A stretch of 44,056 bases of DNA from Faecalibacterium sp. CAG:74 (GTDB taxonomy: Bacteria > Verrucomicrobiota > Kiritimatiellia > RFP12 > UBA1067): NCBI GenBank assembly GCA_963588415.1, contig CAVAHB010000127.1, positions 1-44,056 on the forward strand. The letters run 5' to 3'. Below the pieces are notes generated by a model that was not told where the DNA came from, did not search any database, and saw only the letters and a program-made list of their open reading frames with translations. Position 1 is the stretch's first letter. Each line of letters opens with the position of its first letter. A program made the translations under genes and the position numbers. Positions 1-44,056 of this stretch are shown here, one piece after another.

Positions 1-139
1 GTTCCAAATCACACCCAATGTGACCATCTGACAAAAGAACGCCACGCGAATAAAGATTAAAAACACAAGCCGCCACCTGAAACAAGGCGAAGAGCGCGAG
101 TGCCGCGATGATGAGGTATTTGGCTTTACTTGCCTTCAT
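1..139 (-). CDS. hypothetical membrane-anchored protein, N-terminal fragment that runs off the window start
   Basis: ATG at 139 overlaps the end of the upstream oxidoreductase gene by 14 nt. Hand translation gives [46 protein letters not shown], with one hydrophobic helix. It is absent from the ORF track because the window edge truncates it. Confidence 0.35.
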
Positions 140-1673
140 GATACTCCTCCTCGGTGTTGACGTTCCAGACGGCGGACTTGTCGGCGGTGCCCGAGACGAG
201 GGCGCGGGCGGCTTCGATCCCGCAGAGCATGGAGTGGTCCATGTTGTTGTAGCGGTGCTGTCCGTTGCGCCCAATGCAGTAAAGATTGGTAAGACTATCG
301 AGATAAGTGCGCACCTCGCCAAACGCGGCATATGTGCCGAAGTAGGCGGGATACGCCTTCCTCACCCGAAGCCGCACGGAATCGAGGACGGGCGTGTCCG
401 CCGCGAGGACCCCTATCTTCCGAAGCTCGCCGACGGCGAAGTCCGTGAACGCCTTGTCGTCCATCTCCCACATCGCGTCGCCCTCCGCGCAGAAGTACTC
501 GAGTCCGATCCAGACGTGCCGCGTCGGGTCGTCGACCATGTAGGGACTCCAGTTGTTGAAGATCTGGATGCGCCCCATGCGCACGTCCCGCTCCTGCACG
601 TAGATCCAGGTGTCGGGGACGAGCCCGTTGAGCGTGAGGAACTTGGTCTGATTCTTTATGGCGAGGCGCCCGACCTTGAGCCCGACCGTCATGAAGTCGC
701 GGTAGGGCAGCCCCTCCGCCACGCGGCGGACATCTTCTGGTACATCGGGTAGCGCGGCAATTAGATCCTTTACAGGCATGGACGAGAACGCCGCGTCGCA
801 GGGGATGACGTCGCCGCCCGCCGTCCGGACGCCGCGCACCCTGCCGCCGTCCAGTTCGAGCCCGACGGCCTTCGTCTCCATGCGGATCTCCACGCCCTTC
901 GCCCTGAGGTCGTCCGCGAGCGCCTCCCAGAGCTGCCCCGGCCCCTTCTTCGGATACATGAACTCCTCGATGAGCGAGGTCTCCTTCTTCCCGCCCTTCG
1001 GGAGAAAGACGTTGAGGAGCGCCTTCCAGAGCGAGAGACCCTTCACGCGCTGCGCACCCCACTCCGGCGAAATCTTCGACGGGTGCACGCCCCAGAGCTT
1101 CTCGGTGTAGTCCTCGAAGAACATCTCGTAGAGGACGCGCCCGAAGCGGTTTATGTAGAAATCTTCGAGGGATTTTTCGGGTCGCTTGACGAGCACACTC
1201 CTGAGATAACTCCAGCCGGCCTTCCACGTCCGTGCGAGCCCCATTGCGGCGAATGTCGAGAGTTTGATGGAAATCGGGTAGTCGAAGAAGTGGCGCAGGT
1301 AGTAGATGCGGCTCACGCGATGACGGCGGAGCATGACGCGGTCCCCCCTCTCCGGGTCGGGTCCGCCCGACTCGACGTTGCAGGCGCGGTTCAGCAACAG
1401 GTCATCCCGCGCGGGTGCGCCCTGAACGGGCATGAGGCGCGTCCAGAGGTCGTTCACCTCTTTTGACTTCGAGAAGAAGCGGTGTCCGCCGATGTCGATG
1501 CGGCAGTTGCCGTGGACGGCGGTTCGTGAAATGCCACCAATGTAAGGCGACTCCTCAAGTATCGTAATCTTCCAACTGGAGTCCAGCCTGAGCAGTTCGT
1601 GCGCGGCGGTCAGTCCCGCGGGACCCGCGCCGATGACGACGGCACGCTTGGAGGTGGTTTCTGTTGTTTTCAT
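126..1673 (-). CDS. FAD/NAD(P)-binding oxidoreductase (amine oxidase / UDP-galactopyranose mutase-like fold)
   Basis: ORF 126..1775, trimmed to the ATG at 1673 ([28 protein letters not shown], a GxGxxG dinucleotide-binding motif at the N-terminus). The C-terminal [18 protein letters not shown] is typical of this flavoenzyme family. The gene sits 14 nt downstream of the gtrA-like gene. Confidence 0.8.
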
Positions 1674-1687
1674 GATGTTTTCCGTTT

Positions 1688-2032
1688 TCACCTGAAGATG
1701 ATGAGCTTGCGACCAAGGTAGTTCCAGAGGAGCACGACGGCGGTCACGAAGACCTTCACAAGGCGGTAGTCCCACTCAAGGACGGCGACCCCGAGCCATA
1801 TCCCGAGTTCCGTCCAGAGGAGTCCGAGAAGGCCGATGACGCCGAAGACGAGGAACGCCCCGACGGAGCGTCCCCTGCGGCGGTCCTCCGCCCGCGTGAA
1901 GACGAAGAGGAGGGAAAGGGCGTAGTTGACGGCAAGCCCCGCAAGGAAGCCGCAGACGGTGGAGAGATAGACGCCCGCGGCAAGGCGGCCGAAGAGGAAC
2001 TCCTGCGCGGCGACAAGCGTCCCGAAGTCCAC
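1688..2032 (-). CDS. GtrA-family membrane protein; annotated from a GTG start, but the N-terminus appears disrupted
   Basis: Small polytopic membrane protein. The same frame stays open upstream to 2131 and encodes ...[29 protein letters not shown], a typical GtrA first helix, yet has no ATG/GTG/TTG there. A C10 tract at 2119-2128 separates it by one frame from an ATG-initiated leader ORF (2240..2103). Confidence 0.7.
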
Positions 2033-2118
2033 GAGGAAGGCGACTCCGCCGACAACGGCGTAGCGCAGGAACTCGCCGAGAAGCGCCGCGAAAACGGCGG
2101 CTCTACCGCACCCTACCT

Positions 2119-2128
2119 GGGGGGGGGG
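2119..2128. repeat. G10 (C10 on the coding strand) homopolymer at the 5' end of the gtrA-like gene
   Basis: Counted directly: G at 2119-2128. Removing one base joins the leader ORF MRETGMAERRVLRTAGVSVGEISARNSTCASSFIEINTPPP to the gtrA frame. Confidence 0.95.
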
Positions 2129-2264
2129 TATTTATTTCAATAAAAGAGGAAGCGCAAGTGCTATTTCTGGCACTTATCTCGCCGACGGACACCCCTGCCG
2201 TGCGCAGCACTCTGCGCTCAGCCATCCCCGTCTCACGCATCTCCGACCTCAATCATTCGCACAT

Positions 2265-2273
2265 AGTATACCA
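2265..2273 (-). promoter_or_regulatory. extended -10 promoter element TGGTATACT for the gtrA-oxidoreductase operon
   Basis: Minus strand reads ATGGTATACT. The ATG at 2240 lies about 25 nt downstream and is preceded by GAGG. The same TGGTAWAMT motif recurs upstream of at least 8 other genes in the window. Confidence 0.5.
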
Positions 2274-2391
2274 TATTTCGTGAAATCGTGCTTTTGCCAC
2301 CCGAAGCGACCCCATCGGAGGTCTCGATGCGCATCGGAGCAACTTTTGGTGCGCACCAGAGCCTCGGACGGTGCGCAAGGAATGCCGCCGC

Positions 2392-4059
2392 TCAGTATGA
2401 CCGACCGTCGCGGCGGCTGAGATAATTGTCGATGGCGTGTTGAAGGACGCGCTCGCCGCCGGGTGTCGGGTAGTCGCCCGTGAAGTACCAGTCGCCCGTC
2501 GTCGCCGGGCATGCCGCACGGAGCGACTCCATCGTCTGGAAGATCACGTCCACCCGCGCATTCATTTCGGGCGGCGTCAGCAACTCGGCAATGGCCTTCG
2601 ACAGGACGGGGAGCGGAATCGCCGCGTAGGCGGCGCGGAGTTCGCCCGGCGTGCGCGGCACTTCGTCGCCGCGCAACTTCAACAGCGCCTTGAAGGCGAC
2701 GAGTTCGCCCAGCGACGACATGTCGATTCCGTAGCAGTCCGGATAGGCGATTGGCGGGGCGGACGAGACGACGACGATGCGCTTCGGCCCGAGCCGGTCG
2801 AGCATCGGAAGAATGGCGTTTCGCATCGTATTGCCGCGCACAATCGAGTCGTCCAAGACGACCAGCGTATCCACGCCCGGCGTGACGAGCCCGTAGGTGA
2901 CGTCGTAGACGTGCTTGTAGAACTCGCGTCGGGCGGCGGCGTCCGCAATGAAGGTGCGGAACTTCGCGTCCTTCACGGCAATCTGCCCGAAGCGGACGGG
3001 CCGCCCCTCTGCGAGGCCTTCAGTCCAGAGGGCCTCCATCAGTCCGTGGAAGGCGACCTGCGCGGAATTGGGGATGTAGCTGAAGAAGGTGTGGGCGAAG
3101 TCGTAGCCGACGGTTTCGAGGATCGGCTTGGCAAGCGCCGCGCCGAGGGCCTTGCGCTCGCGGTGGATGTCCGCGTCGTTTGCACGGGAGAAGTAGATGC
3201 GCTCGAAGACGCAGCTGCGCTTTTCCGCCGCGTCCATGATCTTCACGAACCGCACGTCACCCGAGGGCGAGACGATCATCGCCTCGCCCGGCACGAGTTC
3301 GCGCACGGCCTCGGTGCCGCAGTTGAACGCCGCCTGAATGGCGGGCCGCTCCGACGCCGCAACGGCGACCTCGTCATCGACGTAGCAGTAGCCGGGGCGG
3401 ATTCCGTGCGCGTCCCGAATCGCGAAGCTCCACCCGTCCGCCGTCATTCCGCAGAGCGTGAACGCGCCGTCCAGACGCGGCAAAAGGGACTGAAGAGCCT
3501 GAATGAGGACGTTTCCGCGATCCTCCTCGCCCTGCATTTCCGCGTGGAGCATGCACGAGGCGAGCCATTCGCAGATCAGGTAGCCGTCGGCCTGCGATTC
3601 GGGGAACTTGCCGATGTCGATGTAGGCCTGGAACATCTCGTGGGTGTTCGTCAGGTTGAAGTTCCCGGCGAGGAAGAGCGTGCGGCGCAGGCGCGGAGAC
3701 TTGTGGACGAACGGATGGCAGAAACCGACGTCGCCCTTCCCGTAGGTCGCATAGCGCAGATGGCCGAGGAACAGCGTCTCGCCGATGAGCCGCCGCTTCG
3801 CAATCTGCGAGAGCAGGTCGGCGAGCGGGTTCTCGACGGCAGACTTCAGGATATGATACGCGCTCGACCCCGGTTCGGGATCGAGCGTGAGGGTTGCCGC
3901 ACCGGCGCCGTCCTGCCCGCGATTGTGCTGCTTTTCGAGCAGGAGCGAGAGTTTCGTGCCGCCGAAGTCCGCCGCGCCGTACTTCTCGCGGTAAAAGGCG
4001 GCGCCCTTGCGCAACCGCAAGAGCGTCACCGCACATTCGTGCTTGATTTGGTCCGACAT
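2392..4059 (-). CDS. purF: amidophosphoribosyltransferase
   Basis: ORF 2392..4233, trimmed to the ATG at 4059 (MSDQIKHEC..., a short propeptide before the catalytic N-terminal Cys). Has the class II glutamine amidotransferase fold and the PRPP motif VVLDDSIVRGNT. Confidence 0.9.
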   Translation of the reverse strand: MSDQIKHECAVTLLRLRKGAAFYREKYGAADFGGTKLSLLLEKQHNRGQDGAGAATLTLDPEPGSSAYHILKSAVENPLADLLSQIAKRRLIGETLFLGHLRYATYGKGDVGFCHPFVHKSPRLRRTLFLAGNFNLTNTHEMFQAYIDIGKFPESQADGYLICEWLASCMLHAEMQGEEDRGNVLIQALQSLLPRLDGAFTLCGMTADGWSFAIRDAHGIRPGYCYVDDEVAVAASERPAIQAAFNCGTEAVRELVPGEAMIVSPSGDVRFVKIMDAAEKRSCVFERIYFSRANDADIHRERKALGAALAKPILETVGYDFAHTFFSYIPNSAQVAFHGLMEALWTEGLAEGRPVRFGQIAVKDAKFRTFIADAAARREFYKHVYDVTYGLVTPGVDTLVVLDDSIVRGNTMRNAILPMLDRLGPKRIVVVSSAPPIAYPDCYGIDMSSLGELVAFKALLKLRGDEVPRTPGELRAAYAAIPLPVLSKAIAELLTPPEMNARVDVIFQTMESLRAACPATTGDWYFTGDYPTPGGERVLQHAIDNYLSRRDGRSY

Positions 4060-4076
4060 TCGGAACTCCAATGCGA

Positions 4077-6248
<2,172 letters not shown>

Positions 6249-6305
6249 CTTCGTTTTCCTTTCGCTTCGCCGCCCGAACCACCCGAACGGCTTACATAAA
6301 AGGAA

Positions 6306-6323
6306 TAGCACAGACCGTGCCAA
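6306..6323 (-). promoter_or_regulatory. sigma-54 (-24/-12) promoter candidate for the GS-III gene
   Basis: Minus strand reads TTGGCACGGTCTGTGCTA, against the consensus TGGCACG-N4-TTGCW. The GG-N10-GC spacing is correct. It lies about 58 nt upstream of the ATG at 6248. Confidence 0.6.
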
Positions 6324-6630
6324 CTGCCCTTCTGCGGCGGCGGACTGCCGCTCGGTCGGCACAGGCAGACCAAAAATGTAAATCCGCCGCGACCCCTATT
6401 ACACGCCCCGCACAGACTTTGTAAAACTCCATTCGGACGTGACGGCCGCGGTCGGGGAGGTTCTTCTTCCCATTCAGTTTCAGAATCGCGCCCGACTTTC
6501 CGCGTCAGTTCCACCAAATCTGTCCTCACTTGTCCTCAAACGACTTCCGACGGTGTGAATAATGCCAAATCCGCCCCCGTCTGTCAACGGGGACGGGGAA
6601 AAAATCTTCCCCTTCCGAAGCGCGACGGAC

Positions 6631-6759
6631 TGCACCCGGGTGCAGACACCTTCTGGACCCGGGTGTAGACACCCTCTGCACCCGGGTGTAGACACCCTCT
6701 GCACCCGGGTGTAGACACCCTCTGCACCCGGGTCCAGACACTCTCTGCACCCGGGTGCA
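6631..6759. repeat. six tandem 23-bp repeats, each carrying a 14-bp dyad TGCACCCGGGTGCA or a near variant
   Basis: CCCGGG cores at 6635, 6658, 6681, 6704, 6727 and 6750, an exact 23-bp period. The unit is TGCACCCGGGTGYAGACACCCTC. The first and last copies are perfect 14-bp palindromes. Confidence 0.95.
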
Positions 6760-6918
6760 GTTCGTAGAGAAAATCAACTGCCGAGTTTAGGTTGACAGGA
6801 GGGGTTGTGGCGCGGTGCGGCATCCTAGTACTAAGGAGTACGGGAAGGCCCCATTTGCCTCCGTGGCCAGAATCGGGTCTCGGTAAAAACGGACAAACTC
6901 CAGCCAGCACGATTGCCC

Positions 6919-6948
6919 TTGACCGAAAGCGGCGAATTATGGTAAAAT
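6919..6948 (+). promoter_or_regulatory. sigma-70 type promoter for the aldolase gene
   Basis: TTGACC (6919-6924), an 18-nt spacer ending in TGG, then TAAAAT (6943-6948). It lies about 110 nt upstream of the ATG at 7061. Confidence 0.55.
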
Positions 6949-7060
6949 ACGCGCACTTTTCGGGCTAATGGTCTGTTCATCCGCCGCGCGAAGGTGCGTC
7001 GGGGGGTGGCGGATCGGAAGTCCAACAGGTACATCCAAGCAAAAAATGGAGTAAACAGCA

Positions 7061-8065
7061 ATGAAGAAGACCAGTTACAAGGATCTCGGCCTCGTCAACA
7101 CCAAGAAGATGTTCGCCAAGGCCGTCAAGGGCGGATACGCGATTCCGGCGTTCAACTTCAACACGATGGAGCAAATGCAGGCCATTGTCCAGGCCGCCGT
7201 CGAGACCAAGTCCCCGGTCATCATGCAGGTTTCCAAGGGTGCGCGCAAGTATGCGAACCCGACGATTCTCCGCTACATGGCGCAGGGCGCGGTTGAATAT
7301 GCCAAGGAACTCGGCTGCAAGAAGCCCCAGATCGTCCTCCACCTCGACCACGGCGACAGCTTCGAAACCTGCAAGAGCTGCATCGACAGCGGCTTCTCGT
7401 CCGTCATGATCGACGGTTCGTCGCTTCCGTTCGAGGAGAACATCAAGCTGACGAAGAAGGTCGTCGCCTACGCGCACAAGTATGACGTGACGGTCGAGGC
7501 GGAACTCGGCGTTCTCGCGGGCGTCGAGGACGAGGTCGCGGCGGAAGAGTCGCACTACACGAAGCCCGAGGAAGTGATTGAGTTCGCGACGAAGACGGGC
7601 TGCGATTCGCTCGCGATTTCGATCGGCACCTCGCACGGCGCATACAAGTTCAAGCCCGAGCAGTGCACGCGCGACCCGAAGACGGGCAAGCTGATTCCGC
7701 CGCCGCTCGCGTTCGACGTGCTGAAGGCCGTCGAGAAGAAACTTCCGGGCTTCCCGATCGTCCTGCACGGTTCGTCCAGCGTCCCGCAGGAATACGTCGA
7801 CATCATCAACAAGTTCGGCGGCAAGCTTCCCGACGCGGTCGGCATCCCCGAGGAGCAGCTCCGCAAGGCGGCGAAGAGCGCGGTGTGCAAGATCAACATC
7901 GACAGCGACTCGCGCCTCGCGATGACGGCGGCGATCCGCCAGCACTTCGCGGAACACCCCGACCACTTCGACCCGCGTCAGTACCTCACGCCGGCGCGCG
8001 AGGAAATGAAGAAACTTTACATCCACAAGATTGTGAAGGTTCTCGGTTCGAACAACAAACTCTAA
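7061..8065 (+). CDS. fba: fructose-1,6-bisphosphate aldolase, class II
   Basis: 334 aa. GGAG lies 8 nt upstream of the ATG. Class II aldolase motifs LHLDHG and SIGTSHGAYK are present. Confidence 0.9.
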   Translation: MKKTSYKDLGLVNTKKMFAKAVKGGYAIPAFNFNTMEQMQAIVQAAVETKSPVIMQVSKGARKYANPTILRYMAQGAVEYAKELGCKKPQIVLHLDHGDSFETCKSCIDSGFSSVMIDGSSLPFEENIKLTKKVVAYAHKYDVTVEAELGVLAGVEDEVAAEESHYTKPEEVIEFATKTGCDSLAISIGTSHGAYKFKPEQCTRDPKTGKLIPPPLAFDVLKAVEKKLPGFPIVLHGSSSVPQEYVDIINKFGGKLPDAVGIPEEQLRKAAKSAVCKINIDSDSRLAMTAAIRQHFAEHPDHFDPRQYLTPAREEMKKLYIHKIVKVLGSNNKL

Positions 8066-8075
8066 GTCAAACGAC

Positions 8076-8116
8076 CGAAGGGCGCGTGGAAACGAACACG
8101 CGCCCTTCGTGTATTC
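8076..8116 (+). terminator. putative intrinsic terminator after fba
   Basis: A 13-bp GC-rich stem, CGAAGGGCGCGTG (8076-8088) paired with CACGCGCCCTTCG (8097-8109), with an 8-nt loop. It is followed by TGTATTC, a weak U tract. Confidence 0.5.
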
Positions 8117-8180
8117 AATCGGTATGTCGTCCCGTGCGAGGCGCGGGTGTGGTGAGAGCGAGAGAAAGAAAGGTTTCCAT

Positions 8181-9221
8181 ATGTCCGACAAGAAGGTTTC
8201 CGCGTACGCCAAGGCTGGCGTGAACATCGACAACAAGATGGCCGCACTGACGGCAATCAAGGCGATGGTGGCCGATACGAAGACCCCTCTGACGCTCGGG
8301 GGCATCGGCTCGTTCGGCGGGTTGCACAAGGCGCCGACCGGCAGGGACGGGATTCTCGTCGCCTCGACGGACGGCGTGGGCACGAAACTCAAGGTCGCGG
8401 TGATGATGAACAAGCACGACACCGTCGGGCAGGACATCGTCAACCACTGCGTGAACGACATTCTCGTGCAGGGTGCGAAACCGCTCTTCTTCATGGACTA
8501 CGTGGGCGCGGCGAAGTTCGACGCGGCGCAGTTCAAGTCCGTCGTGAGCGGGCTCTGCAAGGCCTGCAAGGAGAACAAGATGACGCTTCTCGGCGGCGAG
8601 ACCGCCGAAATGCCCGGCCTCTATCCGGTGGGCGAATACGATCTCGTCGGCACGATCGTCGGCTACGTCGCAAAAAAAGACCTGATTACGGGTAAGTCCA
8701 TCCGGGCCGGGGACGTGATCATCGGCTTCCCCTCGGGCGGACTTCAGACGAACGGCTACTCGCTCGCCCGCCGCGTGATTTTCGACCTCTGCCAGTATTC
8801 GCCGCAGGATAAGCTGCCGGGGACAAACCAGACGTTCGGCGACGCGCTGCTCGCCGTCCACAGGAGTTTCCTCAAGCCGGTCGCCAAGCTGATGGAGCGC
8901 AAGGTCAAGATTACGGGCATGGCGCACATCACGGGCGGCGGCTTTCCGGACAACATTCCGCGCGTGCTGCCGAAGGCGGTGAACGCCGAGATCGACCGCA
9001 CCGCCTGGGAAGTGCCGACAATCTTCAAGTTCATCGAACGTCAGGGCAAGGTGGACCACGACGAAATGTACCGCGTGTTCAACATGGGCATCGGTTTCGT
9101 CGTGATTCTGCCGAAGACCCAACTCGACAAGGCTACGAAGATCCTGAAGGCGATGCACCAGCCCTACAATGTGATCGGCGTCATCCGCCGCGGCACGGGC
9201 GTCGTCACCTACAAGGGCTGA
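8181..9221 (+). CDS. purM: phosphoribosylformylglycinamidine cyclo-ligase (AIR synthetase)
   Basis: ORF 8109..9221, trimmed to the ATG at 8181 (MSDKKVSAYAKAGVNID). Motifs DGVGTK and GGETAEMPG are present. Confidence 0.9.
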   Translation: MSDKKVSAYAKAGVNIDNKMAALTAIKAMVADTKTPLTLGGIGSFGGLHKAPTGRDGILVASTDGVGTKLKVAVMMNKHDTVGQDIVNHCVNDILVQGAKPLFFMDYVGAAKFDAAQFKSVVSGLCKACKENKMTLLGGETAEMPGLYPVGEYDLVGTIVGYVAKKDLITGKSIRAGDVIIGFPSGGLQTNGYSLARRVIFDLCQYSPQDKLPGTNQTFGDALLAVHRSFLKPVAKLMERKVKITGMAHITGGGFPDNIPRVLPKAVNAEIDRTAWEVPTIFKFIERQGKVDHDEMYRVFNMGIGFVVILPKTQLDKATKILKAMHQPYNVIGVIRRGTGVVTYKG

Positions 9222-9346
9222 TTGGGGCTTGGCCGGGCTCATCATCCCGGCCCCTCCCGCCCCCAATACCACCAATGACAATCTAATGGCGAAGGAAAAG
9301 ACAGGGGGCACCCTCGTTGACAGGATTACAGGGGCGAAGAATAAAC

Positions 9347-9952
9347 TCAGTTGAGGGAGTTCTTCGACTTGCGGGAAAAGGCGGCCTCGGTCACGGGGTC
9401 CTCCCACGCGAGTTTCGCCCAAGTCGAATTCGACGTCCATACGCGGACGACCTTCCCGTCCGCGACAAGTTGCACGATGCACCCGGCGATTCGTTCGCCG
9501 CGTGTTGATGACGTACTCTTCGTGAAACCCCGCGAACCGCTTGTCGAATGCGACCGGCTCTTCGTCACCCGCGTTGTCGGTGAGACGAGTTCCTGGCTGC
9601 ACGTTCCCGTCTCGGAAAGGGTGAGGTCGTGTTTCTCCGACTTGAGGATTACCGGCTTCATCGACGAATCGCGGTAGCCGACGTAGTAGACGCGCAGTTC
9701 GGACTTCTCGGGCGGGCGTTTGCCGCGATAGCGAACCTCCGCGAGCCACTTCATGCTCTGCTTCAGCGTCTTCGAGGAGCTGCGCGACGTGATGCTCGTC
9801 GGGCGAATCAGGCCGCCGCCGCGCTTGTTGGTAGTCGTTTCGCCGCCCTTCGGCGTGACCTTCAGGAAAGCCTGCCAGTCCTCGTCACCCACAGCCGTGG
9901 CGGACAAAAGCGCCGCGACCGCACACAAAACGAAGATTCCGAACACCCTCAT
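9347..9952 (-). CDS. hypothetical secreted protein
   Basis: ORF 9347..9994, trimmed to the ATG at 9952, which is preceded by GGAGGGGG. Has the signal peptide MRVFGIFVLCAVAALLSATAVG. The sequence is Ser/Thr/Lys-rich and no family was recognised. Confidence 0.55.
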   Translation of the reverse strand: MRVFGIFVLCAVAALLSATAVGDEDWQAFLKVTPKGGETTTNKRGGGLIRPTSITSRSSSKTLKQSMKWLAEVRYRGKRPPEKSELRVYYVGYRDSSMKPVILKSEKHDLTLSETGTCSQELVSPTTRVTKSRSHSTSGSRGFTKSTSSTRGERIAGCIVQLVADGKVVRVWTSNSTWAKLAWEDPVTEAAFSRKSKNSLN

Positions 9953-9969
9953 CGCCTTTCCCCCTCCTC

Positions 9970-11013
9970 TCAGTCGGACGACAGCCGCTCGCACCCCGTC
10001 TCGGTGATGAGAATCAGGTCTTCGATACGAACGCCGAGATTGTCCTCAAGGTAGATTCCCGGCTCGATGGTGACGAGCATACCGGGCTTCAGCACGGTCT
10101 TTCCGCCCTTTCGGGCGACGGGCGACTCGTGGATTTCAATGCCCACACCGTGACCGAGGGCGTGGCCGAAACACTTTCCGAAACCGCCGGCGGCGATGAT
10201 CCGCCGCGCCACCGCGTCCAGTTCGCCACACGTCATGCCGGGCTTTGCCGCCGCAATCGCCGCACGGTTCGCCTGCTCGACGAGCGCATAGACCTTGCGG
10301 TAGAGGGGCGCAGGACGCTTCGGCACGAGGTTGCGCGTCAAATCCGAACAGTAGCCGCCCAACTTCACGCCCATGTCAACGAGGACCGGTTCGCGCCCGT
10401 TCCACACCGTGTCGTCGGGAACGTGGTGGCATTCCGCCGCGTTCCTGCCGATGCAGACGATGGTCTCGAACGCCTCGCCCTCGCCCTTTTCAATCATGAG
10501 GTGCTGAATTTGCCGCGCCATTTCGCGTTCGGTCATACCGGGACGGAAGGCGGCACTCGCCTCCTTCCAGATGGCGCAGTCGAGGGCTTCCGCCGCACGG
10601 AGGCGCACAATCTCGTCCGCCGTCTTCACGGCGCGAAGGTCGAGCAGGTCGTCCGAGACATCCACGAACCGCGCCGACTTGTGCGCCGTGCGGAGTTGTT
10701 CGAAGCGGGCGTGGGAGAGCGCGGCGAATTCGCACCCGATTCGCTTCGCGTCGAAGGCGACCCGACGGATGTCGCCCACCTTCAGCCAGGGGGCGACGCG
10801 GTGAACCATCGGCACGTAGCGGAAGTCGGTGTAGAACTTCAGCGCGGCACTTTTGCGTGCGAATGGCCGAATCAACAGCGTCGCATTGTCACAGACGACG
10901 CCCGTGAGCGAGCGCAAGTTCGCTTCACCCGAAACGAGTACCGCATCCAACCTCTTCCGCGTCGCCAGCGCAACGAAGGCGTTCAACCGGTCTTCAAACG
11001 GATTCTTCTTCAT
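9970..11013 (-). CDS. M24-family Xaa-Pro aminopeptidase/dipeptidase
   Basis: 347 aa. Contains the M24B metal-ligand motifs HGVGIEIHE, EPGIY and IEDLILIT. Confidence 0.85.
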   Translation of the reverse strand: MKKNPFEDRLNAFVALATRKRLDAVLVSGEANLRSLTGVVCDNATLLIRPFARKSAALKFYTDFRYVPMVHRVAPWLKVGDIRRVAFDAKRIGCEFAALSHARFEQLRTAHKSARFVDVSDDLLDLRAVKTADEIVRLRAAEALDCAIWKEASAAFRPGMTEREMARQIQHLMIEKGEGEAFETIVCIGRNAAECHHVPDDTVWNGREPVLVDMGVKLGGYCSDLTRNLVPKRPAPLYRKVYALVEQANRAAIAAAKPGMTCGELDAVARRIIAAGGFGKCFGHALGHGVGIEIHESPVARKGGKTVLKPGMLVTIEPGIYLEDNLGVRIEDLILITETGCERLSSD

Positions 11014-11022
11014 CTCTTCACC

Positions 11023-11343
11023 TCAATTCTGCAACAGTCCGCCCATTGCGGGCATCTCGACGGTCTCCCTCACGGTCAATTGCTCCGAACCGATGATGTA
11101 TTCACAGGCCAGCGGTTCGAACTCGACCGTGTCGCGCTTCGTGGCCGACGAATAACCGGTTCCGAAGCCGCTCAGGGCCTTCACGCCCGCCTCGCGGCGG
11201 ACGGTTCGCTGCATGTCGAGTGAACTCAGGATATAGGAAGTGAAACCGAAAAGCGCCGCGAGGACGAGCGCGAGCGCGAACATTCCCAGCGCGAGTTCAA
11301 TCATCGCCTGACCCGGACGGTGCGCCGTGCGTTCAGTGGCCAT
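11023..11343 (-). CDS. TadE-like pseudopilin
   Basis: ORF 11023..11370, trimmed to the ATG at 11343, which overlaps the upstream stop by 11 nt. The N-terminus RPGQAMIELALGMFALALVLAAL resembles TadE/Flp-processed pseudopilins. Confidence 0.55.
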   Translation of the reverse strand: MATERTAHRPGQAMIELALGMFALALVLAALFGFTSYILSSLDMQRTVRREAGVKALSGFGTGYSSATKRDTVEFEPLACEYIIGSEQLTVRETVEMPAMGGLLQN

Positions 11344-12736
11344 GGCTCGTGCCTCCGTGACTGCCGCCACCGCCCGAACCGCGTACGCACGAACCCGCGT
11401 TCATGCGAATCCACCAGACGCCCGACTCGCGGAAGGAGGCGCGTTCCCACGTGGAGAGTTGCTGGCAGTAGAAGCATCCCGCCACGTGAGGGCCTTGCAG
11501 CAGATATTCCGGCAGGTGCTTGCGGATGTGATCAACCCATCCGACATCCGCCGTCGCCAGATCTTCACCGCCTACCGCGTCAATCGCCACAAGCCGCACG
11601 GACTCGAAGCACGGCACGACGAAGCCGGCGAGCGCGGTGACAACGCCTTCGCCGTCCTCCGTCTCGACCGTACCGAACGGCTTCGCCGCCGCCGTCCAGT
11701 TGAATTCCGAGTAGTCGTCGTCCGAGACGGACGGCGTTTCGGCAACACACCGGCAAATTGCCGCGCACCCGCGCACGTTGTACTCGGGCTTTACCTCGCC
11801 GACAATCGGGAAGTCGTAGTCGTCGCCCGAAAGGCGAAGCCCGTCGAACCACCGCGACCAGCGTCCCGTGTCGTAGAAGAACCAGACCTGCTCGCGGTTC
11901 GTGATTAGGTGCGAGCGGAGAAGTTCCTCCTCCGTCACGGGAGAATCGCCGTATTTCTGCGAGAGCGCGGCAATCTGCTTCAGGGAAAAGACGTCCGTCA
12001 GGGCTCCCGTCCACGCCTTGAGGTGAAGGGAGAAGACCTCGCTGTTTTCCATCGATTCCTCGCGCCGCGAGGGAAGCGGACCCCAGTCGTGATAGGTGTG
12101 ATAACTCGTCAGCACGCCTTCGGCATTGAAGTGGAACCAGCACCAGTTGCGGCCCGAAATCGCGTAGTAGAAGTTGCGGTTGAGAAGCAGGTGGCCGCCC
12201 TGCGCGTCGTAGAACTCGCAGTTGTCCGGCCCGACCGCAAGACCGCCCGAGACCGCCGTCTCCAGTTCCGCCGCGTATTCGTTCCACGCGCCCGGCCACG
12301 GTTCGGGATACGGCTCGCCCTCCGCGTTCGTGCCGCCATTGTAGACGGTGCGAATCGTATCGACGTGCTCCTTCAGGATGCGGGCGAAGTCATCCCGCGT
12401 TTCCATGCCGTTGCGCATCGCCGCCTCGTTCGCCTTGCGCAGGCCCTCGATCGGGCCGAGCAGGGCCTTGCGCCGCTGGGTCAGCACGACTTCGGCACAT
12501 TTCTCCGCGTCGTTCGCCGCCGCGGCGCGGACGTGTTCGAAGTTGAGCCGACCGATTTCGTTCAGCAGCAGACCCTGAACGCGAGCCGCCGCGAGAGCCG
12601 CCGCGTCACCGCCGTTCTGCACGCGGTTCTTCGAGCGGACGGCGAGGAAGACATCCACGTTCATGAGCACAAGCACGCAGAGGACGACAATCGTCACCGC
12701 CAAGTAGACTGCAACCTGTCCCGTTCGCGCTTTCAT
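11333..12736 (-). CDS. TadG-like Flp-pilus assembly protein
   Basis: The N-terminus MKARTGQVAVYLAVTIVVLCVLVLMNVDVFLAVRSKNRVQNGGDAAALAAA matches the TadE/G-like N-terminal signature (hydrophobic helix, xVD, then DaAALAaa). The C-terminal tail is Gly/His-rich. Confidence 0.65.
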   Translation of the reverse strand: MKARTGQVAVYLAVTIVVLCVLVLMNVDVFLAVRSKNRVQNGGDAAALAAARVQGLLLNEIGRLNFEHVRAAAANDAEKCAEVVLTQRRKALLGPIEGLRKANEAAMRNGMETRDDFARILKEHVDTIRTVYNGGTNAEGEPYPEPWPGAWNEYAAELETAVSGGLAVGPDNCEFYDAQGGHLLLNRNFYYAISGRNWCWFHFNAEGVLTSYHTYHDWGPLPSRREESMENSEVFSLHLKAWTGALTDVFSLKQIAALSQKYGDSPVTEEELLRSHLITNREQVWFFYDTGRWSRWFDGLRLSGDDYDFPIVGEVKPEYNVRGCAAICRCVAETPSVSDDDYSEFNWTAAAKPFGTVETEDGEGVVTALAGFVVPCFESVRLVAIDAVGGEDLATADVGWVDHIRKHLPEYLLQGPHVAGCFYCQQLSTWERASFRESGVWWIRMNAGSCVRGSGGGGSHGGTSHGH

Positions 12737-12740
12737 CGGT

Positions 12741-13247
12741 CTACCGTCCCTGATCGTTCATATAAAGAGGAAAGTGCGATTCCATTTCCGCCGCGCCCTC
12801 CATGCGGATGGGATTTTCGTTCCCGTCCCCGTAGCAGAAGAGGCGGGGAATGTCGAGACCGATGGCGGCTTCCACGGTCGGGGAAACGCCGCCCCCCGAT
12901 TCGACCGCAACATCCATCGTTTGCCAGCGTTCGTATTCAAGGATGCCTCGTGCGAGGGATTCGTTTTCAGCGCTGAGGTAGTCGGGCACGCGGGAAACTT
13001 CGGCGAAAGCCGCGTCGCCATCCGGCCAGAGCATTCGGCCGGCGACGGGAAGCATGGCGACACGCGCCGACTTCAGGCACATGAAGTCGTTGAACCCGAC
13101 CGCCCTCGCCCGGGCCGCACGGGCGGCGGCGTGGTCAAGAAGAATCCGCGCCGTCAGCAGGTGCGAGAGTTGGAGTAGCCCGAACAGGATGAAGGTCACG
13201 AAAACGACGGCAAGCATCGTTTCGACCATCGCCTGACCGTGGCGCAT
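12741..13247 (-). CDS. TadE-like pseudopilin
   Basis: The N-terminus MRHGQAMVETMLAVVFVTFILFGLL has a G/QAMVE processing-like site followed by a hydrophobic helix. Confidence 0.65.
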   Translation of the reverse strand: MRHGQAMVETMLAVVFVTFILFGLLQLSHLLTARILLDHAAARAARARAVGFNDFMCLKSARVAMLPVAGRMLWPDGDAAFAEVSRVPDYLSAENESLARGILEYERWQTMDVAVESGGGVSPTVEAAIGLDIPRLFCYGDGNENPIRMEGAAEMESHFPLYMNDQGR

Positions 13248-13252
13248 CGGCC

Positions 13253-13471
13253 TTATTCGCCCAAATCCTTGATTGTGTCTTCGCTAATCGAATCCGCCGC
13301 GCTCTTCGCGCTCGACCCTTCCTGCGAAGAGAGGGCTTCCGTCGCGCCCGCCGTCTTCTTGGCAATTGCGCGGCTCAGGTAGGTGAACACGGAGATTAGC
13401 GCGATTGCAATCAAACAGACGATGATGATGTATTCAACCATCGTCTGACCTTTTCTCAATGCTTTCATCAT
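13253..13471 (-). CDS. Flp-family type IVb pilin
   Basis: 72 aa, MMKALRKGQTMVEYIIIVCLIAIALI. The G/xxxxEY Flp prepilin motif is present, and AAGGAGA lies upstream of the start. Confidence 0.7.
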   Translation of the reverse strand: MMKALRKGQTMVEYIIIVCLIAIALISVFTYLSRAIAKKTAGATEALSSQEGSSAKSAADSISEDTIKDLGE

Positions 13472-13504
13472 GTTCTTTTCTCCTTCTTAGTAGTTGCCTT
13501 TGGT

Positions 13505-13666
13505 TTACGGATAGTCCGACCTGACGAGTTCCTCGGTTCGTTCCGCCGACTTCTGCGCGGCCCGGACGAGATAGCCCATCACGCCGACCACCGCCAGCAA
13601 GATCGCGACGCACAAGACGTATTCAAGTGCCGCCTGACCCCGCCTACTATCACCGAACACGCGCAT
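13505..13666 (-). CDS. second Flp-family pilin (53 aa; below the ORF-track size cutoff)
   Basis: Hand translation gives MRVFGDSRRGQAALEYVLCVAILLAVVGVMGYLVRAAQKSAERTEELVRSDYP, which has the G/QAALEY Flp motif. The start codon is uncertain because the ATG overlaps a TGGTATAAT element; a GTG at 13660 is the alternative. Confidence 0.6.
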   Translation of the reverse strand: MRVFGDSRRGQAALEYVLCVAILLAVVGVMGYLVRAAQKSAERTEELVRSDYP

Positions 13667-13673
13667 TATACCA
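13665..13673 (-). promoter_or_regulatory. extended -10 element TGGTATAAT upstream of or overlapping the flp genes
   Basis: Minus strand reads ATGGTATAATG, immediately after the lptF/G stop codon. Confidence 0.4.
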
Positions 13674-13675
13674 TA

Positions 13676-14776
13676 TTACCGCTGTTTGTGAAAAGCGCGG
13701 ACGCCGAGCGCGAGGAAGACGAGATTCGGCAGAATCGCCGCGAGAACCGGCGGCAGCCACCCCGAATCGGCGCAAATCATGCACCCGATTGTCAGCCCGT
13801 AGAATCCGAAGAACATCACAAGCGCACCCAGAATACCCCTGAAGACGGACTGCCGACCCGATGCGATACCCGCCGGAATCGCGAAGAGCGTAATCACGAG
13901 GCAGGCGAACGGCGAGAGGATCTTCAACCACACGTCATACGCATACCGCCGCCGCGTCTTTTCCGAAAGATCCCTGTGCGTCCGCAGGTAGCGCAGACGG
14001 TCGCGAATCGAGTTGTAGTTCCACGGGCGGTTCTGCATCTGGAAGTCGTCGGGACGCTCCCGAAACTCGGCGAACGAACGCAGGGGGAGCGCATCCAGTT
14101 CGGGCGTTTCGGAGGCGACGTCCTCGCCGCGTGCGTTGCAGTGCTGGATCTTCGCATTCCTGAACCACCACTCGCCGTCGAGATAGTAGGCCTCGGGGGC
14201 GGTAATCGTCATCTGCCGCGCACCGCCGTTCGGTCGGTCAATCGAGACCTTCACGTCCGCAAGGTGCGTCGCATCCTCGTTAAGGAACTTGCCGATTGTC
14301 CACGTGCGCCAGTCCCTGGCATTTCGGTAGATGATGTTGCCGAACTTCTCGGCCTGTGCGAGGTTGAACTTCGAGGCCTTCATCTGCTTGGCCCACTGCG
14401 CCCGACGCGGCACGTAACAGTCGTTCACCCACCACACGAACGCCGCCATGCCGAGCGCAACCGCCAGCATCGGGCGCACGATCGTCAGGAAGCCGATTCC
14501 GTTCGCCCGCATCGCAATCAGTTCCGAGTGGCGGCAGAAGTTCCACATCGTGTAGAGCGCGGCGAGCATCAGCGCGGCCGGCGCGAGCCACTCGAAGTAG
14601 GGCGCAAGGTAGGCACAGAAATACTCGACCGCCGTGCCGAATGGCAACTTCGCCTCCATCAGGCGCGAAAACGAACCGAAGAGTTCGAAAAGGACGTAAA
14701 TCGAAATAAATCCGCACAGGCAGTAGCCGAGCGGAATCAGGTATTCACGAAGAACGTATCGCGTCAGAATGCGCAT
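13676..14776 (-). CDS. LptF/LptG-family LPS export permease
   Basis: ORF 13676..14806, trimmed to the ATG at 14776 (MRILTRYVLREYLIPLGY, the canonical LptF/G N-terminus). Predicted topology is six TM segments with a large periplasmic loop. Confidence 0.85.
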   Translation of the reverse strand: MRILTRYVLREYLIPLGYCLCGFISIYVLFELFGSFSRLMEAKLPFGTAVEYFCAYLAPYFEWLAPAALMLAALYTMWNFCRHSELIAMRANGIGFLTIVRPMLAVALGMAAFVWWVNDCYVPRRAQWAKQMKASKFNLAQAEKFGNIIYRNARDWRTWTIGKFLNEDATHLADVKVSIDRPNGGARQMTITAPEAYYLDGEWWFRNAKIQHCNARGEDVASETPELDALPLRSFAEFRERPDDFQMQNRPWNYNSIRDRLRYLRTHRDLSEKTRRRYAYDVWLKILSPFACLVITLFAIPAGIASGRQSVFRGILGALVMFFGFYGLTIGCMICADSGWLPPVLAAILPNLVFLALGVRAFHKQR

Positions 14777-14783
14777 TGCCCGT

Positions 14784-14792
14784 ATTATATCA
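14784..14792 (-). promoter_or_regulatory. extended -10 element TGATATAAT, 7 nt from the lptF/G ATG (leaderless configuration)
   Basis: Minus strand reads GTGTGATATAATACGGGCAATG. The TGA of this element is the pyrD stop codon. Confidence 0.5.
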
Positions 14793-15743
14793 CACTTCCA
14801 GCGCACCCGTCAGGTCGCGGACGGACACAAAGGCATGGCGCCGGCAGTAATCGACGATGCCGTCCAGCACCCGCCCCGCCGTGCCGGGGTCGGAGAATGT
14901 CGCCGTGCCGACGGCGACCGCCGTCGCACCCGCGAGCAGAAACTCAAGTGCGTCCTTCGCTTCGTAAACACCGCCCATCGCCAAGATTGGCAGTTTCGAT
15001 GCGCGGTGCGCATCGTAGACGACCTTCACCGCCGCCGGATGAACGCCACGCCCGGAAAGGCCGCCCGTCACGTTCGCCAGCACGGGCCGCCGTCTCTCCA
15101 CGTCAATCACCATCGCCGGAATCGTGTTAATCATCGAGAGCGCATCCGCGCCGCCATCCTCGCACGCCTTCACATAGGGACGAATGTCGGGAACGTTCGG
15201 CGCAAGTTTCACGATGAGCGGCAGGTCGGTCTTCGCACGAACCGCCGCGACAAGCCGGTTCAGCACGGCCGGGTCCTGCCCGAAGGTGTGCCCGCCCTCC
15301 TTCACGTTCGGACACGAGACGTTGCATTCAATGGCGCGCACCGTCGCCGCGCCCTCCCGTCCCGACCGTGCGAACGCCGTCAGCCGACGGGCGACTTCGG
15401 CATATTCGTCAATCGAGCCGCCCCAGATGTTCACAATCATCGGGACGCTTCCTGCCTGCTCCTGATACCACGGGGCTGTGACGCTCTCAAAGTGGTCGAT
15501 GCCCGAACCCTGAAGGCCGATAGCATTGACGAGTCCGCCGAAGACCTCGGCGTGGCGCGGCATTTCGTTCCCCGGCCACGGTTCAAGGCGGATTCCCTTG
15601 ATTGTAATCGCGCCGAGTTTCGAGTAGTCGAGCGCACCGACGTACTCCGTGCCGTATCCGAAAGTCCCGCTCGCCGTGACCACGGGAGTCGGCATCTCAA
15701 GTCCGCCCAGGTTGACGCCGAGTTCAACGCCCTCCTTCACCAT
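14790..15743 (-). CDS. pyrD: dihydroorotate dehydrogenase, class 1 catalytic subunit
   Basis: 317 aa. Contains TASGTFGYG, NVSCPN and other class 1 DHOD motifs. Confidence 0.9.
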   Translation of the reverse strand: MVKEGVELGVNLGGLEMPTPVVTASGTFGYGTEYVGALDYSKLGAITIKGIRLEPWPGNEMPRHAEVFGGLVNAIGLQGSGIDHFESVTAPWYQEQAGSVPMIVNIWGGSIDEYAEVARRLTAFARSGREGAATVRAIECNVSCPNVKEGGHTFGQDPAVLNRLVAAVRAKTDLPLIVKLAPNVPDIRPYVKACEDGGADALSMINTIPAMVIDVERRRPVLANVTGGLSGRGVHPAAVKVVYDAHRASKLPILAMGGVYEAKDALEFLLAGATAVAVGTATFSDPGTAGRVLDGIVDYCRRHAFVSVRDLTGALEV

Positions 15744-15754
15744 TCGCGCGCTCC

Positions 15755-18364
<2,610 letters not shown>

Positions 18365-18381
18365 TTATTTGCAAGTGCGTT

Positions 18382-19275
18382 TCAACGAGAAAGGGCGTCC
18401 ACGACGCCGCGCCAGTAGCCGACGCATTCGGCGACGGGCGCGAGGTTGTCCTCGAAGTCCTTCTCGTATTCAAGCGAGCACACGTTCGAGTAGCCGATGT
18501 CCATCAGGGCGCGAATCACGCGCACGTAGTCGATTTTGCCGCGTGGAAGCGGAATCGCCGCGCCGTTGCGCTTGCCAATCTCAAAGTTCTTGATGTGCAT
18601 GTCGAAGATGCGGTCCGCATGCTTGTGAATCGTCTCCACGGGATCGACGCCGCACCCGTATTCCCAGCCCACGTCCATGCAGAAGCCGATGCGCGGGTCG
18701 AGGTCGTGGATGAGTTCCCAGCCGGACGCGACCGACGGGAACATATCCGGCGAATCCGGCCCGTGGTTGTGAATCGCGTAGCGGATGTCGAACTCCTTGA
18801 CCAACTTGTCGATGGTGAGGAGGAGTTTACGCGAACCCCTGCGCTTGTTCCAGGAGTCCTTCTCATCCGTCGGCTCGTACGGCACGCCGACGACGGTCTT
18901 CACGCCGAGCCGCTTCGCATACTCGAACGCCTTCCGCGCAAAGGCCTCGTCCTTCATGTAAATCGGCCCGACGGCATACGGCACGACATCCGCGTCGGCG
19001 CACTTCGCACGGAACGCCGCCATCTCCGCATCCGTCGCCGACAGCGGCAGATGGAAGTCCTTCACGCAAAGGTAGTGGATATCCACCTTCTTGAGGATAT
19101 CGAGCATTTCCACCAGCTGCTTGCGGCACATCGTGAACCCCGCCATGCCGAACTTGAAGCCGGGATGAACCTTGCCGCCCGCCGCCACCCCGGCCGTCGT
19201 GCGGCATCCGCCGACAAGCGAAACCGCCCCGGCCGCAACGGCCGAACCAAAGAAACCTCTGCGCGTCATTTCCAT
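18382..19275 (-). CDS. Tat-exported sugar phosphate isomerase/epimerase-family (xylose isomerase-like TIM barrel) protein
   Basis: ORF 18382..19311, trimmed to the ATG at 19275, with AAGGAC 7 nt upstream. Has the twin-arginine motif MEMTRRGFFGSAVAAGA. It is a paralog of 42601..43566. Confidence 0.75.
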   Translation of the reverse strand: MEMTRRGFFGSAVAAGAVSLVGGCRTTAGVAAGGKVHPGFKFGMAGFTMCRKQLVEMLDILKKVDIHYLCVKDFHLPLSATDAEMAAFRAKCADADVVPYAVGPIYMKDEAFARKAFEYAKRLGVKTVVGVPYEPTDEKDSWNKRRGSRKLLLTIDKLVKEFDIRYAIHNHGPDSPDMFPSVASGWELIHDLDPRIGFCMDVGWEYGCGVDPVETIHKHADRIFDMHIKNFEIGKRNGAAIPLPRGKIDYVRVIRALMDIGYSNVCSLEYEKDFEDNLAPVAECVGYWRGVVDALSR

Positions 19276-19331
19276 CTGCTTTGTCCTTTCTTGACTTACC
19301 CCGTGCCTCAAACCCGCACGGAGCGGCTCAC

Positions 19332-19340
19332 ATTATATCA
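19332..19340 (-). promoter_or_regulatory. extended -10 element TGATATAAT
   Basis: Minus strand reads TTTATGATATAATGTGAGC, about 57 nt upstream of the ATG at 19275. It is flanked by the 6-bp inverted repeat GCTCAC/GTGAGC. Confidence 0.45.
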
Positions 19341-19363
19341 TAAATCACCGTGAGCGTTCTTCT

Positions 19364-22300
19364 TCACCGAATGTCAAGTTCGAAGATGGAGATTCCGTAA
19401 TCCGTATTGCGTTCGAGTCCCGTGAGACGCAGGTAGCGGGCCGAAACGGGACGCCACGCCACCGCGTCGTTCGCGGGATTGGAAACCGCGTGGTTTTCGA
19501 CTGCGGACGTCCACTTCTCGCCGTCGTCCGAGGTTTCGATTCGATAGCGCCGCGCATGGGCGTGCTCCCAGCGAATCGTCGCCCGCGAGACCGTCCGGGG
19601 CCGTCCGAAATCCAGTTGAAGCCACTCGCCGTCGCGGTGCAACGACCCCCAGCGCGTCTTCGGGTCGCCATCGACCGCATACGCCGCAAGCAAGCCGCCG
19701 TTCTCCTCGCCGCTCGCCGTCACCGTGGCAAGCCGCGCGAGGTTGACGTCCGCGAGGTTCTTCGCAACGATTGTCGCGATTGACTTTTTGCCCTGCAAGG
19801 TGACGGAGAGCGTGTACGTCCCCGCCTTCCGCGCAGTGAACCCGGTGCGCCCAAACTCCGCATTCCTGGAGTCAGAAAGTTCGACCGTCGCGCCCTTGAG
19901 GCGCATCCGCCCACCGAACTGGTCAAGTGCCTCAACCGAAAGTTTCAGGGGTTCGCCGACGATGCACTCCGCCGCGTCCGGCGCGATGACGAGTTTCGTG
20001 ACGCGCAACGCCTCCTCGACGGGAAACCGCCGCGAGACTTCCAGCGAGTCCGTCCGCGCCGTCACCGTGGCGAAGCCGTTCGTGCGCGGCGTGAAGTTTC
20101 CCCTGCGGTCAAACGTTCCGTCCGCGCTCGTCCACTTCACGCCCGCCGCGTCCGCGCCCTTCGCCGTGCGCAGGGCGAGGCGCGTCGCCTCGCCCTCCTT
20201 CAGGACGGCGCGGTCGGCGACGATTTCCGCCTCTGGGGCGGGCGCGACTGGCGCGGGCTTCGCAATCGCCAGCTTCGGCTCCCGAACAGCCGCGTGCTTC
20301 GTCCGTGCGCCGCCCACCGTGAGCCGGCCGGGTTCGGCGCGGAGCGTCCCGACTGTTTCGCCCGCCGCGTCGAAGAAGCGTACGGTGCGCGGCTCGCTTC
20401 CGGCGTTGTAGGCCATCAGCGTCCGCTTCCCGTTCCTGACGAAGGCGCGTGCGCAGGGATAGTCGGCCCGTACGCCGAAGTCGAGGTCGCCGTAGGCGAG
20501 GTGGCTGTGAATCGCCCAGTAGGTGAGATGACCCGTGTCGGCATTCTTCACGACCCCGCGATCAGCCTTCGCGAGTGCGGCGAAAATGCGCGCCGCCGCC
20601 TCCGGATCGCTCCGCTGGAGATAACTGAGGAGTACGTTCCCGAGCGAGGCGTCGCCGAGTTCCTTCTCCCAGCCCGAAACCTCCTTCGTCTTCCACATCG
20701 TCGCATAGTCCCACGCGGCGAACTTGCGGTCTTCGCTCAGGTAGTCGAGCGCGGGCGTGTTCGGCAGCCACTGGATGGAGTGCATCCACACGGGATCGCC
20801 GCTAAAATACGTCCACCAGCCGACGCCATGGCAGGTGAGGTTCGAGTTGTAGGGGTGTTTGAACTTCGTGTAATCGATGTTCTCGCGGTCGCGGTCGAAC
20901 CAGTATTCCGCCGTGCCGTGCGCCTCCGACACCCAGCCAAAGATGCCCGCGTCGCGCATCTCGCGGTCGCCGAGCGCGAGTCCGAGCAGATAGAGGCCGC
21001 CCCAGCCCTGCATCGCCTCGGAGGAGGACTCCTGTCCGTTGCCGTTGCCGTCGCCAAGCCCCCCGGCGAAGGAGTGCCCCGCCCACGGGTCGAACGTGCG
21101 GAAGAACGGGAAGCGCCTCTCGTCGCGCCGCCAGTTCGCGTAGTCGCTCGCAATGAGCCGCAGCATCGGCCCGAACTTCTCGCGGAAGTCCGCATCCACG
21201 AGACAGAGGAGTGCGCCCGAATAGGTGAAGTAGCCGTAATGGAAGTGGTGGTCGTTGAAGGTCTCTGAATCGTAGCTCGTCGATTCGCCGACAAGCCCGC
21301 CCCAGCGCGGCACATAGGAGAAGTAGAAGCGTTCCTCTCCGGGCGTCCACGTGAGCCAGTCCTCGAACTGTGCCCGCAGACGGTCGTGCGCCTTCTGGAA
21401 TGTCGCCGCATCACCCGTCCCGCGTGCCGCCATCATCGCGAGGGACATCTGCAGGAGTCCCTTGCCGCCCCAGTAGGTGTCGCCGCCGAAATTGCCGCGT
21501 TCGGCGTAGTCGTCGAGCAGCCGTTTGAACAGCACCGCATCGTAGGGGGCTTCGGCGAAGTCGTGCGCCTGCGGGGCCGCCCAATGCGGCAGCATGCCGG
21601 GGAAGGTGTAGACGATTGAGAGTTCGTTCCCCTTCGCCACGCGCTGCCTGCCACGCGGCGTCTGCCAGACGAGGCCCTCCATTACCTTGAACTTCGGGAC
21701 GGTGCGCTTCAGGTGGTGCGGCTGAAAGCCCTGCAACGCCGTTGGCGCGGCGGTTTTGCCGTGCAGATCCTCCGTCTCCACGCGCCACGTCGTCGTGAGT
21801 TCCGCCGTCCGTTCGTCATACGCCCAGTCCACGCGCGTCGATCGGACGATGGCGGCGGCGAACGGCGCGAGCGCGGCGAACGCCGAGCGGTTCGGCAGAA
21901 GGCCGACCGCGAGCCATCCCTTCTTCTTCCCGCCGGGGAAGGTGAAGGCGAGCGTTCCGTCCGCCCGTTCCGCGACCCGCGTCTTCGCCGGATGCCACAC
22001 GCCGTAGAAGTCGTCGCCCGCCTTCACGACGACGGCGTTCTCCTCCGCAAGCCGCTCGACCGAAACCGCGCCTTCGCTCTCGACCTTGAGCGTCGCGTCC
22101 AGCCCCTCGTATTCGACCCATGTGAAAGGCGAACCGTGCACGAGCGTCGCCCGCATCGCCTTCGCCTCGCCGTCCGGCAGGAGGAGTTCCACGTCCCAGT
22201 CGTGCCAATCCGCCACGTTCGCCGCGCTCGGATTGAACGCGGGCGCTCCGCAGACAAGACGGCTTCGCGCCTTCATCTCCGTGCCGTCGTCAATCCAATA

Positions 22301-22618
22301 ACTCGGAAACGCCACGCTCACGCCCTGAGCCGAAGCCCGCACGAGGGCGGGATAACTCCAGAGGTTGCCCGTCCAGCGTTCGACGAGCGCATCCGTCCAC
22401 CAGTCGTTCGTCGGGATCGGCTCGCCGGACTTGCGAACCAGGTAGAGCGGACGGTTCTGCATGAACCGGCTCTGGTCGCCCTTGCGCGAACCGTCAACCG
22501 TCCGCGCCTTCGCCCACGGCGTGTACGAGGCGTAGGAACCCGCCCCGCAGGGGACGATTTCCTGCGCGGCGAGCGCACCCGCCATCGCCGCACCGACAAC
22601 GGACAAAACAGATTTCAT
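19364..22618 (-). CDS. secreted GH81 endo-beta-1,3-glucanase with C-terminal Ig-like and discoidin (F5/8 type C) domains
   Basis: 1084 aa with a signal peptide. GH81 hallmarks NDHHFHYGYF and GQESSSEAMQGW are present. The C-terminal DGDPKTRWGS...WLQLDF segment is a discoidin-type module. Confidence 0.85.
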   Translation of the reverse strand: MKSVLSVVGAAMAGALAAQEIVPCGAGSYASYTPWAKARTVDGSRKGDQSRFMQNRPLYLVRKSGEPIPTNDWWTDALVERWTGNLWSYPALVRASAQGVSVAFPSYWIDDGTEMKARSRLVCGAPAFNPSAANVADWHDWDVELLLPDGEAKAMRATLVHGSPFTWVEYEGLDATLKVESEGAVSVERLAEENAVVVKAGDDFYGVWHPAKTRVAERADGTLAFTFPGGKKKGWLAVGLLPNRSAFAALAPFAAAIVRSTRVDWAYDERTAELTTTWRVETEDLHGKTAAPTALQGFQPHHLKRTVPKFKVMEGLVWQTPRGRQRVAKGNELSIVYTFPGMLPHWAAPQAHDFAEAPYDAVLFKRLLDDYAERGNFGGDTYWGGKGLLQMSLAMMAARGTGDAATFQKAHDRLRAQFEDWLTWTPGEERFYFSYVPRWGGLVGESTSYDSETFNDHHFHYGYFTYSGALLCLVDADFREKFGPMLRLIASDYANWRRDERRFPFFRTFDPWAGHSFAGGLGDGNGNGQESSSEAMQGWGGLYLLGLALGDREMRDAGIFGWVSEAHGTAEYWFDRDRENIDYTKFKHPYNSNLTCHGVGWWTYFSGDPVWMHSIQWLPNTPALDYLSEDRKFAAWDYATMWKTKEVSGWEKELGDASLGNVLLSYLQRSDPEAAARIFAALAKADRGVVKNADTGHLTYWAIHSHLAYGDLDFGVRADYPCARAFVRNGKRTLMAYNAGSEPRTVRFFDAAGETVGTLRAEPGRLTVGGARTKHAAVREPKLAIAKPAPVAPAPEAEIVADRAVLKEGEATRLALRTAKGADAAGVKWTSADGTFDRRGNFTPRTNGFATVTARTDSLEVSRRFPVEEALRVTKLVIAPDAAECIVGEPLKLSVEALDQFGGRMRLKGATVELSDSRNAEFGRTGFTARKAGTYTLSVTLQGKKSIATIVAKNLADVNLARLATVTASGEENGGLLAAYAVDGDPKTRWGSLHRDGEWLQLDFGRPRTVSRATIRWEHAHARRYRIETSDDGEKWTSAVENHAVSNPANDAVAWRPVSARYLRLTGLERNTDYGISIFELDIR

Positions 22619-22639
22619 GTGTACTGACTTTCCCTCCGG

Positions 22640-24424
22640 TTATTCCGCGACGTATTCGATGTCGTCGAGATAGAACGTGAACGGGTCGCCCTCGTTTGCG
22701 AACGAGAAGCCGAAGCCCGTCTTGATCGTCGAAAGGTCGAGACCGTCGAGGGGGATGCGATAGCGCGTCCATTCCCTCTTGAGAACGACGCCATCGAGTT
22801 TCGCCTGCGCCGTGTCGTGGTATTTGCCCTTTTCGAGACGCCCCATGAAGAAGTCCACCTTCTCGCCGCCCTTCGCGCCACGCGCCCAAAAGACGAGCGT
22901 CCGCGCATTCGAGAGGTTCGCTCCGCCGGACTTCTCGCCCCAGTCGTTCGGCGGGTCCTGCCAGAAGATGCCCGCCCAGCCGTAGTGGTCGAGATAGTCG
23001 ATCTTCATGCAGGTCTCGCCCGAACGGGGATTCTCGCGGCACTTCTCGTCCACCTTCAGCGCACGGGAATGACCCATGTAGCCCGACGGATACCACTTTC
23101 GCGGCGCACCGTCCACGTAGACGGCATACGGCATCGCGACAGGCTTCAGCACGCGCCTCGGCTCGGCGCCCTTCGCCCGAATCGGTCGGTTCGCATACGC
23201 GGCGTTCCCCTTCCCGTCGAAGACGTAGCAATAGAGGAGGTAGGTTCCGCCACCCGGCAGTTTCACCGTCGCCCTCGGCGTTCCCTGCCCCTTCACGACC
23301 GCGCCCGCCCAGCCGTCGGGAACGGGCAGGCCCGTCCCAATCGTGTCGTAGTCGCCCGTGTCGCTGACGAGTTCCCAGCGGTAGGTAAGCGCGTCGCCGT
23401 CGGGGTCGGCGGCCTCAATGGCGGCCTCGACGGGTGTCGCCGCGTCCGTGAGGTCGTCGGCCGAAACGACCATCTCGCCCGTCGTCGGACAGCGGTTCGC
23501 GACCTTCGTCTCGCCCCACGCCTTCTGCACCGCCTCGACGCTCGCAAGCCGCGTCATGTCCGGGAGCAGCATTCCGTGCCATGTCGGCGTGGACTCGACC
23601 TTCCACCCCCACGTGAACGCATAACTGCCGAGACAGAACTTGCCGCGCTCGGCCTCGACGCTCTTCGCATACGCTACGGCGAACTCGCGGCCCTTTTCCG
23701 TGCTCGTCGGCTCGAGCGCGAGACCCCAGGCGTTCTTCGGGCTTTCCCAACTGCCGTGCGCACCGTATTCGGTTATCACGTAGGGCTTCGTCATCCCCGC
23801 CTTGCGCCACCGTTCGCCGACGCTCGCCGCGCCGCCATAGCTGTTGATGCCGAAGAAGTCGATGTCGGGGCAGAGCGTCCTGAATGCCTCCAGCGTCTCG
23901 TCGGGGATTTCCGCGACGACAGTCGTCACGGGATGATTCGGATCGACGGACTTCACCTCGCGGGCGAGGGCGTTGACGAACTTCCACATTTCCGTCTTGT
24001 GCGGATTGTTCATCTCCATTTCGTTTCCGAGCGCCCAGCAAAGCAGGTTCGGATGATCCTTCACCCGCCGCACCGTCGCCAGCACGTCGCGCCGCGTCGA
24101 TTCCAGCACGGATGCGTTCGTGTAGTCGAAGCCGTGCTCGGCGTGGCCGAGCCAGAAGCCGCACATCACCGTGAGACCGTTCGCCTTCGCCGTCGCAAGT
24201 TGCGCGTCGATGTCGTCCGCACCCCACGTGCGGAAACCGTTGCCGCCGATCTTCCTGAGCGCGGTCTTGTCGGCGCCGCCGCCCGCCCCCTTGATGAAGT
24301 AGGGCTTGCCGTCCCTTTGAAGCGTCCAATTCCCCGCGTGTCCGACGAGGCGCACCGTCCCCGCAAAAGCCGAGAACCCGAATGTCGTCAGCGCAACCGC
24401 CGACAAAAGTTGAAGTCCGTACAT
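22640..24424 (-). CDS. secreted clan GH-A glycoside hydrolase (GH5/GH2-like TIM barrel) with C-terminal beta-sandwich/CBM-like domains
   Basis: ORF 22640..24499, trimmed to the ATG at 24424 (signal peptide MYGLQLLSAVALTTFGFSAFAG). WALGNEMEMN carries the Asn-Glu acid/base motif. The exact GH family was not resolved by eye. Confidence 0.6.
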   Translation of the reverse strand: MYGLQLLSAVALTTFGFSAFAGTVRLVGHAGNWTLQRDGKPYFIKGAGGGADKTALRKIGGNGFRTWGADDIDAQLATAKANGLTVMCGFWLGHAEHGFDYTNASVLESTRRDVLATVRRVKDHPNLLCWALGNEMEMNNPHKTEMWKFVNALAREVKSVDPNHPVTTVVAEIPDETLEAFRTLCPDIDFFGINSYGGAASVGERWRKAGMTKPYVITEYGAHGSWESPKNAWGLALEPTSTEKGREFAVAYAKSVEAERGKFCLGSYAFTWGWKVESTPTWHGMLLPDMTRLASVEAVQKAWGETKVANRCPTTGEMVVSADDLTDAATPVEAAIEAADPDGDALTYRWELVSDTGDYDTIGTGLPVPDGWAGAVVKGQGTPRATVKLPGGGTYLLYCYVFDGKGNAAYANRPIRAKGAEPRRVLKPVAMPYAVYVDGAPRKWYPSGYMGHSRALKVDEKCRENPRSGETCMKIDYLDHYGWAGIFWQDPPNDWGEKSGGANLSNARTLVFWARGAKGGEKVDFFMGRLEKGKYHDTAQAKLDGVVLKREWTRYRIPLDGLDLSTIKTGFGFSFANEGDPFTFYLDDIEYVAE

Positions 24425-24435
24425 GATTTTCCGTC

Positions 24436-27400
24436 TTATCGGATGATGATTCTGAAGCCCTGTTCGCCGACGACGATCGACCCTTCGCCCGTCACGCATC
24501 CGTCGAACTGCGCGGCGGTGTAAGTTCCGCGGCGCATTTCCTTGCCGTTCACGAAGAGAGATTGCGCGGTCAGCGTCTCGCCGTTCAGGTCGAGCACGGC
24601 GTTTCCGCCTTCAAGGGAAAGGCTGTTCACGCGGAACGACGCAGTCAACTTCGCCCGCCCGAAGTCACGCACCGTCAGGCGTGCGCGGCGGAACCGCGAC
24701 GCGCCGTCGCATCGCGGGCCGTTCCCCGGCAGAAGCGTCGCACGGGTTCGCGGTCCCGGCGCGGTCGCGTCACCGTTCGTCAGCTCGCCGTTCGCGACGA
24801 CGATTTCACCGCCGTCGAGTGCCGTTTCCGCACCCGTCGCGAGGAAAACCGTACCCGCCGCCGAACACGGCACGGCGGAAAGTTCGTCCGTCGCGTTCCG
24901 GCCGCGGTTGCCGTAGGCCGTAATCGAGCCGGTAAAGAGGGTGAAGTCCGAATCCGCATCCGTCAGGCGCACGGCGATGCGTCCGCCCGAACCCGAACCG
25001 TGGACGGAGTCGAAGGTCAGCGCGTCGATCTTTCCCGCGTCTGCGGAAATCACGCCCGAGCCGTCGAGCGACCCGAAGCGCAGGTTCAGGCTGCCGCCCG
25101 TCGAGCCGCCGTTCGAGCCGTTCCACGCATAGCCGCGTGAGGAAATCTCGCCATTCACCTGCGCCCGGCCGAGCACCGAAAGCCAGACGAGTCCGCCGCC
25201 GGCGTAACTGGTGCTGTCGCCCGTGCCGGACGAGCCGTATTCCATCGGCTCGAACACGCTGCCGTAGACGACGTCGTTCGTCGCGCCCTCGCCGCCGTAG
25301 GAAGCCCCCGTGCCGCCCTTGTAGCCGGGACCGCCGAGATACCAGCCGCGCGTCCGCTTCTCGGGCTTGTTCAGTTCGCCGCTTCCCGCCGTGACCTGGA
25401 CGCCTTCCGCCACGCGCAGGTCGCCGCCGACCGACACCGCGACCGCCGCCGTCGGCTCCGCGCCCGCTTCGCCCGAACCCTCGTGCGTCCACACGCCGCC
25501 GTCGAGGAGCGCGTCGCCCGCAATTCGGAGCGGCGCATTCGTCGTGAGCGCGAAGGTGACGTAACCCGTCGCCTCGCCCGCCGGCTGAAGCCAGCCGCCG
25601 ACGGCCGTCAGGTTCGCCGGCCACGAGAGGTCGTTCGCCGCGAGGTCGCGCAGGAACACCACCGTGTCCGTCGCCGTCGGGACGCGCCCGCGCGACCAGT
25701 TCGCCGCGTCGCCCGCATCCGCCGAAACCGTGCCGAGGAAGAGATTCGCCGCGTCGCCCGCCACCATCGCCTTCGGCGAGGTCTTGCTGAAGACGGTCTC
25801 CGTCTCGTTCGAGAGCGCGAAGACGTAGTAGACGACTTTGTTCGGCGCAACTTCCAGCGTCTTCTCGTACGCCGTCTCGTCCGTCGCGGACGCGGCAATC
25901 TGCACCGATTCCGTCCAGCCGTCGAACGAACTGCCGCCGTCCGCCGTGCCATAGAGGAGGTAGAGCGCACCCGCCGGGACGCCCGCCTTCTGCACCGTCA
26001 CGCCGAAGGTAAGCGCGTTGCCCGCCCCCTGCGCGACCGTCGCCGCGCCGTCGAAGAGCATGTGGTCGTCGGCGAGGGCGATCGCCTTCACGTGCACGTC
26101 GCCCGTCTCGCCCGACACCTCGAACCGCCCGAGGAACGCCGCCTCGTCGGCGAAGGTCTCGCCGCCGTAGCGGATCTTCGGGTTCTCCCCGGCGAAGAGC
26201 GTCGAGTAGACCGCCTCCGTCGTCGCCTCGGCATGGGTGAAGACGAACTCCGTCGTCGCCCCCGTCTTCACGTTCACGTAGGAGGTGCCGCCCTGCCACA
26301 CGGCGTCCGCCAAGGCCGCCGAAAGCGTGATCGTGCCGTCGCCCACCGTCAGCGCAACGCCCGAAGCCTGCGCGGCGAGCTTGACCGCCGAGATGCTGCC
26401 CGCAATCTCCCGGGGCGTGCTCCACTGGAGTTCGTTCACGTTCGCAAGCGTTCCGCCGCACAGGCTCACGCCGTCCGCAAGCGCAAAGGTCTTCTGTTCC
26501 GAGAAGGAAAGCGTTCCTCCGATCTCCATCGTCGCGCCGTTCGCCATGTTGAACGCCGTCGCCGTAAACGAGCCGCCTTCGCCGATGGTCAGTTTCGCCG
26601 TGCCGTTGAGGTTCATCTGTCCGGCGGTTCCCATGTCGAACGCCGCGCCAGACCCGACCGTAATCGTCCCGCTCACCTGCATCCAGGCGTTGCCGCCAGA
26701 CTGGCGGAAACTCCCGCCGGTCAGCGTCAGGGAGCCGTCCGCGTCGATCGTGAGGTCGCCGCCCGGGACGTATTCGCACGCACCGGAATCGATGACGACG
26801 GCATCCCCCGCCGCCGGCACGCCTTCCGGACTCCAGCAGGCGGCCGTCTGCCACGTTCCGCTCCCGCCCGTCCATGTCTTCACGTCCGCCGACAGGTCGA
26901 ACGTCTGCGCAAGAGTCGCCGCGGCGACCATCGCCGTCTTGACAACTGTATTCATTTGCCCACCTTCTTTCGCTTGTGTTTTTTCGTAGTAAACGTATCC
27001 CGTCGCCGCGGCAAAGGCGGTCAGCCCGGCCGCCGCAAGTCCCCAGCCCGCCGCTTTCAGCCAGCCGCCGGAGCGACCGCACGGCGGCTCAAACGCGCCA
27101 CCGGTCGCCCGCGATTCGGCGGTGGACTTCGCCCTTCGCGCCGCGTACTGACTTTTGAGTAGGGCGTCCACGAGGGCAAGTTCGCCGTATTCGCGCAACC
27201 TTTCGGGCGACTTCGCCGCACATTCGACCACCTTTCGCCGCGCCCCGATCCCCTCGTTCCCGTCCAGCGCCCTGGACATCAGGCCCTCGAGTTCGGTCGC
27301 GTCCCCGAAGTCGCGCTCGAACGAACTCTCGGAAATCCGGCAGAGCCGCATGATGCATTCCGCCAGTTTCCGCCGCGCATACGTGAGGCGGTTGCGGATT

Positions 27401-27870
27401 TCCCGTGAAGTCGTCTTGTGAAGTTTCGCCATCTCGCGGGGCTTCCGGTCGTCCCCGTACCGTTCTTCCAGCATTTTCAGCGTTTCCTCGTCAAGTTTGC
27501 GCTTGCAGATTGCAAGCCGCGTCATCACCGGCAGGTCGGTCGAATCGCACGCCGCGTAGGTTTCGGCGAGCCGCTCAAGCGCCGTTTCGCCGAACACCAG
27601 CCGCTCCGCACCCTTCTTCGCGCGAAACGCGAGGATTTGCATCTTCGCAAACGCAATCAGCCACGGCAGGAGCGGACGCGACGGGTCGTAGTCGTCCACG
27701 CGGCGGATTACCGCAAGGTTCGCATTCTGCACCACGTCGTCGATGTCGTCGGGAAAGCACGAAAGCGCCGCGCCCACGAAGGCGCGCAGCACCTCCTGAT
27801 GCGTGACGAGTTCCGTCATCAACTTCTGTACGACCGGCGTTTCCATTCGCTTGTCTGTTTCTGCTTGCAT
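24436..27870 (-). CDS. ECF-type sigma factor fused to an anti-sigma-like linker, a TM helix and an extracytoplasmic beta-helix repeat domain of about 840 aa
   Basis: A single 1144-aa ORF with no in-frame stop. Region 2-like DDVVQNANLAVIRR...LPWLIAFAKMQIL and region 4-like REMAKLHKTTSREIRNRLTYARRKL are present. The TM helix spans about residues 270-295. Gly/Thr/Ala-rich autotransporter-associated beta-strand-like repeats follow. An internal ATG at 26955 has AAGGTGG upstream and a signal-peptide-like MNTVVKTAMVAAATLAQT. Confidence 0.7.
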   Translation of the reverse strand: MQAETDKRMETPVVQKLMTELVTHQEVLRAFVGAALSCFPDDIDDVVQNANLAVIRRVDDYDPSRPLLPWLIAFAKMQILAFRAKKGAERLVFGETALERLAETYAACDSTDLPVMTRLAICKRKLDEETLKMLEERYGDDRKPREMAKLHKTTSREIRNRLTYARRKLAECIMRLCRISESSFERDFGDATELEGLMSRALDGNEGIGARRKVVECAAKSPERLREYGELALVDALLKSQYAARRAKSTAESRATGGAFEPPCGRSGGWLKAAGWGLAAAGLTAFAAATGYVYYEKTQAKEGGQMNTVVKTAMVAAATLAQTFDLSADVKTWTGGSGTWQTAACWSPEGVPAAGDAVVIDSGACEYVPGGDLTIDADGSLTLTGGSFRQSGGNAWMQVSGTITVGSGAAFDMGTAGQMNLNGTAKLTIGEGGSFTATAFNMANGATMEIGGTLSFSEQKTFALADGVSLCGGTLANVNELQWSTPREIAGSISAVKLAAQASGVALTVGDGTITLSAALADAVWQGGTSYVNVKTGATTEFVFTHAEATTEAVYSTLFAGENPKIRYGGETFADEAAFLGRFEVSGETGDVHVKAIALADDHMLFDGAATVAQGAGNALTFGVTVQKAGVPAGALYLLYGTADGGSSFDGWTESVQIAASATDETAYEKTLEVAPNKVVYYVFALSNETETVFSKTSPKAMVAGDAANLFLGTVSADAGDAANWSRGRVPTATDTVVFLRDLAANDLSWPANLTAVGGWLQPAGEATGYVTFALTTNAPLRIAGDALLDGGVWTHEGSGEAGAEPTAAVAVSVGGDLRVAEGVQVTAGSGELNKPEKRTRGWYLGGPGYKGGTGASYGGEGATNDVVYGSVFEPMEYGSSGTGDSTSYAGGGLVWLSVLGRAQVNGEISSRGYAWNGSNGGSTGGSLNLRFGSLDGSGVISADAGKIDALTFDSVHGSGSGGRIAVRLTDADSDFTLFTGSITAYGNRGRNATDELSAVPCSAAGTVFLATGAETALDGGEIVVANGELTNGDATAPGPRTRATLLPGNGPRCDGASRFRRARLTVRDFGRAKLTASFRVNSLSLEGGNAVLDLNGETLTAQSLFVNGKEMRRGTYTAAQFDGCVTGEGSIVVGEQGFRIIIR

Positions 27871-27996
27871 ATTATCTTATTCCTCAATCCTGTTTTGCTG
27901 AAACTTTTTCCAAGAATCTTTCATCCGCCGCACAGCCATCCTTCATCGCACAAACTTTACCGACCATAATCTACACATTTCCAACTAGTTGATGTA

Positions 27997-28005
27997 ATTA
28001 TACCA
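27997..28005 (-). promoter_or_regulatory. extended -10 element TGGTATAAT for the sigma-fusion/GH operon
   Basis: Minus strand reads ATGTCA-N17-TATAAT, with TGG preceding the -10. This gives a leader of about 120 nt to the ATG at 27870, which has GAGGA upstream. Confidence 0.5.
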
Positions 28006-28164
28006 AATCTGAGGCAACCTGACATTAGCCTGAAGTTTACTCGTTTTTCACTGGGGGCCCGATTCTGACCACGGAGGCAATTGCAAGACTTCCTGCGGGC
28101 GGGCGCGACACCCGCCCCGACCGTGCGAATACGGTAGGGTCACGCATCCCGCGTGACCGCCGCA

Positions 28165-28200
28165 CTTTCGGCGCGAAGACCCCTTCCTGTCCGACCGCCG
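28165..28200 (+). repeat. conserved 36-bp junction motif, copy 1 (CTTTCGGCGCGAAGACCCCTTCCTGTCCGACCGCCG)
   Basis: Near-identical copies lie at 28732-28767 and 43943-43982. Copies 1 and 3 are each followed within 3 bp by the palindrome array. Confidence 0.9.
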
Positions 28201-28202
28201 AG

Positions 28203-28415
28203 CCCATATATGGACAACCCCCGAGTCCATATATGGAGAAACCGAAATCCATATATGGACAACCCCCGAGTCCATATATGGAGAAATCAAAATCCATATA
28301 TGGAGAAACCGCTGGCCATATATGGAGAACGAGTTGTCCATATATGGATTTGCGTTTGTCCATATATGGAGAACGGTTTGTCCATATATGGACAGCACCC
28401 GAGTCCATATATGGA
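28203..28415. repeat. array of ten 12-bp palindromes (TCCATATATGGA) at 22-23 bp phasing
   Basis: CCATATATGG occurs at 28204, 28227, 28249, 28272, 28294, 28316, 28338, 28360, 28382 and 28405. Spacers fall into two classes, CAACCCCCGAG-like (11 nt) and GAAAYC...-like (10 nt). This gives a partial 45-bp higher-order unit. Confidence 0.97.
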
Positions 28416-28482
28416 CAAGTCCAACGCTCCGAGAGGGGGTTCGCCGCGCTCCCCGAGGGGCCAAACGCGGGCTTTCCCGTAC

Positions 28483-28499
28483 TCCTTATATATATAGGA
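28483..28499. repeat. variant AT-core site TCCTTATATATATAGGA
   Basis: It has the same TCC...GGA flanks as the array palindrome, but the core is T(TA)5, 11 nt rather than 6. It lies 68 bp after the last array unit. Confidence 0.8.
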
Positions 28500-28540
28500 T
28501 ACCACACAGGCATCACGAACGCGGTTGCGGCTCGGATTTT

Positions 28541-28665
28541 ACCACTGAACACACTGAACGGCCTTCGGCCGACACAGAATACACTGAACTTGCCATCGGG
28601 GGGAGGCCGAGCCGACTTTCAGTGTGTTCAGTGTGCCGCGAAGCGGCTTCTGTGTGTTCAGTGGT
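28541..28665. repeat. 125-bp nested-hairpin element, copy 1
   Basis: A perfect 13-bp outer stem, ACCACTGAACACA (28541-28553) paired with TGTGTTCAGTGGT (28653-28665). Inner mini-hairpins are GGCCTTCGGCC (28560-28570) and GCCGCGAAGCGGC (28635-28647). The arms are built from ACACTGAAC sub-repeats. About 111 of 125 positions match 43660-43784 with no gaps. Confidence 0.9.
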
Positions 28666-28691
28666 CGAAACCGCCGGGCGGGGCGAGTTTT

Positions 28692-28714
28692 ACCACTAAA
28701 CACACTGAACGGCC
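28692..28714. repeat. left-arm fragment of the 125-bp element
   Basis: ACCACTAAACACACTGAACGGCC, preceded by the same GTTTT as copy 1. It diverges into a CGACGAAAGTCG mini-hairpin. Confidence 0.75.
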
Positions 28715-28731
28715 GACGAAAGTCGCCCTCT

Positions 28732-28767
28732 CTTTCGGCGCGGCGAACCCTTCCTGTCCGACCGACG
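28732..28767 (+). repeat. conserved 36-bp junction motif, copy 2 (not followed by an array)
   Basis: CTTTCGGCGCGGCGAACCCTTCCTGTCCGACCGACG. Confidence 0.9.
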
Positions 28768-28771
28768 CGCC

Positions 28772-28789
28772 CAATCCTGTCAATCCTGT
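28772..28789 (+). repeat. tandem 9-mer CAATCCTGT x2
   Basis: A direct repeat immediately after junction motif copy 2. A third exact copy lies at 27885-27893, in the leader of the sigma-fusion gene. Confidence 0.8.
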
Positions 28790-28838
28790 CTAAAACCGCC
28801 GCGCCGAGAACGGGTAAACTCCGGCAGATGTTGGCTCT

Positions 28839-28868
28839 TTGACACGAAGTGTGCGGTTTTGGTATAAT
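28839..28868 (+). promoter_or_regulatory. strong sigma-70 type promoter for the acyltransferase gene
   Basis: TTGACA (28839-28844), an 18-nt spacer ending in TGG, then TATAAT (28863-28868). The ATG at 28877 is only 8 nt after the -10 and has no SD, a leaderless configuration. Confidence 0.65.
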
Positions 28869-28876
28869 AACCCGCA

Positions 28877-29737
28877 ATGGTTAAGACCGATATGGAAAGT
28901 TTTCGCCGCGAGCTGCTGGAGACGGGCGGCTATCGCACGGCGGACGACCATCGGGCGGCGAAACGTGCGCGGCAGGGTGCGTGGACGACGTTTCGCTTCG
29001 CGATGGCCGTGTCGCGTGTCTTTCCGATGTGTGCGGTCTGGGAGGCGTGCCACCGACTGACGACCGACAAGTGGGCGCGATTCTGTTTCTCGACCGTGCA
29101 GGTCGCCGAGAAACTTGGCATGAACGTCATTCTCGAGGGGTGGAAGAGCCGACAGTCGTACGACGGCCCCGTGATGTACCTCTGCAACCACATGTCCACC
29201 TACGAGACGATCTTCCTTCCGCCGGTTCTGCTTTCGTACGGCCCGTTCAACGTGGTGACGAAGGCCTCGCTCGCGCACCTGCCCGCGCTCGAACGCGCCG
29301 CCGCGCACATGGGCATCGTGCCAATCGGGCGAAAGAATCCGCGCGAAGACCTGATGACGCTGCTGAAGGTCGGCACGACGCGAATCGGCGAAGGCAACAG
29401 TTTCCTCATCTTCCCCCAGGGGTCGCGGCAGAAGGTGTTCGCCCGCGCACATTTCTCGTCCATCGGTGCGAAGCTGGCGGAGCGGGCGAGGTGTCCGATC
29501 GTGCCGATCGCCGTCGATTCGCGGTGCATGCCGACGCGCGAACGCGGCTGGCTCAGGGGCGTGTTCAAGGACTTCGGCACGGTCGATACCTCGCGTGACG
29601 TCCGATGCGCCTGCGGGCCGGTGATTCCCTGCGGAAAGTCCCGCGAAATGCACGAGGCCTCGTTCGACTGGATCGCCTCGAAACTCGAATCGTGGGGACT
29701 GCCGACCGAACGGAACGGAACCGGGTCGGCGGCCTGA
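28877..29737 (+). CDS. lysophospholipid (1-acyl-sn-glycerol-3-phosphate) acyltransferase family protein
   Basis: 286 aa. Contains the acyltransferase motifs CNHMSTYE (the HX4D/E block) and FPQGSR. Confidence 0.75.
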   Translation: MVKTDMESFRRELLETGGYRTADDHRAAKRARQGAWTTFRFAMAVSRVFPMCAVWEACHRLTTDKWARFCFSTVQVAEKLGMNVILEGWKSRQSYDGPVMYLCNHMSTYETIFLPPVLLSYGPFNVVTKASLAHLPALERAAAHMGIVPIGRKNPREDLMTLLKVGTTRIGEGNSFLIFPQGSRQKVFARAHFSSIGAKLAERARCPIVPIAVDSRCMPTRERGWLRGVFKDFGTVDTSRDVRCACGPVIPCGKSREMHEASFDWIASKLESWGLPTERNGTGSAA

Positions 29738-29794
29738 CGAAGCAAAGCCATTTGTCAACAGATAATTAATGTAAAAGGAAAGGAAAGAATAGAA

Positions 29795-30892
<1,098 letters not shown>

Positions 30893-30904
30893 GGGAGTCT
30901 ATCC

Positions 30905-31129
30905 TTGACCGAACTGATACGGGTCATCGCCGTCGTGGTGCTTTTGTGCGCCGCGGCGGCGGTTTGCACGCCAAGGGGACGGCTTCCGCTCGTCCTGCGG
31001 GGGCTGAAGCGGACGCTTGACGCGAAGCCGAGCGCGGCAGACCGGGGCGAAAGGGTCTCGTCCGGGCGGAGGCTCCTGGCGTTCGTCCTCCTGCTCGCGG
31101 CGGTTGCCGTTGCGCTTGTTCGCCTCTGA
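30905..31129 (+). CDS. small hypothetical membrane protein (two hydrophobic segments)
   Basis: 74-aa ORF with a TTG start and no recognisable family. It could be spurious. Confidence 0.25.
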   Translation: MTELIRVIAVVVLLCAAAAVCTPRGRLPLVLRGLKRTLDAKPSAADRGERVSSGRRLLAFVLLLAAVAVALVRL

Positions 31130-31195
31130 GCCAGGCAGACGCGGCAAAAACGTGCCAACCTTTTGTGCCGTCCGCCTGTATTAGGATGTGGAAGA

Positions 31196-32074
31196 ATGGG
31201 CGTAGCACAGGACATCAAGGACGATCTCAACCGCGGGGCCTTCCGGCTCTTCGCGGAATATCGGTCTTCGCTCTATTCCGAGGCCCTGCAACTTTGCCTC
31301 GGCAACCAGTCGGATGCGGAAGACCTGACGATTCGAACGCTCGACCGCGCCATTCGGAAGATTGCCTTCTTTGACGAGAGCAAGGGGCGCGTCATCGACT
31401 GGATGCGGCAGATCATGCGCAATCTGCGGAAGAACGACCTCGACCTGAAGGCGGCGAACGCCATTGTGGCGTTCGACCCTGCGGATATGGAAGCCTCGCT
31501 CGGCAAGGCCGATTCCTCGACCGTTGAGGACATTCTCTCGAAGAGCGACGACGAATTCCTGCGCCGAGCGGTGAACGCGCTCCCGAACGACTTGCGCGAG
31601 GCCGTCGTGCTCCACTACCTGATGGATCAGCCGATTGCCCAGGTCGCGAAGGTTCTGCGCGTACCGGTCGGCACGGTAAAGGCGCGGCTTCACTATGCGC
31701 GGAAGGTTCTGCAGGGAAAACTCGTGCAGGAAATGCGCCGTCCGCGCACGATCGCCGCAATCGCACTCTTCCTCCTTTCAACCATGACTTACGCCGCATG
31801 GACGGCGGGGTGGATTCCGCACGACCTGTTCGACGGCGCGGCGGGGGTGGAAACCGTCGCCGCACCCGCCATTGAAGTCGTCGCAAAGCCGCGCCCGTTT
31901 CCCGTCGTTGCGCCCCAGACGAACGCCGCGACGGCGACGGCGCAAACTGCGGCGGCAGACGAACCGTCGCAACAGGCGGAGACCGACGCGGCGAAAACGG
32001 ACGACTCGGACGACTCGACCGCGTCCGATTCCGAGACGATGCCGCCCAAGCCTTTCCGCATTCGGATTCGCTGA
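31196..32074 (+). CDS. ECF-type sigma factor with a C-terminal TM helix and an acidic Ala/Thr-rich extracytoplasmic tail
   Basis: ORF 31163..32074, trimmed to the ATG at 31196, with AGGA 9 nt upstream. Region 2-like AEDLTIRTLDRAIRK...VIDWMRQIMRNL and region 4 LREAVVLHYLMDQPIAQVAKVLRVPVGTVKARLHYARKVL are present. The TM helix is RTIAAIALFLLSTMTYAAW. Confidence 0.75.
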   Translation: MGVAQDIKDDLNRGAFRLFAEYRSSLYSEALQLCLGNQSDAEDLTIRTLDRAIRKIAFFDESKGRVIDWMRQIMRNLRKNDLDLKAANAIVAFDPADMEASLGKADSSTVEDILSKSDDEFLRRAVNALPNDLREAVVLHYLMDQPIAQVAKVLRVPVGTVKARLHYARKVLQGKLVQEMRRPRTIAAIALFLLSTMTYAAWTAGWIPHDLFDGAAGVETVAAPAIEVVAKPRPFPVVAPQTNAATATAQTAAADEPSQQAETDAAKTDDSDDSTASDSETMPPKPFRIRIR

Positions 32075-32091
32075 CGCGGCGCGGCGCACGG

Positions 32092-33792
32092 CTAAAGCCC
32101 CGCACGCTCGCCGAGTTCGGCCCACCGCTCGACCGCCGCATCCAGTTCGGCTTCCGCAAGGGGCGTACGCACCGCAAGAGCCTGCGCCTTCTTCGGGTCC
32201 GTACGGTAGAGCGAGCCGTCGGCAAGCGCCGCATGGAGCGCGGCGACTTCCTTCTCAAGTGCATCAATCTTCTCGGGTAGCGCGTCGAGTTCGCGCTTCT
32301 CGCCATACGAAAGTTTGCGCGGCTTCCCGTTTGCCGCGTTCGGCGCGGCGGTTTCGGCAGACTTTGCGTTTTTTGGCTCTGCTTTCACGGAAGTCGGACG
32401 CTGCCGCAGATAGTCCTCGTAGCCGCCGGGATAGCACTTCACCGTGGCGTCGCCTTCCAGCACGAACGTCGAGGTGACAACGTTGTCGAGAAACTCCCGA
32501 TCGTGCGAGACGAGCAGGAGCGTCCCCGAATAGGCGAGCAGTTGCTCTTCGAGGAGTTCAAGCGTCTCGATGTCGAGGTCGTTCGTCGGCTCGTCCATGA
32601 CGAGCAGGTTGGCGGGGCGCATGAAGAGTTTGGCGAGAAGAAGGCGCGCGCGTTCGCCGCCCGACAGCGCCTTCACGGGGGTGCGACACCGTTCGGGCGT
32701 GAAGAGGAAGTCCGCAAGATACGAGTAGACGTGCTTCTTCACGCCGCCGACGACCACTTCATCGCGGTCGCTCGCCACGTTCTCCTTCACGGAAAGGTCG
32801 AACTTCAACTCCGAGCGAAGTTGGTCGAAGAACGCCATCTCGACATTCGTACCGATGGTCACGCGACCCTCCGTCGGGCGAAGAGAACCCGTCAGGAGTT
32901 TGAGGAGCGTCGTCTTCCCGACCCCGTTGCCGCCGAGGATGCCCACCCGTTCGCCGCGCAGGACGTCCGCCGTGAAGCCCGACACGACGGGTTTCACTCC
33001 GTCATAGGAGAAGCCGAGGTTCTCGATTTTCAGCACGCGCACGCCGCCGGGCGCGGCCGTGTCGAGTTTGAGCGTCGCCGAGCCGGCGGACTTCCGCCGC
33101 GCCGCGAACTCTTCGCGCAACTTCACGAGCGCGGCGACACGCCCCTCGTTGCGCGTCGTGCGCGCCTTCACCCCGCGCCGAATCCACGCCTCCTCCTGCG
33201 CGAGTTTCTTCGACTTGCGCTCCCAGTAGACGGCCTCGTCCGCGAGCAGTTCGGCCTTGCGCTTCACGAACGTCGCATAGTCGCACTCCCATCCCGACAG
33301 TTCGCCGCGGTCAAGGTCGAAGATCTTCGTCGCCACCCGCTTCAGGAAGCGGCGGTCGTGTGTGACGATGAGGACGGCCATTTCACGGCTCCGCCGCAGA
33401 AAGCCCTCCAGCCAGTCGATGGCCGCCACGTCCAGATGGTTCGTCGGCTCATCAAGAAGCAGAAGGTCGGGACGGGAAAGCAGGGCTTCCTCCAGTATCT
33501 TGCGCCGACGACCGCCGCCCGAAAGCGCATTGAACGCCGCATCGCCCGGCCGGTCGTGCGGCACTTCCTGCGAGACATAAACCGTGCGCAGACCGGGTGC
33601 GCGGACGATTTCACCGCCGTCCGGCTCGAGTTCGCCCGCAATCACCTTCATCAGCGTGGACTTCCCCTCGCCGTTGCGTCCCGTCAGGGCGGCGCGGAGA
33701 CCCTTTGAAATCGAAATTGAAACGCCGTCCAGCACGGCCGGCCCGCCGAAAGCGAGGGAGACATCCCTCAGCGACATCAGGAAATCACTCAT
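32092..33792 (-). CDS. ABC-F family ATPase (Uup/EttA-like)
   Basis: 566 aa. Has two Walker A sites (GRNGEGKST, GGNGVGKTT), two LSGG signatures, no TM domain and a C-terminal coiled-coil tail. Confidence 0.9.
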   Translation of the reverse strand: MSDFLMSLRDVSLAFGGPAVLDGVSISISKGLRAALTGRNGEGKSTLMKVIAGELEPDGGEIVRAPGLRTVYVSQEVPHDRPGDAAFNALSGGGRRRKILEEALLSRPDLLLLDEPTNHLDVAAIDWLEGFLRRSREMAVLIVTHDRRFLKRVATKIFDLDRGELSGWECDYATFVKRKAELLADEAVYWERKSKKLAQEEAWIRRGVKARTTRNEGRVAALVKLREEFAARRKSAGSATLKLDTAAPGGVRVLKIENLGFSYDGVKPVVSGFTADVLRGERVGILGGNGVGKTTLLKLLTGSLRPTEGRVTIGTNVEMAFFDQLRSELKFDLSVKENVASDRDEVVVGGVKKHVYSYLADFLFTPERCRTPVKALSGGERARLLLAKLFMRPANLLVMDEPTNDLDIETLELLEEQLLAYSGTLLLVSHDREFLDNVVTSTFVLEGDATVKCYPGGYEDYLRQRPTSVKAEPKNAKSAETAAPNAANGKPRKLSYGEKRELDALPEKIDALEKEVAALHAALADGSLYRTDPKKAQALAVRTPLAEAELDAAVERWAELGERAGL

Positions 33793-33798
33793 GCGAAC

Positions 33799-34215
33799 TC
33801 ACTTCCACGGGGCGTGGTCGCCCGTCTTGCGGTAGAATACGATTGTAATGTCGCGGGCGACTTCGTCCGACCAGCTTCGCCTGTATTTCAGTCGCAGTTC
33901 GGAAGGCCCTGCAAAGCCGTTCTTGATGCGCACCGTCACGACCGCCTGCCCCGGCGCACCGAGAAGCCCTTCGCCGTTCGCCGGCCCGCGATGGCCGATC
34001 GTCACGTCCACGCAACTGTCCGCGCACGCCGCCGTCCATTCGTAGCCCGTCGTCAGGTTCTCGTCCAGCCGAAAAGTCCACCGATCGCCCGAACAGACCT
34101 CGATGACCCGGCTTTTCACCGGCTCCGTCGCCTCGTAAAGCCCGATTCGGCAACCCGGCAAGGCCGCCGTCAGGATAATCCACAGCACTATGAATCCTAT
34201 CCGTCTTCTTTTCAT
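33799..34215 (-). CDS. chagasin-like (I42 family) peptidase inhibitor lipoprotein
   Basis: 138 aa. Has the lipobox LPGC, and NLTTGYEW resembles the I42 NPTTGY motif. Confidence 0.65.
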   Translation of the reverse strand: MKRRRIGFIVLWIILTAALPGCRIGLYEATEPVKSRVIEVCSGDRWTFRLDENLTTGYEWTAACADSCVDVTIGHRGPANGEGLLGAPGQAVVTVRIKNGFAGPSELRLKYRRSWSDEVARDITIVFYRKTGDHAPWK

Positions 34216-34226
34216 CTTCGCCGCGT

Positions 34227-34235
34227 ATTATACCA
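34227..34235 (-). promoter_or_regulatory. extended -10 element TGGTATAAT
   Basis: Minus strand reads ATGGTATAAT, 11 nt from the ATG at 34215. It sits directly after the SDR stop codon. Confidence 0.5.
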
Positions 34236-34237
34236 TA

Positions 34238-34984
34238 CTATGCCTTGCGCGGAAGAAGGCGGTTCAGGAGTTCGTTGAGCCGAAAGGGAAGGATCGAAAG
34301 CCACCAGCTGGCGAGGCGCATTGGCCAGGGGAAGGCGATGAGACCGACGTTGCGCTCGACGCGCCTCAGGATGATTTCGGCGGCGCGGTCCGCCTCCATG
34401 AAGAAGGGCATGGGGCAGGTGTTCGCGTCCGTAATGCGCGACCGAACGAATCCGGGGCAAACGACGGAGACCCAGATTCCGTGCGCGGCGAACTGCTCGC
34501 GCAGGGCGAGTCCCCACGTCTTCACGCAACTCTTCGTCGCGGAATAGGAGGGGCACGCCCGAAGCGGTCCGTAGCCCGCGATTGACGCGGTGAGGACGAT
34601 TTGCCGGTGTCCCGTTCGCCGGTTCCGGAAGAGTTCGAGCGCGGGCAGGACGGTGTTCACCGTTCCGCCGATATTGATGGCGAAGGTGTTCCGCACGTTG
34701 TCGGGCGATTCGAAGCCAGTTGAAACGCCGGCATTGGCGAAGACGCGCTCAAGGGGTGCGATTTTGTCGGAAACCAGAACCCAGTCGGCGGTTGCGGCCG
34801 AATCGGCGACGTCGAGAACCGTCGCGTGAACCGCCGCCGCCCCCGCCACACGGCACTTTGCGGCAACTTCGTTCAGCCGCCCGCCGTTGCGCCCGCACAG
34901 GAAGAGCAAATCGCCGCGCCTAGCGCAGGCCTCGGCAAGTGCCGCGCCAATTCCCGAACTCGCGCCCGTAATCAACGTCGTCAT
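34238..34984 (-). CDS. short-chain dehydrogenase/reductase (SDR)
   Basis: 248 aa. Has the TGASSGIGAAL cofactor motif and the YSATK catalytic motif. Confidence 0.85.
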   Translation of the reverse strand: MTTLITGASSGIGAALAEACARRGDLLFLCGRNGGRLNEVAAKCRVAGAAAVHATVLDVADSAATADWVLVSDKIAPLERVFANAGVSTGFESPDNVRNTFAINIGGTVNTVLPALELFRNRRTGHRQIVLTASIAGYGPLRACPSYSATKSCVKTWGLALREQFAAHGIWVSVVCPGFVRSRITDANTCPMPFFMEADRAAEIILRRVERNVGLIAFPWPMRLASWWLSILPFRLNELLNRLLPRKA

Positions 34985-34993
34985 ACGCCCCCG

Positions 34994-36214
34994 TCATACC
35001 CGATTCGACGTTCGTCCCGACCCTTCTGCAAGCGCGGCAATCCGTGCGGCAAGCGCGGGAAGGTCGGGGTCGCGTGCGCCGCAGGTCGCAAACGCGGCAA
35101 AATCGGCCCGATGCGCTCCTATCCACGCAAAGGCCGCATCCAAGTCCGCCACCAATTCGCATTTCGCCACGCCGATCTTCGCCGCGAGCGCGTCGGAGTT
35201 GACCGAGCGGTCGGTCGTGCCGCCGGCATCGTAGACGGGCAGGAGGAGCAACTTATCCTGCGGGCGCACGACTTCGCCGAACGTCGCCGCGAGCCCCGTC
35301 ATCATCTTGCGGAGCGGCGCATACCCGTGCGGACGCCACACAACGCAGATTCCGCCCGAATGTCGTTCCGCGAGGGTCGCCCACATCGCCCGCAGTTTCT
35401 CCGGGTTGTGCGCGTAGTCGTCGTAGACGCACGAACCATACCGCTGAAGGCGACGCTCCACGCCCCCGAACGTCAGGAGCGCAGCCCGCGCCTCCTCCTC
35501 GGCGCACCCGAGGGCGAGCGCCATTTGAAGCGCAAGCCACGCATTGTTGCGGTTGTGCCGCCCCGGCGTCGAGACGTCGGCTTCGCCCGTCCGTGCCCGT
35601 CCGTCCACAAGCGGGCCCGGCAGATTCGTCACGAACGCATCGAAGACCGCGTCCATCTCCTCCTTCGAGTAGTGGTCGGTGCTGGCGTTCGTGACGATTG
35701 CCGCGTAGGGGTGGAACGCGACGAGCGAGCGGTCGCTCTCGTCCACTTCGGCGACGGCATATCCGCCGCGCCCGAAGCGCACCGCCCCCTCCCAGCCCGG
35801 CACGTTCGCACCGTTGACGCAAAACGGGTCGAAGCCGCAACTCGCAAGAATATGCCCCAGCATCGCCGTGACGGTTGATTTGCCGCACGTCCCGACAACG
35901 GCGATGAGGCGGTGGCCGCCCAACGCCCGCGCCAGCGCCTTCGCCCGATGCGTGACGGGAATGCCCAGTTGCGCCGCCCTCACAAGCCCCGGATTGTCCG
36001 ATTCAATCGCCGTCGAGACGATGACCTCGTCAGTCGCCGCGTCGATACCGCTCCCATCGTCGGGAAAGCACTTCACGCCGATGGACTCCAGAAAGGCAAT
36101 GTTTTTCGTCTGAAGGTTGCGGTCCGCCCCCGTCACCTCGTCGCCCAGCCGGACGAGCGCGGTCGCAAGTGCGCTCATCCCGACGCCGCCAACGCCAATC
36201 AGGTGCCGCTTCAT
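34994..36214 (-). CDS. Mur ligase family protein (MurC/Mpl-like)
   Basis: 406 aa. The N-terminus IGVGGVGMSALA and the P-loop GTCGKST are present. It is shorter than a canonical MurC, so the exact substrate is unassigned. Confidence 0.7.
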   Translation of the reverse strand: MKRHLIGVGGVGMSALATALVRLGDEVTGADRNLQTKNIAFLESIGVKCFPDDGSGIDAATDEVIVSTAIESDNPGLVRAAQLGIPVTHRAKALARALGGHRLIAVVGTCGKSTVTAMLGHILASCGFDPFCVNGANVPGWEGAVRFGRGGYAVAEVDESDRSLVAFHPYAAIVTNASTDHYSKEEMDAVFDAFVTNLPGPLVDGRARTGEADVSTPGRHNRNNAWLALQMALALGCAEEEARAALLTFGGVERRLQRYGSCVYDDYAHNPEKLRAMWATLAERHSGGICVVWRPHGYAPLRKMMTGLAATFGEVVRPQDKLLLLPVYDAGGTTDRSVNSDALAAKIGVAKCELVADLDAAFAWIGAHRADFAAFATCGARDPDLPALAARIAALAEGSGRTSNRV

Positions 36215-36220
36215 CGCCGC

Positions 36221-37921
36221 CTACCTCGTCGGCTTTCCGCCGGCCAGCGTCTCGGCGATGTTGAGGTAGTAGGATCTCACGCGCTCGTAGGCGTTGATGA
36301 TGTCGAGTTCGCCCAAGACCCGAAGCGGTGAATCGGGGTCGTCCGGCCCCACCCGACCGAGCTGGGCGCGGCGGCACTCCCTCAGGAACTCGTGGATTTC
36401 CCGCGACCGCTGCTGGGTCGCCTCGATGTCGATGACGGGACGCGGCGAACGGATCCACGGGGTCACTTCCTGCGCAAAAGCCTCCACCCGCTGGGCGACC
36501 TCAAGCAAAACGCCACGGGAAACGGGCGAAATCACCTGCCTGTTCTTCCGGAGCCGCCTGACGACCCTCAGGATGACCGCCGATTCATCCGACACGCTTT
36601 CCAGTTCGTCCGTAAGACGCAGCAAACGCCGCGCCCGCTCCGCGACATCCGCCGCAAGGCGTTTGGTCATGATGTTCCCCAGGAACTCCGTCACCTCGCG
36701 CTGGACGTTGTCGAGGATGCTTTCGCGGTGGAGGATGTGGTTCTCCTCGTCCTCGTCGGAATCCCCCGCAATGACCTTGCGGGCGCAGTCCAGAAGGCTC
36801 AGGTTGCTGTCGCGCATGAACTGGACTTCCTGCAGGGCCTGGTCGCAGGCGATGACGGGCGAGAGTTTCGCCCCGACCTTCAGCACGGAAAGGTGCGGCT
36901 TCTCGTTCTCCGGCTGGCGGATGAGCCGTTCCACGAACCGGGCGAACGGCTTCACGAACGGGAAAAGGAGAACGCCGCGGCAGACGGCGAAAATCGTATC
37001 CGTCACGGCAATCGGCGCCATGATGTGCGGCAAAACGGCGGCCTCGTGCCCCGAAACGATCATCGTCCCGACCTCGTTCCAGTTCGGGAAGAGCGTCTGC
37101 CCGACCTTCACGAAGAACGGGAAAAGCGGAAGGAACACAAGCGAACCGATGACGTTCGAGAGCGTGTGGGCGAGAGCCGTCCGCTTGCCGTCCGCCGTTC
37201 CGCCAATCGCGGCGATCCAGGCGGTAGCGGTCGTGCCGATGTTCGCACCGAAGAGGACGGCGATGGCAACTTCATAGGTGATGAGCTGCTGCTGGGCGAG
37301 GGCCATCGCGATCATAATCGTCGCGGCGGAGGACTGGATGACCGCCGTCAGGAGCAGTGCCACGAAGGCGACAAGTGCCGCGCCCGCAAGGGTCGAAGCA
37401 TCCATCTTCGCGAACACCGCGCTGATGTCGGGGTTCTCGCGAATCGGCGCGACGCCCTTGGACATGAAGTAAAGCCCGAGGAAGACAAGCCCGAGGCCGA
37501 TGACCGTCAGGCCGATATTGTGGATCTTCTCGCCGCGAAAGAAGAAATAGAGCGCACCGCCGATTGCAAGCCCCACGAAACCGAGCAACTGCGGATCGGG
37601 CGCGTAGGCGATAATCCACACCGTCGCCGTCGTGCCGATGTTCGCACCGATGATGACGTTTATCGCCTGCGGCAGGGTGAGGAGCGCCGTCGAGACGAAT
37701 CCGACCAGCATGACCGTGATAATCGACGAGGACTGCACGATGATCGTCGAGATGATGCCCGTGCCGACCCCGACGAGGCGATGGCTTGTCGCGTGGGACA
37801 TGAACTTGCGCAGTCCGCCGCCCGCCGTCGCCTGCAGGCCCTCCGAAAGATGCTTCATCCCCAACAGGAAGAGGCCGAGGCCTCCGCAAACCGTGACGAG
37901 GATCAGAAGGACATCTTTCAT
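36221..37921 (-). CDS. Na/Pi cotransporter family protein with a PhoU-like C-terminal domain
   Basis: ORF 36221..37957, trimmed to the ATG at 37921, which shares an ATGA overlap with the upstream stop. The GANIGTTAT repeat is duplicated, and the C-terminal helical domain resembles NptA/YjbB. Confidence 0.85.
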   Translation of the reverse strand: MKDVLLILVTVCGGLGLFLLGMKHLSEGLQATAGGGLRKFMSHATSHRLVGVGTGIISTIIVQSSSIITVMLVGFVSTALLTLPQAINVIIGANIGTTATVWIIAYAPDPQLLGFVGLAIGGALYFFFRGEKIHNIGLTVIGLGLVFLGLYFMSKGVAPIRENPDISAVFAKMDASTLAGAALVAFVALLLTAVIQSSAATIMIAMALAQQQLITYEVAIAVLFGANIGTTATAWIAAIGGTADGKRTALAHTLSNVIGSLVFLPLFPFFVKVGQTLFPNWNEVGTMIVSGHEAAVLPHIMAPIAVTDTIFAVCRGVLLFPFVKPFARFVERLIRQPENEKPHLSVLKVGAKLSPVIACDQALQEVQFMRDSNLSLLDCARKVIAGDSDEDEENHILHRESILDNVQREVTEFLGNIMTKRLAADVAERARRLLRLTDELESVSDESAVILRVVRRLRKNRQVISPVSRGVLLEVAQRVEAFAQEVTPWIRSPRPVIDIEATQQRSREIHEFLRECRRAQLGRVGPDDPDSPLRVLGELDIINAYERVRSYYLNIAETLAGGKPTR

Positions 37922-38478
37922 ATTGAATAGCCAATCAGAATGAGCGCAACACCCCACGCGGCACAGAGAAGCCCCAACGCCCTCATACGAAGGGACGAGG
38001 ACTGGAACCAGCGCATGCCGCGCTCAAGCCGCCAGGGATAGAACATGCCGTACATGCCGACAACCGCGCCGACATACGCCGTTACCACAAAAACGTGGAC
38101 AAGCCCGGCGCCACCGTTTTCCGGCAGCAGCAGCCGCGTCACCTTGAAGAGTTCCGCCGGCATCAGCATCAGGATGCCCGTCAGCGCCCGCACGGGGAGG
38201 TTCTTCGGCATCCAGATGAACGTCAGGAACGAAAGAACCGCCGCGAGAACCCAGACCTCGCCCGGAAACCGCTTCAGGATCATGTCGAACACGTCAATCC
38301 CGATTGTGTCGCACTCGTAGGCCGTCCAAAGCCACGCCACAGCGGTCAGAACCGCCGCGACAATGCGCGAACGCTCAAACCAGTCAATGAATCGGGAAGT
38401 GCTGCCGCTCAAAAGAAGCGCACCCCCGCCGAAAGCGAGGAGCGGAACACCGAGAATCAGGCCCCAAACCGTAATCAT
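37918..38478 (-). CDS. hypothetical polytopic membrane protein
   Basis: 186 aa with about 6 hydrophobic segments. It is translationally coupled (ATGA) to the Na/Pi transporter gene. No family was recognised. Confidence 0.55.
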   Translation of the reverse strand: MITVWGLILGVPLLAFGGGALLLSGSTSRFIDWFERSRIVAAVLTAVAWLWTAYECDTIGIDVFDMILKRFPGEVWVLAAVLSFLTFIWMPKNLPVRALTGILMLMPAELFKVTRLLLPENGGAGLVHVFVVTAYVGAVVGMYGMFYPWRLERGMRWFQSSSLRMRALGLLCAAWGVALILIGYSI

Positions 38479-38495
38479 GTTCTCAATTGAATGAA

Positions 38496-38569
38496 TGGAG
38501 GTGGGAAGCGGAGTTGAACCGCTGTAAGCGGATTTGCAGTCCGCGACCTAACCGCTCGGCCATCCCACC
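38496..38569 (-). tRNA. tRNA-Cys (GCA)
   Basis: Hand-folded cloverleaf. The acceptor stem is GGTGGGA/TCCCACC, the anticodon arm is GCGGA-CTGCAAA-TCCGC, and the T arm is AGCGG-TTCAACT-CCGCT. CCA is encoded. Length is 74 nt. Confidence 0.9.
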
Positions 38570-38584
38570 GGTCAAGTGGCGCAT

Positions 38585-38614
38585 AGTATACCATTTTCCG
38601 CCGCACTCCGTCAA
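38585..38614 (-). promoter_or_regulatory. promoter for tRNA-Cys (TTGACG-N18-TATACT with TGG)
   Basis: Minus strand reads TTGACG (38609-38614) then ATGGTATACT (-10 hexamer at 38585-38590). The tRNA 5' end is about 15 nt downstream of the -10. Confidence 0.55.
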
Positions 38615-38632
38615 TGGGGTGCGTACGCGCGT

Positions 38633-41131
38633 TTACGGCACGTCGTTCGGCGGAAGTCGCCGGCAGCTGACCGGACCGAGGAGGCCGGCATCCTCCAGCG
38701 GCCACGCCGCCGCGTCGAGAATCCCCGAGGCGCCGCCGCACGTGCCTTCGATGGTGCGCATGTTCGCGTCCTCGAAATACTTCCACTTCACGCCCGTCCG
38801 GTCGTTCCAGCGCAGGCGGTTCGCGCCCGTGTTCGTGACCTCGACGACCAGTTCGTTCTCGTCCTTCAGCGCGCCGGCGGGCACGTCGAAGCGATAGGGA
38901 GGCATGAACCGGCAGCCGAGGTCGCGTCCGTTCAGCCAGACGCGCGCCGAGTGCCGCACGTCGCCGAGGTCGAGAACCGCCGCCGTGCCATCCGTGCGCG
39001 GCGCGGCGAAGCGCGTCTCATAGCGCATCGTGCCACAGAACGGCTCCTCCTCGCCCGTTTCCGTGCGCGACCAGCTCGTGAGCGCACGCATCGTCCGGGG
39101 CTTCGGCAGCCGCGGCCCGCCGCAGACGGGCGTCAGCGTCCAGTCGCCCGCGATGTCGATCCGCGCACCGAGCGGACGCGCCGGCGCGACCGCCGAGGCC
39201 GGATCGGGCGCCGCCGAGACGGCATAGACGGACGACCCCCACGGGCCCAGGCGCACGCGAACCTTTCCGTCGGCCGTCCGCGCGCCGCGCACGGCCCCCG
39301 TCAGCGGGTCCATCTCCCAGGCCGCGCCGCAGGGGACGGAGACTTCCAGGTCTTCGGCGACCGGCTCCGCGCCGCCGTTGGCGACGAAGTAGAACGTGCG
39401 GCCGTCCGCGTCCGCCCGCCGCCACGCGGCGAGGCCGCGCACGGCGGCGAACGGCTCGACGCGCAGCCCCCGCGCGAGGTCGAGGACGCCGCGCCGCGAG
39501 ACGCGCGGATGCCCCTTCGCGAAGAGTTCCCGCAGCTCGCGCGTCTCCGCGTCGTGATTCAGGTAGCCCGGCGTCTCGTCCGGATACGCCTCCGCGAAGA
39601 CGACCTCAAAGCCCGCGTCGGCCAGCGCGAAGAGCCGCCGCGCCGTCGCGAGCGGCAGGGCCTTCGTCGCCGGCACGAGAATCCGCCGGTGCGGCCCGCG
39701 CCCGAACGCAAGCCGCGCCAGCTGGCGGTCGGACACGTAGTCAAACTGGACGCCCGCGTCGAAGAGCGTCCGCGCAATCCGCCCGAAGGGCAGCGCGTCG
39801 AACCAGTTCGCCCGATTGTGGACGGACATCGCCAGCGCGAAGCCATCGGGGCTGCGCCAGAAGTCGTGGATCGGCCAGTAGACGAGCAGGTCGTCGTCGC
39901 ATTTCGTCGCGCGGGAGACCGACTGGACGCGCGTCACGTAGGCGTTCAGGAAGCCGAAGTCGCGCCAGAGGGGGTTGCGGGGGTTCGTCTCGGACGAGGC
40001 GTAGAAACACCAGCCGGGCCACGCGGCATCGGTCGGCGAATAGCAGAGGCCGTGGTAGTAGACCTTGTCCACGCCGGCGAGGAGCAGGCGGTCGAGAAAC
40101 CGCTTGTAGTCGAGGGGCGTCTCGCGGAAGTGGTCGTTCAGCCACGTGCAGGACTCGGCGGAAGTCCACGCCTTGCCGCCGAGGTGGGCGGACGACGAGG
40201 CGAACTTCGAGACGAGGACGTCGCGATCGAAGAAGCCATACATCTCCGTCTCGGGGAAGTCGGCGAGGTCGTAGAAGTCGAGCCAGTTCGCGACGGAGCC
40301 GTGCGCCTCGTTCCGCGTCCGGATGCCGCGTGCGTGGCACCAGTCCACCCACTTCGGGAAGACGTCCTCTATAACGAGGTCGGAGAGCGTCTCGCGGTAG
40401 TCGTGCTTGAGGCGCCGCCGCGTCTCGACGTCGCCCGGGCCGCCGGCGAAGGCCGCCCAGTGCGCCATCAGGTCGTAGCCGCGCTTCTCCATGAAGAGGC
40501 GGGGGAAGTCGGGCGTCCAGCCCGCGTCGAAGTATTCCCACGAGTCGTGGTAGAGGCGCAGGGGCTTCGCCGCGCCCGGTCGGTCAAAGGCGTCCGTGAA
40601 CGGCTTCAGGAACGCCGACATCGCCTCGACGGAGTAGGGGTCCATCATCGGGCCGCGTCCGCCGGGCCCGGCCCGCTTGACCTGCTGGCCCGTCAGGCGC
40701 GGCTCGACCCACGGGGCCTCGCCCCCCTTCGTCCTCGCGAGCGCCCAGCAGCCCTGCTCGCGCGTCAGCTGCGGTCCGCCGAAGCACCAGCCGCTCCCGG
40801 TCGTCAGATCAACGCCGAGGCCGTGCGCCGCACCAATGCGGACGGCCGCCGCGAATGCCTTCATCCACGAGTCGTCCAGGAACGTCCTGAACGCGGCCTC
40901 GTGGCCTTTCGCGCCGTAGATGGGAATGACGTGGAAGCCGCCGAAGCCCTGCTCGGCGAGCGCACGGCATTGCGCCTCCAGCCCGGCCTCGTCGACCGCG
41001 CTGCCCATCCACCAGTTGTAGACCCACGGCCGCGTCTCGTTCGTGACCGTCGGCCACGCCGGCGCCGCCGACGACGCGGCGGACGCGACGACGCCCGCGA
41101 CGAAGAGGGCGACCGACCGCATGTTCATCAT
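38633..41131 (-). CDS. secreted glycoside hydrolase, GH106-like (alpha-L-rhamnosidase-like)
   Basis: 832 aa with a signal peptide. The N-terminal RPWVYNWWMGSAVDEAGLEAQCRALAEQGFGGFHV pattern is recalled from GH106-type proteins. The family call is tentative. Confidence 0.5.
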   Translation of the reverse strand: MMNMRSVALFVAGVVASAASSAAPAWPTVTNETRPWVYNWWMGSAVDEAGLEAQCRALAEQGFGGFHVIPIYGAKGHEAAFRTFLDDSWMKAFAAAVRIGAAHGLGVDLTTGSGWCFGGPQLTREQGCWALARTKGGEAPWVEPRLTGQQVKRAGPGGRGPMMDPYSVEAMSAFLKPFTDAFDRPGAAKPLRLYHDSWEYFDAGWTPDFPRLFMEKRGYDLMAHWAAFAGGPGDVETRRRLKHDYRETLSDLVIEDVFPKWVDWCHARGIRTRNEAHGSVANWLDFYDLADFPETEMYGFFDRDVLVSKFASSSAHLGGKAWTSAESCTWLNDHFRETPLDYKRFLDRLLLAGVDKVYYHGLCYSPTDAAWPGWCFYASSETNPRNPLWRDFGFLNAYVTRVQSVSRATKCDDDLLVYWPIHDFWRSPDGFALAMSVHNRANWFDALPFGRIARTLFDAGVQFDYVSDRQLARLAFGRGPHRRILVPATKALPLATARRLFALADAGFEVVFAEAYPDETPGYLNHDAETRELRELFAKGHPRVSRRGVLDLARGLRVEPFAAVRGLAAWRRADADGRTFYFVANGGAEPVAEDLEVSVPCGAAWEMDPLTGAVRGARTADGKVRVRLGPWGSSVYAVSAAPDPASAVAPARPLGARIDIAGDWTLTPVCGGPRLPKPRTMRALTSWSRTETGEEEPFCGTMRYETRFAAPRTDGTAAVLDLGDVRHSARVWLNGRDLGCRFMPPYRFDVPAGALKDENELVVEVTNTGANRLRWNDRTGVKWKYFEDANMRTIEGTCGGASGILDAAAWPLEDAGLLGPVSCRRLPPNDVP

Positions 41132-41182
41132 GTTTCTTCCCCTCGTTTGCCTGTGTCCGGGGTTGGCGGCGCTTCCGTCTCT

Positions 41183-42601
41183 TCAGAACAGATTCCTGAA
41201 CCAGCCGTCCGCCGTCGACTTGTAACCCGTCCACGGCTTGCCGCCCGCAAGCACCTGACGCGACTTCTCGTCAAACGTCGCACGCATCCCCGTGCGGAGC
41301 GCGGCGTTGGACATGATGAGCGCGACCGCGTGGCTGTAGCCCGCCTCGATCGGCGCGTTCGGGTTCGTGCGTGAGCGCACGCACTCCATCCAGTTGCGCA
41401 TGTGCACGGACGTGAGCGGGTCGTTGCCCGTGTTGGCGGAAGTCACGACCGTCTCCTTCGGCGCGGGCAGGTCTTCGTGCACAGGCTTCGCGCCTTCGAC
41501 GCCCTCGTTCGTGACGACGCCCGTGCCGAGGTCGATGCAGCCGTTCGGGCCGAAGTACTTCTCGACCGGCGACTCGCTGTTCGGATCCGTGCCGCCCGCA
41601 CAGTTCGTCTGGTGCGACTGGAACAGGACCTGGAAGCCCTTGCCCTTCACGCCCGACTCGCCGTATTCCATCAGCGTCGTGAACGTGTCGTAGCTCTGGC
41701 GCCCGTCCGCCCACTGGTAGAGGCCGCCCGACGAGACCGCGCTCTTCGGGTACGGCTGGCCCATGAACCACGCGACCGTATCGATCTCGTGGCACATCCA
41801 CTGGCCCGGAATGCCCGAGGAGAACGGCCAGAAGAGGCGGAACTCGAGGTACTTGCGCGGGTCGAACGGATAGGCGTCCGGGTCGCGGTCGAGAAGCCAC
41901 GTGTTCCAGTCGACGTCCTCCTTCTTCAGTGACTTGACGAGCGCCTCGCTGCGGCGCCAGCGGCACGGCTGGTTGACGTTCCATGTCAGGTGCACGTAGG
42001 AGATGTCGCCGAACTTGCCGGAGTTGATGTAGTCCTTCGCGGCCTTGTACTTCGCGCCGCTGCGGCGCTGCGAGCCGATCTGGAGGACGGCGCCCGGCTT
42101 CATCGCGCCGAGTGCGCGCTTCGCGTTCACCGCGTCAAGGAGCATGTTTGCCGAATACATATCCTCGGCAAGCGGCTTCTCGCAGTAGGCGTCCTTGCCG
42201 GCGTTCACCGCGTGGACGGCGTGCTGGGCGTGCTGGAAGTCGGCGGTCGAGATGATCACGGCGTCGATGTCCTTCGCGTTCTCGTAGAGCGAGACGTCGC
42301 TCGAGTAGGTCTCGACGGCGTGGCCGACGGCCTTCTCGATCTCCGGCTTCGCGTTCTCGAAGAGACGCTTCTTCCAGAGGTCGGCGACCGCGACGAGGTC
42401 GAAGTTGAGTTCCTTGCTGTGCTCAAGGAAGCACGGCAGGAGCGACTGGCGGAAGCGGTCGGAATAGCCGACGCAGGCGACGCGGATGCGCTCGTTCGCG
42501 CCGGCGGCATAGAGCGACGGGGCCTGGCCGAGGGCGAGAATGCCGGCCATGCCGGCTGCGCCCTTGACGAATTCACGACGGGTTGTCTTGACGGTTTTCA
42601 T
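41183..42601 (-). CDS. Tat-exported Gfo/Idh/MocA family oxidoreductase
   Basis: 472 aa. Has the twin-arginine motif KTTRREFVKGAAGMAGILALG and the Rossmann start IRVACVGYSDR. Confidence 0.85.
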   Translation of the reverse strand: MKTVKTTRREFVKGAAGMAGILALGQAPSLYAAGANERIRVACVGYSDRFRQSLLPCFLEHSKELNFDLVAVADLWKKRLFENAKPEIEKAVGHAVETYSSDVSLYENAKDIDAVIISTADFQHAQHAVHAVNAGKDAYCEKPLAEDMYSANMLLDAVNAKRALGAMKPGAVLQIGSQRRSGAKYKAAKDYINSGKFGDISYVHLTWNVNQPCRWRRSEALVKSLKKEDVDWNTWLLDRDPDAYPFDPRKYLEFRLFWPFSSGIPGQWMCHEIDTVAWFMGQPYPKSAVSSGGLYQWADGRQSYDTFTTLMEYGESGVKGKGFQVLFQSHQTNCAGGTDPNSESPVEKYFGPNGCIDLGTGVVTNEGVEGAKPVHEDLPAPKETVVTSANTGNDPLTSVHMRNWMECVRSRTNPNAPIEAGYSHAVALIMSNAALRTGMRATFDEKSRQVLAGGKPWTGYKSTADGWFRNLF

Positions 42602-43566
42602 CAGATGAGTCCTTTCATGGTTGTGAGTGCAGTTTCAAGATTCTTCGCGAAGTCGGCCTTCGCGCCCCAGCCGCATTCGCAGCTGATGCCGCCCGCGTAG
42701 CCGATGGCCTTGAGCGCGGCAAAGTAGGGGCGGAGGCGATCGACCGTTTCGGGTTCGCTTCCGGGGAAGTTGCGCGTCGCGTAGGAGGCGACATGGCAAT
42801 GCTTCAGGTGTGCGCCGGCGAGGCGCAGCGAGTCCGCCGGCTCGCGGCCCATCATCATGTGGAAGACGTCCGCCAGCAGGGCGAGGCGCGGCGAGCCGAC
42901 CTCCTCGCAGATCTGAAGCCCCTGCCAGACGAAGTTGACGACGTTCGACTCGTTCGGGCGCAGCGGCTCGACGACGACCGCGACCGTCTTCAGGTCGGCG
43001 ACGCGGCGGCAGAGTTCCGCGCAGAAGTCGCGGTACTGGTCGCGGCCCTTCTCGGCGTCAGGGCGACCTGCGGCGGTCTCGGCGAGGCAGTCGCCCGGCA
43101 CGTTGCGCGCGCCGCCCGAACCGAAGACAATCGTCTTCACATCAATTTCTTCGGCGCGGCGCAACACCGTCTCGGCGTAGCGGAGGGCCGGCTCGTGGTC
43201 GGCCTTCGGGCCCGTCAGGCGGAAGCGCCAGGGAATGAAGCCCGTGCAGCTCCGAAGCGGCAGAGGACGGGAGCGGATGAAGTCGCGCTGGCGCTTCCAC
43301 CACTCCGCGTCCTTCGTCGGGTCGAACGCCTCGCCGACGTCCCATTCCCAGAAATCGTAGCCGACGCTTTTCAGGAGCGCGGCATCGTCAGGCCCACGAC
43401 AGGCGCCGAAGAGGATTTTCGCCCCGCCCTTCCCCTTCCCGTCCGCCGCCGTCACACAACCGGCAAACCCCATCGCGCCCGCAGCGGTAAGCCCGCACAG
43501 GAAGTTTCGCCGCGTCAGATTCATGCCGTCATTTTCCTTTTCGTCGATTTGCCGCTTCTGTTCCAT
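42601..43566 (-). CDS. Tat-exported sugar phosphate isomerase/epimerase-family (xylose isomerase-like TIM barrel) protein
   Basis: ORF 42601..43701, trimmed to the ATG at 43566, with AAGGAC 7 nt upstream, the same spacing as its paralog at 19275. An alternative ATG is at 43524. Has the Tat motif MNLTRRNFLCGLTAAGAMGFAGC. Its stop overlaps the downstream start as TGATG. Confidence 0.7.
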   Translation of the reverse strand: MEQKRQIDEKENDGMNLTRRNFLCGLTAAGAMGFAGCVTAADGKGKGGAKILFGACRGPDDAALLKSVGYDFWEWDVGEAFDPTKDAEWWKRQRDFIRSRPLPLRSCTGFIPWRFRLTGPKADHEPALRYAETVLRRAEEIDVKTIVFGSGGARNVPGDCLAETAAGRPDAEKGRDQYRDFCAELCRRVADLKTVAVVVEPLRPNESNVVNFVWQGLQICEEVGSPRLALLADVFHMMMGREPADSLRLAGAHLKHCHVASYATRNFPGSEPETVDRLRPYFAALKAIGYAGGISCECGWGAKADFAKNLETALTTMKGLI

Positions 43567-43600
43567 CCGTCTTGTCCTTCTATGACTTTGATTGAAATGT

Positions 43601-43629
43601 ATTTTACCAAATCTCGCTTTGTCCGTCAA
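43601..43629 (-). promoter_or_regulatory. sigma-70 type promoter TTGACG-N17-TAAAAT with TGG
   Basis: Minus strand reads TTGACG (43624-43629) then TTTGGTAAAAT (-10 hexamer at 43601-43606). It lies 34 nt upstream of the ATG at 43566. Confidence 0.6.
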
Positions 43630-43659
43630 CGGTAGCCACGAAAAACTTTCGCCCGATTC

Positions 43660-43784
43660 GCCACAGAACACACTGAACGGCCTTCGGCCGACACAGAACA
43701 CACTGAATCTGCCTCCGAAGGGAGGTGAAGCCGACTTTCAGTGTCTTCAGTGTGCCGCGAAGCGGCTTCTGTGTGTTTAGTGGT
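43660..43784. repeat. 125-bp nested-hairpin element, copy 2
   Basis: Aligns without gaps to 28541-28665, with about 14 mismatches, 9 of them in the central segment. The central loop forms CCTCC-GAAG-GGAGG. Both mini-hairpins are conserved exactly. Confidence 0.9.
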
Positions 43785-43942
43785 AGAAACCCCGCCCCGC
43801 CCCCTCTACCTTTCTACAACTCAACACGGCCAACAAGCGCCGCGCCCAACCCCTGCGAACTCCGCGGCTCTGCGCGAGTTCCACGGCCAGCACCACAGTA
43901 CAGAGTAGCACACGAGTTCCCCTCCAGTTCAAAAAAAGTTGC

Positions 43943-43982
43943 CTTTCTGTCGGCGCGGCGAACCCTTCCTGTCCGACCGCCG
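43943..43982 (+). repeat. conserved junction motif, copy 3
   Basis: CTTTCTGTCGGCGCGGCGAACCCTTCCTGTCCGACCGCCG, followed 2 bp later by the second array. Confidence 0.9.
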
Positions 43983-43984
43983 TA

Positions 43985-44056
43985 CCACCCTATGGAGAAA
44001 TCGAAATCACTAGATGGAGAATGCGTACTCAATATATGGAGAAAGTCAAATCAATA
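43985..44056. repeat. second, degenerate 22-bp-period array, truncated by the window end
   Basis: ATGGAGA occurs at 43992, 44014 and 44036, an exact 22-bp period. The units CCACCCTATGGAGAAATCGAAA, TCACTAGATGGAGAATGCGTAC and TCAATATATGGAGAAAGTCAAA resemble the TCCATATATGGAGAAACCGAAA units of array 1. A fourth unit starts at 44051. Confidence 0.85.

Follow-up and report, generated by a model that had tools for sequence, protein, structure and literature searches.

In the 44,056-nucleotide stretch of DNA analyzed here (the window), the gene for a type III glutamine synthetase (GS-III) is preceded by a sigma-54-type promoter and, several hundred base pairs further upstream, by a tandem array of palindromic units whose half-sites are those of the enteric NtrC consensus. 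The locus raises the question of which sequence serves as the enhancer. In the original prediction the array was that enhancer, with six TGCACCCGGGTGCA dyads forming a phased platform for an NtrC-family hexamer that would activate the GS-III promoter from ∼330–460 bp upstream. We compared the locus with 80 loci carrying GS-III relatives, taken from one-genome-per-species collections. The account that we favor, and that we regard as probably correct as a whole although well short of certain, combines the sigma-54 promoter with a conserved dyad enhancer beside it and leaves the array outside the switch.

The window is a chromosomal stretch with a G+C content of 64%, and its genes place it in the gut-associated Kiritimatiellia. 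GS-III is transcribed divergently from a fructose-bisphosphate aldolase gene, and the intergenic region between the two is 812 bp long.

4077–6248, minus strand: GS-III (type III glutamine synthetase) gene, 723 aa, ATG at 6248
7061–8065, plus strand: class II fructose-bisphosphate aldolase gene fba (Pfam F_bP_aldolase, 3.6e-99)
6919–6948, plus strand: predicted fba promoter, sigma-70-type, TTGACC-18-TAAAAT with upstream TG (pattern scan)
6559–6587, minus strand: sigma-70-like match, TTGACA-17-CATTAT with upstream TG, directed towards GS-III (pattern scan only)

The GS-III protein contains the Pfam domains GSIII_N (4.1e-73), Gln-synt_C and Gln-synt_C-ter. It is 98% identical to its counterpart at L001, a locus from a human-gut metagenomic bin, 79–96% identical to proteins from bins labelled Kiritimatiellia, Kiritimatiellaeota or Verrucomicrobiota, and 64–70% identical to Victivallis/Lentisphaeria and Fibrobacter proteins. 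The fba product has homologues of up to 99% identity and no exact match on record. The sigma-70-like element at 6559–6587 is no more than a candidate promoter, since the intergenic sequence there is not conserved. At the gathering threshold, the sole Rfam match in the window is a tRNA at 38499–38569, and searches of the published literature gave nothing relevant.

Two features define the region immediately in front of the GS-III start codon.

6307–6322, minus strand: sigma-54 −24/−12 element TGGCACGGTCTGTGCT, the sole exact match in the window
6269–6291, minus strand: conserved stem-loop GCCGTTCGG-GTGG-TTCGGGCGGC in the predicted GS-III 5′ UTR (RNAalifold)

That a sigma-54 promoter precedes GS-III, with its −24/−12 element on the minus strand in the correct GG-N10-GC spacing, had been proposed from the window alone, and both statements are upheld. 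The minus strand at 6306–6323 reads TTGGCACGGTCTGTGCTA and has this spacing, and TGGCACGGTCTGTGCT departs from TGGCAC-N5-TTGCW at a single position, a G for T before the GC. The pattern TGGCAC-N5-KTGCW occurs once on the two strands of the 44 kb, compared with 0.03 occurrences expected. A −24/−12 element is found 60–98 nt upstream of the GS-III start codon in ∼30 of the 35 closest loci, and a slightly relaxed pattern is present in ∼59 of 81 sequences, spread across Kiritimatiellia and Lentisphaeria. Among these orthologous promoters the GG and GC blocks are fixed and the sequence of the GG–GC spacer is variable, as a functional sigma-54 promoter would be expected to show. The element thus has both the −24/−12 match and the positional conservation in orthologues that mark such promoters, and the predicted GS-III promoter is strongly supported by the related loci. 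From the usual spacing to the −12 element, the transcription start is predicted near 6296, giving a 5′ UTR of ∼48 nt. The stem-loop in this leader has eight predicted pairs across 15 Kiritimatiellia sequences, five of them with two-sided compensatory changes, and the evidence for it is modest.

The comparison also points to a candidate enhancer much closer to the promoter than the array. Promoter-anchored loci of Lentisphaeria and Victivallis contain a pair of TTTACA-N5 (or N4)-TGTAAA dyads, with the N4 spacing in Victivallis, located 40–110 nt upstream of the −24 element and with centers ∼31–33 bp apart. Kiritimatiellia loci keep this layout in the form TGTAA-N17/18-TTACA-N5-TGTNA, in which the outer half-sites are degenerate. 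When TTACA-N5-TGTAA sites with at most two mismatches are counted within 150 nt upstream, at least one is present in 47 of the 59 promoter-bearing sequences and at least two in 22, compared with a background rate of 0.039 per 150 nt determined over 588 kb. In the 22 loci with at least two dyads, the site centers are 30–33 bp apart. The corresponding features of the window are as follows.

6366–6382, minus strand: promoter-proximal enhancer-like dyad TTTACAtttttGGTCTG, center ∼−78
6398–6424, minus strand: distal enhancer-like dyad region, TGTAA half-site (plus-strand TTACA at 6399–6403), centers ∼−110 to −121

The proximal dyad aligns both with the Kiritimatiellia TTACA-N5-TGTNA sites located ∼50 nt upstream of the −24 element and with the full TTTACA-N5-TGTAAA sites of Lentisphaeria; its TTTACA half alone fits the consensus. 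The distal region includes an overlapping TTACAaagtcTGTGC at 6410–6424, and its equivalent is conserved in orthologous loci. The combination TGTAA-N17-TTACA, at 6377–6403, is unique in the window, with 0.00 occurrences expected. Centered at ∼−78 and ∼−110 from the predicted start, the window dyads are ∼32 bp apart, so that both members of the TTACA/TGTAA pair fall within ∼150 bp of the promoter, with roughly three helical turns between them. Because only the inner halves match the consensus, binding to the window dyads could be weak. Judged from sequence only, the TTTACA-N5-TGTAAA pair would supply the upstream activator sites of a sigma-54 promoter, and the enhancer of GS-III is most likely this conserved pair.

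The predicted arrangement is a new instance of an already known type of control region. At enterobacterial glnAp2 the sigma-54 promoter is accompanied by two strong NtrC sites, one at −140 and the other at −108, which in E. coli are two 17-bp dyads three turns apart. The GS-III region likewise has a −24/−12 promoter before a glutamine synthetase gene and two 17-bp 6-N5-6 dyads ∼32 bp (three turns) apart within ∼120 bp upstream, and in both cases the regulon is one of nitrogen assimilation, the dyads here being common to gltB in relatives. The two systems differ in the enzyme encoded (GS-I in the former and GS-III in the latter), in the dyad sequence (TGCACC-N5-GGTGCA and TTTACA-N5-TGTAAA, respectively) and in the activator, which has a phosphoryl-receiver domain in the enteric system and probably a GAF domain here. 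The 23-bp array has no counterpart at glnAp2.

Evidence for a wider regulon comes from relatives in which a second, opposite-facing −24/−12 element lies beyond the dyad pair (L015, L019, L020, L053, L055, L064, L066 and others). At L019 this divergent element precedes gltB, whose product has the Pfam domains GATase_2 (2e-156), Glu_syn_central and Glu_synthase; the dyad pair would therefore serve both GS and GOGAT at that locus. A tblastn search with an approximate sequence of the central domain of E. coli NtrC, used as a lead only, located sigma-54 activator genes beside GS-III at L007 (Kiritimatiellia), at L045 and at Fibrobacter loci. The L007 and L045 proteins consist of GAF, Sigma54_activat and HTH_8 domains according to Pfam and are without a receiver domain. 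At L007, the 175-bp spacer between the activator gene and GS-III contains TTTACAggcgaTGTAAA and TTGGCATGGTCCATGCC. Among the best 120 proteins related to the L007 activator, identity to it is never below 77%, and they come from many Kiritimatiellia contigs; several are labelled Kiritimatiellae, and some sources name the protein 'Nif-specific regulatory protein'. In other genomes the activator gene sits away from GS-III. The window itself was said to contain neither rpoN nor a gene for an enhancer-binding protein, and a Pfam scan of 32 ORF translations confirms that neither is among them. The presence of an activator in the genome of the window is inferred from the relatives that encode one.

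The architecture of the L007 and L045 proteins is that of NifA-type bacterial enhancer-binding proteins (GAF, AAA+ and a Fis-type HTH), and the TGT and ACA cores of the dyads recall NifA sites. However, the targets of NifA are nif genes, whereas GS-III and gltB are the predicted targets here, and in sequence terms the TGT-N10-ACA of NifA sites contrasts with TTACA-N5-TGTAA (ACA-N5-TGT) in the present system. The TTACA/TGTAA system also has neither the receiver-domain regulator nor the enteric consensus of NtrC proper. Its GAF N-terminus and different dyad sequence therefore suggest a system that works like glnAp2 without being a member of the NtrC or NtrC-box family. In the mechanism that we propose, GS-III would be transcribed from the promoter at 6307–6322, starting near 6296, and an enhancer-binding protein bound to the two dyads of the TTTACA-N5-TGTAAA family at 6366–6424, about three turns apart, would activate it; in relatives, the same pair would also serve the divergent sigma-54 promoter of gltB. 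The GAF/sigma-54-AAA+/Fis-HTH protein encoded beside GS-III in relatives is the probable regulator, and its GAF domain possibly senses nitrogen status.

If the dyad pair occupies the enhancer position, what is the array?

6630–6760, no strand assigned: tandem array, 5.7 copies of a 23-bp unit (Tandem Repeats Finder score 213, 92% match)

The unit consists of an 18-bp palindrome, TCTGCACCCGGGTGCAGA, and a 5-nt linker, CACCC, and within the 44-kb window it is present at this position only. The original prediction described six exact 23-bp repeats, each containing TGCACCCGGGTGCA or a variant of it with one or two changed bases. The 23-bp tandem array is real and the six dyads are indeed there, compared with 0.15 expected in the window, but the description as exact repeats does not hold, since units 3 and 4 form the one identical pair and unit 6 covers just 16 nt of the repeat. 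The half-sites are separated by 2 bp as described, but the dyad is wider than was thought, since it extends over the full 18-bp palindrome. The positions given for the array, ∼310–450 bp upstream of the GS-III promoter and ∼160 bp from the divergent fba promoter, agree with measured distances of 307–437 bp and, to the 6919–6948 element, 159 bp. The description of the sites as lying on the same face of the helix holds only approximately. At 10.5 bp per turn of B-DNA, 23 bp corresponds to 2.19 turns and neighboring sites are therefore offset by ∼70°, so that from this geometry the six sites would wind almost once around the helix.

Taken whole, the array is quasi-palindromic, and its predicted fold is a single long hairpin with interruptions, with an energy of −64.7 kcal/mol for the plus strand as DNA (z = −12.3). 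In this hairpin a C-to-G variant in unit 2 (CTGGAC) pairs with a G-to-C variant in unit 5 (GGTCCAG), which hints that the long hairpin is under selection or that repair takes place within it.

No relative compared has the array. Over the GS-III gene the window and L001 share 92.6% nucleotide identity, and this similarity ends at ∼6406, just past the distal dyad. On the other side, the sequence of relatives is conserved from 6916 onward, towards fba. The segment 6406–6916 thus marks a break in synteny and consists of private sequence. At L001 the control region measures 223 bp, from the end of a co-directional gene to GS-III, and contains, in order, a terminator-like hairpin, the dyads and the promoter, without an array. 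The studied array is absent from all 80 GS-III loci, and no tandem repeats of any kind were found upstream of GS-III at L002 and L003. The core of the unit, CACCCGGGTG, has no match in 660 kb of related loci, and a scan of viral contigs for the repeat unit found none. The gene arrangement differs as well: fba is upstream of GS-III at none of the 80 loci and, although the fba–purM order is conserved, the gene upstream of fba is a different one in each relative examined (secretin, purD, metallophosphatase, sulfatase and others). In the comparison of repeats, only a 23-nt module from another region of the window recurs at L201 and L202.

Other parts of the window contain arrays of the same general form. 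The second, at 28204–28415, has ten CCATATATGG cores with a period of 22/23 bp, forms a global palindrome (z = −12) and has an ECF-sigma-like gene cluster on one side and an acyltransferase gene on the other. The third, at 43992–44056, is related to the second and is cut by the window end, so that the CCATATATGG-type unit is present at two window loci. These two arrays, both at non-nitrogen loci, have a 47-nt 'leader' in common. Three short modules between the studied array and the fba promoter may be compared with these regions.

6789–6803, minus strand: CCCCTCCTGTCAACC, a possible weak relative of the 'leader' sequence CCCTTCCTGTCCGACC (15/18 positions, one gap)
6832–6846, minus strand: dispersed module TTCCCGTACTCCTTA, with an exact match in the 28.0–28.5 kb intergenic region
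6852–6906, minus strand: ∼55-nt dispersed module abutting the fba promoter, with one mismatch against the 28.0–28.5 kb region

The homology of CCCCTCCTGTCAACC to CCCTTCCTGTCCGACC is tentative, and a multiple alignment gave it no clear support. We considered a single 'leader' for all three arrays and did not adopt it; the element is clear at the second and third arrays and weak at the studied one. Among the matches listed in a metagenome scan with the 16-nt CCCTTCCTGTCCGACC, there were no additional arrays; these matches are unrelated, mostly coding sequences from soil and gut taxa. The 6832–6906 modules and the 28.0–28.5 kb region form an inverted repeat (I19) with 92% complementarity, and at both loci the 55-nt module is directly upstream of a sigma-70-type −35 element.

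Relatives contain arrays of unrelated 22–29-bp units, mostly with dyad cores, at L004 and L029 (two each), L006, L028, L031, L205 and L208. L028 and L031 have one unit family at different loci. In four Kiritimatiellia lineages (the window, L004, L028 and L029) an array lies upstream of the GS-III control region, and those of L028 and L029 directly adjoin the dyads; since every locus contributed its GS-III intergenic region to the sample, this count gives no measure of enrichment. A related, very common species has different repeats in 317 kb, with three copies of GCGTCCCCGTGG (12-bp triplets) inside ∼120-bp elements whose copy number varies between strains.

The occurrence of lineage-specific arrays across relatives indicates that intergenic repeats evolve fast in these genomes, in a manner reminiscent of the enterobacterial REP/BIME mosaics. 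Like the REP/BIME and REPIN elements of Proteobacteria, the arrays are extragenic imperfect palindromes, often in tandem, that are lineage-specific and evolve rapidly; they form mosaics with other short modules at synteny breakpoints, and some hairpins are kept (L028 versus L031). The studied array is itself extragenic, imperfectly palindromic and capable of forming a hairpin (z = −12 to −15). Unlike REP/BIME elements, the units here are 22–29 bp long and strictly head-to-tail, each array has its own sequence, and the 23-bp unit was seen once in the data examined (the 44-kb window and relatives). No RAYT (IS200/IS605-like) transposase was found among the window ORFs scanned. Our best reading of the studied array is repeat DNA that is specific to this genome, forms hairpins and lies at a synteny breakpoint. 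Together with several other fast-evolving modules it would fill this breakpoint, from the GS-III control region to the fba promoter, and stand outside the conserved switch. It could form a long hairpin or cruciform and would most likely have been born and kept by slippage or unequal exchange of the palindromic unit; any effects on the flanking promoters would be incidental at most.

Other classes of repeat were considered and rejected. A coding repeat is inconsistent with a period of 23, which is not a multiple of 3, and a CRISPR-like array with the absence of spacers. Plasmid iterons (R6K and pPS10, 22 bp) are also direct tandem repeats with a ∼22-bp period, and the 43-bp units of F sopC each contain a dyad, but here the context is one of chromosomal housekeeping genes, with several different arrays within 44 kb. 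Given these housekeeping neighbors and the lack of any rep or par gene or rep-like domain among the window ORFs scanned, a plasmid origin or centromere was rejected. The count of CCCGGG outside the array (4, compared with 11.4 expected) is uninformative regarding a restriction-site cluster, since most palindromic hexamers are depleted.

Of the alternatives to this reading of the array, the one that survives best treats it as a functional DNA element unrelated to sigma-54: a set of sites for dimeric or nucleoid proteins, or a supercoil-driven cruciform that insulates or tunes the divergent GS-III and fba promoters, with the 22–23-bp period under selection. The period is 22 or 23 bp in 11 of the 17 non-coding arrays of the window and related loci despite their unrelated sequences, and most units carry dyads. 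The first and second window arrays occupy long intergenic regions between divergent genes, and the third is also intergenic, in a stretch cut by the window end. The quasi-palindromes are very stable, the variants of units 2 and 5 are complementary, and the L028/L031 stem is kept by compensatory change (GCCAC-GTA-GTGGC versus GGCC-GTA-GGCC). Against this, no candidate binding protein is known, and since units differ between arrays and genomes, one protein could not read them all. The closest relatives are without arrays and give no sign of lost regulation, the related common species has quite different repeats (the 12-bp triplets and ∼120-bp elements), and the census of arrays is small and partly non-independent. 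We therefore consider a selected DNA element unlikely, albeit worth bearing in mind. A sequence-independent structural role for the arrays near GS-III, for example in DNA structure or insulation, is similarly unlikely, perhaps slightly more so. A broader version, in which 22–23-bp palindromic arrays form a functional DNA-structure class in gut Kiritimatiellia whose units turn over while period and dyad symmetry are kept, seems to us rather improbable. Such arrays often separate two divergent promoters, and four lineages have one immediately upstream of the sigma-54 control region of GS-III. If real, the members of this class could act on neighboring promoters, by insulation or modulation, as cruciforms responsive to supercoiling or as binding platforms.

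The NtrC-family platform fares considerably worse. It draws on half-sites equal to the enteric NtrC consensus, on dyads that are far commoner than chance and on a real sigma-54 promoter downstream; enhancers can act over >300 bp, so distance alone is no argument against it. However, the half-sites are separated by N2 rather than N5, placing their centers 8 bp apart instead of 11, and the 23-bp period does not put the units on the same face. TGCACC-N5-GGTGCA is absent from the window, and neither this dyad nor TGCACC-N2-GGTGCA was found near any GS-III gene of the related loci. Comparable arrays occur at non-nitrogen loci, a different and conserved dyad pair holds the enhancer position, and the activator of the lineage is of the GAF type rather than the receiver type. 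The array thus shows none of the features looked for in an NtrC enhancer (an N5 dyad, conservation and placement on one helix face). None of the orthologous loci in which the promoter is retained has the array, and the original prediction had itself named this outcome as grounds for refutation. We regard the platform as very unlikely, and the resemblance of the array to NtrC half-sites is, to judge from the comparison of loci, a coincidence.

It is equally doubtful that the array is transcribed as a structured RNA, a long hairpin for which the plus strand, running towards fba, would be the likelier transcript. As RNA, the plus strand does fold more stably (−121.3 kcal/mol, z = −15.5) than the minus strand (−112.9 kcal/mol, z = −11), and the GTGTAG variants give G–U pairs on the former and A–C mismatches on the latter. 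However, this asymmetry of 8 kcal/mol can stem from one amplified C-to-T change, no plus-strand promoter is predicted upstream of the array, and no homologue was found in any relative compared. A permissive Rfam scan of 6150–7150 returned only spurious, sub-threshold matches to microRNA-like hairpins, all of them on the array. An assembly artefact in the array or its copy number is the least probable of all, since a typical read is longer than the array (131 bp), the variants among its units are ordered and symmetric, unlike the identical copies of a collapsed repeat, and similar arrays are present in many independent assemblies, even though the window is apparently metagenome-derived with metagenomic bins as its closest matches and independent sequence of the intergenic region was not found: in a sequencing-run index no run held >10% of the 5800–7300 words and none held those of 6400–6915, and Logan contigs of relatives cover coding edges only and break at both edges of the region.

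The preferred reading is therefore that of a promoter and a conserved dyad pair as the switch, with the array as private repeat DNA beyond it. The NtrC-like half-sites, a coincidence, illustrate why a site predicted from a single sequence should not be believed until it has been compared with relatives. Intergenic regions that are rich in repeats and rearrange rapidly, with their recurrent 22–23-bp period, are a minor curiosity of these genomes. For the biology of gut Kiritimatiellia and Lentisphaeria, the results would assign GS-III, together with GOGAT in relatives, to a sigma-54 regulon with a defined motif, two copies of TTTACA-N5-TGTAAA, and a candidate GAF-type activator, which helps to annotate a common gut lineage that has received little study.

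Besides the array of 23-bp repeats under study, the window contains two further tandem arrays, each preceded directly by the same leader sequence, together with a longer repeated element.

28204-28415: tandem array of ten CCATATATGG cores, with a period of 22/23 bp and variable linkers of 12-13 nt
43992-44056: third array, a relative of the CCATATATGG array, repeating every 22 bp; truncated at the window's end
28160-28206, 28727-28773 and 43942-43988: 47-nt 'leader' (CTTTCGGCGCGGCGAACCCTTCCTGTCCGACCGCCG...), present three times
28542-28672 and 43661-43791: two copies of a 131-nt element, with 89% identity

The CCATATATGG array lies between an ECF-sigma-like gene of 1144 aa on the minus strand and an acyltransferase gene on the plus strand. 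Its first five units are in inverted register relative to its last five, making the array as a whole a palindrome, and folding it as single-stranded DNA gives a z of -12. Two of the three leader copies stand immediately before 22-bp arrays; the remaining one stands in front of a 9-bp repeat, CAATCCTGT, present twice. The reverse complement of this 9-bp repeat is found upstream of fba, the class II aldolase gene, in the related loci L201 and L202. Both copies of the 131-nt element form a long imperfect hairpin with arms of 56 nt, which gives the element the appearance of a MITE or of a structured RNA; nothing in Rfam matched it at the gathering threshold.

The ECF-like gene and fba also have a promoter-proximal sequence in common.

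6852-6906 and 28030-28085: module of ∼55 nt (TTGCCTCCGTGGYCAGAATCGGG...AAAAACG..AAACT.CAG), on opposite strands

At both sites there is a sigma-70-type promoter whose -35 hexamer adjoins the module; possible roles of the module are those of an upstream promoter element or of a site for an activator. In L203-L212, further related loci that carry fba, a tRNA gene is interposed about 100 nt upstream of fba, separating it from the sigma-70-type promoter; an unrelated sequence of ∼100 nt occupies this position in the window and in L201 and L202.

Repeats of other kinds occur in the relatives.

L222-L231 (14.8-20.4 kb), from a common related species: dispersed repeats of ∼120 bp, each with three GCGTCCCCGTGG copies
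L028 2698-2833 and L031 6783-6873: repeat-unit family CTTAAAG-stem-GTA-stem-GACTTAACCA

The ∼120-bp repeats vary in copy number among strains within the same intergenic regions and are frequently near PIN-domain genes. The second family sits at different loci in L028 and L031, with a compensatory change that keeps the stem.

Around GS-III, the type III glutamine synthetase gene, the following features were found in the window and in GS-III-encoding loci of relatives.

L019 2-2768, minus: gltB (glutamate synthase large subunit), divergent from GS-III
L007 1284-2825 and L045 186-1703 (minus): activator gene (GAF, sigma-54 AAA+ and Fis-HTH), adjoining GS-III
Window 6269-6291, minus: conserved stem-loop in the predicted 5' UTR of GS-III, immediately ahead of the ribosome-binding site
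Window 2392-4080 and 126-1775, minus: glutamine-amidotransferase-domain gene and FAD/NAD-binding oxidoreductase gene

The divergent gltB/GS-III arrangement recurs in L015, L020, L053, L055, L064 and L066. Here gltB has its own -24/-12 element (sigma-54 promoter), which is separated from the GS-III promoter by the TTTACA/TGTAAA dyad pair. Ahead of the activator gene in L007 is a glutamate dehydrogenase gene. The 120 best-scoring relatives of the activator all share 77% identity or more with it; among them are several with the label Kiritimatiellae. The 5' UTR stem-loop shows compensatory changes in five of its eight pairs among 15 Kiritimatiellia sequences. Downstream of GS-III, and on the same strand, the glutamine-amidotransferase-domain and oxidoreductase genes may form with it a nitrogen-assimilation operon.

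Follow-up and report, generated by a model that had tools for sequence, protein, structure and literature searches.

The window (the whole 44,056 nt stretch of DNA analyzed here, from a gut Kiritimatiellota bacterium) carries on its (-) strand a row of genes headed by one long ORF, in which an ECF sigma domain, an anti-sigma-like segment, a hydrophobic helix, a signal-peptide-like segment, and a large beta-rich domain follow one another in that order. As first described, this ORF runs for 1144 aa without an internal stop. The genes of the row and the upstream signals are:

15755-18352 (-): GH2 gene
18382-19311 (-): gene for a xylose-isomerase-like TIM barrel protein
19364-22618 (-): GH81 endo-beta-1,3-glucanase whose C-terminal domain is of F5/8 type C, CBM32-like (Pfam and PDB matches)
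22640-24424 (-): glycoside hydrolase of family GH158, with a signal peptide; begins 11 nt after the end of the fusion ORF (PDB matches)
24436-27870 (-): single fusion ORF, 1144 aa (stop codon 24436-24438)
27876-27903 (-): conserved bipartite promoter-like motif TTTCAGCAAAAC-N10-AATAAG (invariant blocks in ortholog upstream regions)
27997-28025 (-): candidate sigma-70-like promoter with the TG-extended sequence ATGTCA-17-TATAAT (from the sequence and a shared block)

The gaps of 11 and 21 nt downstream of the ORF given in the preliminary description are correct. The GH158 gene, which is syntenic in relatives, matches PDB entries 9oro (“Glycoside hydrolase family 158”; E 1.5e-79, residues 23-417) and 6pal (E 6e-54), and the GH81 gene matches Pfam families PF17652 (E 4.5e-41) and PF03639 (E 6.7e-6) and PDB 6fop (E 7e-79). 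The link to glycan sensing proposed earlier is strengthened, as each of these two enzymes belongs to a family of beta-1,3-glucanases. The fusion gene is probably the first of a beta-1,3-glucan utilization operon.

The TTTCAGCAAAAC-N10-AATAAG motif occurs once in the window, and nine orthologous upstream regions have it as invariant blocks around a variable spacer; no fused ortholog lacks it upstream. In L009 a second copy lies ahead of the separately placed GH158 gene. This motif is a candidate target for the fused sigma factor, which would then be autoregulatory. The window shares the GGTATAAT block at the sigma-70-like promoter candidate with L006, L013, and L018. When upstream regions were compared, the ATG at 27870 was absent from orthologs as a conserved start; the conserved start of the fusion ORF is more likely the ATG at 27846 (METPV...).

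Parts of the fusion protein and continuity of the frame

The fusion ORF can be divided as follows:

27352-27822 (-): ECF sigma domain, regions 2 and 4, residues 17-173 (TIGR02989 and Sigma70_r2 matches)
27103-27330 (-): anti-sigma-like helical segment, residues about 181-256 (predicted helices, hhalign)
26986-27063 (-): residues 270-295, WLKAAGWGLAAAGLTAFAAATGYVYY, a hydrophobic helix and presumably the membrane anchor (helix predicted at 269-298)
26956-26985 (-): A-rich polar linker EKTQAKEGGQ, with SD-like AAGGTGG at 26960-26966 (sequence inspection, ortholog alignment)
26887-26955 (-): in-frame ATG (26955-26953) and signal-peptide-like segment MNTVVKTAMVAAATLAQTFDLSA, residues 306-328 (alignment with stand-alone relatives)
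24439-26886 (-): residues 329-1144, 816 aa, a beta-rich ectodomain or secreted protein of several domains (AF2 model, relatives)
24439-24459 (-): conserved C-terminal tail GFRIIIR, the end of the beta-rich domain

ECF sigma regions 2 and 4 had been placed within residues 1-180, and by model matches residues 17-173 are clearly an ECF sigma domain: TIGR02989 (Sig-70_gvs1) aligns over model positions 3-158 of 158 (E 6e-27), Pfam Sigma70_r2 passes its cut-off (26 bits vs. 24), and the domain matches CnrH in the PDB (E 1.8e-5). Assignment to the TIGR02989 type is by best hit only, the score of 94.5 bits being below the NCBIfam trusted cut-off of 124.55 (for TIGR02937 the figures are 41.1 and 42.9).

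In the segment that follows, four helices are predicted with low confidence, and AF2 pLDDT is below 50. Pfam and NCBIfam gave no anti-sigma domain match in this extension, and residues 176-268 contain neither a zinc-binding H-x3-C-x2-C motif nor any His. The segment is termed anti-sigma-like from its position and from a single hhalign match (E 7e-5, probability 62%) to the N-termini of anti-sigma ORFs found after separate sigma genes in L004 and L020. The preliminary description had this region as an anti-sigma-like linker with a single TM helix. A helix is indeed predicted, but it is not clearly a hydrophobic TM helix: in the window it is marginal, with a Kyte-Doolittle 19-mer mean of 1.25 and, by simple summing on the Hessa scale, a value of +3.9 (+2.8 to +3.9 across the window clade), whereas the equivalent helices of the two-gene modules P0009 and P0034, described below, are strongly hydrophobic. 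Given this marginal hydrophobicity in the window clade, residues 270-295 are a putative membrane anchor.

The AF2 model of the beta-rich domain (mean pLDDT 89.4) consists almost entirely of short beta strands, with an Ig/FN3-like insert. Library relatives number 1011 at E<1e-3, most with an N-terminal signal peptide. There was no PDB sequence match, and a whole-chain Foldseek search of the model against the PDB found nothing at E<=0.001; the best whole-chain match was the GH55 enzyme Lam55A (E 0.012, TM 0.12), and the reliable sub-matches were to Ig/FN3-like structures only. Residues 306-1144 matched no NCBIfam model at E<=1 and no Pfam model at E<=0.1. Of the two repeat types named in the preliminary description, autotransporter-associated beta-strand repeats (PATR) are not supported, as no repeat HMM matched at these thresholds; for a right-handed parallel (pectate-lyase-like) beta-helix, the whole-chain search gave no structural match at E<=0.001.

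The fusion frame is uninterrupted in ten further contigs from different samples, assemblies, and assemblers, at 70–82% identity. Among orthologs the fusion linker varies from 9 to 13 aa, with every indel in frame. Since contigs from different assemblies share the frame and linker indels preserve it, the fusion is taken to be genuine and not an assembly error. Purifying selection acts on every segment: in the fused lineages dN/dS is 0.05–0.09 (about 0.06) for the sigma domain, 0.17–0.35 for the anti-sigma segment, and 0.21–0.36 for the beta-rich part, in comparisons with a between-lineage dS of 0.45–1.5. This gives good support to the earlier reading of the locus as a one-polypeptide sensor. 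The sigma domain and its predicted membrane-spanning, inhibitory extension appear to be one genuine translated ORF, as in sigma/anti-sigma hybrids.

Architectures among relatives and the internal start site

In two distant lineages (L004 and L020) a separate TIGR02989-type sigma gene overlaps the next ORF by 4 nt (ATGA), and this next ORF comprises an anti-sigma segment, a TM helix, a linker, an SD-ATG-MNT... signal peptide, and the beta-rich domain. These two-gene modules, found in Kiritimatiellia-type MAGs (P0009 in L004/L005; P0034 in L020), share with the window the sigma subfamily, the order of parts, the beta-rich family, and the internal SD-ATG-MNT... signal peptide, and like it they adjoin glycoside hydrolase genes (GH158-like; GH16/GH10). 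They differ from it in the separate sigma gene, the strongly hydrophobic TM helix, and a linker of 60–85 aa rich in Ser, Pro, and Thr. In L001, L014, L002, and L015-L017 the beta-rich protein stands alone with its own signal peptide. The L001/L014 form begins exactly at the internal Met, behind a TTGACT-17-TATAAT promoter and GGAGG; in the tree it groups within the fused clade, with the window protein as its sister (bootstrap 100/100), and it appears to be derived from that clade. The relatives suggest a series consisting of the two-gene form in two distant lineages, the triple fusion of the window clade, and the derived stand-alone form. The sigma and beta-rich parts are thus separate genes in some relatives and fused in others, which supports the first reading of the locus as a sigma/anti-sigma unit joined without a stop to a gene for a secreted protein. 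In none of the relatives found do the anti-sigma and beta-rich parts lie side by side as two genes; where they are not fused, they are unlinked. Some metagenome contigs have variants with frameshifts or deletions (P0014-P0016).

The AAGGTGG noted earlier 4 nt before the in-frame ATG at 26955 is confirmed at 26966-26960, inside an A-rich stretch. Its SD duplex energy of -9.5 kcal/mol (vs. +0.2 kcal/mol at the annotated sigma start, which has no SD) is the best among the 17 in-frame Met codons of the window gene, and its local mRNA fold ranks with the 2.4% of gene positions that have the least structure, so the features of this junction are unlikely to be due to chance. The internal SD is the best of the in-frame Met codons in seven of the 11 sequences analyzed, and also in L020, and weak in the L007/L011/L012 and L004 lineages; mRNA structure around the internal start falls in the least structured 1–6% in all 11. 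GC3 before the internal ATG is 0.17–0.50 in all fused orthologs, against gene means of 0.74–0.90, and this dip is lower than in synonymous recodings in seven of eight lineages. The purine-rich SD-like element is kept among orthologs though the sequence and length of the linker vary. In the recoding test, SD strength was not above that expected from the amino acid sequence (K/E/G codons; P 0.06–0.96), and because the amino acid sequence alone already implies its strength, the SD is inseparable from constraint on the protein.

The internal Met and residues 306-328 align with the N-terminal Met and true signal peptides of the stand-alone relatives. The segment has a basic residue in its n-region (K311), an h-region, and L-S-A before D329, with small residues at -1/-3 retained before a conserved K-T-W-T-G; AF2 models it as a short helix with low pLDDT. 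Met-Asn-Thr, the basic residue, the hydrophobic core, and the AXA-like site persist in three lineages at 33–45% identity. In hydrophobicity the window h-region is at the 1st percentile of the family's stand-alone signal peptides and those of fused forms at the 1st to 25th, whereas the derived stand-alone form has changed 11 of 24 signal-peptide residues and its h-region is at the 84th percentile. The segment in the fused forms may thus be a compromise signal peptide. Conservation of the internal start suggests that the same gene also yields the secreted protein alone. For the internal initiation proposed earlier, the conserved start-site features are indirect support, but SD strength beyond the amino acid constraint is not found.

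Possible products of the gene and comparison with known systems

The explanation put forward here, to which we would give an even chance, is that the locus encodes a sigma factor, anti-sigma factor, and sensor in one polypeptide and probably also yields a free secreted isoform. In the scheme we infer, the long product would be translated from 27846 or 27870 with a weak or absent SD, its ECF sigma domain held inactive by the adjoining anti-sigma-like helices, the single hydrophobic helix serving as a tether to the inner membrane, and the beta-rich domain acting as an extracytoplasmic sensor. When this domain received a glycan-related signal, the tether would undergo regulated proteolysis, as in IutY and RsgI, and the freed sigma factor would act at the TTTCAGCAAAAC-N10-AATAAG promoter, increasing expression of the fusion gene along with that of GH158, GH81, and GH2. 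Ribosomes probably also initiate at the internal AAGGTGG-N4-ATG (26955), and the short product would be the beta-rich protein by itself, carrying a cleavable signal peptide; this free, secreted isoform would be the more abundant of the two.

It is possible, though rather unlikely, that only the full-length protein is made, without a free isoform, and that what looks like an internal start, with its Met, signal-peptide-like helix, and purine-rich codons, has been kept as a segment of the sensor next to the membrane. RsiV is cleaved by signal peptidase, and SD-like translational pausing can aid membrane targeting; the segment could be a hinge, a protease site-1 region as in RsiV, or an SD-like pause of this kind. 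That the long product matters is clear from the unbroken frame and the purifying selection, the h-region is far weaker than in the stand-alone relatives, as expected if it has no role in export, the amino acid sequence alone accounts for SD strength, and the small -1/-3 residues kept before K-T-W-T-G could be a cleavage site. However, signal peptidase could not reach its site on a helix lying wholly in the periplasm, and a pause that aids TM targeting would have to lie at a fixed spacing from the TM helix, where about 10 to 85 residues are observed. Such a segment would also leave unexplained why Met-Asn-Thr, the basic residue, the core, and the AXA-like site are kept at 33–45% identity across linkers of 10–85 aa, why synonymous bias toward A/T-ending codons and minimal mRNA structure fall exactly at this site, and why a lineage that has lost the sigma/anti-sigma part could take this exact site as its start.

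Most of the family are stand-alone secreted proteins, and stand-alone forms have arisen within fused clades, which would suit a locus where only the short secreted protein matters and a tolerated stop loss has given rise to the long fusion as a by-product, either neutral or slightly deleterious. This is improbable given the sigma dN/dS of about 0.06 and the several linker indels that all keep the frame; no ortholog has regained a stop, though the A-rich linker is one mutation away from stops, and among the relatives found the anti-sigma and beta-rich parts never form an adjacent separate pair. Slighter still is the prospect that the two weak helices form a hairpin or that neither inserts, leaving the long form as a soluble or peripheral sigma factor with a large cytoplasmic C-terminal regulatory extension. 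The first helix is marginal, as noted, and just 10–16 residues separate it from the second, but the TM helix of P0009 and P0034 is strongly hydrophobic, with 60–85 residues between it and the second helix, elsewhere the domain family is secreted, and the second helix, at +6 to +8 on the Hessa scale, is not insertion-competent. The unusual architecture and the contigs P0014-P0016 might suggest that this one genome was misassembled, carries a frameshift from sequencing, or has recently lost a stop codon on the way to a pseudogene, and the preliminary description had allowed for an assembly error or a lost stop. All of these can be dismissed given the same continuous ORF in ten further contigs and the in-frame linker indels.

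The proposed tethered sensor has parallels among known regulators. IutY of Pseudomonas putida, an ECF243 sigma/anti-sigma hybrid whose sigma part is freed by regulated intramembrane proteolysis, has the layout predicted for the window protein: in one polypeptide, an ECF sigma at the N-terminus is followed by an anti-sigma part, a single TM helix, and a domain outside the cytoplasm (PMC8999054). It belongs to a different phylum and sigma subfamily (that of the window is of TIGR02989 type), and it has a FecR-type periplasmic domain and partners a TonB-dependent siderophore receptor (PMC8999054), while a Pfam scan at E<=0.1 found no FecR match in the fusion protein. The ectodomain of the window protein, beta-rich and 816 aa long, also occurs as a stand-alone secreted protein, and IutY has nothing equivalent to the conserved internal SD-ATG-signal peptide. 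ECF52 (SCO4117 of Streptomyces coelicolor), ECF48, and ECF53 are sigma factors with C-terminal extensions; in order of parts they resemble what is predicted for the window protein, with an anti-sigma element, one or more TM helices, and an extracytoplasmic domain, in their case carbohydrate-binding, and proteolytic activation has been proposed (PMC5826349, PMC8999054). These three groups are actinobacterial, with no internal start site or signal peptide described for them, and their anti-sigma domain is a zinc finger (ZAS) accompanied by a proline-rich linker, whereas residues 176-268 of the window protein have no H-x3-C-x2-C. Sigma/anti-sigma hybrids such as IutY and ECF52 are therefore already known, and it is the predicted beta-rich ectodomain and the putative internal SD-ATG-signal peptide that set the window protein apart.

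In function, the proposed sensor resembles the SigI/RsgI pairs of Clostridium thermocellum, which sense polysaccharides through an extracellular carbohydrate-active or -binding module of RsgI and control glycoside hydrolase genes via proteolysis (PMC10328401, PMC10556640). There, sigma and anti-sigma are separate proteins in Gram-positive hosts and not a single ORF, RsgI has an autoproteolytic SEAL-type juxtamembrane domain that was not found in the window protein, and the sensor modules are paralogs of working proteins, whereas here sensor and free protein would be isoforms of one gene. In-frame internal initiation giving N-terminal proteoforms is known in bacteria from CheA-L/S, SpaO/SsaQ, and CcmM, where, as proposed here, one ORF gives two products via an internal SD-ATG, and their location and stoichiometry can differ (PMC13515050). 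The literature search turned up no example of a short form that acquires a Sec signal peptide and is exported, paired with a long form that acts as a sigma/anti-sigma regulator tethered to the membrane. If both products are made, a free secreted protein and a tethered sigma/anti-sigma sensor come from one gene.

The fused gene and its operon

An uninterrupted minus-strand ORF of 1144 codons extends from 27870 to 24436, and the preliminary description was correct throughout on the coordinates of the ORF and its internal ATG and on the 11- and 21-nt gaps that follow. The features referred to here are:

27876-27903, minus strand: bipartite motif TTTCAGCAAAAC-N10-AATAAG, just upstream of the fusion-gene start, occurring once in the window
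26955-26953, minus strand: in-frame internal ATG, with AAGGTGG at 26966-26960, 4 nt ahead, within an A-rich stretch
24439-24459, minus strand: conserved C-terminal tail GFRIIIR, the window copy of the tail of the beta-rich family (relatives P0002-P0162)
11 nt downstream of the fusion ORF, minus strand: GH158 gene (PDB 9oro, E 1.5e-79)
21 nt after the GH158 gene, minus strand: GH81 gene with a CBM32-like domain (PDB 6fop, E 7e-79)
beyond GH81, minus strand: xylose-isomerase-like TIM barrel protein and GH2

Residues 17-173 match ECF sigma models, in support of the sigma factor proposed for this end: TIGR02989 ("Rhodopirellula/Verrucomicrobium family") is covered over its whole length at E 6e-27, with a score under the trusted cut-off, and Pfam Sigma70_r2 scores above its cut-off. 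The closest solved structure is CnrH. The ATG at 27846 (METPV) is the likelier conserved sigma start, as some of the orthologs have ATG or GTG at the 27870 position and others no start codon. The helical segment that follows is probably an anti-sigma domain. In a profile comparison, residues 192-237 align with the N-termini of the anti-sigma ORFs that follow separate sigma genes in more distant relatives (E 7e-5, probability 62%). Since no curated anti-sigma domain matches the segment and an AlphaFold2 (AF2) model of residues 1-330 (six-sequence alignment, mean pLDDT 58) is confident for sigma-2 only, the assignment is probable rather than demonstrated; on the packing of anti-sigma helices against sigma, at which the model was aimed, it gave nothing informative past secondary structure. 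In the window clade the putative membrane helix has only marginal hydrophobicity.

The beta-rich C-terminal part is modeled with a mean pLDDT of 89.4 (41-sequence alignment), as a disordered signal-peptide region, two long, solenoid-like runs of short beta strands, an Ig/FN3-like sandwich and a C-terminal sandwich. A PDB sequence search with this part gave no matches, and whole-chain Foldseek searches of the PDB and BFVD gave only weak or sub-domain (Ig/FN3) matches, none in the PDB at E<=0.001 and one weak whole-chain match in BFVD (E 1e-4, TM about 0.12). The top PDB match, the GH55 beta-1,3-glucanase Lam55A (E 0.012, TM 0.12), is too weak for use as a fold assignment. The autotransporter-associated repeats initially proposed here were not borne out, models of PATR and autotransporter repeats giving no match.

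Two other explanations raised for the continuous frame, an assembly error and a lost stop codon, do not hold. The homolog search found five full-length relatives (1136-1157 aa, 70-82% identity), and together with genome and contig look-ups it yielded 10 further contigs with the identical continuous frame (L006-L013, L018, L019), from different samples and assemblers, although lineages inside this clade are not independent of one another. Several indels, every one in frame, make the linker from the helix to the internal Met 9 to 13 residues long. Nei-Gojobori dN/dS values are 0.05-0.09 (sigma part), 0.17-0.35 (anti-sigma-like part) and 0.21-0.36 (beta-rich part), at between-lineage dS of 0.45-1.5. 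The fusion is therefore old, real and under selection, and it is very probably a genuine functional gene. The fused clade occurs in gut Kiritimatiellota/Verrucomicrobiota MAGs; member contigs in bins called Gemmiger, Barnesiella or Azospirillum are presumably mis-binned.

Start-site features at the internal ATG

Thirteen sequences in all were examined for start-site features at the junction. Each distinct fused sequence has, 4-9 nt ahead of the ATG, a purine-rich element (AAGGTGG, AGGAG, GAAGGA, AAGGAG, GGAGG or AGAGGAG), despite differences in the encoded linker, and in 7 of 11 sequences, plus the two-ORF contig L020, the internal site matches the anti-SD more strongly than any other in-frame Met codon does. 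The conserved sigma start of the window lacks an SD (+0.2 kcal/mol, vs. -9.5 for the internal start), while other window genes do carry them. RNA from -30 to +33 around the internal ATG falls within the least structured 1-6% of positions in every sequence analyzed, and GC3 in the 12 preceding codons is 0.17-0.50, against gene means of 0.74-0.90. With synonymous recodings that follow the codon usage of the respective gene as the reference, the GC3 dip reaches significance in seven of eight lineages and the weak folding in most. SD strength does not reach it (P 0.06-0.96), since K, E and G codons encode the SD at the amino-acid level, making it inseparable from constraint on the protein sequence. 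The persistence of the low GC3 argues for selection on the RNA, since at the dS of the deepest lineages, near or above 1, a neutral intergenic relic should have drifted toward genomic GC3. An SD-like pause for membrane targeting is disfavored, as lineages differ in the distance to the TM helix (about 10 to 85 residues). Programmed frameshifting or slippage of transcription at the A6 run preceding the SD can be dismissed, the run not being conserved in orthologs. From these sequence features, use of the internal start for translation as well appears evenly balanced between yes and no.

The signal-peptide-like segment after the internal ATG is weak. The most hydrophobic 10-mer of fused forms lies between the 1st and 25th percentile of 67 stand-alone family signal peptides, mostly between the 1st and 4th, and a simple Hessa-scale sum of +6 to +8 is far from insertion-competent. 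The derived stand-alone form has 11 of 24 signal-peptide residues changed (vs. about 17% elsewhere), nearly all toward more hydrophobicity or charge, raising it as far as the 84th percentile. Such a segment would fit a dual role, passing the translocon without stop-transfer in a long form and acting as export signal in a short one; it would equally fit a decaying export signal.

Separate, two-ORF and stand-alone relatives

That a sigma/anti-sigma unit has been joined to a secreted-protein gene, as first suggested, is supported by an ortholog search that found the parts separate in other lineages. The family of the C-terminal part has 1011 representatives at E<1e-3, nearly all of which have a normal N-terminal signal peptide and, after it, the conserved motif x-TWTG...W.T..NW. 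Family C-termini consist of Gly, a variable residue, three or four hydrophobic residues and a final Arg or Lys (R is last in 112 of 162 sequences). This tail is unlike PEP-CTERM or the OMP C-terminal Phe, and could be an unrecognized sorting signal in Kiritimatiellia/Lentisphaerae.

Two more distant lineages, represented by proteins P0009 (L004/L005; 41% identity over the full-length query) and P0034 (L020; about 35%), have a separate TIGR02989-type sigma gene overlapping the next ORF by 4 nt. That ORF encodes an anti-sigma N-terminus, a strong TM helix and a 60-85-aa low-complexity linker, followed in frame by an SD-like element, an ATG, a signal-peptide-like segment ("MNTFTK..." or "MNTLQK...") and the beta-rich domain. 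These loci also adjoin glycoside hydrolases, GH158-like in one case and GH16/GH10 in the other. None of three relatives looked up (P0004, P0034, P0009) has a name in its source annotation.

A word-based homolog search with residues 1-305 found no separate sigma relatives, only truncated, frameshifted or chimeric metagenome contigs (P0014-P0016). In one of these the sigma N-terminus runs straight into the final 150 aa of the beta-rich protein, in another the anti-sigma/TM part is linked to GH81, and one is a frameshifted copy; these locus variants or chimeras may be real deletion variants or assembly artefacts.

In loci L001 (protein P0007) and L014, an 840-aa protein starting MNRIIKLVLVV..., 82-83% identical to the C-terminal part of the window protein, begins exactly at the position of the internal Met. 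Gene callers disagree, P0007-type genes being called at this Met. Upstream is AT-rich non-coding DNA with in-frame stops, a TTGACT-17-TATAAT promoter and GGAGG, and downstream are GH158 and one more gene. The internal site is sufficient as a gene start. A neighbor-joining tree built on the beta-rich part places this form within the fused clade, as sister to the window protein (bootstraps 100/100), and a wider tree has a second such pair, stand-alone P0008 beside fused P0009, so the two states have interconverted at least twice. Overall, the architectures form an evolutionary series that shows how modular regulators get built and dismantled: parts amounting to three genes, then two ORFs, one ORF and again a stand-alone gene.

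That the stand-alone form arose by a simple deletion reaching from the upstream promoter to the internal start was rejected, as its upstream DNA is not homologous to that of the window. Both contigs end 200-330 nt upstream of the gene (L001 1-207, L014 1-331), just past the strong sigma-70 promoter and in DNA unrelated to the window's upstream region, which suggests a repeat or strain-variable junction there.

A possible two-product gene and its candidate promoter

Tentatively, and with chances slightly short of even, these sequence comparisons may describe a two-product gene, making a low-abundance membrane-tethered sigma/anti-sigma regulator and, by means of a conserved ribosome-binding site inside the frame and a "compromise" signal peptide, an abundant secreted copy of its sensor domain. 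The long form, whose membrane topology is inferred, would be a one-polypeptide sigma/anti-sigma/sensor with the beta-rich part as ectodomain. A glycan-related signal there would trigger regulated proteolysis and release of sigma, inducing the GH158/GH81/GH2 operon and the fusion gene itself. The short form would be the free secreted protein, exported by a signal peptide too weak for stop-transfer in the long form. The junction-spanning peptide TQAKEGGQMNTVVK would mark the long form, and a semi-tryptic N-terminus DVKTWTGGSGTWQ... the signal-peptidase-cleaved short form. If so, glycan availability, or the state of the secreted protein, would be monitored by an isoform of that protein, and the retained internal start would allow switching between fused (regulated) and stand-alone (sigma-70-driven) genes by simple deletion. 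Precedents for such a long form are IutY and ECF52/SCO4117 (PMC8999054, PMC5826349), with a functional precedent in the polysaccharide-sensing SigI/RsgI pairs (PMC10328401); in-frame internal starts giving differently located proteoforms are established in bacteria (PMC13515050).

Nine orthologous upstream regions share the invariant blocks AAAAA-G/T-T/A-TTTCAGCAAAAC and AATAAG-A/G-TA, separated by a variable 10-nt spacer. In L009 the TTTCAGCAAAAC-N10-AATAAG motif occurs twice (281-307 and 2680-2706), and the GH158 gene is a unit of its own upstream of the fusion gene instead of downstream, preceded by its own copy. This is the pattern expected if the motif were the promoter recognized by the fused sigma and the gene were positively autoregulated. 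About 100 nt further upstream is a candidate sigma-70-like promoter with an extended -10. In the stand-alone derivative the motif is missing, and a consensus sigma-70 promoter takes its place. A metagenome-collection scan with the TTTCAGCAAAAC-N10-AATAAG motif, aimed at a regulon, gave 73 matches, all unrelated, mostly on low-GC contigs, and looking like chance.

Between the fusion gene and a divergent acyltransferase gene, an intergenic region of roughly 1 kb also contains, at 28204-28414, the palindrome CCATATATGG (core of TCCATATATGGA) in 10 exact copies, 22-23 bp or about two helical turns apart. None would be expected by chance, and the array is absent at all orthologous loci; it could be a binding-site array or iteron-like repeats. 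Further direct and inverted repeats of TTACCACTGAACACACTGAAC / TTCAGTGTGTTCAGTG lie at 28530-28720.

Sigma/anti-sigma fusions are already known from Proteobacteria and Actinobacteria, and examples with extracytoplasmic carbohydrate-related domains have been described, so the window fusion is not a new kind. Four features are new: the phylum; a triple fusion whose third partner is, outside this architecture, a secreted stand-alone protein; an internal start site that is conserved and carries a tuned signal peptide; and documented toggling between architectures. Kiritimatiellota are uncultured glycan degraders of the human gut, and to our knowledge almost nothing is known of their regulation; a literature search on their ECF signaling found nothing relevant, nor was any description found of an ECF signaling protein that also yields its sensor domain as a separate secreted isoform of one reading frame. 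Should the internal start be used, this would be a new signaling design, with a signal peptide tuned to two topologies. The locus offers a compact model, consisting of a single gene, one candidate motif for its promoter and a defined operon of beta-1,3-glucanases.

Elsewhere in the window, the segment of highest GC (0.69-0.74; 38576-41374) coincides with a minus-strand GH106-like alpha-L-rhamnosidase gene, overlapped by a 932-aa antisense ORF without a family match that is probably spurious. At 11333-13247 on the minus strand, two adjoining ORFs have TadE/G-like hydrophobic N-terminal segments, one of 467 aa with a Pfam Tad match and one of 168 aa with a similar N-terminus.

Follow-up and report, generated by a model that had tools for sequence, protein, structure and literature searches.

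Genetic context of the array

The window, i.e. the whole 44,056-base stretch of DNA that was analysed, is a complete metagenomic contig that named homologues assign to a Kiritimatiellae bacterium, and an array of short palindromes was found in a 1,006-bp gap between two of its divergently oriented genes (Table 1). The neighbouring gene on the minus strand encodes a protein of 1,144 aa that has a sigma-70 region 2 at its N terminus (the sigma-fusion protein) and is followed by glycoside hydrolase (GH) genes, and the neighbour on the plus strand is an acyltransferase gene. Two divergent promoters had been predicted for these genes in an earlier sequence-only reading, and both were found in the predicted positions and are backed by conservation in relatives. 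A coding explanation for the array itself was rejected: the ORFs overlapping it had no Pfam match and failed the codon-position G+C filter of the gene map, in agreement with the earlier claim that no gene accounts for it.

Further genes in the contig encode a type III glutamine synthetase (glnA), a class II aldolase (fba), an AIR-synthase-type (purM-like) protein, dihydroorotate dehydrogenase (pyrD), LptF/G (lptF/G), a Mur ligase, tRNA-Cys and several glycoside hydrolases. Pfam scans covering essentially all ORFs of the 44-kb contig identified no Rep_3, RepA or other initiator and no ParA, ParB or ParR domain. As to the suggestion that a plasmid-type replicon might be involved, the contig was found to have housekeeping genes and no rep/par gene, and all 44 kb of it is chromosomal housekeeping DNA.

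Table 1. Repeats, shared modules and promoters of the window (positions count from its first base)
Feature	Position	Strand	Description and evidence
Sigma-fusion/GH operon promoter, sigma-70-type	27997..28025	-	ATGTCA-17-TATAAT, 10/12; 27873-28021 conserved in L038
Acyltransferase promoter, sigma-70-type	28839..28868	+	TTGACA-18-TATAAT, extended -10, 12/12; TGGTATAAT upstream of orthologues in L026, L028 and L029
Main array	28203..28415	.	10 units, core CCATATATGG, extended motif wGT-CCATATATGG-A[G/C]AA, period 22-23 bp; exact matches, shuffles, Tandem Repeats Finder (TRF), per-column conservation
Two 45-bp double units	28204..28293	+	96% identical; repeat family D3 and spacer comparison
Module M (..TTTCGGCGCGrmGAmCCCTTCCTGTCCGACCGCCG..), copy 1	28160..28206	+	Immediately 5' of main array; family D7
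Module M, copy 2	28727..28773	+	No array after it
Module M, copy 3	43942..43988	+	Immediately 5' of second related array
Related degenerate array	43990..44056	+	Period 22, conserved ATGGAGAAA, cut by contig end; TRF
Module U	28030..28083	-	Just upstream of minus-strand promoter -35; blastn
Module U, copy 2	6852-6905		Upstream of fba promoter
Module S (TTCCCGTACTCCTTA-TATATA-TAGGAT)	28462..28507	+	Local alignment score 50 vs shuffle maximum 28
Module S, inverted copy	6818-6858		Different centre (GTAC)
Module H, hairpin element of ~131-141 nt	28533..28673	+	Repeats D5/I3; RNA fold -82 kcal/mol, z = -6.2
Module H, copy 2	43661-43791		89% identical
glnA-fba array	6630..6760	.	6 x CTGCACCCGGGTGCAG, period 23; TRF, repeat family D2

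Structure of the main array

Exact matching placed the 10-bp core CCATATATGG at 28204, 28227, 28249, 28272, 28294, 28316, 28338, 28360, 28382 and 28405, and nowhere else in the window, the chance expectation over 100 dinucleotide-preserving shuffles being 0.00. Successive cores are separated by steps of 23, 22, 23, 22, 22, 22, 22, 22 and 23 bp (mean 22.33 bp), and eight copies are the perfect 12-mer TCCATATATGGA, with the first and sixth deviating at the first base. The description of ten cores at 22-23-bp spacing, eight of them full 12-mers, was confirmed by exact matching and the shuffles, the copy number being that of a metagenome assembly and possibly slightly off.

For the main array TRF reported periods of 22 and 45, and the 45-bp consensus matches 78% overall. 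An alternation of two spacer types had been proposed to form a 45-bp higher-order unit; this holds for units 1-4 and 9-10 and fails in mid-array, where a third spacer class was found (units 5-9), so that the spacers fall into three related classes. The two 45-bp double units listed in Table 1 represent the most recent tandem duplication inside the array.

On the 3' side of the core, an A is present in all ten units (position +10) and is followed by G/C-A-A, and the left flank reads w-G-T. As A[G/C]AA is restricted to the 3' side, the units are strand-asymmetric and not purely palindromic. The palindrome extends up to 16 bp in one unit, and a loop is absent. The mean spacing corresponds to 2.13 turns of B-DNA, which at 10.5 bp per turn gives a drift of ~46 degrees per unit and about one full rotation over the array. 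The statement that all sites lie on one DNA face is therefore only approximately correct, and an array of protein bound there would be a slow superhelix, unless the twist is altered by binding. The G+C content of the array is 43%, compared with 64% for the genome. Its single-strand fold is very stable (-118 kcal/mol, z = -14.9), but this value was discounted as evidence, as any array of palindromes folds in this way.

When the ten units were aligned on the core, no pairwise differences were found in the core (0/450), compared with 252/450 (56%) in ten spacer columns, and an 11-bp core, CCATATATGGA, is identical in every unit. Given this contrast with the diverged spacers, the core sequence itself is under constraint. 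This upholds the view that the array exceeds chance and carries the sequence-specific constraint expected of a protein-binding site, and the TCCATATATGGA-type core is most likely a site recognised by a protein. The observation that no candidate binding protein is encoded nearby was borne out, as Pfam scans found neither such a gene nor a transcription-factor gene near the array.

Shared modules and sister arrays in the contig

According to a rough gene map and TRF, the contig has three long divergent intergenic regions, each of which holds an array with a period of 22-23 bp. These regions are mosaics of common modules, designated U, S, M and H (Table 1). Two of the three copies of module M directly precede an array, and the combination of M and array is found at 28160-28415 and 43942-44056. 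The degenerate array in the second of these, which is cut because the contig ends there, matches the main-array units at 79% and includes TCAATATATGGA at 44029. It lies 15.6 kb from the main array, which holds all of the exact cores in the contig. The main array had been treated as unique, but it is one of three arrays of period 22-23 bp in the contig and belongs to a class that is also represented in related genomes.

The half-sites of the array at 6630, between glnA and fba, are TGCACC/GGTGCA, which are identical to the half-sites of Escherichia coli NtrC but have a different spacing. The best sigma-54-type match in the window, TGGCACGGTCTGTGCT (6322-6307, minus strand), precedes the true glnA start by ~59 nt and has a homologous counterpart in relatives, and the 6630 array is 310-440 bp further upstream. 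This case suggests that at least some arrays could have been produced by amplification of activator sites. However, in relatives whose GlnA is 96-97% identical, the gene is preceded by only 180-245 bp and no array, and the conserved upstream segment common to the window and these relatives is proximal to the array and excludes it. The 6630 array is an add-on as well.

Orthologous loci of the flanking genes

Synteny was examined in 12 contigs carrying orthologues of the acyltransferase, sigma-fusion or glnA genes. The main array was missing from every examined orthologous locus of the acyltransferase and sigma-fusion genes (70-89% aa identity), as was the whole 1-kb region beyond the proximal promoters. 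The closest acyltransferase orthologues (88-89% identity) have 96-165 bp upstream, with a different upstream gene and no array, and those of ~70-72% identity are in tight operons, behind thrS or another gene. In L029 (78% identity), the acyltransferase gene is preceded by a 530-bp gap holding different arrays, namely four units of the palindrome AAAGTATSATACTTT and at least five units of GGTGCGCGGCAGATTTTTGGCA, both with a period of 22. In the sigma-fusion orthologues (73-82% identity) the gap is either short or, where it reaches 900 bp, unrelated in content, and only the segment 27873-28021, which includes the minus-strand promoter, is common to the gap in the window and an orthologous locus (L038).

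The comparison of orthologous intergenic regions that had been proposed thus shows that the array is not a conserved regulatory element, and on synteny a conserved operator of the flanking genes was ruled out. The array has arisen in this lineage, and its relatives do without it.

Arrays in other genomes

Arrays with the same period and different, mostly palindromic cores were identified in related Kiritimatiellae, and some of these cores are GC-rich (CACCCGGGTG, TAGGCTWAGCCTA). The non-coding arrays that were found without selection for period all have a period of 22-23 (6630 in the window; L029, coordinates 5612-5692 and 5776-5894; L052; and the second array of L003); the sample is small, at about half a dozen independent arrays, but its uniformity in period is striking. 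In L052, the clearest case, 7.7 units of TCTAGGCTWAGCCTAC (19733-19901) lie between a terminator-like hairpin and a TGTGGTATAAT promoter. Repeats within genes had periods of 12, 15, 21 or 30, the one exception being a low-scoring repeat of two copies with a period of 24.

A scan of one genome per species returned 25 loci with two cores 22-23 bp apart. By eye, many of these 25 loci are ordinary site pairs just upstream of small-gene starts.

True TCCATATATGGA[C/G] arrays with unrelated spacers were found in three MAGs assigned to Kiritimatiellia or 'Verrucomicrobia' (L005, L025 and L020). That in L005 has seven units and is upstream of a Kdo-transferase/TPR gene, and that in L025 has eight units and is upstream of RelB/YoeB and RelB/ParE modules. 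The MAG BRZ_RB_bin17 carries at least four loci, three of which are copies of a 700-890-bp dispersed element centred on a four-unit array. Arrays of GTCCCATATATGGGAC are present at several loci in Prevotellaceae MAGs, with at least three in RUG192, and in two Prevotellaceae genomes three 22-bp units (66 bp, in frame) are inserted in an ORF that by eye resembles proA (glutamate-5-semialdehyde dehydrogenase). A core that recurs near unrelated genes, copies dispersed within genomes and units inserted in frame are typical of mobile or amplifying repeats and not of a regulon.

When metagenomes were scanned for perfect 12-mers next to each other, five short pairs, all unrelated, were the only result. 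The main array had no match in the phage collection, and a phage origin was rejected; the three matches in IMG/VR were unrelated site pairs, and the pair in L036 immediately precedes a histone-H3-like start in a very GC-rich viral contig. The literature search found nothing on repeats of Kiritimatiellae. For the 10-mer, no bacterial study was found among the top-ranked papers; the only binding-site papers concerned the CArG box, and most others were apparently on eukaryotes or on viral vectors or constructs.

Interpretation of the array

The reading that we prefer, with a probability of roughly 0.45, is that a palindromic recognition site was amplified in tandem in this particular lineage, giving a cluster with REP/BIME-like behaviour and a period like that of iterons, within an intergenic region that is a mosaic and evolves fast. 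The core would be kept through recognition by a trans-acting, probably dimeric, DNA-binding protein conserved in the class, for which an architectural protein, a repressor-like protein or an enzyme that spreads the element are the candidate types. The array would have grown in steps of 22/23 and 45 bp, by slippage or unequal exchange, and, given the register of about two turns, neighbouring bound dimers would touch and form a nucleoprotein filament with a slow winding about the helix. An influence on the flanking promoters (insulation, architecture), if there is one, would be secondary and, as relatives do without the array, dispensable. The REP-like reading does not account for the constant 22-23-bp period across unrelated cores, and perfect cores in all ten units would equally fit a dedicated regulatory array that has recently arisen in the lineage.

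Such a dedicated array is the main rival, the structural or neutral, iteron-derived and RNA readings being less likely. Here, a dimeric factor encoded elsewhere would control one or both promoters through a cooperative operator or upstream-activating array produced by recent amplification of an ordinary operator. The invariant palindromic core and its roughly two-turn phasing are consistent with this, as is the location of the array, which begins ~180 bp upstream of the minus-strand -35 and has a conserved promoter on either side, and the 6630 array, with NtrC-like half-sites at 310-440 bp from the sigma-54-type glnA promoter, is a parallel in the same contig. However, the array is absent upstream of every examined orthologue of both genes, the same core adjoins unrelated genes in other genomes, the region conserved upstream of glnA excludes the 6630 array, and ten tight sites would be unusual for a bacterial operator. 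The operator is thus an unlikely explanation: the earlier proposal of a cooperative operator array is right on constrained palindromes in helical register near promoters, but they are not conserved upstream of the orthologues. No transcription-factor gene is nearby, and a sigma-54 enhancer was rejected for the main array, as no sigma-54-like promoter was found in 27871-28876. A NifA-type TGT-N10-ACA reading was also rejected, as TGT and ACA are both present in only one of the ten units. The array might instead have no sequence-specific binder and be a neutral or structural minisatellite, acting as a supercoil sink, as easily melted or cruciform-prone DNA, or through phased bending. Its location between divergent promoters, where negative supercoils are generated, its AT-rich cores and low G+C content, its stable single-strand fold and its lack of conservation in relatives would all suit such a role. 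We nevertheless regard this as improbable. Zero substitutions in 100 core positions against 56% spacer divergence is not neutral evolution, and neutral decay after duplication cannot explain why these positions are untouched even in old units with diverged spacers. A purely structural need is disfavoured because compensatory or AT-for-AT changes would be tolerated and none is present. In addition, a loopless 12-bp palindrome would form a cruciform very poorly, the cores of other arrays in the class are GC-rich, and the fold z-score follows automatically from repeating a palindrome.

The sequence-only reading had also compared the array with plasmid iterons and centromeres. The 22-bp spacing is the classical iteron period, same-period arrays of differing sequence are hypervariable between relatives, and the only database resemblance (E = 2e-3 among 72,556 plasmids) was to the Rep_3 iterons of the Enterococcus faecalis plasmid NZ_CP028839.1. 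The array could then be a replicon origin or centromere or, more plausibly, a chromosomal decoy that titrates plasmid Rep/Par proteins (incompatibility). A functional origin or centromere was ruled out, as the contig has housekeeping genes and no rep/par gene, no DnaA box (TTATCCACA-like site) was found in 27871-28876, and an AT-rich unwinding element is absent, the lowest 100-bp G+C in the array region being 0.40-0.45. Of the earlier comparison, the iteron-like 22-bp architecture is thus a fair description and the origin or centromere function is not. When three other arrays were compared with plasmids, two gave no match and one gave a weak match (E = 2e-2) with no annotated feature; the main array has no phage match, iterons are directional and not palindromic, and a single borderline BLAST match could be coincidence, leaving iteron-type DNA as a still less probable source. 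Finally, module M resembles an ECF promoter (GAACC-N16-CGTA) in one copy and might direct the synthesis of a repeat RNA that acts as a protein sponge (AUGGA/GGAG) or provides 22-nt units. Module M is found directly before both related arrays in the same orientation, the units are strand-asymmetric with A[G/C]AA only 3' of the core, and ATGGAGAAA is the part common to both arrays. However, the -10-like part of M varies across the three copies (CGAG, CGCG, CGTA), no terminator was found after the array, GGA would fall in stems and not in loops, and the exact conservation of the core shows no compensatory change. A known RNA family was likewise rejected, as only tRNA-Cys was detected by Rfam at the gathering threshold, and permissive thresholds gave only spurious eukaryotic miRNA-precursor matches, far below threshold and caused by the hairpin-like repeat. 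Transcription of the array into such a repeat RNA is hardly plausible.

The constant 22-23-bp period with unrelated cores in one clade is the most interesting part of these findings. It might point to an undescribed class of chromosomal arrays in gut Kiritimatiellia, and possibly in some Prevotellaceae. Such arrays would be hypervariable, each with its own mostly palindromic core at a fixed 22-23-bp period, and would lie in mosaic intergenic regions upstream of promoters. The period could come from a filament-forming family of array-binding proteins, or the arrays could be captured iteron or centromere decoys that serve as a heritable memory of anti-plasmid incompatibility; we consider this wider proposal decidedly unlikely as it stands. 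Should the class prove real, phased palindrome arrays would be the material from which a poorly studied gut phylum builds long intergenic regions that evolve fast, which would point to an unknown DNA-binding protein or family recognising them and would bear on the organisation and insulation of divergent promoters, the spread of short palindromes and possibly plasmid incompatibility. An array that is no more than a REP-like selfish repeat would still usefully extend the REP repertoire to Kiritimatiellae, without being a surprise. For practical use, the invariant 12-mer is ideally suited as bait in DNA pull-down or DAP-seq experiments, and strains might be told apart by their arrays.

Comparison with known systems

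CRISPR arrays have repeats of ~23-50 bp and unique spacers of ~26-72 bp, whereas the repeat here is 12 bp and the spacers are related and 10-11 bp long. The core fits by inspection the consensus of the eukaryotic CArG box (MADS/SRF, CC(A/T)6GG), but this is a bacterial genome, the contig showed no MADS-domain gene, and coincidence is the most likely cause of the resemblance.

NtrC enhancers upstream of glnA consist of 2-5 non-identical sites that are conserved between relatives. Such homotypic clusters share with the arrays multiple phased palindromes upstream of promoters, and the 6630 array is near a sigma-54 glnA promoter. However, the arrays here consist of 6-10 near-identical units, and relatives at 96-97% GlnA identity lack them.

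Among plasmid centromeres, sopC of F has 12 repeats of 43 bp with an inverted repeat in each unit, and parC of R1 has 10 repeats of 11 bp. The main array is similar in the number of its phased repeats, about ten, any of which could be bound by a dimer, in a ~45-bp higher-order unit that holds palindromes and in a predicted filament or superhelix. It differs in that the contig has no parA, parB or parR, there are several arrays with differing cores, and none of this is conserved in relatives.

The iterons of NZ_CP028839.1 are 3.5 copies of the 22-bp ATATATGGAGAAAAAACTGTTT directly upstream of a Rep_3 initiator gene. Tandem 22-bp units, a directional right flank and the 13-mer ATATATGGAGAAA are common to both; this 13-mer is present in three of the ten array units, and a fourth unit lacks its last base. 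However, the plasmid set is not palindromic and lies beside a rep gene and an AT-rich region, whereas the array has ten palindromic units in a chromosomal housekeeping setting with no rep gene in 44 kb. The resemblance to the E. faecalis iterons may be coincidental.

REP sequences occur as tandem-reiterated clusters, as in-frame intragenic dimers and groups, and as arrays flanking gene clusters, and they are abundant in Opitutus terrae, a member of Verrucomicrobia (PMC3733652). REP/BIME repeats are similar to the array in being short palindromes in tandem clusters, in mosaic intergenic regions, hypervariable between relatives and sometimes in frame in ORFs. However, the array lacks the unpaired GTAG or CGTC (TGTC/CCTC) tag: its flanks are wGT on the left and A[G/C]AA on the right, and TGTC is present at only three units, inside the palindrome. 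Described REP stems are 5-13 bp with loops of 2-20 nt (PMC3733652), whereas the palindrome here is perfect over 12-16 bp with no loop, and the dRS3 repeats of Neisseria have been classed as CGTC-1 elements (Di Nocera et al. 2013, PMC3733652). No Y1 transposase gene (RAYT, IS200/IS605-like) was found in the contig. A strict 22-23-bp period common to arrays with unrelated cores is also not described for REPs. With no tag, a shorter loopless palindrome and a period fixed across unrelated cores, the array is not filed as a REP member, but REP/BIME-type palindromic repeats are the closest known kind, and iterons are the closest in geometry.

Repeated modules in the intergenic regions

The module M that lies directly 5' of the main array of ten palindrome units was found again in a composite with a second array, which is truncated by the contig end. 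The arrangement of M plus array is therefore present at least twice in the source genome.

Modules U, S and H also recur among the intergenic regions of the window. Module H, a hairpin element, consists of repeated CACTGAAC-like words with two small internal GC hairpins, and its RNA fold reaches -82 kcal/mol (z = -6.2). No match to this element was found in Rfam. Possible identities are a MITE-like repeat and a structured RNA. The palindrome arms of module S are conserved between copies and the centres differ (TATATA vs GTAC); ACTCCTTA within this module is similar to the 16S rRNA 3' end. An apparent 428-bp gap (window 13250-13675, minus strand) was found to contain two small hydrophobic ORFs, which means that the gap is not truly intergenic. 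These ORFs adjoin TadE/TadG-like genes and, judged by eye only, look Flp-pilin-like.

Features identified in the window and in loci from other genomes or contigs (L-numbers; coordinates local to each locus)
Feature	Location	Strand	Period (bp)	Remarks
Module M + array composite	window 43942-44056		22	degenerate units ATGGAGAAATCGAAATCA...
Module H, ~131-141 nt	window 28533-28673; 43661-43791			copies 89% identical
Module U	window 28030-28083; 6852-6905			immediately upstream of -35 at two unrelated promoters
Module S	window 28462-28507; 6818-6858			palindrome TCCTTA..TAGGA
Conserved element GAAAAAAGTTTCAGCAAAACGC-N-GAATAAGATAGTATG	window 27875-27930	-		
Same	L038 1425-1475; L039 4285-4330; L040 1060-1110			
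Array, 6 units CTGCACCCGGGTGCAG	window 6630-6760		23	glnA side
Sigma-70-like TTGACA..ATTATT	window 6555-6591	-		~40 bp downstream of 6630-6760 array
Sigma-54-type promoter TGGCACGGTCTGTGCT	window 6307-6322	-		top sigma-54-type match in window
Two arrays	L029 5612-5692; 5776-5894		22	
Array, 7.7 units GTCTAGGCTAAGCCTACAAGGT	L052 19733-19901		22	palindromic core
Three units, GTCCCATATATGGGAC+spacer	L016 576-636; L017 5523-5583		22	Prevotellaceae
Three adjacent arrays	L001 4602-4798		22	Prevotella
Dispersed non-coding element, 700-890 bp	L007 80-933; L012 79-743; L015 652-1495	both		MAG BRZ_RB_bin17
CGCCATATATGGCG site pair	L036 3762-3793			IMG/VR contig, 70% G+C

Start of the sigma-fusion gene

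In every orthologue, the element GAAAAAAGTTTCAGCAAAACGC-N-GAATAAGATAGTATG adjoins the sigma-fusion start codon. A second, proximal promoter may lie here, from which the transcript would be leaderless or have a very short leader; this is possibly the autoregulated ECF-type promoter.

Arrays of other sequence

The acyltransferase orthologue in L029 (78% identity) is preceded by two differing arrays, one palindromic (AAAGTATSATACTTT) and the other, GGTGCGCGGCAGATTTTTGGCA, a direct repeat containing a T5 tract and interrupted by an assembly gap. The L052 array is flanked by a terminator-like hairpin on one side and a TGTGGTATAAT promoter on the other, and the gene downstream encodes an amino-acid-permease/histidine-kinase/receiver fusion.

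In the Prevotella locus the array units shift gradually from ATGCCATATATGGTGTTAGCAC through ATGCCGTGTATGCTGATAGCTT to GCTCATATCAGCATCAGCTAAC. The Prevotellaceae units sit in frame within an ORF, which looks proA-type by eye, and contribute ~22 residues (ACPIYGTAESHIWDTRVPYMGQ). The CGCCATATATGGCG pair in the IMG/VR contig lies immediately upstream of an apparent histone-H3-like start (ARTKQTARQ...), and another single site follows the same pattern; the motif looks like an unrelated viral promoter element.

Comparison with known systems

Copies of the dispersed BRZ_RB_bin17 element share 80-89% identity and carry at their centre four units (GCTACCATATATGGTAGC / TACCCTATAGGGTA) at 23-bp spacing. 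The ends, CTAC...GTAG, resemble the tags (GTAG/CGTC) of described REP palindromic repeat families but, unlike those tags, belong to the stem.

The glnA-side array lies 310-440 bp upstream of the sigma-54-type promoter, and the glnA upstream regions of relatives retain such a promoter and lack the array. Its half-sites are the same as those of E. coli NtrC; however, they are separated by N2 in the array and by N5 in NtrC sites.
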